From: Ruditapes philippinarum
Taxonomy: Eukaryota
Length of the DNA: 64,000 nt
NCBI RefSeq assembly: GCF_026571515.1
Contig: NW_026853749.1
Span: 1-64,000, forward strand
Direction of reading: 5' to 3'
The notes under the pieces were generated by a model, which was not told the origin of the DNA, did not search any database, and was given only the letters and a program-made list of their open reading frames with translations. How positions within the stretch are numbered: position 1 is the first letter of the stretch; every line of letters starts with the position of its first letter. Shown one piece after another: positions 1-64,000 of the stretch. Both the position numbers and the translations under genes were made by a program.

Positions 1-856
1 ATAATGATCAAATATGATCATGTCTGGGATAAATGAAATCCATTGAAATTCACATCTATGTTTTTTGTTGTACATTTCAATTGTTATAGTTGTTATCTTT
101 TTCGTTATCTATAAAGACATTTACCAAAATTCTTTTTGTCATGATTAACCAAAAATAAAAACTTCTGCGTCATTATCCAGTCAAACAGACCAAAGCTGAC
201 AAAGATCTAATATATATTTTGAAAAATATTAAATTATTTGAATATTTGACTTTTTTCATTGAAAGACTTCTGTAGAGGTTAATGTGAAAGTTTGAATGGT
301 TTTAAAAATCAAATGAAAATTCAATGTAAATTGTGTTTGCTTACAAATACAAAGTAATTGTAACTTGTAGATGTGAGAAGTATATTTATTTTCCTGACTT
401 GTATTGTCTACATGATTTTTTTTCTACTTTACGTTTAAACAGTATACTGTAGGCTTTGGGGAATTTGAAGAAGAAAATTCTGAAATTGACATAGCATTGT
501 TATAGACTGAAGTCAAAATGCAAATACTTTATTGGATTACTTAACTAGAGCAGTGTATTATATTTGATATTTTCACAGTAAAACTATCGGATATGATTTA
601 AAAATCGCCCAACTTTATTTGAATGCAGAAGAACAACATATGACATAAATTAATGAAAATTTTAGGAATAATGCACTCTATCATATTTATTGTTTATTGT
701 TGTAAAACATTGGAACTCCTTCTTGAAAGTCACATAAATCAAACTGTTTCACACAAAGCTCGGATTGAAAATATCATGTACATGTATAAATGTACATAAT
801 AACTGCAAGAACAGAAACATTAGTGCACTCAATTCTGAGATATAACAAAATTCAAT

Positions 857-1146
857 GAATTGAGATAGAGTTAAAGGCTTTTCAGAGTCAGTTACTAGTT
901 ACCCTAAGATCGACCTAAGCCATTTTTAGCCTTTCACAAGTAAAAATTTTCTTGGTAACCCCCTGATGTACCATTGGGATAGGGGGGCAGTGCCGAAAAA
1001 GTGGTCACTTTTTTTAACAACATTTCTCAAATGAAAAACAGTGCTTGGGACCTACCGGTAAATAGGGCATTTTTTCACTGTTTGACGCCTCAAAAAAAGG
1101 GGGGCAAAAAGCCGTCAAAACACGTCTATATGAGGGAAAAGGTTAA
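857..1146. mobile_element. Partial (right-end) copy of the piggyBac-like MITE at 54006-54497
   Basis: Aligns by eye with about 54285-54501 (ATAGAGT(T/C)AAAGGCTTTTCAG...CATTTTTAGCCT...TATATGAGG) and ends AAAGG-TTAA. Confidence 0.6.
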
Positions 1147-1844
1147 AGCATGCAATCAATAGAAAATTGTTTTACATGTAAAAATTTAATTCATATTTCA
1201 ATCTTGCCATCTGTTACATCAGTTATATAATCACTTGTTACAACACAAGTCATGTAAATATAGCACCAAATGTCCTTTTGGTGTAATATATGTACAGTTT
1301 GATCTTACATTGAAAACAAAACAATTCTATATCATCATTTATATTTGCTTGCAAGAATCTATATTAATAGTTTGTTTCAGCCAATGTCAGAACTAGTGCT
1401 CACAATTTCATGCATACTGCTTTTAAACTGGATGTTAATGCTTGAGTAAACATTATAATGTCATTTATAATGTTAATGGGTATAAACTATATTGGTATTT
1501 CTGTAAGTGGGAGGTTTATTGTTTATATCATGACAAGAATCCTTCCTTAAATACCTTATCTAACATAATAATAATGTATATAAACCTTATAAACGAAAAA
1601 GAAAAATCGGTAAACCCAGGTAGGCTACATTGTAAAGTAGAAATGAAATATTTTGTTAAGGAACATTGTTTTCTGTTTACTTGTAATATTCATTTGAGAC
1701 ACTTTTTGTTAATTTTTTTATCAGGAGTGATCATATGATAATGAAAATAGTATGATTGTTTTGTTATTTAAACTTAAATTTGTGTATTTTTCCAGTATTA
1801 GTTTTACACCCATTAACATGAGAACATTATAATATATAAAATTT

Positions 1845-2066
1845 GAGCCGCGTCACGACAAAACCAACATAGTGAGTTTGCGACCAGCATGGATCCAGAC
1901 CACGCAGTCTGATCAGGATCCATGCTGTTCTCTTACCAATTCTATAACAAGTAGAGAAACTGAAAGCGAACAGCATGGATCCTGATCAGTATGCGCGGAT
2001 GCGCAGGCTGGTGTAGATCCATGCTGGTTGCAAACACACTATATTGGTTTTGTCGTGATGCAGCTC
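1845..2066. mobile_element. Palindromic MITE copy 1 (Sola-like, GAG...CTC ends)
   Basis: Long fold-back GAGCCGCGTCACGACAAAACCAACAT...ATATTGGTTTTGTCGTGATGCAGCTC; one of ten copies in the window. Confidence 0.9.
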
Positions 2067-2751
2067 AAATGACAAAGTTTGTAGACTATTAAAGTTTGTA
2101 GACTATTAAGTTCCCTACTACATCTCTAGAGGGATTTCAAATTTTTCAGAAATTGCTCATAATATCAGGGGTTATTATTATATCATTTTTGGCAGATAAT
2201 GACCTTTTGTTGTGGTTTTTTTTCCACATATTTAGTATTGGTGGAAAACCTGGTTTTATGCAATTTCCTATTACATAAAGGAACCATACTGAGGTTTTTT
2301 GACATGAAGGGACTAAAAACAATTGTTCAAACTTTGAACACCTGAACCAATTACTGGTATGCAAAATTTCAGGTGATTCACTCAAAAAGACACTAAGATA
2401 AACAGTGTTAAACTTATATCAGGCCGTGAATCACATCAAATAATGATGTTCAATTTAATACTGAGTATATTTCTTTATCATTTTTTGCATATTTTTCCAT
2501 TTTAAGTGCTCCTGTGGATTATATATAAATATTTCAAATTATATATTTTTAGGCTTTTGGACTTCTCTGGCGCTCTTTTAATTTATTTTTGAAATGTGTT
2601 AGTAACTTTTAAATGTTATGGTGAAACGTTACACAGATATTGAAATTTTAAACAAAAATATGCAACCATAAAATTCTATTTATGTTTATGTCTTAAACTA
2701 ATGTTAAGCATAACACTAAAATATGAGACTTTCTTTGTCTTTGTTAATGAA

Positions 2752-3101
2752 ATAGAGGATATTGAATGAGTGTAAGTTTAATACTGAATTTATTGAACAA
2801 GTTGAATAAAATTGTATACTGCAAGTCTGTGGCAAGCATAATATTATTTTATTCAACAAGTTCAATAGATTTAGTAATGAACTTACACAAATTTAATATT
2901 CTATTTATCACATACCAAATATAAAGACTGTTTTAAGAAAAAAGGAACCATTTTTCATTGAAACGTTTATAATATAACGCTAACATTTAGTGTGTCTTTA
3001 CGCTATGTTTATATAACGCAAATGTCATCACATCAAAATATATGCACGGCTGTGCAATACTGCTTTTACGGAGTCACAAAATCGGCACAGGTATGTGATA
3101 A
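2752..3101 (+). mobile_element. Non-autonomous element with a large 5' hairpin (HINE/Helentron-like architecture)
   Basis: Starts ATAGAGGATATT. Imperfect hairpin at about 2759-2899. Internal TTTATCACATACC (2904-2916) is the exact inverse of the 3' end GGTATGTGATAAA (3090-3102). Same layout as 17193-17633. Confidence 0.6.
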
Positions 3102-3326
3102 ACATTGTTATTTATATCTTACTGCATGAACATTGAAATACATATTTGTATATATATAGATGTATGTAATATATGAAATAGTGTTTTGTTTTTTTTCTGT
3201 TCAGTGTGCTTAACTGAAGTTTTTAGGAAAATATTTGTTTTAGATGAAATCAGACATCATCATAAGTATCTACGCAACTTTGGTAAGATAAGATGTGCTA
3301 CTTTAATACTCTGTCTCTGAAGATAC

Positions 3327-3553
3327 GAGCCGAGTCATGACAAAACCAACATAGTGCGTTTGCGACCAGCATGGATCCTGACCAGCTTGCGCAGTCTGAT
3401 CAGGATTCATGCTGTTGGCTTTCAGTTTCTCTTCTTGTTATAGGGTTTGTAGGCGAACAGCATGAATCCTGATCAGACTGTGCAGATGCGCAGGCTGGTC
3501 TGGATCCATGCTGGTCGCAAACACACTATGTTGGTTTTGTCATGACACGGCTC
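3327..3553. mobile_element. Palindromic MITE copy 2
   Basis: GAGCCGAGTCATGACAAAACC...GGTTTTGTCATGACACGGCTC. Confidence 0.9.
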
Positions 3554-4845
3554 AATTATCATTTTAATGAAATTTAAATGTTAGTGCTACATTTTTTATT
3601 CTTTAGTTGTTGCAAAATATTCTTCATTCGTAGAGTAAACTTTATGTTTGTCAGTCAATGTAGATTCAGGTAAACATAGTTATAGATGAAATAGAAAAAC
3701 ATTTTCTCAATTATCCTGTTGACAGTTCACAAGCTTTATTGATGAATTTACTTTTTCTAAAAAAAACTGATAATTATATTTTTAAAACATAAGACCCTTC
3801 TTATAAGGGATTGTCCCATCAGTTCTTGTTTCTTGTTTAATGTTGAAGTTTTTTTTTCATCCTGCAAATATAAATGAGTTGTTTAATGAAAGAGCTGTGC
3901 AGTTTTAAAAGTGACATAATTTAAAACCATATCTTAGATATACCATTTTAGAGATATGGTAATTATTGATAGATAATAGTTAGTTATTTGTTTATTCTTC
4001 CATATTATGATATTACATTTGGGCTTTATATTTATAAGTAGAAAGTCTTAGATTAGTTTTATATTATTTGCTTAGTTTATACAGAATTTATTTTTAGTTT
4101 GATTGTGTAGGAAGCTATAAGCTTCTGGGCACACTTGAATCCAAGCATCTGGACACACTTAAATCCAACTTTTCTAGATCAGATTGGTTTTACTCCCTTT
4201 TAGTTCCTGTTCAGTTGTATGTATTACAGCTTTATGGCTGTGGTACAGTATAAACATAGGTGATAGTTTTACTTTTTGTTTTACATTTTTTAAGGGTTTT
4301 GTTACTGTTTTAAGTATAGATTGTTTTGCAATTACATTATTGTGTTTGTTTTAATTTGCACACACCAACTTGAAGAAATTTTATATTTATATTTCTGTGT
4401 TCATAGTGAGAATTGCTTGCTGAGCCAGCAGATTTTCCATCAAGTTGATTCATTTGTTTAGTATTGGCTTTGTGCCCATTTCTGCATGCATGCATGTACG
4501 TGTTACACATTGAAAGGAAATGCGTATATAATGATGTATTGTTCATGTCTTCCATTTAAACCCTAGGGATGTTCAAATTTATTAGGAAAAATTATCATCA
4601 TTTATCTATAACTCTTCTAAGATATCATAATATGTTTTTTATGAAAAATTCATATATTATTATCTCATTATTATTAGCATCATTATCTCACATTATTTTT
4701 TGTGTGTTTATTATTTTAGTACAGAGTTGAAAATTTGACAACATAAGGTTAAGGATGATACAGAAAACTTGAATACCTTAAGGTCAAAATTTTGATTCTT
4801 TTGTAAGAAGTGAATATCTGTTTTGGAAAACTTGAAAAGTTTTGA

Positions 4846-5224
4846 TACTGTAAAATCATTATTATTCATTGGGCACGTATTTTCGTGGTTTTGGTGGGTA
4901 GGGCAATCAACGAATTTAAGATCCGACGAAATTTTATCCCAACAAATACTTATTGCCATGTCTCTATTCTATATATTACAAACATGCATCAGCGCTTTTT
5001 CCGCCGATTTTTGTGTAATGAATTTATTGACAAGCGCTGTGTGATATGTAAAGATATGTTCATGTGGTAAGTAAAATGCGCGGTGATTAAGTGTAAGATT
5101 ACTTTGCATTAGGTTATTTATTTTATTTTTACAAGAAATTGAAAATCCACGAATTTAAGAACCCACGAAAATGCCCGTTTTGATAAAACCACGAAATTTC
5201 ATGCCCACGAATATAAGTGAATTA
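4846..5224. mobile_element. Degenerate MITE, possibly Tc1/mariner-type (TA-CTGT left end)
   Basis: Left TACTGTAAAATCATTATTATTCATTGGGCACGTATTTTCGTGG is imperfectly inverse to right CCACGAAATTTCATGCCCACGAATATAAGTGAATT. Repeated CCACGAA motifs. Right terminus eroded. Confidence 0.5.
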
Positions 5225-7404
5225 GGAGAAGCATAACAAACTTTTGGCAGTTTTCTTACAAGGTTCTATGTTTTAAAATTTTTGAGTGCCATTGTATACA
5301 AGTGCCAATAACTGTGTTTCTAATTAACATTTCTGTTGTGTGATAATACCAATAAAAATTGGTTAGTCTGATGTTATGTTTATTAAATGCATGGTATAAG
5401 AAAAAACACATTATGAATTGTAGCATCCTTGTTATTTCTCTTTGTAAAACAAAATAGAAATCCAATTATATAATGACTGTAATATGTTGACAACTTGTTG
5501 TAAAGTAAAATATTGATGTCATTTCTTCTTGTGAAGTCATGTTATGAGAATTTCCAATTTATTCAATTTTATTTTATCTACATTTGTAATTCTATCACCA
5601 AAATTAAAATGAAAAGTTCTTTTTTCATGGTCATTTGTGTTTATGTTAATCTTTATGCAATGTCTTTGATTTTCCTCACATTCTTCTGGTATCTGTTAAT
5701 CTTTCTTAGAGATTAATATTTTTAGGTTTATTTTAGCCATATATTGTTACTATAATTTAAAACTCATTATTAAATTTGTTTAAATTAATCTTATACTCAT
5801 TAATGACACAATTACCAGACTCCATATGTTGCTGTTAATATAATATTATATCAAGTATGACACAATATGTGATTTTCTTGCCATTCAGTTTAATTACACT
5901 TTATAGCAAATTTGGTTAGCATTTGCATATTCTTATATATGTTGCCCTAAATACATGTAGTTTTTACTACACAATAGTATATGGGCTGTTCAAACCTTCA
6001 ATACACAGGACAGCATATTGGTTGCACTGACATTTTATTTATTACACAGTATATAGGCTGCCCTAACATATTATTGACACTTTAGCTTTCATATAGATTG
6101 TGTTTTATGCATATTTCAATGGGGGTAATATTGCCTTATTACATGGGACAGCATAATGATAAGTGTTGCACTGGCATGCAATATTTCATCACAATAGGCA
6201 ACATATAGATTTACTCTGACATACTATTTCACTACACAGGACAGCATATGAGCAGGCCTTTGATGTATTTTCATTTCATGACGCAGCATATGTACTATGC
6301 TCATGTGCTACTTTGAAATATAAGACTCAAAAAAATTTGCTCAATACTGTGTAAGAGGGAAATTGACCTTTTCGAAAATCTAGCTTAACACCATTTTTCG
6401 ATACATTATGGGAAATTACACCAGATGAAGAACTTGGCATTATTTTGTGATATTTCTATTTATTTTTATTGATATTTTACCATTTAAGGTGGAAAACTTG
6501 ATGTGTTAGAAAATTATCAATGTTTATTATGTATTTTCACTTTAATCCAAAAAAAGTCCAAAAACAACCTTACTGCTATTACACGCCATTTATAGATGGA
6601 TTCCAAAGAGCTTACATCTGAAATGTACAGAAAGTATTGGAAAAAGCTGTTTAGCTTGGTAATCAAATTAATTTTGTGAATGGCAAAGTATGTGATGTAT
6701 AAAATGTATAAATTCATAGTTTTTTCCCCTCTATTAGAGATTGTGTCATCACTATACTTCTTTTATGTACATTTCTTTGGTCATAGTTAGAAGTAATGTG
6801 ACATAGTATTGAACTTATCTAATATTGTTTAACCATCCATTAACTTGCTGAAACCAAAATTTTATTAGCATTTGCCACCAGTATGCATTCTGGTCAGGCT
6901 GCAAAAATGTGAAGGTAATTCAATTTTCATATTTTGATATTGAAATCCCTTAAACTTTAAATGGACTGTTACAAATTCAAAGCAGGATAGGTCCATTACA
7001 CAAATTCAGCAGGTTAAGGTTTAAAAGATTTTAGTTGTAAAGAATATACATTAAATTCATGACAATACTCCTTATAAATCATCGGCCTACATTGAGAAAA
7101 TAGCATTTATTGATTTTTCAAAATGTTTATTATCCTCGGGAACTATTTCCATCTTACTCATGGTACAATCAAAAAAAATCCACAAGAATGAAAGAATGAA
7201 GGTATATTATAGGTCTGTTTCTTTTCTGTATTAGAATTTGAAAATACAATGTTTTGATATATTTCATTTGTAAATACATATATTTTCATACTTCTTTATT
7301 TTTACAGCGCTTTAATTATATATTTTGAAGCTTATGAATTTAGACACCTACCTATACATATTGAAGAATCCAGTTCATTTTGGAAGAAATGTTTATATTT
7401 AACC

Positions 7405-8233
7405 TTTTCCGTACACCTATTTTTATAAAAATGTCACAAATTTGTACCACAATGTGCCCTGTTGAAAATTGTGTATGAAAAACATGGCAGTCTTTCATTG
7501 AGGGATTATCATCAGAAAAATTCACTATCATAAGATAGAATCTTGCCGGCATAATCTAAGTCAATACATGCAAGTTCAAGGTCACCAGGGATGATGAAAT
7601 TGGTAGAGTCAGATTTTGTAGAGACCATATCTTCCACATGCATAGATAGAATGTAGTGTTAACAGTATACAAGTGTTCACCAAGATGTAGTGACCGAAAC
7701 ATGAATCAGGTCTCAATGTCAGTCACACTTTGAGGTCAGAGGAAAATGCTTTTCTGTTGCAAACACCTACATATTTGAATGTGACATGGCACAAATGTTC
7801 ACCAATTTCAGACAAAATGTTGCACACAAAATTCAGGATCCTGTGGCCCAGGTTCAGGTCATACATAGAGGTCAAAAGTCAGATTAGAATATGAAAATGT
7901 GTGCATTGATGATTTGGAAATCTTTGATTCAAAGATTGTGTAAAAAAATGTTCACATTGGCAGGATTAACATAATCCAGGTTCAAGCAAGTTCAAAGTCA
8001 CAAAGGTGATGAAATGTCTAGATTTCACCCAGAGCATATTTTCTACATGTATAGAGGGACTTTGGTATAGTGTTGCATGCAAACTTGAGATCTCTTTTGC
8101 CAATGTCAAGGTCACTTGCAGAAGTTCAAGGTCAGACATGAAAATGTGAGTTTTGATGATTTATAGAATTTTCACTCTTACAAGACTGAGCATTTGTGAC
8201 AAGGGTATTTTGTGACAGACTGGCACTCTAGTT
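7405..8233 (-). mobile_element. Degenerate HINE-like element with ~150-bp internal repeats, related to 62160-64000
   Basis: Shares the motifs AAGGTCAC, AATGTTCACCA and GCATATCT..CTACATG with the 62-64 kb array. Ends GGGTATTTTGTGACAGACTGGCACTCTAGTT, comparable to GGGCGTATTTTGT at the window end. Confidence 0.55.
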
Positions 8234-9167
8234 TTAACTCTGTTTTGATGTATATTTTAAATACTGAATGACCTTTACAAAATTGAAGAAATGGATATAC
8301 TTTTTTTTGCTTTATATAAATATGAATATTTTGTCACAATTTGTTAACAGAGATCAGCGCTAGTGTACACAAAATTTAGTTTTGTTTATTGAGTAAAATA
8401 AAGCTTATCTGTAAACAATTTGTACATTTGTATCTTATATCAATAAACTTTATATGGCCTTTACTTTATCAGATTCAATTAAAATCTGCTCTTGAACTTT
8501 CTAGCTTTATTGTTGATTTATCAAGTATTTATTTCCTTGAAATCCAATTAAAATACAACATTTTAGGTCAACATATTTAAAGAATCATTATTCATGTAAA
8601 AAAAAATGCATCATTTTGTTCACTCAATATGATTTCGATAAATAATTGTTAACTGAGAAAGGTTGTTTAGAATCTCATGTAAGGTTGAATTTGTAAGGAC
8701 CTGGTTTATTTGTGAGATTTTATTAGTGTATTTAGTAGGAAAGAATAGGTTAGCACAAAATTATTTTTATTTAGTCTTATTAAAATATGTTTGTTCAATT
8801 AATATGTATGAAATTAGGATAAAGATTGGTATTTCCATATTAAAAGTATCAAATTGATCATGTTTATTTACTGATCTAACATTATAAATATTAATACTCT
8901 AATGAATCATGTTTTCAATTAGAAATCAATATTACAACTACATTGTAATTGTTTCAACCATCAATTAAATATTTAATTGTTAACTTGTTAGTCAAGTTAC
9001 AGTGATATTACATGTTCATTGCTGCAGATTGTAGCTGCCTATATTTTACTCTGTTTCATAGATTTTATTGTTTCATATTAATGAATTCTGTAAATATTGC
9101 TGGTTATTTATGTAATAAAATTCTAAGAAAGTTGATGGACTTTAAGTTATCAGTTATACTTTATACA

Positions 9168-9382
9168 AATTTATTTTAGTTTGATTGTGTTGGAAGCTTC
9201 AAGCTTATTCAGTTTTCAAACAATCCCAAATCCAATCTTTGAACCAACCACTTCTAAGTAATGAATGTAAAGTTTCTTGCTGAAAAAAAACAACAGCTTG
9301 CACCTGACAGGGTTTGAACTCATGAGGCCAGTAATCCTAAGATCACTAGTTTGACATGTTAACCACTCTGCTATGCCGACGG
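9168..9382 (-). mobile_element. Degenerate tRNA-derived SINE
   Basis: The minus strand has an A/B-box-like head (GCATAGCAGAGTGGTTAAC...GAGTTCAAACCC). Its tail TTTTAGTTTGATTGTG..GGAAGCT recurs at about 4085-4125 and, inverted, near 18667-18695. Confidence 0.4.
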
Positions 9383-11378
9383 AGTTATCAGTTTACCTCA
9401 ATATTACACATGTGAGACACTTCGCTAGTGTTTTTATGCTCTGAAGCCTCTTATCTGTAGGACTGGTAGGCATATTGATAGTACATGTATACATATACTG
9501 TAACCTAGACTGTTACATGTTCATTCTGTTAGCTTTAACTTACATACTTGATTTAAAATACCAATGGCCAGCAGCTTTATTTTACATAATGAGAGTATGA
9601 CCATGACCCCTATATTGCCATGACATAAAACACCCATTGCCAACAGCTATATTGTACATAGTGTACCTGAATATGACCCTGACCCCTTAAAATAACCTTT
9701 TAGGTTAAAATTTCTAGGAAAAGTGATGTTTATTTTGTTATCGACATATTAGAGACAGGTGCTAGTTTGTTATATGTAACATCTTGTTTAGATCTGTATT
9801 ATGTACAGACACAAAACATCTCTAGTTTAACATGCTGACATAGGTTTCATATGCTTTATGATCTATGTACAGTGTACCCATAAATACAAATGTACATGTA
9901 TCTTGTAAAATGTTGAGCCATCAATCCTATCTTACAGCACATTACAGATAACTTACCAGTAATTCCTCCACAAGTGGCATACTACTACTAATCTCACATA
10001 ATTTCTGAATCACCAGTGACAGACATGTGACCATTAGAAACACAATATCCTAGATCAGTTGTCAGGGAGAAATTCTGCCACGCCGGAGGATCATACCAAT
10101 GACCCCTGGATTAAAAAATTCAATGCTCTCCCTATGGTCATGGCTTAAAACACACAACTTACAAAAAGCAGAAGAAGACTTAGAAACAAGGAAAACAATA
10201 TCTGATGTTTACAGTTTATATTTGTATTATATACTTATAAACATCATTAATACTGAGGTTACATTTAACATATATGACAACATTTCAACAGTATTCAAAT
10301 TATTTACTCAGCCCACCTAAAAAAGTCTTTGTTTCACACACTTCAAATATAGTCGTCTTTATATTGAATACACATTTATAATGAACTGTTTATATATATT
10401 CTTTAAAAAAACAACACAATACCTTATACATGGACAATACATACAATCTAGTTCACTGTACCCTTTATGATTACATTATCATTTCATTCAAAATAAAAAA
10501 AATACAGGAATGGTGTTCTATTCTTGAACTTGTAAAACAGTAATGGAGCATATATTTGAATTTAATACTTGAAAAATAAGGCTCAAGTTTTTTATAAGGA
10601 AAAATTTAATTTACCTTCAGACTGTCTATATTGTACATGTACATCAAATTAAGAATTTATTCATTAGAACATAAAACCTTGTGTATATAGTACATTTAAG
10701 TATGGAATACTGACTAAAATGCTTAATATATTTCTTAGCACATTTTATATATTTTTAGTTTGATTAAGATGAAATTTCAAATATCATCAAAACTTATGAT
10801 TGCTGAAAAGTTTTATCAAAAACTGTGCACATTTAGTAAAGAGTAACATCAAACTTTAAAGACTAAGTTTGAGGCTTTAAAGCTAGGCACAACAATTTTT
10901 CTGAAAAACTTCAAATTTATGACGGCTGCATGAAATGTTTAAGCAATATATAAATATTTCCAAACCTTATTGTTGCTTTTGAATATATAAAATCTGACAG
11001 TATTTACTTTTTTACTTAATTTCTCTCCCATTACTAATGGAGTAAGACATATATTTTCATTTCTATGCATTATACGTAGTCTAAAAGGACAGTGAATGCT
11101 TTAGACTTGCTTAGCTCACTTTATTTGTTTACCTAACAGTATTTCTTGTGTTTTTTTTTTACACTTTTTAAATTATCATTAAACTAAGCATGAATTTAGA
11201 AGCATTCAGCCTTTAATGATGGAACTGACATATATGGTACCCTTTTAACATAACATTATTCTAACTGATTAGACAAACATGTTATATCTGTAAATATAAA
11301 TATTCTTATAAATATAATATCACAGTTGCTTGATAAGTAAATCTACTTCTAGCCTAGACTACTCCATGTTAAACAAAT

Positions 11379-11597
11379 GAGCTGCGTCACAACAAAACCA
11401 ACATAGTGCATTTGCGACCAGCATGCGCATCCGCGCAGTCTGATCAGGATCAATGCTGTTCGCTGTCAGTTTCTCCACTTGTAATAGAGTTGGTAAGCGA
11501 ACAGAATGGATCCTGATCAGACTGCACGGATGCGCAGGCTGGTCTGGATCCATGCTGGTCTCAAACCCACTATGTTGGTTTTGTCGTGGCACGGCTC
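11379..11597. mobile_element. Palindromic MITE copy 3 (AAAT TSD)
   Basis: AAAT-GAGCTGCG...ACGGCTC-AAAT. Confidence 0.9.
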
Positions 11598-12672
11598 AAA
11601 TGTCAATTTTAATCAGTCATACAGATAGACTAAAGAAACAAAAGACCTAATGTAAGCCTTGTCTTGATCAACTCATACATCTGAAATATACTTTATGAAC
11701 CAAAAAAGTGTGCAATTGTATAAAAATATATTTTAATGTGAAGATGTTGATGATATATAAAGTCATATTTAAACAGTTTCTGATATACTAAGCAAGATTG
11801 GGCACTAATCTTTTGTTGAAATTTAAATATTTCTTGGATATTGATATTTAAAGTTAAGTAATGAAAAACAAATAATTTTTTTTATTTATAAAAATAATGG
11901 AAGTATGGAGTAAATAACTAAATACTTTCTGACTATACAGAATAAATTTGTATAGTATATCCTGATGAAACAATAGAAGCAAATCAAACTCTTTACAATA
12001 AAATTTCTAAATTATGATTTCAAAAGAATTTCTCTCCAAAATGAATATAATATAAAAAATTTATGACCGTTATTTCTAATTGATAATTTGACATAGGATT
12101 TAAAAAAATTCAGCTGAATGTAATTAAAAATACTTCTATCTGTGATATTTTAATTGACTTAAAATTAATTACATGTTAACATTTATAAAAAAAGAGTTCT
12201 TATTCACATGCTTTAAATGTCCTCCATTTATACAAATGAATAAGCATCTAACCTCTATATTGTGTTATACTGGATTATAAACAACAGCATGGTATTTGTT
12301 AATTGCTTATTAAATGATAAAGTAAGTAAATTAATCTGTTAAAACAGTTAGTTTAAAAACTATTAAAAGTCTCCTAGTCACTCATATAAAAACAAATCCC
12401 CTTCATAAATTAACATACTAATTGGAAACGTTTGATTTTTATACAACCAATAACATCTGTTCGAAAATTACAAAACGTTGAAAAATTAAAACTTATCCTA
12501 CAACTTAGCCAAATATAATATTTTAATAAGTCATCATTTCAATGTATATTGATTTTTTACTAAATAAAATAAGAAATAAATAAATAAACAATCGCACTTC
12601 TAATGACTAAGGGGTTAAAAAAATCTGATTTAAAAAAAATCTGATTAAAAAAAAAAAGATTTAATATCTTGG

Positions 12673-15600
12673 TCATGTGAGATCATTTGGAACCTGATCA
12701 TTCAAGGATGTCTCAGAAAGGTCATCATCACTAAGGTCAAGGTCATCCATATCAAGGTCATCTGGAAGAAACAAACAAACATACAGTAAAAAAGTTAATA
12801 TGTTATTGTCAAGCTATATGTTTCTATCATTTCTTAATGATCAACATTATATTTTGTCCAATCACATTGCAGTATTTTTCAAATTTCTGCTTAGTCTAAC
12901 TATGGTTAATGTGTACTAACTAAATAAAATTTACTTAATCTGTCGTCTAACCTGAGTCTAACAAATTTCAATAATACATTATATTAGGGAGGAGTTAGAG
13001 GTGTCGTTTGCACTCTGAATTATAAAATATCTAGGTTTTCAAAACAATGCCAACGTTACTTTTTAAAGGTCAGGTGTTTCTAAATGTGAGGATACAATCA
13101 AATTTATTACACAGATAATACATGTGGGGCACGCAGAGATAATGATTACATCGTAACTTTTTTATATCCTTTTAACTCTAAGAAAAATGTCTGTTAAAAA
13201 TTGCTGACTATTTTAAACTTTATATTTTCCAAAACATTATTTTCTTTCAGTTGATAGGAATGAACTGCATTTAAACAATCCTTGACATTAAGAATACAAT
13301 TTTTGGCTGGAAAACTCATTGTAAATGGACCTGTAAACCTAAATTGACACACAGAAATATAAAAAAAGTGAACTGATTTTCAAATGAGCAATTCAATAGG
13401 GATTCAATAGGGATTTTAAATGTTAGTGAATAACTTGAAGCTAATAACGAATTTGTATCAATTCTTAATCTCTAATGTATTTTTCTCACATTTTACTTTT
13501 ATTTTAAAAGGATGTACACATTTCATTAACTGCATTATTTTTATCTAATTGCATCATTTTCCTGGCTGTTTTTTTCCACATATTTTATAGAAACATGATA
13601 GTCTTACTGTAGATAAAGATAAAAAATTCTGTGACAATTCAGTAAAAAAATGTTGAAAGGGCCATTCAATTAGCTTATCTAAATGTGACATGTTAGAAAC
13701 TTGACAAGGTGTAGACATCTTGTAGAGCGAAAGGGCGGAGCTATCAGTGATTTAGAGCAATGCCTTGTTTTTGGTTGAAAAAAATAATGTTGATCATTAA
13801 ATAGGTTAATGTTTAATAATATGCATTAACAAAAATAATTGGTCGCCTGCCTGCGGCAGGCTTGACCAATTATTTTTGTTAATACATATTATTAAACACT
13901 AACCTATACATAGTGGAAATAAAACCTCATAAAACATACACGTTTATGTTCATGGTATTTATATATATAGTCTATTTCAAAATATTCAGTAACTGTATTA
14001 TCTCTGATAATATCACATTCTAACAACAAGTAGGAAAAGGCCAAAAAATCATAAGTAGAGAGTACTAATATTAATTCCAAGGATGGAATAAATTTGCATA
14101 TCACACAAGCACACTATGAGACAGATTTAAATTTCTTAATCTATTTTTCTTGTTTGGTATTTATTTAAAGTGATATAAACAAATGAATTGGTCAGTCAAC
14201 ACTCTTAATTTTAAGAGGACACCTTGATAAAACTTCTTTCATATCCCTATCAGGACTTGACCTGCAGAGATCACCATGTTGATTAAATACATGTACCAAG
14301 ATGAATATTGATTAATCCATTAAGTTGGAACACCGCTAAACCTGTCCTCATCTAATCCAGTCCTATTTCTTCTTTAAGAAGATTACCCTCTAATGTGGAA
14401 ATCCCTTAATTTCAGATAGTTTCCCTAGCTCAAATATCTTTAAACAGAATAAATTACACATACAATCCAGTCTAAAGTTTGACAAAACAAATAAGTCTGG
14501 ACGTTTGTTCAGATGAAATTTTTGAAAGAATTTTTTAGTAACATTTAAGTTATTCATTTCCAGCTGTTTAAATACAGTCCAAATTGCCTTTATTATTATA
14601 AATATTGAAAAGAGTACTTTGTCTCATATGAAAACCCCTCTAGTCCGGAAACTTGTCTAAACCAGACATCTTTGTCTGTATGTTGTTGGGCTCAGAGGGA
14701 TTCAAGATGTATACATGCAATATTGGCCAAAAACCAACACTGATAAATCATCATCATTTTATTATGCGTAAATTTTATAAAATCAAACTGTGAAAAAAAT
14801 AATTACCAGAATCTAGATCATCAATTTTATGTTGTCTTGTAAACTTCTTATCTTTAGCTGTACCAGGCTCAAACTCAGTAAAATCTGAACTCTCCGAACT
14901 TGCATCATCAGATAGATCTATATCATCTAACACTCCATTCTCATAGGGCTTCATCATAGGAGGTAATCCTTAAAATAAAATTTACATTTTCATCTAGGCA
15001 CAATGTCATAAAGTTTTATAGACAAGATCTAAAATATTCTAGCTCGACTATTCTTAGTGCTTGATAATAAAAGAGCCTTGATAATACAAATTTTTTTAGT
15101 TAACAAAGGGGCCAAATTTTTCTTTAAATCAATGTTACAGTTATAGGCCTTGGAGAGAGTCCTATTATGCTAAATAATATGTATAAAATTTCAGTTTGTT
15201 TCAAAGCCAGATGAAAATATCTGAGGTGGTATACAAACTTAAACGTCAATTTTAAGTCAAAACAAGAGCCCGGTTTGAGCCGGGTGATGCTCCCCGAATA
15301 GGTTTTGGACACAGAAAGTACACCTCTTGTAGTTTCAGAGTTATGTCCCTGGAAAAAGTTCAAAGTGCAATAATTCCAAAATATGGCAAGGCAGAGTTAC
15401 TGTTCTTTGCACTGCACGCACTTCTAATCAATGTGATCTATCAACCTACAAAGTTTCTTGATGATATCTCTTATGATTTCCAAGTTATGTCCCGGACAAT
15501 TTCAAAAAGTAAAAATAAACAAAGGGCAATAACTCCAGAATTAGGCAAGGCAGAGTTATGATTCTTGTGCACTGCACATCTACCCATTGAGATATATCTA

Positions 15601-18600
15601 CCTACAAAGTTTCATGTTGATATCTCTTATAGTTTTACAGCTATGTCCTGTACAAGATTTTTCTAAAAGGGGAGATAATTAAAAAATGAGGCTTAACAGA
15701 GTTATGGTTCTTTTGCACTGCACCTCTACTCAATGAGATCTATCTACCTACAATGTTTCTTGATATCTCTTATAGTTTTAGAGTTATGTTCCGGACAAAG
15801 TTCAAAGTGTTAAAATAAACAAAGGACAATAACTCCAAAATAAGGACAAAAAGAGTTATTGCTCTTATGCACCGCACATCTACCCATTGAGATCTATTCA
15901 CCTACAAAGTTTCATGTTGATATCTCTTATAGTTTTAGAGTTATGCCCCAGACAAGATTTTTCTATAAGGGGAGATAATTCAAAAACCAGGCAAAATAGA
16001 GTTATGGTTCTTTGACACTGCACTCCCCCTTAATGCCCTCTACCACTGTATGAAGTTTCAACAAATTATCTCCAAGGGTTTTCAAGTTATGCTCCGGACA
16101 AGACAACGGACGGACAGACAGAAGGACGGACGGACAGACAGACGGACAAGGCGCCGACTATATGCTCCCCCGAAATTTTTCGGGGAGCATAAAAAGGGCA
16201 ATACTCTTTCAAAATGCTTGATAGAGTTACCTCCTCTTGTCTACAGATTGGGGGCATGATGAACAAGTGTGCAAAGTTTCAAAGCCATATGTCAATGGAC
16301 TTTGTAAATATTTGAGGTGTTACAAAACCTTTTACATAAATTCTAAGTCAGAAAAGGGGAATAATTCTGTCAAAATGCTTGATAGACTTATCTCCTCCTG
16401 TCAACAGGTTGATGACATGATGGTGAACAAGTGTGCAAAGTTTCAAAGGCATATGTCAATGGACTTAGAAAATATTTGAGGTGTTACAAAAACTTTAATG
16501 TAAATTCTAAGATAAACAAGAGCTGTCGGTAGGACAGCAACGCTCGACTATTCTTAGTGCTTGATAGTAAAAAAAATGCTTGATACAGTTACCTCCTCCT
16601 GTTTACAGGTTGGGGTAATGATGGTAAACAAGTGTGCAAAGTTTCAAAGCCATATGTCAATGAACTTTGAAAATATTTGAGGTATTACAAAAACTTTAAC
16701 ATAAATTCTAAGTCGAAAAAGGGCATAATTCTGTCAAAATGCTTGATACAGTTACCTCCTCCTGTCTACAAGTTGGGGTCATGATGGTGAACAAGTGTGC
16801 AAAGTTTCAAAGCCATATGTCAATGGACTTGGAAAATATTTAGGGTATTACAAAAACTTTAACATAAATTCTAAGTCGAAAAAGGGCATAATTCTGTCAA
16901 AATGCTTGATACAGTTACCTCCTCCTGTCTACAGGTTGGGGTCATGATGGTGAACAAGTGTGCAAAGGTTCAAAGCCATATGTCAATGGACTTTGAAAAT
17001 ATTTGAACTATTACAAAAACTTTAACGTAAATTCTTAGTCGAAAAAGGGGCATAATTCTGTCAAAATGCTTGATACAGTTACCTCCTCCTGTTTACAGGT
17101 TGGGGTAATGATGGTGTACAAGTGTGCAAAGTTTCAAAGCCATATGTCAATGGAATTTGAAAATATTTAAACTATTACAAAAACTTTAACATATAGAGGA
17201 TATTTGTTTAGTTTAGTGTAAGATCGAAATATATTTCACCGAGTGAGCACCAAAATGTATATTTCACGAGTGGCGCAGCCACGAGTGAAATATGAACTTT
17301 TGGTGTTCACAAGGTGAAATATATTTCGATCATACACTAAACTAAACAAATTTTCTTTTTATTATATGCAAAGAAACGTTTTAAAAAGACATTAAACCTA
17401 ATACTGAATGAAAAGCGCGCCAAATAATAATACAACGTGACGTCATTTACGACGTCACGTCATTAAGTTGGTACCCAGTACTGTGCACGCTGGTATTTCA
17501 CTGAAACAACGTAAGGGGCTTAAATTCAAAACAGTGAAATTATCAAAGTGGTATTTTCACTGTTTCAAACAGTGAAATTACCAGTTTTATTTCACTGAGA
17601 TATTTCTATAAACCACCGAAAAGCATGTAATAAAAGTGGTTACGCCGACGCTCGGGGTACTACAATAGCTCTACTTATTCTTATCGAATAGTCGAGCTAA
17701 AAAGGGGCATAATTCTGTCAAAATGTTTGATACAGTTACCTCCTCCTGTCAACAGGTTGGGGTCATGATGGTGAACAAGTGTGCAAAGCCATATGTCAAT
17801 GGACAAATATTGGAAGCATTACAAAAACTTTAACATAAGTGGTTACGCCAAAGCCGATCCTTAGGTGACCAGTAAAGCTCTACTTATTTTTATCGAATAG
17901 TCAAGCTAAAAATAATAATTACATGCTTGATATAATTGGTTACATCTTATGACACTACAGACCACTAGAGCCTTTAACAACGGCATGAGCTGACACTTGC
18001 ATGCAGCCATCGGTCGTCTCATAGCAAGCTGGCTACATGTAGCTTCCAAATAATACAACAAATAATATAACACCTTGGCAGTATTATAAATAATAAAAGT
18101 TTTTTCTGTCAGATGATTTTATTCACTTGGTCGTGAAACCTTAAATAAGAAACACATGACACTTACCATTGGTATATAATGCTGACTTGGATATGGGTGA
18201 AGTTTTGACTGGACTTGACACAGGGCTAGATGATTGTTCTATAATATCAATCTTGTCCTTCAATGCACTTAAAGTACACCTGAATTATGAACAATATACA
18301 GTATTTACATCATACATTATATTATACAGTAAGAAATAATCCAATTTTCAGACAGTTAAGTGATAAAATAACATTTACAATCCTGTTTGTACCTATCAAA
18401 CTTTAAACTAAAACATTGCTGTTTATTCTGAAGACAAATAAAAAACTATGACAAGCTCTCAAAAGAGAACAGAGACAGACACACAATCAGAACTTCGATG
18501 GAAAATACACAAGAAACCATAAGATCCGGATCACGATCTTAGAAGGTGGCTAAATGGTTAAGAAGTCTGCATCATACTCAAAGAATCGTGGGTCCAAGAT

Positions 18601-21600
18601 ATACTGAGGTCACAACCATATTTGTTAGTTTTGGAAAGCAATCTTGAAAATGGTTCCAATTAATTTCAAGCTTTAATATCAATCAAACTTAAATTTATAA
18701 GTCAATACCAAATAAGAAAAATAAAGATTTTATCACCTGAGCTCATTTATCTGCATTTTCTCCAGCTGCCTGTTTGTGTTTATCATTGATACAGTAGATG
18801 ATGGTAACTGAGATTTTTTCTGAGCAAGTGACAATGAATTCAGCGTCTATAAAGTAATATATTCCACAATTAATGCACAGATGAAGATAATTACAAATCA
18901 GAACCAATATCAAAGAAAAAAAAATTTGTAAAAAAAATTCCGAACAAAGTAATCTTTATAACATACATGCATCAGGCTTTCACTCACATTCATAGAGTCT
19001 TATTTAATATTTTATCTTAAATTTTGCAGTTTTAAATTTATCATGATTTATGATCGCAAATTTAGCAAAAAAATACAAAAAACAACAACACGCTGTAATA
19101 TTAATATTCTCTATATCTAACAAATCTCATTTTTAAGCATTTTTGTCATATGCTTTTTCTTAGTGAAACTCTTAATAGATAATGTAAAATTTATTCAGTT
19201 TTATATATCATTAGAGTCATTAAACAATTTTTACATATTGTACATGAAAACTTGAAACATGATGTCATGTTAGTGCAATAACTGATTAACTCCTATTAAA
19301 TTTGGGACTTATTCCGTTACTAAGATGACAATATATGAGCTACGTCATGACAAAACAAACATAGTGCGTTTGCGACCAGCATGGATCCAGACCAGCCTGC
19401 GCATCCGCGCAGTCTGATTAAGATCCATGCTGTTTGCCATCAGTTTCTCTACTTGTAATAAAGTTGGTAAGCGAACAGGATGGATCTTAATCAGACTGTG
19501 CGGATGTGCAGGCTGGTCTGGATCCATGCTGGTCGCAAACGCACTATGTTGGTTTTGTCGTGACGCGGCTCATATCATACCCTGTCAAAACCATCCTGAC
19601 GACGCTCAGTCTCTCGTCTCCCTGATAAAACACTGGCAAGTTCTAGCTCAATTTTTGCTGTAAAATATACAACACTTAAAAATACAACCTCACACATAAA
19701 TTTCAACCTTTTCTTTAACAAATAACTTCAGTTTTAATAAGGGATTGAAAATAGAAAACTATATTCATTCTTTTTCCAATTAAAAATTTGAAAACATTTT
19801 GGATTTCTTTTCACTATATAACCAATCTAACCACATTAAAATAAACTCTTTTACTTTGAATCAAATTTAAATGAAGAATATAATGAATTATGAACTTTAA
19901 ATATTCAATAATGCCAGAATAATGCTTGTTTTTAAGTTTTCATACATTCCATATAATATTACCAAACATAGTAAACAGCCATTAAAACATGGCCATATAA
20001 CCTGTTTCTTAGTGTCTTAATAACCAATATAGACCACTGAATAATTGTTTGATTTTAATAAAAATATCATTCATTGTTTTGCAGCAGCCATTTGTATAGA
20101 TCATACAAATATTTTGATTGTCCAATAAAAAAACAGTATTATACATCGTATAAATGTACCCGGTACATACCAATCCTGGAGCGCATGACTTCAATATCTC
20201 TACGGAAACCTTCAAGCTCATCTCTGAATGCATGCTTTCTGTAACAACAACAACATTTCATTATAAGTCTTGTATTATGATGAAATTCCTATAGGATATT
20301 TATAAAATCAACATTTTCTTTTTTCCAACTAAGAAAAAACCTAGTTACTACAAAAGCCAGCACAATTATAATTACACAATATCAATTGCATTTTATAAAA
20401 CAAAAGATAGTTTTGAGAATACATTTCATTTAAGACTGCTATTATACATGTATATACTATATCAAATACACAAAGACATAACTTATGTAGTTTTTTATTG
20501 TTGTTGAACTGACAGTACCAATTATGAACAGGAGGGCCATGATGGCCCTGAGGTCGCTCACCTGTATAAAGGCACCCGGGGCGGGGCCAGTTTAAACCCC
20601 AGAGCTTTTATTTGAACAAACTTGGAAGACACCCATTAGAAGATGTTTCATGCCAAATATCTAAGCTCTAGCTCTTAGGGTTTTTTAAAAGAAGATATTT
20701 AAAGTTTTTTCTTTCGGTTGCCATGGCAACCAGAGTTCTGCATGGAAACAACTTTGTTAAGGCTTCACACAAGGAACATCCCTGTGAAGTTTCATTATGA
20801 TCTGCCTTATGGTTTCAGAGGAGATGTCGTTTTAAAAGTGTGAACGGACAACGGACGACGTACGACGGACGCAGAGTGATCCTAATAGCTCATCCTGAGC
20901 ATATGCTCAGGTGAGCTAAAAACATATCAATTTTTATTCCTGGAAAAGTGTGGGTGAAAATAACATGATATATAAATACCCTCTTTTATCAACTCTAATA
21001 CTAGATTTAATCAATTTTCAAATAGAAGCATGATTTCATTTATATTTATTTGAAAGACATTAAATTCACAACTCTATTGGTAAAAGAAGAAATTATCATG
21101 AGACTGTAACATATCTTCGAAGTACTTTAACAAGCATTAATTTTCACACACAATAAAAATAAATGTGCATATTCTATTTCTGGAATGGTGGAAATAACAT
21201 CAAAATATCCTAAAATATTTCATGAAAAAATAAATCTACAAACAAGAGATCTACAAATCAAAATGAATATTGTGGTTAAGGAACAAATATTAATAATATC
21301 TTGAAAAATTCCAACTAATCTGATGATAGTCTTCAATTTAAGCTAAGATAAGTATTGGACATCCTATATCAATTATTAACATCCATTTGCTGCTTTTAAA
21401 TTGTACCATATGACCATCTAATATATTTACATATTGGACACTGCAGCATCCTATATACAAGTAGTTATCCTGTACTGGACAATTTAGTGCATTTGACTTT
21501 TACCATGTCACGTCAAATTGATAAATGCCGTTAACAACAAAATTATCAGAATAAATGTTACGAAGAACATTGAAATGGTTGAAAATAAATTTTACTCTGG

Positions 21601-24600
21601 CTATATATTTATGTTTATGACAGGGAAAACTAACTTTATAGACTAGAATTTTTACCTCTGTAAAGGTCAAATATAAGAAAATTGTCCCGCTCCCTTATGG
21701 CATATAATCCAGAATCACAAAATTAAGTACTACTCATGTAACATGTTAGCAGCCATTTTAATTTGGTCATACTTTTCATTACTCTAACAATTCAACATGT
21801 TTAGTCACTTATACATGACGGGAACTTGAATCTTAACATATACATAAAATTACTGTTATTGGCCTTTAAGAAATTTAGTATAAGTGTGCTTTGAAAAGCT
21901 TTCTAAGAAGTAAAAATGTTCACCAAAACAAAACTTCTCCAATACCTAAAATGTTGATTAAAATTAAATCCTTATGTTATGTGGGTTATCCCAGAAATGT
22001 CCACCTGTGTTGGAGCTATAACAAGGTACTAAGGAATCAATTAAAGGAATCAATGGTCTACATTCAACTACATACTTTACCCAGCATGCAATTCTCAGCA
22101 ATATTTTCTCAACTCACTAATCAAATATAATTGTATTGAAATGTCTTGAAACATACTAGTTAAAGTTTTAAACATCATTACATAACAACAATGAAACAAG
22201 GCTATAATATATCAACCATATATAATATGCTATAAAATCTTTGTCAACTATCTTTTATTTGTTAATTTTCAGCAAAAAAGGATGGTATCAAATGCCGAGG
22301 AAATATATTTTAAGTGAATAATATACATGTATAAACTAAATACAAAATGTAGAAGAAACAGAAAAAGGGCATTTTTTTTTTCTAATTTACTGATTGTATC
22401 AAGGTTATAAATTTCTATAATTATTGACATTGAGAAATACATAGAAAAAGTTCAGTAGTGTGAGTTTGGTGACAGATATTTGTTAAAAAAAAATATCAAA
22501 AATTTTCTCTTAATCAGGAAAAAATTAATTTCTTTAACTTCTTAATTTGTCATAGATCTGACTATCATGTGGAAGATTTATAAGGAAAGAATTTTTTTAA
22601 CACTTGCACAAAACTTTGCATTTATATAATCAATGTTTTTTACACAAAAAATGCCCCATGTATTTAAATAACATTTACATTCATATTGGACACAAAAACA
22701 CCATATCTAGATAGCTGAAATAATTATTTCTTTTTCTTGTAGGTACAATCACACAGAAAAAAACAATTAGCAGTATAAACATATATTATGGATGGGAGAC
22801 AAAATATCATACCAATTGAATGTTAGATGTGTTTTTTTTTACACAAATGCATTTATTTTTTGAAGCATATAGTAAACAAAACCACGAAGCTAAAATGTTT
22901 CACTTACATTTCTATTACATCTCTATTCATTGACAATAACTGTGCGTCTGATAGTTGAGAACTACTCCCCTTCGCAGAGCTTATTTGTAACTGACTTTGT
23001 AGTAACTGTACTTCTCCTAACATTTCCCTCCTTAATTGTTCGATACGTCGTTCAACACCAGGGTCAGGTCGTCTGTCTCCTGCCCGCTCTGTAAGCTGGA
23101 ATATTTCATCTGGAAAAAGAAATAAAACCATGAATGAAAACAAAAATGAGCCGCGTCATGACAAAACCAACATAGTGCGCTTGCGACCAGCATGGATCCA
23201 GACCAGCCTGCGCATCCGCGCAGTCTGATCAGGATCCATGCTGGTCGCAAACCCATTATGTTGGTTTTGTCATGACGCGGCTCATATATAGTATATACCC
23301 AACTGTTTATCATCCAATCAAAAGAGGCTTACTCAAGTTTTGACTGTTATGTTAGTAACTTTTACTTCGGATATACGCCTATTGAAGTAAGTACACCTTT
23401 ATTACAGAAAGTACTAGAAACATTTAAGTACCACAGAAAAAGAAGATAAATCTACTGTAATAAGAAGTTTTAAGAATAACTCAATAACAATAACAGAAGC
23501 CTAATAGTTAAAGTATCTTCAACTTAACCCTGAGATTCAGATTGTTGCCGTGAGATTGTGAATGTATTTCCCCAGTAACAGTAAGCCAAAGAGATGGTAA
23601 AGTATGTAACTATTTTACTGGAACAAGCTATAATAATTCACTTACTTCTTAGATCTCTAATTTGTTCTTTATAATTGTGTCTATCTGTTTCCAGCCTGTG
23701 TACAATACCTCTCAAATGATCTATTGCCTACAATATGATTTAACCATAACATGAATCAGATATAATATAAATCTACACAAAGTAAAGGAAATATTTTGGA
23801 AGGAGATAATATGAATCAAATCCTTACACATAGCAAATCTGTGATTAAAATAAAATTAATGTAGGAGGTGCAATCAAGTAAACATTATAGTTATATTAAA
23901 ACTAGATAGTCAAAAACAATGTTAGCATATCAATTAAAATTCATTCAATTAAAATTTAAGACAATACATTAAAGTTTAAAGCATCTGCAAGAACCTGAAA
24001 TATATCAAACTGGCAGTTTACCATCAGACTTCAATGTTTAATATTTAATTTTTTGGAAGGTGATAAATTGCCTTCCTAAATTATTGCACCTCCTTATATG
24101 TTGTCATTCTGACCTCTTGAAAATACCCCCAAGAACAACAACAGAATATAATGTATGCATAACAAAATAGATTGATGCTTTTAAGTTTTTAAGTATATCA
24201 GAAAAAAATATGTACAAAGTACAACATGTAGTTCATTTTTGGCACTTCAGAAAATAGTAGAAGAAAAACATCATTTTTGCTGATATTTGTCATTTTTTAT
24301 TTCCAACACACATGAACCCTTTGTCTAACCAGGATATACACTATCAACAGCTGTTATCCCTCTGACTAGTACTGTCATTACATAGTCACTGTTAAAGGTG
24401 GGCCACGGAATACAATAGGAAAGTTTTCTGAATGACTTCACTCTAAATTATTTTCCCCCTAAGGAAAGGGTTTTTCCATTGAGAACTAAAAAAATTAACA
24501 AATATTTAACAGTGTACCCATACCATGTGACTTTCATGACATTTTATGGTTATACGGCAAAGAGATAGTAAATAAACTGCTTGATTGTCTGATGCTAATT

Positions 24601-27600
24601 GCTATATTATGTCAGAGATGTTATCTATGTCTCTGATTATGTCTACTAAAAGTAACTAACATTATGATTGCCCTTATGTTCAAACTTACATTATTTTGTT
24701 GTTCTATTTTATCAAGAAGGGTGGTTGTAGAAGGGTATGGCATGACAGTACTGGTTGTTGCTGTTCCAGTGAAGAGTTCAGTAGGAAAACTCTGGTTGTA
24801 GACTGAAGGTGAACCACTTGGTATCTCTAATAGGGAAGTACTTCTTTTCATTGGAGTTGAATCTATTGTAAAGGTAAAATCAGAAGTAACAAACTTGTGA
24901 AGAATGATTAACAATTATTAGACTTTTTTATGCATAAAACATTATGAAATCAATCAATGATTATTTGTGTCAGTATATTTATACATGCTGATATCAAAAA
25001 CAAAGCATATCTGATTATTAACTGTTAATTTTACAAAAATGATATAGTGAAGAAAATTACTAAGTTTATACTCACAAAATTTTGGGGCCCATGTAACATT
25101 TTTCGATCCATTTGCATCATACTTGTTCTGAAAATTCAAAAGAGATTTCTCTTTTGTGTATTCTAGAAATTTTAGTTGGAGAAGCAGGGACTCTAACTTG
25201 AGGCATCTAGCTTTGAAGGAAAGAGTTTTTTACCACTAGATTACTGAAAACATGCCTGCTTATTTGATGCCAAAACAAGTATGACACTACTCGCTCAAAA
25301 TCAAAGACATAAGTTGCCTACTTAAAGTAGGCAACTTATGTCTTTGATTTTGAGCAAGTAGTGTAACTTTAATTATTTTCACATATTACTTTAACTTTCA
25401 TATTTTCAATTAGATCTACATGTTCACTGTGATGTTACACATATAACCTATCTACTGTCTATGATAAGACTGTCTCAGTGTATAAACTATTAAACTCACT
25501 TGCACTTAGTTAAACATAAAAAGATATATATGAAAAAAAAAACACTCTTTAAACTTAGTTTAAAATTGTTTGCAATGTTTCCTATTTTAAATTTTTTACT
25601 TGTAGCAGAATTACCTTATCACATGAATAAATTATTCCAAAATATTTTGGGACCTACATGATAACTTCAGATAAACTACTGTGATAACATTGGATTCAGT
25701 ATCATGAATTGTGACTTCTACATCACAATGTGTACCTTATTATGACCTAGATGAAGAGACACAACCCTTATAAAATTAAACAAGGATAAGCTAAGCATAT
25801 ACTTCATAAAATATTTGATAAATGTTTTATACTTACATCTACCACTCGATCTGAATTACATGTTGTTGAAAACCGGACAGTCAGGGGGTAGGGGGATGGG
25901 GGGGGGTTGTAGTGAGTGAGACTTTTCAGGCTCCTGAATGTTTTGGACTTGGTTTTTTCGTCTCTGAGACATGCCATTCCTGATCTTTAAAACAGCTAGT
26001 TTACAATACAATATCAGTATGTGTGACATGTCCTATGTTGTTATAGTTTGACTAGTCAATGGATTGGATTATCTCAAATACCAGGGTTTTGAGGACGTAA
26101 TCAGGTAATGCCCTAAAGGAAACGACTGTTTACGTCCTCACAAGACAAGAAAGGATGATAAATATATGTAAATCAGTCGTGTCCACAGACATTTGAGGTT
26201 CAGAACCTATCCTTGTTTTGAATCGCCCCTTAATTTAAACGGTCAATAAAAATCATTAATATTTTAACACAAATGGGATGCTATTGGGGATCTGTCTTAA
26301 TCATTAAACTTGTGTTAGCGCCAATAGTTGTATTGTGATTTGGTATAAGAATACCGCGTGTTACATGAGTTACTTCCCTTTGTGTTAGTTTTGCCATTTG
26401 CTCTGTAATAAAGTTAAATTGTTCGTTGGTGATTCTTTCTCCTTACTGGCGTGGCGGCAGCTGTGTTAATAAAGAAACAACGCCTGTTCGATGCTAAAAA
26501 GACTTTTTCGTTAGCCACTCTACCAAAATCTGTACGGAGGCGGAATAAGCTCAATCAAGGAGTCCAACGAGGCAGTTTTTTACCAGTAACTGTTTACAAT
26601 TTATCTTGCAAATACAGCAGTGTATAAAGGAGCTATTACTTACACTTCGTGACTTAAAACTGTATCTATGGCAACTCAGCGCGCTCCTAAGCAGTGGCGT
26701 CTCACTAAGAACGAGACTATAACGTCATTCGAGTCGTGGCGTCAGAATCTCCAATATACACTTTCTCTTGACGCCAATTTTGCTACTTACTTGGTCGATG
26801 GAGCTACTTGGTTAAAGAAGACAAGTAAAAACCCGGTTCGTGCTTTACAGACGACGGTGAGGATGTTCCTCAACAGGCACGGAGAACAGCGCTCAAAAAG
26901 TAACACATTTAGAATTGATGCTGGCCAAATTGCTAACTTTTGTCCTGTGATTTCTAGAAATACCATAGTAAAAATTCTACATGCATGAATGACATTTGGC
27001 AGGCTATTCGATTACACTTCGGTTTTCAAACCAGTGTGCGGTCATTTTTTGACTTTGACGGTATAAAATTAGAACCTGGAGAAAGACCTGAAGATCTTTA
27101 CCAGCGTCTATACAGTTTCGTTGAGGACAGCATGCTCACTACTACAAGTAGAATAAGCCATCATGGAGAGGTCCCAACTTCTGACGAGGAAATGACTCCA
27201 ACTCTTGAAAATATGATTGTGTTGACATGGCTCAGGCTTGTTGATAAGAATTTACCAATCCTGGTAAAACAGCGGTACGGCACTGAGCTTCGGTCAAAAA
27301 ACGCTGTCTTCATTAAAACCAGAAATTTCTCAGGCACTTGACAGCTTATTGGACGAAATTCAAGTTTCAAATGAGGCAAAAGTACTTCGTTCCACATTCC
27401 ATAAACCTGGTTATACAAAACAAAAACAAAAGCAAAAAGAATGCCCTTTGTGCAAGCAAGCGGACGTCAGAAGTTCAATCATTTCTTAAGTGCCTGCAAA
27501 TACCTACCTGAAGAGGACAAACAGTACATGACGAAGGTGCGACAAATGGCAGTCATCGACTCTGACAGTGAGTCGGAAACCGGACTCTGAAAGCATCCCA

Positions 27601-30600
27601 AGTGCTCAAGAAACAGTCACATCGCGTAACACGTAGAGTCGGCACAAAGCAGTCTCCAGCTATAAAGATGTTTCATCGGCACTTTCCTGTTACCATAACG
27701 CTTGATACCGGTGCTGAATCCAGTATGATCAAGCATTCTTTGCAAAGTACATTGACGCACCCATCATGAAGAGTAATCAACATGCTACCCAAGCTGATGG
27801 TGTAACCCCATTAGACATTATCGGCGAAACACACATTACTTTGTCACGGGCGCCTTTGAGTTTCAGTTGGATGCCCTTGTTGTTGCTGACTTAGATGTAG
27901 ACATTCTTGGCGGTGTGACCTTTTTATGGCCGCTAATGATATTTCAACACGCCCAGCAAAAACAGCAGATAGTCTTGCATGATCGTGAAATTGTCCATTA
28001 CGGCACAACCTTCTCATGCCGATTCTAAACACAGAGTGCGCAGAGCCCAAGTTCCTTCGTGATCCGTGCTCCGAGGGTCTTCACAGGTTACATGCCTGGG
28101 TCATTTGTAGAATTGGACACCCCCAGTAATGTCGATCCCGAGGATCATTTGCTGTTGAGCCGAAATGTGAACACAACTCTTGGTTGTCACCCCAAATTGT
28201 TGATGCCGTTGTGTAAGATTCGTATCGTTAATACCACTGGTGAGCCCGTAGCAACCCGAAGACATGAGCATGTGTGTAATGCAAGACATACTGAAACTAT
28301 GTATGAAAGCTGTACAGACCATTTAGAAACAAAAAACAATGTCAAAAATTTGAATCCTGGCAACTACTCAAAAACCGTTGTGCTTGACCCGGATAACACT
28401 CTAACCAATGAGACCAAACAGAAGTTTCGTACTACTCTGTATGAGTTTGACAATGTTTTCAGCCCACACCTAACTGGATACAATGAGCAGTAGCCCTTTG
28501 AAGGCAACAGTGAACATGGGGCCTGTTCTTCCCCCTCAGAGGAAAGGACGAGTACCTCAATACTCTAAAGACAAGCTTGTTGACTTCAAAGTAAATTTGA
28601 TGAACTGGAAAGAACAAGGCGTGTTTTGCTCGACCTGAAGATACTTAATGTTACCGTCGAGTATCTTAACCCATCATTCCTGGTTAAAAAGCCACAAGGC
28701 GGATTCAGATTGGTGACCGCATTGCTGATGTAGGGCGGTATAGCACAGCCACAGGCCTTCGTTAATGCTGACGCTTGAGTCTGTTCTAAGATCAATAGGC
28801 CAATGGCAGTATTTGATAGTTTCAGACTTAAAAAGTGCATTCTATTCAGATTCCCTTGCCGTGAGTCGCTTAAGTACTGTGGAGTGTCTACACCATTTAA
28901 AGGTATCCGTGTATACACCAGATGTGCAATGGGAATGCCTGGCTCAGAGACGGCCCTCGAGGAGCTCATGTGCCGAATTCTGGAGATCTACTCCAGGAGG
29001 GTATTGTTTGCAAGCTTGCAGATGATCTCTACTGTTGGCGGTGACACACCTGAACAGCTACTTCACAATTGGCGTCGCTGTACTCGCTGCACTCGATAAT
29101 AGTAACATCAAACTAGCCCCATCAAAAACAGTTATCTGCCCTAAATCAACCAATGTGCTAGGCTGGATTTGGTCAGAAGGAATTTGTCTGCTAGCCCACA
29201 CCGTGTAGCTACAACTTGCTTTCATGTCAGCCTCCGGAAAATGTCCGCGGTTTAAGGTCGTTCATCGGAGCATACAAAGTCTTGAGCAAAGTTGTCCCTG
29301 AATGTTTCTATCTATCTTGCCCCACTAGACGATTTGACAGCCGGTCATCAATCGCAAGACAAAAAACGATGGGATGATCAAAGTCTCGAGCATTTCGAAA
29401 GGGCAAAACGTGCATTAAACGACCATAAATCAATCGTCATCCCCCAACCAAAATGACAAATTGTGGATTGTAACAGACGATCGGTAACCAGGCGTGGTAT
29501 TGGTGCTACGTTGTATGTTATGCGAAAACACAAGCTACGATTAGCAGGATTTTTTAGTGCGAAGTTGCGCAGACACCAAGTTACCTGGCTACCATGTGAA
29601 ATTGAGGCTTTAAGTATCGGAGAGCAGCCATTAAACACTACAGTCCGTATATTGTGCAATCATCAAAAGCAGCATGCGTTCTTACAGACAGTCAGCCCTG
29701 TGTTCAGTCAGTTCAAAAGCTCTATAGGGGTGAATTTTCTGCCAGTCCAAGGGTGACGTCATTTCTGTCTAACGTGAGTAGATATCAGGTGGTCGTACAA
29801 CATTTAGCAGGCTCTGCTAACGTACAAGTGATTTCGCCAGTAGAAATGCGCCAGATTGTACGGAAGTACGATGCCAGATTTGTTCCTTCATACGCGCTAT
29901 GGAAGATTCAGTTGTGCGTTCCCTCAATGTTGACGATATTGTCAACGACACTGCCCGCTTACCTTTCACTACAAGATCGGCTGTTGGCGTGATATCCAGG
30001 GTGAATGTCCAGACTTGCGTCGCGTGCACTCTCACTTAAAGCAAGGGACTAGACCGTCCAAAAAATTAACAAACATAAAAGATGTTAAACGGTACTTTGC
30101 AGGTGGTTACTATTTCAAAAGATGGTGTTTTAGTTGTGAAGCGTTCTGAACCATTCTCTTCCGAGAAAAGAACAAATAGTTGTACCACGTTCCGTTCTTG
30201 ATGGACTTCTTACGCCATGCATGTCAAGCTTGACCACCCTACAAAGCATCAGTTAGACTTGTTGGTGCGAAATACTTCTTTGCTTTAGATATAAAACAAG
30301 GCTATCGAGCGTGCAACTAGCTCGTGTCACACGTGTGCTTCCCTTAAGAAATTCCCAAATCATTAGTACAGCAGTCGAGCGAGGATCCCCCAGAATCCGT
30401 CGGATTAGCATTCGCAGCTGATGTCATGAAGCGTAAGTAAACAATGCATTCTTGTTGTACGAGAAGCCGTAACATCATACACAAAAGCTGTCATGGTTGA
30501 CAATGAACAAAAAGTCACTTTACGTAATGCTTTAGTGTGTTTAATGATGGATATGCATCCAATTCATGGTCCACCTGCTGTGATAAGAGTTGATCCCGCA

Positions 30601-33107
30601 CCCGCCTTTGTTGCGCTTCGCGATGATGAGCAGTTAAAACAGGCTAATATAGTATTAGACATAGGTCGTGTTAAAACGCCAACAAAAACCCTGTTGCTGA
30701 AAAAGCCATAGCTGAATTAGAGGACGAGATAGTTCGCGTCCAGCCCGGTGGCGAGTCTATTTCTGAAGTTCAACTGGCCACCGCCGTGAACCACCTGAAC
30801 TGCCGTTTGAGACGAAAGGGAATCTCTTCCCGTGAACTGTGGACACAACGTGATCAGTTTACGCACAACCAAATCCCTATAAGTGATAGAGATGTTATTC
30901 TTTCTCAAAATTCTACTAGAAACAAAAACCACTCGTATAGTGAAAAGTCGAAGTGTTCGTCATATCGAAATTGTGAAACCATAGAAATAGTGATATAGTG
31001 TACTTATACTCCGACAAAACTAAACATGCTTCTCGACAGCGATACATCGTAGTTTCCGTTGATGGTGATTGGTGTTTCATAAAGAAATTCACTGGTAACC
31101 AATTACGCTCCACCTCATACAAAGTGAAAAGATCGGAATGTTTTCGTGTGCCTTCTGATATATGTGATATATCTCATAACATCCCAAATCTGACAGAATC
31201 TGATTGTGATAGTGATTCGGAGATATGTGAAGGATTAACTGTTCAGGACGACAATGCACCTGTAACTCTTACAAATCCGTTTGATTCTGACGATGAGAGT
31301 TGTTCCCCTTTGATCGTTATGGAGCAAGTTCACGCAGATGATCACGACGTCGCGGTAGACGATAGTGTATCACATACTAGCAGACCACAGCGTTCTCGGA
31401 AACCCCCTAAGTACTTAAATGATTATGTGTGTTAATTACTTTGCAATATGTGACAACATTAATTCACCATTCCACACGAATTTAAAGTTTTGTTCAACGC
31501 TAGATCTAGTTTAATACCAAATGTTGTTTATATTGAAATAATGTTATTGTTATAACAATCTTGAAAGTGTATCTTAACTTTCTGTCGACATTATGCATGT
31601 TCAAGTTAATCCCACACATGTGTTCAATATTGTTGAGTTTTTACAAAAGCTTTATTTCTTCTTTCAATCTAGTGTTATAAGTAATCACACGTTTTAGTTG
31701 TTCACTACTTAAGCAAGTACTATAGAAGTCATGTGTGTGTAATTATATATCTTTATATATATCTTTACTGATCTGATACTGTTTGAATATACCTCGTCAA
31801 ACAAAATATTTTCATTTCAAAAGAAAAGAGGTAGCGCCAATAGTTGTATTGTGATTTGGTATAAGAATACCGCGTGTTACATGAGTTACTTCCCTTTGTG
31901 TTAGTTTTGCCATTTGCTCTGTAATAAAGTTAAATTGTTCGTTGGTGATTCTTTCTCCTTACTGGCGTAGAACCATTTCCACAAAAATAATAAAAAATTT
32001 CATTTATCTCAAGTCTAAAGTAAAGGGTCGATTCAAGCCGGCAGGGTCTTTCAAATAGAATGGTCTCGAAACACGCTATGTAAACCCTTCTCACTACAAT
32101 TAAACATGTCTCGGTATAACTAGGTGTAGTTTGCTATACGCAAATTATGTAAGTGTTCAAGAAAAGGGCAAATATTAAATACAAGAGCAAAAATGAAAAT
32201 TTTAATGACATGATGTTATTTAAAAATCTTTAAACTTGTGAAAAAAGGATAAATATTTCAGAAAATAATGTTTTTTAAAGCCATATTTGTTGAAAAACAT
32301 AAATTGCTTGTTCAGAATATTTGCTGATAAACGGCGCCATTTTGAAAATGCACCAAATTAAACATCAAATATTTGCAAATAACATCGTGAAATATTATAA
32401 TATTTTTACATGATACGATTTAAAAACATCTTTTCTCTGTAAAATCAATTTTTATTTTGTCATTGAACAATGCATAAATTTAAAAAGAGCTCATGAAACT
32501 CAGACCTATTTTCAAATATGAGCAGTAGATTTTACCTTGACACCGGGAACGAAAAATTCCTAATTTCATTGCAAATCTATAAAATTGTTATCTTTAAAGT
32601 AAAAACTGATAATATAATGTAGTCAGAGTTAGTTTTTAGTAAGTTTTTGATTGCTTTAACAAAACATTATCTTATAATTTGATTTTTGAATGGTGATGTG
32701 CTATGCGGTAGATAACCCAATCACGTGACTCAACCCGAGACAGTTTTTTTCGTAAAATTGGTCCGTCTCCAGACCATTCTATTTGAAAGACCCTGAAGCC
32801 GGGGATAGGGTTTGACTCAATGTCTGCGGACAGAGTCTGTGGTCTGACATGTCCATATGTAGACACTTGAGGGTGTGGAGCTTAAAACGCCTTTAAAATC
32901 CAAATAAAATGTATATTTGTCAATCTCAGCAAATATACATTTTATTTGGATTTTAAAGGCGTTTTAAGCTCCACACCCCAAGGCCAAGTGTCTGGTCATG
33001 TCAAATTATGAAATTATTCACTTTAATTTACATATTCTTACCCTAACTTTCGATAAATTCGCCTTTGATTCGTTAATGATTGACGTAAATTTCTTTTCCC
33101 AATCCAT
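12673..33107 (-). CDS. Uncharacterised ~397-aa protein with central coiled-coil-like segments and an acidic DDLDL-rich C-terminus (11 coding exons)
   Basis: Minus-strand exons, all GT-AG and phase-compatible: 33107-33042, 25127-25076, 24862-24690, 23727-23646, 23109-22908, 20238-20171, 19657-19581, 18846-18737, 18279-18167, 14968-14807, 12761-12673 (TGA). Total 1194 nt, open throughout. Starts [22 protein letters not shown], contains [26 protein letters not shown] and [23 protein letters not shown], ends [29 protein letters not shown]. The two 5'-most exons are less certain. Confidence 0.8.
13801..13907. repeat. ~107-bp near-perfect hairpin with a GC-rich core
   Basis: ATAGGTTAATGTTTAATAATATGCATTAACAAAAATAATTGGTC-GCCTGCC TGC GGCAGGC-TT-GACCAATTATTTTTGTTAATACATATTATTAAACACTAACCTAT. 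Confidence 0.85.
15261..16194 (+). mobile_element. HINE/pearl-like element: 5' hairpin, ~150-bp internal repeats, GGAC/GACA microsatellite, 3' hairpin
   Basis: AACAAGAG-CCCGGTTTGAGCCGGG-TG-ATGCTCCCCG at the 5' end; (GGAC/AGAC)n at about 16105-16148; 3' hairpin ATGCTCCCCCGAAATTTTTCGGGGAGCAT followed by AAAAA. Inserted in an A-run of the host repeat. Confidence 0.8.
16514..17701 (+). mobile_element. Younger HINE-like copy of the 163-bp repeat family, nested in the older copy
   Basis: AACAAGAG-CTGTCGGTAGGACAG-CAAC-GCTCGACTATTC ... GAATAGTCGAGCTAAAA. TGCTTGATAC recurs at about 16577, 16740, 16903 and 17067. Confidence 0.8.
17193..17633 (+). mobile_element. Large-hairpin element inserted in the 16514-17701 element
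   Basis: Interrupts host AACTTTAACAT|AAGTGGTT. Starts ATAGAGGATATT; hairpin 17202-17351 with ~70-bp arms; internal TTTATTATATGC is inverse (1 mismatch) to terminal GCATGTAATAAA. Confidence 0.75.
19337..19571. mobile_element. Palindromic MITE copy 4 (ATAT TSD)
   Basis: ATAT-GAGCTACG...GCGGCTC-ATAT; adjacent to the splice donor at 19576-19580. Confidence 0.9.
20527..20922 (+). mobile_element. Short HINE/pearl-like element
   Basis: AACAGGAG-GGCCATGATGGCC hairpin, sub-terminal GCTCACCTG, (GGACGAC)n tract, 3' hairpin CTGAGCATATGCTCAG followed by GTGAGCTAAAA. Confidence 0.75.
23148..23283. mobile_element. Palindromic MITE copy 5 (internally deleted, 136 bp)
   Basis: Both termini intact; the centre is collapsed between GGATCCATGCTG repeats. 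Confidence 0.9.
25284..25364. repeat. 81-bp near-perfect palindrome
   Basis: ACACTACTCGCTCAAAATCAAAGACATAAGTTGCCTACTT-A-AAGTAGGCAACTTATGTCTTTGATTTTGAGCAAGTAGTGT; one mismatch. Confidence 0.9.
26316..26452 (+). repeat. 5' LTR
   Basis: Base-for-base identical to 31832-31968; contains TATAAG and AATAAA. Confidence 0.95.
26452..26465 (+). promoter_or_regulatory. Primer-binding site, probably tRNA-Leu type
   Basis: TGGCGGCAGCTGTG directly after the LTR; 12/14 match to TGGTGGCAGCGGTG, the complement of a common eukaryotic tRNA-Leu 3' end (recalled, not searched). Confidence 0.6.
26668..31435 (+). pseudogene. gag-pol polyprotein, frameshifted as assembled
   Basis: Gag N-terminus [14 protein letters not shown]; Zn-knuckle-like CPLC..H....C (27442-27497); protease LDTGA (27701-27715); [28 protein letters not shown] (29012-29035); RNase [25 protein letters not shown]; integrase [31 protein letters not shown]; C-terminal [16 protein letters not shown]. 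Confidence 0.9.
31832..31968 (+). repeat. 3' LTR
   Basis: Preceded by the polypurine tract; identical to the 5' LTR. Confidence 0.95.
32042..32795. mobile_element. 754-bp non-autonomous DNA transposon, 25-bp perfect TIRs, 7-bp TSD
   Basis: TIR CAGGGTCTTTCAAATAGAATGGTCT at both ends; AAGCCGG duplicated at 32035-32041 and 32796-32802. Confidence 0.9.
32871..32978. repeat. Perfect hairpin, 49-bp arms and 10-nt loop
   Basis: 32871-32919 is the exact inverse of 32930-32978; extends with a bulge to AGACACTTG/CAAGTGTCT (32861-32993). Confidence 0.9.
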
Positions 33108-33796
33108 TATTTCTCAAGAGTTGATATTTATAGAAGCAGCTTCGAAAAAATCATTTTCACGATCAACCGGATCTCGAATGTCAACAAAGAGTGTTAGGTT
33201 CAACTAGTCCATAAATGATATTACAGCTAAATTCCGTAAATTTCCGTCTTATACCGTATACATGATATTTGAAAGACACTAGTTAGCTTACCAAATAATC
33301 ATTATCAATTATAAATATAGTCTGGAATTATCCTTTTATCAAATCAAAATAACTTTCAATGTGTAAATTAGATACTGAACAGTACTGTGATATAAGCATA
33401 TTTTTTAACATAAACTTACAGTTATTCATGACAGGCACCAAGCAGAGGGAATGCACATCTGTTGACTATTATACAAATACTCATTCTTCTCTATTAATAT
33501 GACTATTTTGTCATTGGAATACCTTGCCCCAGATGTTGTCACTTTGTCTACGTCCATGTTCAATTAATAGGCTGTTATAGCCAGACTCTAAATACACATC
33601 TTTTTAAACTTTTATCTCACTTTTAAACCTTTGTTTTTATACTTCTTATAGTGGTGAAGGCAAAGTCTATGTCCCCAGCAGGAGTACATAGAAGATAGAT
33701 AAACTGGTTTGTTGTAAGAAATTTACGTGATATTTTACAGTAAAACAGAATCGTTTCAAACAAATTTGTTTTTGGTTTGTAAAAGCTTGATATCAC

Positions 33797-33824
33797 CAGG
33801 TACGTTTATTAATATACGTACCTG
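33797..33824. mobile_element. 28-bp palindromic insertion flanked by a 7-bp direct repeat
   Basis: ATATCAC-CAGGTACGTTTATTAATATACGTACCTG-ATATCAC. Confidence 0.55.
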
Positions 33825-34510
33825 ATATCACCTTATAAATAACCCTCTTTGTTCATTTCTAATTAGTAGCTTTACTCGAAATCGACAAGTGCTTATTTTC
33901 GCGCGCAAATATAAAAGCTATGTTGGTTAAGTCGTTCAACAGTAAACCAAAACCCTCAACAGAATCTGAGTCGATTTTTTTAAAGACATATACATTATAC
34001 ATGTAGTTTCCTGTTAGTAGCGTTTCCTGTTAGTAGCGGGCTATATAGTGCCTGTTAAACCTGCGTCAAATGGAATTTCAAAGTTAAAATTCGTCTGCGA
34101 ACTGATCCCACGTGCAAGTATACATGTAAACTATATTAATAAGCTCTACTGTACATGCATGAAAAGATGTGAATGTTTAAGTAAATTACGGTCTATAAAT
34201 TTATGATTACAGACTTTTCTAAGCCAGGACCTACTTAATTACAGCCTTGCCAACACTCGTCTTAATTACAGTCGAAACTTGTGCCCTCAGTGAATTCTGG
34301 TGGTCAACTCACATGGTATATTTTTATCATACACTTTATAGAATTAAGTAACAATTTTATGGATATTTTTGTTGTTAATGTTCAGATCTTAATCATACAG
34401 GGAAAAACACTTTTGACATGTACTAATTGATAACCGTTACTTCTTTCAATTACTTAAATAAGTCAGTATGTTTAGAAAACGCTGAATTTCCGTTAAAGCC
34501 CACATATACA

Positions 34511-34830
34511 GGAGCAGTAGTCCAGTGGTAGGACGCGCGCTTAGGGATCGAGAGGTCCCGGGTTCGACTCGAACCCCACCAGGGGCACTGCTAATTTCCT
34601 TGAGCAAGAAATTTACCTGCGATTGCTTCACTTCACCCAGGTGTAAATGGGTACCTGCGAGGGTGGTATAATTCCGTTGCGCCAAATTGTCGGCTGCACT
34701 AAGCGGAGTTAAAAGACTCCCCAAGGAGATTGATAGATAGATACCAGTAGCCCGATGACCAGCGGTAATAGCTGTAAAGTCGGTGAACGTGCGTAAGCAT
34801 GAAACTTAGACTATAAATGTAATTACTTAC
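34511..34830 (+). mobile_element. tRNA-derived SINE with a CORE-like central domain
   Basis: A-box-like TAGTCCAGTGG and B-box GGTTCGACTC; central CCTTGAGCAAG...CACCCAGGTGTAAATGGGTACC resembles the MIR/CORE consensus; AT-rich tail TATAAATGTAATTACTTAC. Confidence 0.75.
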
Positions 34831-35655
34831 ATATGGGATCTGGACGTACGCTACTAAACTAAAATAACATCCATCCTATTGACGTGTGTCATTTAATTGA
34901 GTGCATTGTATATGTTAGGCCTATATATCCCTGTGTTTAAATTACAAGATTTCTCCTACTTTTATTTTATTATTTTATCACACATGTCACAGAATTGATT
35001 TTTAAAGCAGTCGTCTAGACAAGTTTTAATCATGATTTACTAACAGACTAACACTAGATAGCAACGTTGACGCAACATGCACATTATATTCTGATTGTTG
35101 TTCCGAAATCAACTTTTCAACATAATAGCTTGAACTACACCGTCGTCCTTTCTAACACACTATCGCCTGATTAAAATCATTGTGAACAATGACGTTCAAT
35201 TTTATCTGAATTCCTTGGAGGAAGCTGTTCATTAATATTCACGTAATTTTTTTAACAATCTTCGTTCAGCTTTTAAACATTGTTAAAGAAAACAATCTTA
35301 TAACTGAACACTTACCGAGTTGATGCGGGAATATTTGATATTGCACTTGACTGTTGTCTCGCATAACAATAATAGCCTCCTATGCAGGATTTTATATGTC
35401 TATCGCATCCAAATAGAATTAATTGTGTTTAACTTGAAGTATGGAATATATGATAGCATTCAACATATCACATTATTTTTATGTCAGTCCAGCTTTGACA
35501 TCAACATGACTACTTTATTGTATATATGCATGCATGCGTGTTTGCTTGCGAGCGTGCGTGCGTGCGTGTGCATTATGAAATGATCCATTTGCCTAGGAGA
35601 CACAGCATATAACTTTACATTACCTTATACGGAAGCTTATTAGGGTCCAGTAAAT

Positions 35656-35870
35656 GAGCCGTGTCATGACAAAACCAACATAATGCGTTTGCGACCAGCA
35701 TGGATACAGACCAGCCTGCGCATCCGCGCAGTCTGATCAGGATCCATGCTGTTCGCTTACAAACCGTATAACAAGTAGAGATACCAGTAAATGAGCCGTG
35801 TAATGCGCAGACTGGTCTGTATCCATGCTGGTCGCAAACCCATTATGTTGGTTTTGTCATGGCACGGCTC
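35656..35870. mobile_element. Palindromic MITE copy 6 (AAAT TSD; internal rearrangement)
   Basis: AAAT-GAGCCGTG...ACGGCTC-AAAT. Confidence 0.9.
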
Positions 35871-36734
35871 AAATGTAACTAGGCATGCATTTCATAATAC
35901 AGACAGTGGTTGGAAAACATATTGTAGAATGAAACAAAAGTCCATCTCTAAAGTCATTTAGGCTAAAATCAAGATTTTAAATAAATGCACCAATTTGCAT
36001 AAACTATTAGAGAAAGTACTTTCCTTTCTTGTTGCCCGTGTGTAATTTGAAGCACGAAAAGTGGTGAGATTTTACCTCTGTGATATTTCTAATATTCCAT
36101 AAACACAGAGCTATATATACGAATCTCTGCCATAGATTATTAATGAATGAATCGGAAAATAGATCAACATGACCTAAAATGTTTATTAGTCTTAAAAGGT
36201 TAAAGATGCCGTTCTTTCCACAATTCAGATTTCTAAGTTTCAAATTTACCCATCTTAGTGTTTAATGTTGAAATTCTTTTTAAGCCGGTGCTACGGGGCG
36301 TAGACGATTACTTCCACTTTCCCGCACCGTCCATGAACAGACTCAATCAAACCGAGCCGGCAACATTTTCAGTTTCAGTTCAGTTCATATAATATGCAAC
36401 TGGTTATAACAACAAACAAACAGAAAAATAACAGTCAAAAATCACTAATATCACAATATAAAAATACAATTATGACTAGATAAATAAACAAAAAGGAGAT
36501 CATATTGTTCATTTTAAGTACTGAATTCAATACAACATGTATTTTATATTGTAACAAATGGGAACGGAGAATGAGAAGTATTAGTTATCTAAATTTTAGC
36601 ATAATGTTTTTTTCACAACTATTCATTAATGTTTAATTAATTTCTATTTTGACATAAATTTACGTCTTTGGTGCTGCAAATAATCTGCCGTCGTCTATAC
36701 TATGGTAGTTGTTCATTCTTCGCGAAGTACATAT

Positions 36735-36969
36735 GAGCCGCGTCACGACAAAACGAATATAGTGCGTTTGCGACCAGCATGGATCCAGACCAGCCTGCGC
36801 ATCCGCACAGTCTGATCAGGATCCATGCTGTTCGCTTACCAACCCTATTACAAGTAGAGAAACTGATAGCGAACAGCATGGATCCTGATCAGACTGCGTG
36901 GATGCGCAGGCTGGTCTGGATCCATGCTGGTCGCAAACCCATTATGTTGGTTTTGTCGTGACACGTCTC
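36735..36969. mobile_element. Palindromic MITE copy 7 (ATAT TSD)
   Basis: ATAT-GAGCCGCG...ACGTCTC-ATAT; full length. Confidence 0.9.
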
Positions 36970-38144
36970 ATATATATATATATGTACACTCTGAGATGAA
37001 TTCGAAGAGAGTAACTGATGACTGCTCAATTTTATATCGTACATTAACGTCATTTATGTCAGTTAAAGGCAAGCTATATCATTTTTCAGTAACAAAACAC
37101 AGATATATGCGTTTTAAATAGCTTCTTTTTGACCTAAAATGATCAAATCGGCCACCTTTTTTAACATATTAGGGTTGAAATTGACGGTCACAGAAGCGAC
37201 TTTATAAGTAACGCTAAATGAAGTGTAAAAATTGAGTAGAAATAAATCGAAGAATCTTTTCAAACCAAGAGACGCGAGAGCGATTCGGTTTTAGTGGTAA
37301 TTTATCATTTAAAAGACGGCTATAAGGCGGATTCCTTTAGAAAGTTTATTGAAAATTTACGAATTAGCACTCGCACCACTTCATGTCAATATAACTGTTC
37401 ACGATAAGGTTTTAACCACTATAATCTGTTTTAATAACTGCGGAAATTTGACAGGTTATACGGTAATTATTTCATTAACACTTTTAAGATGTGTTGCAGA
37501 ATTTTCTAAACATATTCATTCATGCTCATACGTGGAAAAATTGTGGAGACATCCAATGATTTTATTAAAACTTTGATCTCGTAAAAAAATACAATTTCAA
37601 ACTGCGCCGACTAAAATAACCAAGTCAAGTAAAAGTTCAACCATGTCGCTAACAGTCTAACATTATATTATAGCGGAATCGAGAGAAAAACGTTGAAAGA
37701 CCCGTTAAAAGGGAAATGATTACACTCCTATGACAAGCAATTGGTGCATGTGAAATAATAGAACGGATAGTTTCTATATTTGATATATGATACGTTCAAT
37801 AGTGAAATTGTTAGATTGTTGAGATATCAGTGTGTTATATCGCCACTGACCATTGATCTTGAATGTTGCTTTTATTTTAAATAAAAAGTTGGGAAATGTC
37901 AATATTTCCCGAACAATTATAGAAATATGTGACCTACTGGAATAACCTACATTTAAAACGATCTACTTTTTTGGTGTGATTTTTTTTCATTTCCACTGGA
38001 CTAAAAATAGTTTTTACATGAATAACTTCTACAAAAAAAAGAGAAAGGAAATAAATATTAATTAAACTACATTAAATAGAAGTACGGTTTTATGATATAA
38101 ATTTTTATATTCATAAGAAGAGGGATTACAAGTGATTTATTAGA

Positions 38145-38564
38145 ATGGATGGTCGGCTGCTCTCGCGCCAGTCTACAACCTCGGTCGGGAGTGGAGCGGT
38201 TTTGGCGCCAAGTTGCGGGAACTGTATGGAAGTACTTCATGATCTCTATCAAAAACTCGAGCCACAAATAAGTAAATCTTACAGGCCTAATGCAAAATAT
38301 GTTCCTAATAAGGATCAGGACTCAAAATCTAGTTCTTCGAACGATTCTGTGACACAAGATAAATCAAACAAACAAAAACAAATGAAGACTGCTAAAATAG
38401 TGATTGGCGCAGTTTCGGAAATGCAGAAACGTAGAGATTCTACAGTGTCAATTAGAAAGAAGTTCGGTGATATTGCGAGACGCGCGTCTGCTCAAGGAAT
38501 TGATGACACTGTTTTGAAAGAAGTTAGCCAAAGTCTTCCAAATCTTACAGAAACAGAATCTTAA
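38145..38564 (+). CDS. Probable small uncharacterised protein (139 aa)
   Basis: Longest non-repeat ORF in the window, GC-richer than its flanks, with a protein-like composition (CGNC, Ser/Lys-rich linker, RRDS and RRAS motifs). Possible acceptor TTATTAG just before the ATG; AATAAA ~30 nt after the stop. Confidence 0.6.
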   Translation: MDGRLLSRQSTTSVGSGAVLAPSCGNCMEVLHDLYQKLEPQISKSYRPNAKYVPNKDQDSKSSSSNDSVTQDKSNKQKQMKTAKIVIGAVSEMQKRRDSTVSIRKKFGDIARRASAQGIDDTVLKEVSQSLPNLTETES

Positions 38565-40387
38565 AATTGCTAAGGAGCAGACGACATAGAAAATGAATAA
38601 AATGCAACATAAATTTATTACATAGAACTCGATCTCTCTATTTCAGTTGACAGATATTGTTTTCTAGGCGCCTGAATATATCAATGACAGTAAAATCAGT
38701 TTTCATGTTTGTTCTTTATAAATCAATCTTCTTTAGCAAAATTTTGTAAAATAAAAAAAATACCGTTGAACAAAAAGTACAGTATTCTCCGAAGATAAAG
38801 AATGCAAAATACATCCTAGAAGGGATACAGAAATGGTGATAAAACAAACTGCTTTTAATATAATGGATCAATTCTTTAAAAAAATTCATAAACTTTGCAC
38901 AACGGAATGTTTGTCTAAGGATTACTATTCCGAAATATACATACAGCAACGATCAACACGTATCTAATCTAACTATGTACAGTGGCTTTTTAAGTGCTTC
39001 ACGTGAGATATTGTTCATTTGTGAAACCGTATTGTTGAATAATAATACATGTATATATCAAATAATTGAATTTTTTAAAGTAGTTTACAATAAAAAGGGA
39101 TCTCAGTTACATGTACTGTATTTTTGACCATTTATATTAACAGAAGTGTCATATGGCAGAATAAAAGAATAATCAAAGAATATAACTCTTTACCTAAACG
39201 TTAACGTTTTTAAGCACCCACTTCTATTTATTGATATTTGATTTAATTTCATTTCAAACTTGTGGTATTTATATTATTAAGACATTCTTGTAAACTTTAT
39301 GAAACTGTGACTTTTGATTCACGCTCTTTAGTACTGTCATTTCTTCAAGGATTTTATTACAGACGTTTTTCACAATATCCGGTTCAAAATGAAAAAGAAT
39401 GTCAGAAATCAATTAGCTCCTTCACGTTTAAAGATTAATAAATAATACGAACATTTGTAAGGGTATGAGATTTCAATAGATTTATTGAATAGAATACATG
39501 AGAAAACAAAGCTTTCGATGTTGGTGTCTTATTCCATGCGGAACACATTATACCAAAGCGGATACCAGAACTGTCCAATGTTTAATTAAAAATATCAATT
39601 ATAAAGTAAACACAAAATACACAGAAATATTTCATGTATCTATGTCAACAAAATAAAGAGCAATGACCAGTGAAAACAATAATTCATTCATAGCGTATAT
39701 TTAAAGAGGAATAATTAAATATATTGTTGATTGTTGCGAACGAATGGGGCATTTCTATGATCACATGAACTTAAGTTATTGCTTTAAGTTACAGCTTTAA
39801 TTAAGTTCATACAAAGACATACTGTATTTTGACAAGTACCTGTTAAGTGCAAGAATAAGGCAAATCCTAGTTTAACAACAGTATCATTTTAATGTCATTA
39901 AATTTTAGAACTTTTATTATAATATATAGTCACAATCGATTGCAAAGTATGACTATAGAAAATATACAATAAAATCTTAATGTCAAAACACCTGCTAGGA
40001 GAGTAGGGCATACATTTTAGTTTATTCAATGTAGACCAGAGGATAAATGATCTTATGTTTGATCATGAAAAAAATGTTGAAATATAATGATTATTTAAGG
40101 TTAACGGGTAAACGTCTATTAAATAATTTACGGTGTAAATGATGACATGATAAAATCATTAAATATTTGGTCCGTTTTCTTATCTGTTATATAAAGGGAA
40201 AATGTGTTTGTATTGGCTCTATATAATAGGTACCATAATTCACTAGACTTATGTTTGAAAGTCCTTGATTTTAAATTGATAATATATAGTTATATGATCG
40301 TTGTAATTTTATCATTCCATCATTGAAATTATCTACTTTAAGAAGACAGTGAGTCATCAACAGAGATAATACATGTATGTAATTAAA

Positions 40388-41010
40388 GAATCAATAATTG
40401 TGTTAGGCAATGCCAGAGAAAAAAAATCTATTTTTGAATCAATAATTGTGTTAGGCAGAACCAGAGAAAATATACCATTTATGAATCAGAAATGGTGTTA
40501 GGAAATACCAGAGAAAATATACCATTTACGAATCAATAATGGTGTTAGGCAATGCCAGAGATAATATACCATTTATGAATCAATAATGGTGTAAGGCAAT
40601 GCCAGAGAAAATATACCATTTATGAATCAATAATGGTGTTAGGCAATGCCAGAGAAAATATACCGTTTATCAATTGAAACTGGTGTTAGGAAACACAATA
40701 GAAAATATACAATTTAGGAATCAATTATGGTGTTAGGAAATCCCAAGGAAAATATACCATTTATGAATCAATAATGGTGTTAGGCAATGCCAGAGAAAAT
40801 ATACCGTTTATCAATTGAAACTGGTGTTAGGAAACACAATAGAAAATATACAATTTAGGAATCAATTATGGTGTTAGGAAATCCCAAGGAAAATATACCA
40901 TTTATGAATCAATAATGGTGTAAGGCAATGCCAGAGAAAATATACCATTCACGAATCAATAATGGCGTTTGGCAGTACCAGAGAAAATATATTATTTATG
41001 AATCAATAAT
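40388..41010. repeat. 47-bp minisatellite, ~13 copies, with a 141-bp higher-order duplication
   Basis: Unit GAATCAATAATGGTGTTAGGCAATGCCAGAGAAAATATACCATTTAT; 40624-40764 is identical to 40765-40905. Confidence 0.95.
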
Positions 41011-41811
41011 TTTATAAATACGGATATAAAAGTATATGTATTTTTTTCCGATTCCATAAAATATCCGAATGTCTGTATAGAGGTGAAGGGTATCCACACT
41101 TTTTTTTATCGTACAGTAACAGGGTGGTGGCCTACATCAATAAGCTCTGTTCTGTTTTGCTCCTGTGTAAAAGTTGATCGCGTAGTGTAAAAAACATATA
41201 TACACGTTTACAAATATATTTTCAAACATTTAAGCATAATAGTACATCATCAATGATTAAATGCTTTATTGTAAAGTAACGTTCATCATTTTCAAGTACA
41301 CTAAATTTCTTAAATGGATTTATCAGGCTTTCATAGTTTAAAGTGACATTATGTCCATCCAAGGGGACAGGTGAAAGTAAAAAAAAAGTTAACATTTTAC
41401 CATAATTCCTTTCAATTTTATAACTTACTGCGCATGAATGATAAATAAACCTCATGATCCACGGAAATTTCTGTAAAAAGATATCAAAGTAAACCTGTAA
41501 TATTCAATTTATAAAAAAAGTGGAGCAGTCTTTTTATATATTAGGCAGATTTATATTAAATCTTAAACATTTTCTAAAACAACTTTTAACAAATCACCAT
41601 TTTAGCAGTCAAGCTTTTGAAATTTATATCAATTCAATTTCGGCTCAACTTGAACATGAATAAAATGAGCATAATGCCACTTTAAAGCTGGTAATTTAGA
41701 GCCTTGCCTAACTGCACGAATATTCAGACTTGTTAGGCTCTAGCTTAAGTGGAAGACCTTCGGTTTCAGCAGTGGACAGGTTAAGTAATAACCATGAACT
41801 GGAGTACATAT

Positions 41812-42048
41812 GAGCCGCGTCACGACAAAAAACCAACATAATGGGTTTGCGACCAGCATGGATCCAGACCAGCCTGTGCATCCGCGCAGTCTGATCAGGA
41901 TCCATGCTGTTCGCTATCAGTTTCTCTACTTGTTATTGGGTTTGTAAGCGAACAGCATGGATCCTGATCAGACTGCGCGGATGCGCAGGCTGGTCTGGAT
42001 CCATGCTGGTCGCAAACCTATTATGTTGGTTTTGTCATGACGCGGCTC
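41812..42048. mobile_element. Palindromic MITE copy 8 (ATAT TSD)
   Basis: ATAT-GAGCCGCG...CGCGGCTC-ATAT; full length. Confidence 0.9.
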
Positions 42049-43482
42049 ATATGTCCTTTGTTACCCCATAACATTTCATCTAATCTTATAATCATATTAA
42101 TTCAATCACATCTTTTTTATTTTATTTTTCAGTTCTACATTTGTACCAATAATAAAGGAATGTTAGGCAATCCCTTGTGAGTACATTTACCTTAAGAACC
42201 AAGAGTGTAGACAATGATCCACATTATTGAAACTAAATTTCAACTTCTTATTCGTTAAAGCAAAAGTTTGAAGAGCAACCACAAGGCCGGCCGCATATTC
42301 AAGATTAAGGGTTTCCTCAGTACATCTCTTGTACCAGATCTGATAATGCCATTAGTAAAAACCAGTTACTGGCAAACATTTAAAAAAAAACATTTTATTA
42401 TATTCAATATGCCACCATCTTCGTTTGTAGCTGAGGTCACGTGCCCGTACGAATCGGTAAAGGTCACTTGCCCGTAAGAATCTATATATGAACATTGAAG
42501 TTGGGCTCGTGGCACAAATAAAGCCCAGCGGGGCAAGCGAGATCTTCCTGAGCAAGTTAAGCATATATCATTCACTATAGACTTTAGACACACATTTCAG
42601 AGTACAGGAGCAGAGCGTTTATTAGAGAGCATACAATATCATGTCAACTTAAGTAGGTTCTGAATGAAATAGAGATAACTTGCATAATCTTCAAGGATCT
42701 TATATAATCATTATATTACTACCAATTACTATCAATCATCATCAAGTTTGAATTAATTTATGGTCAATTACCCCCTTTAGTGAAACCCCTTGACACAGAG
42801 TGAGTGGCATGATTAAATCTAGGGTAAAGGAATTTCAAGGATAATTTACATATTCTAAATCAATATAAACTATTCATTCCGATTAAAGAAATCAAAACTT
42901 TGCTTTTTTGAATGCCACGTATCCGAAGTTTTGACAAAATTGGTGAAGGGTTTCAGGATCTAATATTTGTATGAAAATGTCCTGGTTTTCATTGTTCACT
43001 GTATTTTAAACCACCTTGCTATATTACACACATTATCCAAATGAATGTAACACAAGCCTGTATTGTCTGATACCCTGTATCCACAAAGGACACTTATATT
43101 CATAATCTTCTTACCTTTCTAACAAAAAATGAAAACATCTTATCAAGTATTAAATAATATTTAACACCAGCTTGAGTAATAGGTTGTAAGCATTCATAAA
43201 AGTGGACATTGTATACATATTTTTGTTTCATTTTAACGTATAAAACGGAGAACAGATTAATGATTATCAAAACATATAGAACAAACTTGGTAACAAGGTG
43301 ACAGTTGATCAAAGGTCAAATACAGGTCAATTAAACACTTTAAATAGTTTGGTTTATTTGTCTGTTTTTAGTCAGTTATTAACCCAAACAAGATTACTCC
43401 CACTGACAGGATTAGAAGAGATAAGAAAATATCCCTGGAATAATAGTGCAAAATGTAAATTTATTATTACAAAAACTTACTT

Positions 43483-44465
43483 CACAATGAGAGGGCCATT
43501 ATGGCTTTTAATTGCTCACCTGTAATATTTGGCTGGAAAAAGTCACAATTTTTATTTATTAATGCTAATGTCAACAAAAGCCATGTTAACATGGCCATCC
43601 CCCGCCGAATGTGTTTGTTCATTGGAAGAATGTATATGTAGTAGAGCAGAATAATTCAATTCTAAGAGGTATTTTGGTAATGAAAACTGATGGCTGAAGT
43701 GATTACAGATTTGAAACCTCTGGGCAAAAATTAAGTTTGAAAAATAACAAAGGGCAATAACTGAAAAATCATGCAGGGTAGAGTTATCATTCTTGTGAGA
43801 CGGAGACTATTTCTATAATGAGGTCACATTGGAATTTGAGTTTTCTTTTCATTTTTAGGCAATTATTTTCTAAAATATTCGTATTTGTCTGCTATGAAAT
43901 GCTTCAGGACAAATATCTAAGCTTTTGACATTGTACTTCCACAAAAGAAATTCCTATAAGTCTATATGGATGAAGTAACCCCCCCCCCACCCCGGTAGAG
44001 GCCAATTTTGACCCCAGGGACATGATTTACATAACTTTTGTAGAGGATCACAACATGATCCTACATGCCAAATATCTAAGCTTTAGGATTTTTAGAGAAT
44101 AAGATTTTTAAGATATTTTTACTTTACAAGTCTATGTAAACTCAAGTCATCCAAAGGACAAGGCAATTATTGACCCCAGGAGGTGACCACAAGGTGATGC
44201 TACATGCCATATATCTGAGCTCTGGGGATTGTTGTTTCTGAGGTTTTTTATAAAAAAAATTGATGATTTATGTCTGTGACCCACTTATGCATAAAAGTGA
44301 CACAATGTATATATCTTTTGTGGCAGACCACCTAAGGATCATTCCTGTGAAGTGTGATAAAAATCCATCAACTCGGGTTTTGGATGAGATGTCAGTTAAA
44401 GAAATCGGGGTTACAATGACAACAGACAACCACAAAAGCTTTAAACTAAGCAATTTGCGCTAAAA
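43483..44465 (+). mobile_element. Degenerate composite HINE-like element related to 20527-20922
   Basis: GAGGGCCATTATGGC...GCTCACCTG head; internal CATGCCAAATATCTAAGCT and TTGACCCCAGG repeats shared with 20527-20922. Confidence 0.5.
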
Positions 44466-45398
44466 TGAAAATTGTAAAAAAGAAGCTTTAAGGTGATTTC
44501 ACATTTTTTTTAAAGAAACAAAGAATTTAGCTGTTTTTAAATACATTGTATTGTCAAACTGTAAAGAATTAAAGATCTTACTTAATGTATGTAGTTAAGT
44601 AATATTTATCTATCATACAAATATGTGTATTTTATTTAATATTACTGGTTCTTTTGTTTTAGCAGGCAGATGATAATTACTAATCTGTTTATTTTTGATC
44701 TGATCAAAGTTGATATACATGTATGACTTTACATTATGTTTTTTTCATAAAGACACTGATTAGAAATGATAATCTAACCATTTAAATGTGGATTATATAT
44801 TATGATACAATGTACTTGTAATATGTTTGTAACAACATACATGCAGTCTCCTATAATTCTTTATAAAATGTCCATTTACATGTATTTTAAGCTTTTTAAA
44901 TGTGTATTTCTATTATATGTACATGTATTGGATGAGACTTAAATAAGTTAGTAAACATAAAGTGAGGTAAAACAGGTAAATCAGATTTTGTACTTGCATC
45001 TGTCACTCAGTCACTAATTTTGAGAAAATCTTATCATGTATTGAACCTAAGATATATAAACTTTGAGGAACGTTTACATTAAAATTTAAAGTTGTAACTT
45101 CATATGACATCAATGGTGCTAGATATTATAATAATCAAACAAAACATTGATTTGTAAAGTCATTTAATGTTACCATGTCTAGCTTTGGAATACAGCTGTA
45201 AAATATCAGTTTATGATATTTAAATGTAAAACGCTGTTCAGGGATTTGTCAAACTGTATGGATGTGCCAACTGACATTGCTCATTACTGATTGCTTTGAC
45301 CTTTCATTAAATAATCCATGTCCAAAAGAGTCAAAGTAAATAAAATATACACTTGTAATTATTATTTGTTTCAACTGTCACTGGTAAAAATGTAAACA

Positions 45399-46420
45399 AA
45401 CAAGAGCTGTCACAGGAGACCGCGAAGCTCGACTAATTAAATACTGGACGCAGTAAGGAAGACAAAACTATGAAAGAAAAATCAAATATGATATAAATAT
45501 ATTTCTCCTTATGACAGTTAGAAGTTATAGTTGTTAACATAAATTCCAAGTTCAAGGGGGAACAATTCTGGAAATAGTCACACTAGAGTTATGGATATTG
45601 TCACACATCATGTGTGTAATGATAAGAAATATATATTTGAAGTTTGGAGAAGATACCTTAAAAAATAAAGAAGTTATAATGAAGAAACCTTAAAAAATAA
45701 AGAAGTTTTTTTCATTAATATACTTCTTTAAAAAAATTCTAAGTTCAAAGGTAGATAAACCTGTAAGTATCTCTGCAAAAATGATGATAAGGAATATGTA
45801 CTTGAAGTTTGAGGTAGATACCTTTAAAACTAAAGAAGTTATCATAAAAAATTACATTTTTCAAGTAAAAAAACATCTAAGTTCATGGGGAGATAACTCT
45901 TGCAATATTGGTGTTAGAGTCACATAAGATATGGTTAATTATAAGGAACATATATTTGAAGTATGAAGTTGATCGCTTAGAAAATAAAGAATAAGCAGCA
46001 AAAAATAATACTTTTTAAGGAAAATTCTTAGTCCAAGGGGAAATAAATCTGAAAATATTGGTGCTAGAGTTATGAACCTTGTCGCATAAGATGTGGTTGA
46101 TGATAAAGAAGATATATTTGAAGTACGAAGTTGATACCTTAAGAAATGAAAAAGTTATCGTAAAGAATAATATTCTTTAAGGAAAATTCTAAGTTCAAGG
46201 GGAGATAAATCTGAAAATATTGATGCTAGAGTTATGAACCTTGTCCCATAAGATATGGTTGATGATAAGGAACATTTGAAGTTAATAACTTAAGAAATAA
46301 AAAAGTTAAAGTGAAAAATATTCTACTGCACCAAAAGTTTAATCTGAAATCTGGATGCAGACGCCGATGCCGGGGCAAGTAGGACATCTCTCAATATACT
46401 TTGTATAGTCGAGCTAAAAA
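45399..46420 (+). mobile_element. HINE-like element with ~165-bp internal tandem repeats
   Basis: AACAAGAGCTGTC...GCTCGACTA at the 5' end and TAGTCGAGCTAAAAA at the 3' end; GACGCCGATGCC tract; repeated AATTCTAAGTTCAAGGGG...TAGAGTTATG. Confidence 0.75.
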
Positions 46421-47235
46421 TCACCAAATTACATCAATCATTTGCAATGTCATTTTATTCATACCTCCTTATTACAGTACTAAAATAAGTTGCATTAAAC
46501 AGTGCCAATACACATTATCTTTTATGTATGTTGAAATAGAAAGTTTACATATTGCCATTGCACAGCTACATGTATTGTTTGCTGTTGTTCAACTTTGCAT
46601 TTCAGTACCTTACAGTCATTACTAATTGGCCTAATCTAACTACATGTACTAAGTAAATTAAAATAAATTAAAAGAAATATGGAGCTGAAAAAAAACTCAA
46701 TGTCTTTTAACAAAAACTATTACTATTTGAAAATGCTGGTCAACACAATAATACAGTTTTCATCACAGCCTGTAATCTGAGTAGAAATGGGAGAGGTATA
46801 AACAACTATTGTATAATATATATTGATCAAAACCTCAAGAATCATCTCATTTAAAATAGAACATTATGCTAATCCCATCAACACATTCTACAACGCCGAC
46901 TCAATCTGGTACTGATGCAGATAAATATGTCCCTTCCTTCTACCTGAATTTGTCCAATTCATGATTATACATGCATTAACACATTGAATGTGCTAGCTGC
47001 TTGCCTGTACCACAATTGCCTGTAACACAAAAACAGAGTTGGGCTAGATTGGTTATCTGCATGGTCTGTCTGTAAATTGTTGGCTGAACAGGAAGGATAA
47101 TCTGTTATCTAAAGCCCTGAAAATATCTTGAAAATTCTTAATTCAAATCAACACTATTCCATTACACAAACTTAGCCCAGAAATTGTGAAGACCAACAAG
47201 CAGATCCTGTGGATAAAACACATAACACTTTATCA

Positions 47236-50200
47236 TCATTTCACAGTGATTTCAGCAGATGAGTCAGAAACGTTTCTTGATTTTTTGACAGGTTCATTCT
47301 GTAACTGTTGAGCATATGCCTCTCTGATAATCTTAAATGCTTGCAGTGTAGCATATGGAGTATGAGTTATAGGGTCAAAATATTTGGCAGGTAGACGTGT
47401 AACTGGACAAAACTGTTTTACAGGAGGTTTCGATCTTTTCTCCGGAAAGTAGTCCTTGATTATACGTTCATCAGTAAATGTAATAAATGAACGTTCACAT
47501 TTTTCTCCCGTATCAACAGGCTCTTTGTGTGCTGATTCTTCCCTGAAATAATACAATAATTCATACAAATAATACATGCCTTAATCTATATAATGGCTTC
47601 TAAATGTTTACACTTTTGTCTTGGAAAAATTAAACAAAAAGAATTGTACAAATATTTGTTATTTATTTCAATTCATGCTAAAATACTTGTTATGTATGCT
47701 GTTGTGTTTTGTTGTTTTATTGTTTTTTGGGTTTTTTTCACATTTGTTTTTAAATATTTCAGTTAATGTCAGTTACATAAAGTGTGCTATCATTGAATTT
47801 GTGAATATATTTTTACATTATGTACAACCAACAAGTAGATTTGACATGATTAAGATTTAACACAGATTTATAGACAGTGAGATTTTATATCTATCCTAAA
47901 ATGTAACAAATTCTTACTGTTTACAGAAATCATTACACATTTTAATGTTACAAAACTGACCAGACAACTTACCAGACAGGCAAAAGATTTGACAAAAGGG
48001 TGGCTCTAAATAAGTACAGATAGAAAGAACCAGCTTGTCACTATAATGCAGTAACAGGTTCACTCTTATTGATTTTTAATCCTTTACAACACTATGGTAA
48101 GGAATTATGTGATATATGTAAGCATAATAACACAGATTGTACTAATAACAAATCTATAGACGAAATGATAATAAAATAAAATCAACTAGACTCACATGTC
48201 ATCATCATCATCTGGAATTTCTTCAATCAGTGGCATTGTTAGTGAGTGATATCTAATTACTGGTCCCTTCTGTGTCTGCTTAATTGCTCGCCGACTTTTC
48301 TTCTCTAACTCTAAACGTTGGTAATTTTCTAAAACAAAGTTTACATGACATGATCAGCAAGGAAATCTAAGAAGAAGAGTATGTTACAATAAAATTTTCA
48401 TAAAATCTTCAGCAATTAAATACATGTAAATGTCTTGAGCAAAATAAATTTTAGTGTAGTTCTTAATATTTGCCTGATTAAGATATTACACAATAACAAA
48501 GTACATATAAATATGAATACAAGAAAGCTGGAAGTAAGATTTATCAAACACACACTTTAATTTCAGAACAGATTAGCTCAAAAAGGACAGTGTTTACAGG
48601 CATATATATATACTCATCCTAGCAAATAATAAGTTACTTTACAATCAATCAGCGTGCAGTAAAAAATGTTCATGATTCAGATTGATAAAACGTTTCATAC
48701 CTAGAGACTGCATGTTCAATTCCTCGGTAATTTTAGCTTCCTCCAGAAGTTCCTCCTGTGTAAGTCTTCTAACCTCCGCCACTCGTTTCTGTGTTGCAAT
48801 CTCTTTTAACATTTTTTGTTTCATCTCTCGTTCTTTCTCTCTCTCCGCTCTTTCCTTTGATCTTTCAGATGTTGATTTTCTAAGAGATTTCTTTTCTACA
48901 GTAGAAACAATATATGTCTATTATTATGTTTAATAGACTATATCATGTAGAACAAGTATCTTAGACAGGACAGCTTACTTTTAATTATTTAGCTGTTAGT
49001 GGTATTATATACAAACCCGTGCCAACAACTCTGAGTAAGGTCATCTTATATATTACCAGTGTGTATAGACTCTTTACTGTCAACTGTTCAATATTTTAAT
49101 TTTTTTTTCTTCTGTCAGACATATCTACTATCTACTACAATTATATGCAAAATTGTACAATGCACCCGATAAAAAAGATAGAAAATGTCTAGGAATTGCA
49201 ATGTTTGAGCTTTTAATCTGGAATAAAAGACAAAACAATGAAGTTATATATGAACAACTTGTAATTTCTGACCCAACTTTGCAGAAACTGTAAAAGACTT
49301 TTCATATGGAATTGATACTACAACCCCTTTAAATATTTACCTGGACTAGACTGATAAATCTGTATAGAAGGTGGAGGCTTGGATTTTCTCTTCTCAGGTT
49401 TTTTCTTTGGTTCACTGGTTTTTGGAGCAGCTGGTTCCTGAAAATGCAGTAAGATTTATTGTTTGTTATATTCATTCTCCTTTAAAACATTTCAAATACA
49501 CGGTATGTTCTAGTTAGGTTAGTCTTCAGAATGATATAAAAAAAAGTTCATGTACATATAAAGTAAATAAATTTCTCTTTTATTTTATGCCTTATAAGTA
49601 TAAAAACATCAATTTGATGTTGAAAATATTTTTCTAAGATCACAAAGCACCATACTTGTAAATCATTTAAAATTAATGCAAGATTTATGGACCTTGGACA
49701 TTCAATAATTATTATGATCCCACAGATATATATTTAGTTTCAAGTGAAAACCTTTTGAAGTTTTGAAGACTGATGTTAAATAACTGATAACATTCTACAG
49801 GGTAGTGTTTAATTTCAGTACAACTTCAAGAAATGACATTATATACAAGGTTACCTTGTAAGCCTTTGTACTAACACCACCTCTCTTCTTTCTCTTGGGC
49901 TCATCATCTTCCATATCACTCTTCACTTCATCATCCTCATCTATATCTATGTCGGAATAATCTACATCACTTTCTGATACCTCAGATTCATATTCCTTGT
50001 CATCCTCTTCCTGAATAAACATTTGATAAAGTTCTAGTCTGTTATAATCATAAATTGTATGCAATGTTACAACAGTAAAGGACAATAAATAATTCATCAA
50101 CATATCAAAAAAAGCTTATTTCAAACATATGAAAATATTTGATAAACTGATTTATGTAAATATTTTCATGCTTAATGATAACTAAATCTATGCTACAGAG

Positions 50201-50907
50201 ATGTTCCATTTTCAATCTGGAATGGTCCTTAGTTAGTTTATATACACACATGTACAACCTGTAATAAATGATCAGCTTGAACAGTAACTATCTCAATTTT
50301 ACTAATACAGTATCAGCGTTTTTTCTCTCTACTTTGGGAATGGTGCCGGTACCAGACTGATTGGGTAAAAATGCGTTATTTTGACTTATATTGGGAATAT
50401 TTTTTAATGCATTTTTTCAGCTACAAATAAGATTAATCATCATACAAGTAAATAAAGATAGCTAACAGCTTCCACTGTCAAGGTAGAACTATGAAGTGGT
50501 GATTTATATGAATATGTTGGATTTAAATAATTTCAGATAAATTTCTTGGCCTTGTGGGAATTTTGAACATCAATTTTGGTAATTTAAACATTGGAAATTA
50601 AAAATTTTAATGTCTATTTTCTATTGGGAACAGTACCGTTTTAGGTTAGTAGTTATATAAAGAAAAAAAACACTGAGTATAACAGATACAGTTACTTTTA
50701 CTACCTTTACTTTAACATTACAAAGCAAACATTAGTATTATACAGTCTATAAACATTATTTATTTCATCTCTGATATATATATTTACCTCATTAAATCCT
50801 CCATAAGTTGTTGTATAGAATTCATCTTCCTCCTCTGCCTCCAGCAGAGATGACATCTTACTGCCAGCATTGCTTCGCTTTTCTCTTCCTGCAGCTAGGC
50901 CAGACAT
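47236..50907 (-). CDS. VPS72: Vacuolar protein sorting-associated protein 72 homolog (YL1; SWR1/SRCAP H2A.Z chaperone subunit), 335 aa
   Basis: Exons 50907-50788, 50010-49855, 49437-49341, 48895-48701, 48328-48196, 47542-47236 (1008 nt, GT-AG, in phase). YL1 motifs: REKRSNAGSKMSSLLEAEEEDEFYTTTYGGF, LTQEELLEEAKITEELN, GPVIRYHS, CERSFITF, CPVTRLPAKYFDPITHTPYA. Confidence 0.97.
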
Positions 50908-51286
50908 TCTTAAACTCTGTAATTCATTAATAATTATTTTGTTACTTTGCAGTTACAATGGCCTACATTTATGTATAAGCAGTTATTTATTTAACTACAA
51001 TTTGTACAAAAATCTTGAAATATGAATATTGAAATAATGTCAACAATGGATCGATGTTCTAATATATACATGTTTGTACTTTTAGCCGTTAAATCACAAC
51101 AATTTGACAAACTAGCAGTTTAAAAACAGCTTGATTTATATTATTTTGGCATAGATATATCGATTTAACTCAAAGATATGGAAAACGACTCATATTTTTT
51201 CACTCGATATACCACGGTTATAAATCGTCTATTAAAAAGAGATATAAGAATGTGTTATTCTGGTCAGATTTCGCAATAGGTCTTAT

Positions 51287-52144
51287 CATCTACATCTACA
51301 TGTTACTCCCGAACAACCAATTCTGACTATGACTGGGAGGCGCTTGTCAGGAAAACTGTGTTAAAAGTATTAGGTGCATACTAAAAGATAAAGATCACAG
51401 ATAAAAAAAAAAAAAAAAAAAAGAAAGAGTGCAAGATTAAAAACATACTTGGGGTGGGGACTAGAAGGTAACTGTCGCCAACCTATCCTTGAAGGCATCT
51501 AGGTTGGAACTGGATTTGACCTGATACGGAAGGCTATTCCAATACCTGAGAGTTCTAGGGAAGTAGGAATTTAGATGATATTGGGTACGGGACTGGGGGA
51601 TCAGGAAGTTCAGATTTCTAGTTGGGGTCAGATGGTTATGGTCAACATATACAAGTTTGTATTGGATTTTATAGAACACTACAAGAGAGGACTGGAGTCT
51701 GCGGCTTTCTAGGGAAGGCCACCCAAGTTCATTTAGCATTTGGGTTACACTACTGTCGAAATTATAATTATTACAGACATATCTAGCCACAGCTCGTTGG
51801 ACACTTTCAATCTTATGACTTAAATGTTTCTGCCAGGGGTGCCATATGGTGGAACGGTATTCTAATTGCGGTCGAACATAAGTAACATAGGCTGATGTTT
51901 TGAGTTGCCTGTTTTGGATTTTGACGTTTCTCTGGATGAATCTTAGAGAATTTTTGGCCTTGGAGGTGATGTTATTAATATGCTGTGTCCAGTTAAGGTC
52001 TTTAGAGATAGTAACTCCAAGGTACTTTGCAGATTCTGCTGATTTGAGAGTTTTATTATGGAGGGTGTATGGAAAGATGGTGGGGCTCTTTTTACGGGTG
52101 ATCCTCAGCATCTCACACTTGTATCCAAACATTTGATGCCGCAA
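51287..52144 (-). mobile_element. 5'-truncated LINE (CR1/L2-like clade): ORF2 C-terminus plus 3' UTR
   Basis: ORF 52144-51461 contains KYLGVTISKDLNWTQHINNI, YVRPQLEY, IESVQR, LGWPSLESRR and SYFPRTLRYWNSLP. 3' tail of (ATGTAG)n repeats at 51287-51301. Confidence 0.9.
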
Positions 52145-52314
52145 CAGATGAAAGAAACAAACGTTTAAAAGTCACACGTATTTTTTGTCTAGAACAAATA
52201 TGTAAGCGACAAAAAAAACCCATATTTGTTAATAATATTCCTGCAAAATTATTTTGTTAAAAATTTAGAAAAATATTCCCTCGCGAAAACTTGTGACAAT
52301 ATGAAATAAGTCAC

Positions 52315-52589
52315 CTTTCACATATATTATCAAAATGACAAATACACCTATCGATGTTCTATATATTCTTCTTCAAACAGTTTTAATATTTTCACCTATT
52401 ATATGGAAGTTTCTTTAGAATCTTACTTTAAAAATGGAAATTGTTAGACGCCAAATTCACCGGAAGTGAGTGAATAACGGATACTTTCGGTGTTTATCCA
52501 CCAATTTCATGAAAGTAAACAAACTGAATTTTGGGTGAAAATGTTGATTTTTAGTAAGTAATCGACGTCAGATAGATGTTACTTTTGCT
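52315..52589. promoter_or_regulatory. Putative bidirectional promoter and 5' UTR region shared by VPS72 and SZT2
   Basis: ETS/GABPA-type CCGGAAGTG at 52460-52468 and CRE-like GACGTCA at 52564-52570. Candidate VPS72 non-coding-exon donor (minus GTGA, 52311-52314); SZT2 ATG at 52590. Confidence 0.55.
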
Positions 52590-55500
52590 ATGGAGGGAGC
52601 AGAGAACAGAGTAAGTTAAGTGGTATCTTTAGTTTTACGCCAAACTGCATGTCATTTATAGAAAAACAAGTATAAAATGATCATGAAGGTAATGCATGAT
52701 CAAAAAGGTCTATGCCCTATGTCTATAAACTGGTATATGTTTCAGTTTTACTGCTTACTCTATTTATTTTCTTTATTGGATCTTTGTTGATTGAAGAGCA
52801 GACTAAATGCATATATAAATAAATGAAAACTTCCAATTTCACATCTGTACAAATGTTACTCTTCAACTGTACCACTTAAGTCTCAATATTTCAACTGCAA
52901 GACAGACCGAATTATAATCTGATATTTCATAGATTTCTGTCTTTACGTCTCAACCAGTTACTATCAAACCCGTGTCGGAATCAAGCTGAGCAAAATTTCA
53001 AATTTTTCACTGCAACATGAAAATTTTCACACTGGCATGCACATTTGTTGTTATAAACCATACATTGTCCTTTAAAGAATCACAAAATGACAAAAATAAT
53101 TTAAATTACCAAAAAAACTTTAAAATGGTATCTGTCGCTGAAATGTAAACAGCGAACGTGATAACCAATGAAAACGTTTGTTTTCATTTAAACATATTAG
53201 TACACCACTGGTGATGAATATATACTTCAAAATTATATTCTCGTACCATAATGTCGCCGGAAAAATCACATAGTTTTAACAGCGAAAACCTGCAAGATCC
53301 CTCCGACAAAATTCCAGGACAAGAATTAATTGACATCAAAACATTTAAATATTTGTAAAAGAAAATTAAAGCATGGTCCAAAGTTTCTAGTATTCGTTTA
53401 CCCGGTTGTGATCTAATTCAAGATATTTTCTAATCATATTGAATAGAAAAAACAAATTAAAAACAAGCGCCATCAAAGTGCACTTTTTCCCTATTCCTTC
53501 CGATACAACTAGAATTGAAGTACCCAATAGTTTAATGAAAGATAGTCATGCAGATCCTTTTGTCCACAGCGTTTAAATTTTGTCCAGAGCAGGGAAATAA
53601 TTATTTCACGCGGAGAAATTAATGACCCCTTGCTTTGTATTTGAATGGTTTTTAAGTTAATTCAATTCTAGCGCAACGTATCGTAAGTTGATAGTCCATC
53701 TGTGATAAAAGTAATGAAATTCAAATCTTGGATACATTAAATGAAAGAGAATTTAAAAGAATAATTTACTAGTTTTTTTTGTAAATATTAAAAACATATG
53801 TATACAACATGACTTACAGTGGAGGATCGTATCGTATCGGGGGGAAAAGACAGATGGTTGTAGTTATTCAGCGCGCAAATTGTTTAGGGCATGGTTTCAG
53901 TTGTGCTTTAAATTATCAACAGAATTTATGAAATATTTTAAAGTGATATTTGCCTGTGAAGTGATTGATGTTTATAATATCTTTCTTCCAGTCTAATTCA
54001 TTTAACCCTTTCCCCCATGAGCATATTGTGAAAAATGGCCGTTTTCACTGAAAAGCCTCCTCACAGTTACAAGTTCAAACTGCTATGAAACTATGAAAAA
54101 TGCTTCAATACTAATCAAACTTGGCACAAATGTTGACTGGACCATTGCCTTTGTAACGACATGCTCAGTCTTAAATTTCCTGTTACCATGGCAACGAGGG
54201 GACATCTCAAAATTGCCAAAAATCACTATTTTGCCTCGATTTTTTCCATCAAAATTTATTTCAAAGTGCTGCAACTTCTCAAGGGATTGAAATAGAGTCA
54301 AAGGCTTTTCAGCGTTGGTTACACGTTACATTATGATCGACTTGGGGTCATTTTTAGCCTCTCACAAGTCCAAAATTTTCTTGGCGAAAACATGTGTTTG
54401 GGGCCCAAATAGGACATTTTTTCACTATTTGAGGCCTAAAAAATGGGGTGGGGGGGGGTCGAAAGTGTGTTGTTTCGCGTATATATGAGGTAAAGGGTTA
54501 AATAAATGAAATTGGAAAATTATAAATAAAAAAATCGCCGAAAAATCGTATTTTACAGCTCTTGAAAGATAAGCAAAGTAAATGTAAAATTTCTCCGCAT
54601 AATCTTCGTTTACAACAAAAACTGGAAAAAAAAACTCTGCTATTTATAACACAATAGAACTTATACCTTGGTTTTCTTACATATATGCGGAAAATGATCA
54701 GACATTGATTTAGGGGATATTCCTACGTTATCATGTGAAAGAGTGGATGAAATAACCGATTGCGTTACTGAAAAAAAAATGTATTTCTAAATCACGTTTT
54801 CTTGATATAAGGAAACAATCTTCTAATTTTAAAATGTTTATTATTATCTTCATTTTCCTGTAATGATTTGTAGATTGTGTAAGAAAAGAAATAGATATTA
54901 AACAGCAAACTTGATAAACGAAACATTGGAGGTTGATACACTTTAAGAAATTTATAGTTATTTATCAAGTTTCCACAGTGGTTTGAAATCTTCGTACCAA
55001 TAATAATAATAATAATAGTAATTAAAATAATAATAATAATAATAAAAGGAAAACGTGTATCTTTGCCGGAGATCTCTTATTTTTTAGGCCATCCTTAAAA
55101 AAATGTTTGTTTGCAGTAACCCGACCCAGAATTTTCAAGGTGGGTAGGTAGGTCGATTTTTTTTTTTTTTTTTTTATTGAACTGTACTCCCAAATAAACA
55201 TGGAATTTCAAAATGCTGGACAATATATGCTTTGATAATCTGGTAACAATAAATAAATTGATAACTGAATTCTAATTTAATAAGACCTAAATTTTATTTC
55301 TTCTATTAACCTTTAAAAGAACGAAAACAAGCACAAGGCATAATTTTCTAATTCAAAAAAATTTTTTTTTTATCCAGACCATGAAAAAAAATTTTGAGTA
55401 GGGGCAAATTTTGTGAGTCGGTCGCGTTACTGCAAACAAACATTTTTTTAAGGATGGCCTTAGGGTTGTTTTGTTGTTGTTCTTTTTCTGGTAATACAGA

Positions 55501-58500
55501 ATTGAGTAGCCCCATTCATTATGTTGGTACTTTTTACGAAGTGATGCAGATGTTACAAATAACTAACAAACTTTATAAGAAATATGTATACATTCTTGTC
55601 AGTTTTAATATAATATACATAATTATAGATAATTGCAAAATGACAGTATCAATGCCCAGGACGTGTGTATTAATCTATACTAAACGTTTGAGTTATTGCC
55701 TGGATTCCCTAGCTCCAGATCTTCACTAATTTATTCACTATATAAAGGACTAAATAAAACATTTGCAGACGAAACAACCACAAAACCAGTTTCCATTTGG
55801 CGAGTTAACAATGGCATTCCCACAGTCCATACTGCAAGCTAGTGAGATTAATCGATAAACTACCGTTAGGTAGAGTTTTAGCTGTGTAAAACAAAAAAGT
55901 TGACATGAGTAGGAATTTGTAAGCGTTGTGCATTAAAAACATATAACTTTCTGATCAATTTTCTCTTAAATTGATTCTATTTTGAATAAGCTTTGCAGGT
56001 ATGTAATTTTTTTCAAGAAATGTTGAGTTTAAATATATATTTGAAGCCGTCAAAGTTAGCGACGAGATTCTGGTCGCTGGCACATATACAAAAAAGGAAA
56101 GCTTTAGGGCTTTTTTTATATAGACGATGGTCGCCCTTCGCGCACAATTTGTTGGGCTACTGTACCACTATATAGTGATACTTGGAAATTTCCACAAATT
56201 ATTATTTGGACATCTATGCTCATCAGTTCTCATACTGCTCTAGTATTCTTAAGCAACAGAATTGATTAACTGACAAAAATATGCATCCTTTTGTGATCAC
56301 AAGCTGCTAAGCTTTACCTGTTACATCTTAAACTAACTTAGCCCAACAAATTGTGTGCTTGAGGGCTTTTTGTATTTTCTGATCGAAGATCAGTAAATAC
56401 AAAGCTAACATCACAGAAGTTTCACGACAAACCTAACAACAAGTAGTTCTCAAAACAGCTTAAAATTGGCGATTTAAAAGAAAGAAATATTTTTATTTTG
56501 TTATAAGTATCCAACAAATTACAACGCATTCAAAGTTTAAAAGTAGCGTTGGCTTATAGAATTGTCAATAAATGCACAATCACAAATTACGCGGATGAAT
56601 ATGATTTTAATCAATGAAAATGCGATTTTTAGCGATGCCGATTACCGAATACTACACAAATAAATCTGACTGCTGAGTATTGGAATATATAGGTTCTACA
56701 AGTCGGACTGTTTGGGCGAGAAGATTTTCGCTAAATTATTTACTTCAATTTTAAACAACAGGTTTATCCTGAACAAAATACCTTGAAATTGATAAGGATT
56801 ACAAACCCGAAATGCAATGGAAGTTCTAAATTTAGAATGACTTGATTTTATTCAGGCATCGTTTGCATAACTTCTCCGTGGTGATGGGGTAACGCGCTCG
56901 TTAAGTGTGTAAGAGGTCTGGAGTTCAAATCCCAGTCACGGCAACTTTTTTTAAAATTATTTTTTAAGTGTCTTTGTTAAGGAAGTACCCCATGTAGAAA
57001 GGGATAAAGTGGGGCTTTTCATAAAAAATAAAAAAAATGTTTTTTTTATGCAATTCTATTTATTGCAAATTCCCTTTATGTAAAACTCTGGTGCCTTGTA
57101 AGATAAATTTTGTACATAAGAATAAATTAAAAGGGAAAAATAAAATAAGATTACGTAGATTTAGATTGAAAAGATCAGAAATACCACAGAGCTTGCGGGC
57201 CCTTGTTTAATATAGACATGGTCGCCCTTCGTGCAGAAGAAAATCTATAAAATATAGTTTAAAAATTTGGGGCCGTCTTGCAGTCAAAATATTGAGAAAA
57301 ACAAAACGGCACAAGTCATCTAGGTAAAGAGTAAATTTGGGTCCTATACCAATCGAACGGGTCCCCCTCACCCCACTTTAAAAAAAAACATTAAGCGTGT
57401 AAACTTTTTATGATATTTGCATGTTATGATCAAGGCAAGCTGTTTTAAATGAAAAATAAGAGATATCTGGTATATTATTATATAATTGTACATTGTACTT
57501 CTGCAGAATTAAAGTATATTTAGAGGAAATTCATTATGTTTAATCTTGCCCTATACAAACTCAGCATGGGTTAAGAGAGCCCATATTTTCATCACTTGCT
57601 TTAATAATAAGGCTCTTCTGTTTTCATCAAGCATTTTCAAAATAATGTTCATTACACACAGTAAGAATGGAGATTTACAAATGTTTTTGAGGAATGTTAT
57701 ATTCATATTTGTTAGAATTTTTTTTATACCTTTGTTATATTTGTTTGGCAAAATAATTTTTAAATGGAATTGCCGGTTGAACATAATAAATTTCTGGGCA
57801 TTTTTATCAGTGGCAGAAATAAGGCCTTATTCCCAATTTAAAAAAGAACAATTTATCAACAGCAGCCAAAAATTATCAAACTGTATCTATCTGAGAAAAA
57901 TTGCACTGTTTTAAATTATTATTTAAAAAAAAAATTAACTTTTAAAATTTTCCGAAATGTCAAATAATTTCCCAATTTAATTCAATTATGCAAAGGACCT
58001 TAGTTTAAATTTATAATCTGACATTTATGTAAATGAACATACAAATGGCATTTATAATTATAAGATCGTAGTTAAGTTACCTCATTCTATCTCCAAATCA
58101 AAATGAAATGTTATCTAGCAATAAATATACCAATTATATTCAAAATGTACCTAAATACATGTATTTACCTTTTTTAGTAAGGTGAGTCATCACTTAAATG
58201 TGGGTGAATCTTCAGTTCGGCACATTGTTATACATTACCCCAAATGCTTGTCTAAATGATTTTATTTCTGTAGTAAAGGTAACATTTTATTAATATTTTT
58301 GTATAAATGTTTTTAGAAGATTTTAAGTGTACTAAATGCCACAATGCATAAAAAGCTAATTATGTCATAGATATATTTCATTGGAAACTTTAACAGTACA
58401 CCAGAAATAATAAGATTTTGAAAAACAAAAGTTAAGTAATCTTATTTAGGATTAATGGGCCTTTAATGATTGCTGTTACTTAATTAAATAAAAGTGCAGT

Positions 58501-61500
58501 AACAATTATTTGCTTTGAATTAAACTCATACTGTTCATCAAATGTATTGAGTCCCTGATATTTTTACTGCAATTTTTGGGACAGGTTTGTTTTTGTTTTC
58601 TTTTTTATTTATTTCTTTTATGCTGATTTAAATACATTTTTTTGTCGTTTCTTGGTGGTAGATCTAACAGACTTTCCTGGATAACTAACCAGTGGTAACC
58701 AACCAATTCTTTAGCAAGAAATTGACTGCTAATCATTTGAGAAACAAATGACCTTTAGACTCAGTTGTCACAGAGAAATAATGTGTGGTCTAAGGATCAA
58801 ACCATGGACCCCAGGATTAGCAATCTGATGCTCTCCCTATTGAACTTACTGGGCAGACAGTTTTGAAGAACATTAAAAGACAGCCACAATAAATGTTGAT
58901 TATACATGACTGTATTGTATGAAACTTGTTATTGTTTACAATATGATAAATGGAAAACAGTAAAACAGCAACATGATAAATAGAGAAAAATAAAGCTGTA
59001 AACATTCAAATGTTAATAATTTTGTGTATCATTATTTGAATATTTCAGGCAATTCAGGCACGTGATGTGTATGTGTTGATGAAAAAGGACTACCGAATTT
59101 CCAGAAATATCAGAGCATTATGGTTTTTCCAGCATCTTAATACATCTTTAGATTTTGAACCACAAGAACATCTGGTATGTTAAACTTTACCTCACAAATC
59201 TTTAATTATTGACTTGCAATACTTTTGATTTAGAACTGTTTCTTGGTATTTGAAGGGTTTCAATATCACAAAGCTTGATTTAAGCCCGAAAACAGTAAAA
59301 AGCTTAACCAGGTTGCTTTGCTTGCACATTAGCTGCTTTCAGTATAACCAAATTCTTACATTAATTTACAGAACAACCTTACTCATATCAGAATTGTTCT
59401 GTAAATCTTCTGTATTTTGCAGTTGAAGTTAAACTGTTTAATGCAATCATGATATTAAAAAAACATTGCATCATTTACACAGTTTTATTTACTGCATATT
59501 AAAGATACATGTTCAAATGTATATCAAATAGTTAATATCCTTTCCTTGGAAAACTTTGTAGGAAGATTTTAATGTAGTTTTTATAACTGTATGCAAATAA
59601 AGAAATAATGAATTGTGATTCATGATTATGGAATTAATGTTGTATGTTAAAGACTTTATGAATTGGTTGCAGGTTGACACATCTGATGAGTTACAGGTTG
59701 CCTCTGTCGTGTCTGACGATGGTACACAATGTGTGCTGGGACAGAAATATAGTGTGGCGCTGTTGCCCAGTACCATGGTGACATTTATAGCTCGACGTTA
59801 CAGATTTGTTATTATACTTGATGTCAGTCCGTCTGTCAGCTCAGTGGTATATATCTAACTTTATTACCAGCTCAGTGGTAGATATCTAACTTTATTACCA
59901 GCTCAGTGGTAGATATCTAACTTTATTACCAGCTCAGTGGTATATATCTAACTTTATTACCAGCTCAGTGGTAGATATCTAACTTTATTACCAGCTCAGT
60001 GGTAGATATCTAACTTTATTACCAGCTCAGTGGTAGATATCTAACTTTATTACCAGCTCAGTGGTATATATCTAACTTTATTACCAGCTCAGTGGTAGAT
60101 ATCTAACTTTATTACCAGCTCAGTGGTAGATATCTAACTTTATTACCAGCTCATTGCTTCATTTTTTTCTACTAATATCTAAATTAATGTGTAGTACTTT
60201 TGAAAAGTATGAAATTAAATAAATTGTAATATATATGAAGTTTGTTTAAATCTTTCCAAAGAAAAAACAACAAAAGACAACTAGAGCCAGGAAATCAATT
60301 TAATAATAATTGTTGCTAAAAAATACTTCAACTTAAATAAAAATAAGAAAGAAATAAACTAACAGAATGACAAAACCAACAAAATTGGTTTGTGACCACC
60401 ATGGATCCAGACCAGCCTGAGCATCCGTTCATTATCAGTTTCTCTACTTGTAATAGAGTTGGTAAGCGAACAGCATGGATCCTGATCAGACTGTGCGGAT
60501 GCGCAAGCTGGTCTGGATCCATGCTGGTTGCAAACGCATAACGTTGGTTTTGTCTTGATGCGGCGGCTCAAATAAACTAACAGAATGACAAGCAAACATG
60601 AATTTACCATTATATAGAAAACATAACAAACCTCACAATTACAAAAATTCATTTTAACTAGTAAGGACTAAAAAACTTTTAACCAGCGAAACAAATTTAT
60701 ATATCCAGAGGTCAACTTGATACAGATAAAAGCTTTACCATTTGCAAAATAAGTATATTAAATTACCCTAAATGTTGTTAGCTTTATGGAAGACACCATT
60801 TACAGTTCATTTTGTTTTATTGTACTGTTGGCTCTAAGTTGTAATTGTTAAGATTCTTCATCTAGTTTACAAAATGAATGATAGCAGTTTTGTAACATGT
60901 TCTGAAGGGAACAAAATGTTTTTTTCTACCATGAAAGTTAGGATTGTCTAAATGGTTGAAAGCTTGTGTTACATTAGAGAAAGAAAGAACAACATAAACT
61001 AGATATACTAAATGCAGAATAATTTGAGCTGCGCCATGACAAAACCAACATAATAGGTTTGGGACCAGCATGGATCCAGACCAGCCTGCGCATCCGTGCA
61101 GTCTGATCAGGATCCATGCTGTTCGCTATTAGTTTCTCTACTTGTTATAGGGTTTGTAAGCGAAACAGCATGGATCCTGATCAGACTGGTCTGGATCCAT
61201 GCTGGTGGCAAACGCATTATGTAGGTTTTATCATGTTAAAAATGACATGTTACTTATACATAACAATGTAGTTTATCATTATGTATTTGAAAAATTGAAG
61301 GTAGTCTAAATAAAATATGTGGGTTTTATTTACAGGATACTAGCAATTGTTCTGTACTGTATGAAAAAGTTCACACAACTCTGTCTAACTTTCTGAGAGG
61401 ACTCGTTCTGCCAGTAAGTGCATTTCTTATTATTATGCCCCTTGAAACATGTGAGATTATTTTTTTGCTCTTTTTTTATTTGTCTACAAACAAATTTAAT

Positions 61501-62104
61501 TTGGATGATGATTCCAGGTACTTCATTATATAAGCTAAAAGCCTTCATATTTGTGAACAGCATTCCAAGTTTTGAGGTTTTAAAATATGTTCAAATCCTC
61601 TAAATAACATAAATCTTCAAAATAAAGCTTTTCAAATTTAATTTATCTCCTTTATTTTAATCTGTTCACAGATTTAGGATTAGGTTATATTTAATTTATG
61701 AAAACATCTTGTTTGATACAACTTTTTTTGTGTCAAGAACAGTTTTCAATAAAAAGAAAGTTGTACTTTCTTAAATACTTACAGGTCAGTGTTTTGTTTT
61801 TGTGGTAAATTTGAATTTTTCCCTATTAAAAATAATCCTGTTTTGGAAAGTGGACTTTCCATGTTGATTGCAGTAATTTCATATGAAGATAAAATGTACA
61901 TGAGCAGCTAACAGACTAGCAGACTAGCCTGCTTGTAGGCCTTCTTTGATTGCCACTAGCACACAAAAACATGTAGGAAACATTAATAAGTTGGAAATTT
62001 TTTTTTACCAGTTTCAGATTCCAGGCTCGACAGCAATGCTGAGTCCAGAAATTCACATAACAGTGATAGCTTATACACCTGTCAAAAGTTTTACCTTTAA
62101 TCAG
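52590..62104 (+). CDS. SZT2: KICSTOR complex protein SZT2, 5' part (continues beyond the window)
   Basis: Exons 52590-52610 (MEGAENR, least certain), 59049-59174 ([20 protein letters not shown]), 59673-59846 (LLPSTMVTFIARRYRFVIILDVSPS), 61336-61413 (LSNFLRGLVLP), 62012-62104 (FQIPGS...PEIHITVIAY). All phase 0. Matches the remembered human N-terminus ([48 protein letters not shown]). Confidence 0.93.
54006..54497. mobile_element. Non-autonomous piggyBac-like element (TTAA TSD)
   Basis: TTAA-CCCTTTCCCCCAT...ATGAGGTAAAGGG-TTAA. Confidence 0.8.
55087..55459. mobile_element. PIF/Harbinger (Tourist-like) MITE, 34-bp TIR, TTA TSD
   Basis: TTA-GGCCATCCTTAAAAAAATGTTTGTTTGCAGTAAC...GTTACTGCAAACAAACATTTTTTTAAGGATGGCC-TTA. 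Confidence 0.85.
59837..60153 (+). repeat. 31-bp tandem array (10 full copies + 7 nt) spanning the SZT2 exon 3 splice donor
   Basis: Unit CAGCTCAGTG|GTA(T/G)ATATCTAACTTTATTAC. Confidence 0.97.
60367..60569. mobile_element. Palindromic MITE copy 9 (left terminus missing; 22-bp flanking duplication)
   Basis: ATGACAAAACCAAC...GCGGCTC. Confidence 0.85.
61026..61235. mobile_element. Palindromic MITE copy 10 (right terminus missing)
   Basis: ATTT-GAGCTGCGCCATGACAAAACC...GGTTTTATCATG. Confidence 0.85.
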
Positions 62105-62159
62105 GTACACATATTTTATTTCTTACATGTAATAATTTTTATATCCAATTACTAATGAA

Positions 62160-64000
62160 TTTTTATACGCCCGTTTGAAAAACGGGACGTATTATGGGAA
62201 CGCCCCTGGCGGGCAGGCGGGCGGCGTCCAATTTTGTCCGGAGCATATCTCCTACATGTATGGAGGGATTTTAATGAAACTTCATAGAAATGTTCACCAC
62301 TATGAGGAGCAGTGTCGCGCACATGAACCAGGTCTCTAGGTCAAAGGTCAAGGTCACACTTAGAGCTCATTGAAAAGTGCTTGTCCGGAGCAAAACTTCC
62401 ACATGTATAAAGGGATTTCAATATTACTTGGCACAAATGTTCACCATTGTGAGGCGGAGTGTTGCGCGCAAGATTCAGGTCCTTGCGGCCAAGGTCAAGG
62501 TCACACATAGAGGTCAAAGTTCAGATAAGAATATGAAGATGTGTATATGGACCATTTAGTCATCATTATTGAGAGGGGATTGTAACACAAATGGTCATTA
62601 TCAAGACTATTGCGCTGTGATACATATAATTTAGGTCAATATATACAAGGTCAAGGTCACTAAAGATGATGAAATATCCAGATTTTTGTCCGGAGCATAT
62701 CTCCTACACGCATGGAGGGATTTTAACGAAATTTCATAGAAATGTTCACCATTATGAGAAGACATGTCACGCACATGAACTAGGTCTCTAGGTCAAAGGT
62801 CAAAGGTCACACTTAGAGCTCATTGAAAACGCTTGTCCGGAGCAAAAACTTCCACATGCATAGAGGGATTTCAATATAACTTGGCACAAATGTTCACCAT
62901 TGTGAGCGGAGTGTCGCGCACAAAATTCAGGTCCCTGCAGCCAAGGTCAAGGTCACACATAGAGGTCAAAGTTTAGATAAAGATATGAAGATGTGTACAG
63001 GGACGATTTAATCATCATTTATTGAGGGATTGTAACACAAATGGTCATTATCATGACTACGGCTGTGACACATGTTACTTTAGGTCAATATATGCAAGGT
63101 CAAGGTCACTAAAGATGGTGAAATATCCAGATTTTGTCTGGAGCATATCTCCTACATGTATGGAAGAATTTTTATAATACTTTCTGGGAAATGTTCACCA
63201 CCATGATATGTATTGCTCCATGCATGATCCAGGTCTCCAGGTCAAAGGTCAAGGTCACACTTAGAGCTCATTGAAAAAACGCTTGTCCGGAGCAAAACTT
63301 CTACATTCATAGGGGGATTTCAATATAACTTGGCACAAATGTTCACCATTGTGAGGCTGAGTGTCGCACGCAAAATTCAGATCCCTGCGACCAAAGTCAA
63401 GGTTACACATAGAGGTCAAAGTTCAGATAAAAATTTGAAGATGTGTATAGGGACCATTTAGTCATCATTTATTGATGGATTGTAGCACAAATGGTAACTA
63501 TCATGACTACAGGTGTGACACATTTAATTTAGGTTAATATTTGCAAGGTCAAGGTCACTGGAGATGATTAAATATCCAGATGTTGTCCGGAGCATATTTT
63601 TTCTACATGCATGGAGGAATTTTAATGTTACTTTATAGAATTTGTTCACCACCATGAGATGTAGTGCCTGCACATGAACCAAGTCTCTAGGTCAAAGGTG
63701 AAGGTCACAGTTAGAGCTCATAGAAAAACGCTTGTCTGGAGCAAAAACTTCTACATGCATAGAGGGATTTCAATATAATTTGCACAAATGTTCATCATTG
63801 TGAGGCTGAGTGCCGTGCATAAAATTCAGGTCCCTGCGACCAAGGTCAAGGTCACACATCCTGTGCATATCTTCCCTACTGATTTGTTTTAAGGTTCATT
63901 TAACAACACAGTGCCAAGAATAAAAACTTGCTTGCTAGATAACACTTATCCATAATGCCCCCATCTCCATCTAAAGCTTTCGTAAACGGGCGTATTTTGT
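62160..64000 (-). mobile_element. HINE-like element with ~450-bp higher-order repeats (3 x ~150 bp), in an SZT2 intron
   Basis: TTTT-ATACGCCCGTTT GAA AAACGGGACGTAT hairpin and (GGCG)n tract at the left; AAACGGGCGTAT sub-terminal inverse near 63985. GGAGCATAT recurs at about 62240, 62691, 63140 and 63589. Confidence 0.8.

Follow-up and report, generated by a model that had tools for sequence, protein, structure and literature searches.

LTR retrotransposons have their RNA packaged by Gag, prime minus-strand synthesis from a tRNA and plus-strand synthesis from a purine tract, and integrate through a DDE integrase that makes staggered cuts in the target, which gap repair then closes. Troyka elements were reportedly first described by Kapitonov and Jurka in 2008. 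The group is defined by 5'-CG..CG-3' ends and 3-bp target-site duplications, confirmed on empty loci (Kojima 2025, PMC12440569). In that study, 573 of 603 LTRs begin with CGCCA and 522 of 603 end with TGGCG; LTRs measure 100-400 bp and internal parts 1.5-7.7 kb, most members carry a single unbroken Gag-Pol frame, the zinc knuckle has the form CX2CX8-10HX4C, and the GPF/Y motif, tether and env are lacking. Troyka was found in 70 of 86 bivalve genomes, 586 LTRs were published, and the family name Trojicaviridae was proposed (PMC12440569). According to the available part of PMC11673190 (Gong and Han 2024), Kuafuorterviruses are the same lineage, include the Repbase Troyka elements, measure 5-6 kb and carry IADD, VADD or LADD in reverse transcriptase (RT).

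The window analyzed here is a stretch of 64,000 nucleotides, and the element at 26316..31970 is almost certainly a recently inserted, polymorphic Troyka (Kuafuortervirus) LTR retrotransposon, an assignment made from its ends and motifs rather than from a tree (Table 1). Self-comparison of the window revealed a direct repeat of 137 nt with 100% identity (26316-26452 and 31832-31968), for which the chance expectation is E 6e-67. It contains the identical 133-bp LTR cores (26319-26451 and 31835-31967), which start with CGCCAATA and end with TACTGGCG, an inverted match at 7 of 8 positions that gives the termini CGCCA..TGGCG; identity runs on for 3 nt leftward (TAG) and 1 nt rightward (T). The element is 5,649 bp long with an internal part of 5,383 bp, has a G+C content of 39-45% compared to about 31% in its surroundings, and has no second copy within the 64-kb window. 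The trinucleotide TAG stands at 26316-26318, 31832-31834 and 31968-31970. No flanking duplication of 4-8 bp was detected with the start shifted by -6 to +10 and the end by -10 to +6; the same scan returned five 3-bp duplications, of which only that at 26319/31967 coincides with the repeat ends. The window comparison thus reproduced what the initial annotation had described, namely the direct repeat with 133-bp copies and 7/8 inverted ends, the TGG of the primer site at 26452 directly after the 5' copy with no spacer, TAG on both sides and after the purine tract, and the lack of a 4-6 bp duplication under shifted borders.

Table 1. Features located in the window
Feature	Position	Strand	Basis
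Left target-site duplication, TAG, 3 bp	26316..26318	+	Single 3-bp target at the empty site, runs X1 and X3
5' LTR, 133 bp, CGCCA..TGGCG	26319..26451	+	Repeat comparison
AATAAA inside 5' LTR	26407-26412	+	
Primer-binding site, tRNA-Leu type, abutting the LTR	26452..26461	+	9 of first 10 nt equal to tRNA-Leu(AAG) 3'-end probe (available part of PMC6103689)
gag region, frameshifted	26668..27500	+	ATG at 26668; Gag piece matches relatives
Zinc knuckle, CPLC (27442)...HFLSAC (27480)	27442-27497	+	Motif reading
Aspartic protease region, LDTGA at 27701	27641..27960	+	Weak Pfam Asp_protease_2, E 0.052
Reverse transcriptase region, SDLK at 28822, LADD at 29015, shifted frames	28490..29300	+	Motifs, shared with Kuafuortervirus rows
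RNase H region, directly after RT; VTD at 29470, PCEIEAL at 29592, LTDSQP at 29681	29330..29830	+	Motifs
Integrase region and C-terminal tail	30200..31435	+	Motifs; weak Pfam rve, E 0.013
Integrase motifs	DHP 30232, CHTC 30325, FAADV 30411, RVDPAP 30586, KNPVAEK 30684	+	
Polypurine tract, 13 nt	31819..31831	+	Run X8 record 17 spans tract to primer site
Spacer TAG, 3 nt, purine tract to 3' LTR	31832..31834	+	Element-internal, outside the LTR
3' LTR, 133 bp, equal to 5' LTR	31835..31967	+	Repeat comparison
Right target-site duplication, TAG, 3 bp	31968..31970	+	Repeat borders and empty site
Palindromic repeat copies, ~240 bp	1841-2070, 3323-3554, 11377-11603, 19333-19575, 35654-35877, 36725-36976, 41805-42058, 60369-60564, 61022-61235		
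Tandem array, period 300 bp	15392-16023		
Tandem array, period 163-164 bp	16192-17193		
Tandem array, period 47 bp	40388-41010		
Tandem array, period 162 bp	45923-46275		
Tandem array, period 31 bp	59837-60153		
Tandem array, period 449 bp	62227-63859		
Host exon, YL1_C domain	47236-47580	-	Pfam, E 1e-12
Open reading frame, 236 aa	51461-52171	-	

The interior contains a Gag-Pol spread over many short frames broken by frameshifts, with the domain order gag-PR-RT-RH-IN according to the motif positions in the window. In the zinc knuckle, 26 nt (8-9 codons, over a frameshift) separate the second Cys from the His. The integrase displays HHCC-type residues and D, D and E motifs at 30411, 30586 and 30684, and 383 bp remain between the final stop codon (31433-31435) and the purine tract. 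No GP[FY] motif was found in the three forward frames of the window, and Pfam searches of 16 window fragments gave sub-threshold matches only. From 26680 to 31429 the window is colinear with a 1,637-aa relative, P0047, in which RT occupies residues 720-859 and RNase H begins at 927; nine stop-free pieces of the window have median identities of 53-87% to relatives.

Elsewhere, the window contains a largely palindromic repeat of ~240 bp in about nine copies that are 79-93% alike and probably form a MITE family, as well as several tandem arrays. A miniature inverted-repeat element at 32042-32795, with 31-nt arms that are 94% complementary, lies 71 bp to the right of the insertion; it is a high-copy repeat, since each of the four sequencing runs described below shows very high depth at 32042 together with numerous loose ends. 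The YL1_C exon identifies the window as animal-type genomic DNA. The 236-aa frame on the minus strand, which we take to resemble the C-terminal end of ORF2 from a non-LTR retrotransposon, had no Pfam match.

Four public runs of the same organism (X1, X3, X8 and X23) were compared with positions 25700-32300 of the window. One contig from X1 joins 26315 to 31968, skipping 5,652 bp, and three letters fit either side, so a single TAG is present; its 527 letters comprise 425 from the left and 102 from the right, with none unaccounted for. In one contig from X3, position 26316 is linked to 31970 through a single T, giving a 3-bp target read as TTG. The empty allele was therefore seen in two of the four runs, and the prediction in the initial annotation of an empty allele with one TAG was realized in X1, with X3 also showing a single 3-bp target. 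The joint was absent from the X8 contigs and from the X23 raw reads, both of which barely cover the left flank (about 4 in 100 of the X23 reads were sampled, with the left flank uncovered). The empty site in two of four runs indicates that the insertion is polymorphic, and together with the identical LTRs this suggests that the insertion is young. Record 17 of X8 runs without interruption from the purine tract through TAG and the LTR into the primer site, differing by two other letters and one gap over 26316-26554, which shows that the LTR ends were not created by errors in the window; the outer junctions of the filled allele are spanned by no record among those listed and are read from the window alone. 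In X1, the contig of a diverged copy (record 2) starts exactly at 26319. Contig depth in X1, which is no copy number, was 58-190 in the element compared to about 10 on the left flank and suggests several copies. Contigs of low depth in X1 and X3 skip short internal stretches (26682-26737, 27007-27107, 27227-27300 and 30213-30298) and probably come from deleted or diverged sister copies.

The same contigs bear on the frameshifts. Mid-element, record 20 of X8 differs from the window by 49 gaps and 16 substitutions, and records 4 and 6 of X1 by 18 gaps and 6 substitutions and by 20 and 8, respectively. Gaps are rare near the element ends (2, 1 and 1 in X1 record 8, X8 record 23 and X8 record 17) and absent from the 425 bp of left flank in X1. 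Because gaps far outnumber substitutions mid-element, are few at the ends and are missing from the X1 left flank, and because the LTRs are identical, it is quite likely that most of the frameshifts are assembly errors in the window, arising from unpolished long reads in a multicopy repeat, rather than decay. Nine gaps in the X3 flank contig (record 9) argue against assembly errors, and the identity of the two LTRs was counted on this side as well.

With the Gag piece, 82 related loci were fetched, of which 63 have the Gag start and 50 the upstream primer-site motif, directly after the LTR end (50/82). The five bases preceding the primer site are TGGCG in 39 of the 50 (29 of 40 non-redundant loci), and the last two are CG in 46 of 50. 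Both outer junctions were readable in four related loci, and two of these have an exact 3-bp duplication: L004, with CAG on both flanks, and L015 (6172-7965), a Troyka copy reduced to 1,794 bp by internal deletion, whose 144-bp LTRs are alike at 136 of 144 positions and which is flanked by TGA on both sides. Flanks of CAA and CAG agree at 2 of 3 letters in L002, and no match was seen in L027, whose LTRs have diverged; L028, in which a 5' start was not found, and L029, in which the 3' LTR runs into another primer site, were left out of the set. The closest relatives found, L001 (3031-5372) and L061 (2366-2717), share 81-92% nucleotide identity with portions of the element; each is a fragment, and L061 joins an LTR piece directly to gag. 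None of 538 pattern matches in genome contigs was confirmed. The viral contig set gave two loci found by protein, and 120 stretches retrieved from it with a 16-nt LTR/primer-site pattern (80 fetched) were taken as chance phage matches.

At the protein level, 888 of 954 candidates matched the 108-aa Gag piece at E<=1e-5. The counts that follow are from the 120 listed of these 888 matches, 33 of which are full-length, with one frame of at least 1,500 aa where the window copy is broken. Among these 33, the RT motif is LADD in 28, IADD in 3 and VADD in 2; the knuckle spacer is 8 in 19, 9 in 13 and not found in 1; GP[FY] occurs in the last 500 aa of only one; and 29 have a D-x35-E integrase. Named matches among the 120 listed are molluscs or entries filed under the genome of a clam symbiont. 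Taken with the YL1_C exon, these names suggest a marine animal, probably a mollusc, as the host of the element. The Troyka-type sequences P0015, P0027 and P0102, filed under a bacterial symbiont genome, and L081, filed in the viral contig set, are most likely animal host DNA.

The placement of TAG was considered in the light of these loci. Because the identical repeat takes in TAG, and because 5,652 bp are missing either way so that one empty site does not discriminate, the LTR could instead measure 136 bp and start with TAG, the element having inserted without duplication beside a TAG or by TAG-core recombination in the style of tyrosine recombinases. This is very improbable given that the trinucleotide on the left flank differs from that at the tract side in six of six relatives (L002, L007, L015, L025, L027 and L029), with L015 having TGA on both flanks and TTG at the tract. 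The contig of the diverged copy in X1 starts at 26319, and no tyrosine recombinase family matched any of the three full-length relatives scanned (E<=0.05), whereas D-x35-E is present. The TAG preceding the 3' LTR of the window is therefore a spacer whose identity with the target is coincidental, and on this reading the LTR starts at CG, with which the X1 contig start agrees. Of the two end structures offered in the initial annotation, CG-3' ends with a 3-bp TAG duplication are borne out by the repeat borders and the empty site, and TA-type ends are not supported by the same six relatives. A rule by which each duplication would be a copy of the spacer was discarded (0/6 relatives).

Two further explanations concern the identity of the element. 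An ordinary TG..CA Gypsy element with junctions damaged by sequencing errors or later deletions would be in keeping with a window copy rich in one-base gaps relative to accurate contigs and with Ty3 as the nearest solved RT-RNase H structure for P0047 (E 4e-24), yet it is hardly credible when both LTR copies agree, X8 reads tract, LTR and primer site with so few differences, the empty site is exact and 46 of 50 relatives end in CG. The empty site and the relatives' CG also rule out junction indel errors and post-insertion deletions, which the initial annotation had raised against its own reading. It is very unlikely, too, that a lineage outside Troyka reached CG ends and 3-bp duplications independently, since the RT motifs equal published Kuafuortervirus rows letter for letter. 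In the Kuafuortervirus supplement, four RT motifs of the window have 24, 21, 21 and 16 occurrences, and the first six of each lie without exception in rows that bear an animal host name, outside the reference rows for Gypsy, Copia, BEL and retroviruses. Moreover, the order PR-RT-RH-IN is unlike Copia, and the knuckle spacing, LADD and absent GPF/Y fit Troyka. Against the Troyka assignment itself stand the flanks of L002 (2/3 letters) and L027 (none), the absence of the empty-site joint from X8 and X23, the filled junctions, over which no listed record extends, and one base of the primer site.

That base, position 26455 (base 4 of the site), is C in the window and T in 50 of 50 relatives, and record 3 of X1 supports the C by elimination, as its six substitutions all lie elsewhere. 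The published tRNA-Leu(AAG) 3'-end probe, in the available part of PMC6103689, agrees with the primer site of the relatives. The C is either a mismatch to tRNA-Leu or a mark of another primer tRNA in the family of the window element; no tRNA or Rfam family was found in the window. At the other end of the interior, a Y-N-R spacer is present in 17 of 17 non-redundant tract junctions, found with a search pattern that fixed the 3-nt gap beforehand; in a free scan, an uninterrupted stretch of 10 purines stopped 3 nt short of CGCCA in nine cases, 5 nt in one and 6 nt in six. The trinucleotide to the left of the presumed 5' LTR starts, not all of which are verified, follows Y-W-R, a pattern chosen post hoc, in 13 of 19 cases compared to a background of 13% (12 of 18 when L054 and L055, which have a common flank, count once). 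Right flanks, with weaker support, give 2 of 6 (CAG, CAG, TGA, GTG, CCG and CAT).

By analogy with the standard LTR cycle, RNA running from the 5' to the 3' LTR would be packed by Gag, and RT would copy it using a Leu-type host tRNA at the edge of the LTR and the purine tract as starting points. Both CG-3' ends would be joined by the D,D(35)E integrase to a target whose strands are cut with a 3-bp stagger, and gap repair would then duplicate TAG. Less surely, the right end would need little or no trimming because the primer site abuts CG, the left end may retain as many as 3 additional bp of spacer, and the integrase may favor Y-W-R targets. A more specific proposal, tentative and rather doubtful, is that the integrase treats the ends unequally and prefers Y-W-R, with little or no trimming on the right and removal of the 3-nt spacer on the left; the left 3-nt flap would then equal the 3-bp target gap in length, and the Y-W-R targets would resemble the spacer. 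If this is true, CG ends, 3-bp stagger and target choice would be one end chemistry that is absent from the main text of PMC12440569. That main text does not mention primer, PBS, tRNA, polypurine tract or processing and does not treat target bias; its supplements and the 2008 Repbase report may cover the primer site, the spacer or the target bias. The available parts of PMC12440569 and PMC11673190 offer no explanation for the joining of CG over CA or for the 3-bp cut, and a literature search on primer sites, non-canonical termini and 3-bp targets found no additional studies of Troyka. What was observed on the primer site, the spacer and the target bias gives a first testable handle on the choice of CG and the 3-bp cut.

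Among described systems, ta-TRIM and lennie of tapeworms share a tRNA-Leu primer site and a purine tract that stops three bases short of the 3' LTR but, in the available part of PMC4558846, have TG..CA ends, mostly 4-bp duplications and a primer site four bases off the LTR; because the 3-nt tract spacer occurs in such a TG..CA element, it is not by itself specific to Troyka. Metaviridae (Ty3-Gypsy) have the domain order and D,D(35)E integrase in common with the element, and Ty3 RT-RNase H is the best structure for P0047. However, their own TG..CA ends, 4-6 bp duplications, CX2CX4HX4C knuckle and frequent GPF/Y (PMC12440569) were all absent from the window element. The integrase motifs follow RT and RNase H, unlike the Copia order with integrase before RT, and DDE motifs are present rather than the tyrosine recombinase of DIRS/Ngaro. 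Kuafuorterviruses share LADD (here at 29015) for YXDD, the length of 5-6 kb and the RT motifs, and, by eye, rows of two corals in the supplement match it in the LTR end, the primer site and the motif at the start of Gag; ends and duplications are not described in the available part of PMC11673190.

The initial annotation had singled out this locus as its best candidate for an under-described system, a claim that gives way because its ends and 3-bp duplications are the published definition of Troyka (PMC12440569); its reservation that relatives may already be in repeat libraries was justified, as Repbase Troyka elements exist. The non-canonical ends are genuine, but their kind was in the literature before. 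The locus is a clean Troyka example with its empty allele and has little weight as a discovery, the ends being a published hallmark; LTR finders based on TG..CA would presumably miss such elements or misplace their borders. Collectively, all defining Troyka features that were examined agree, with the assignment made by motif search, ends and published description. No defining difference from Troyka was seen, the reading frame of the window copy being broken as assembled. Shared with Troyka are the CG..CG ends with CGCCA/TGGCG, a 3-bp duplication read against an empty site, LTRs of 133 bp and an internal part within the published lengths, the order gag-PR-RT-RH-IN, a zinc knuckle with long spacing, the absence of GPF/Y and of a tether, too little space for env and, presumably, an aquatic animal host.
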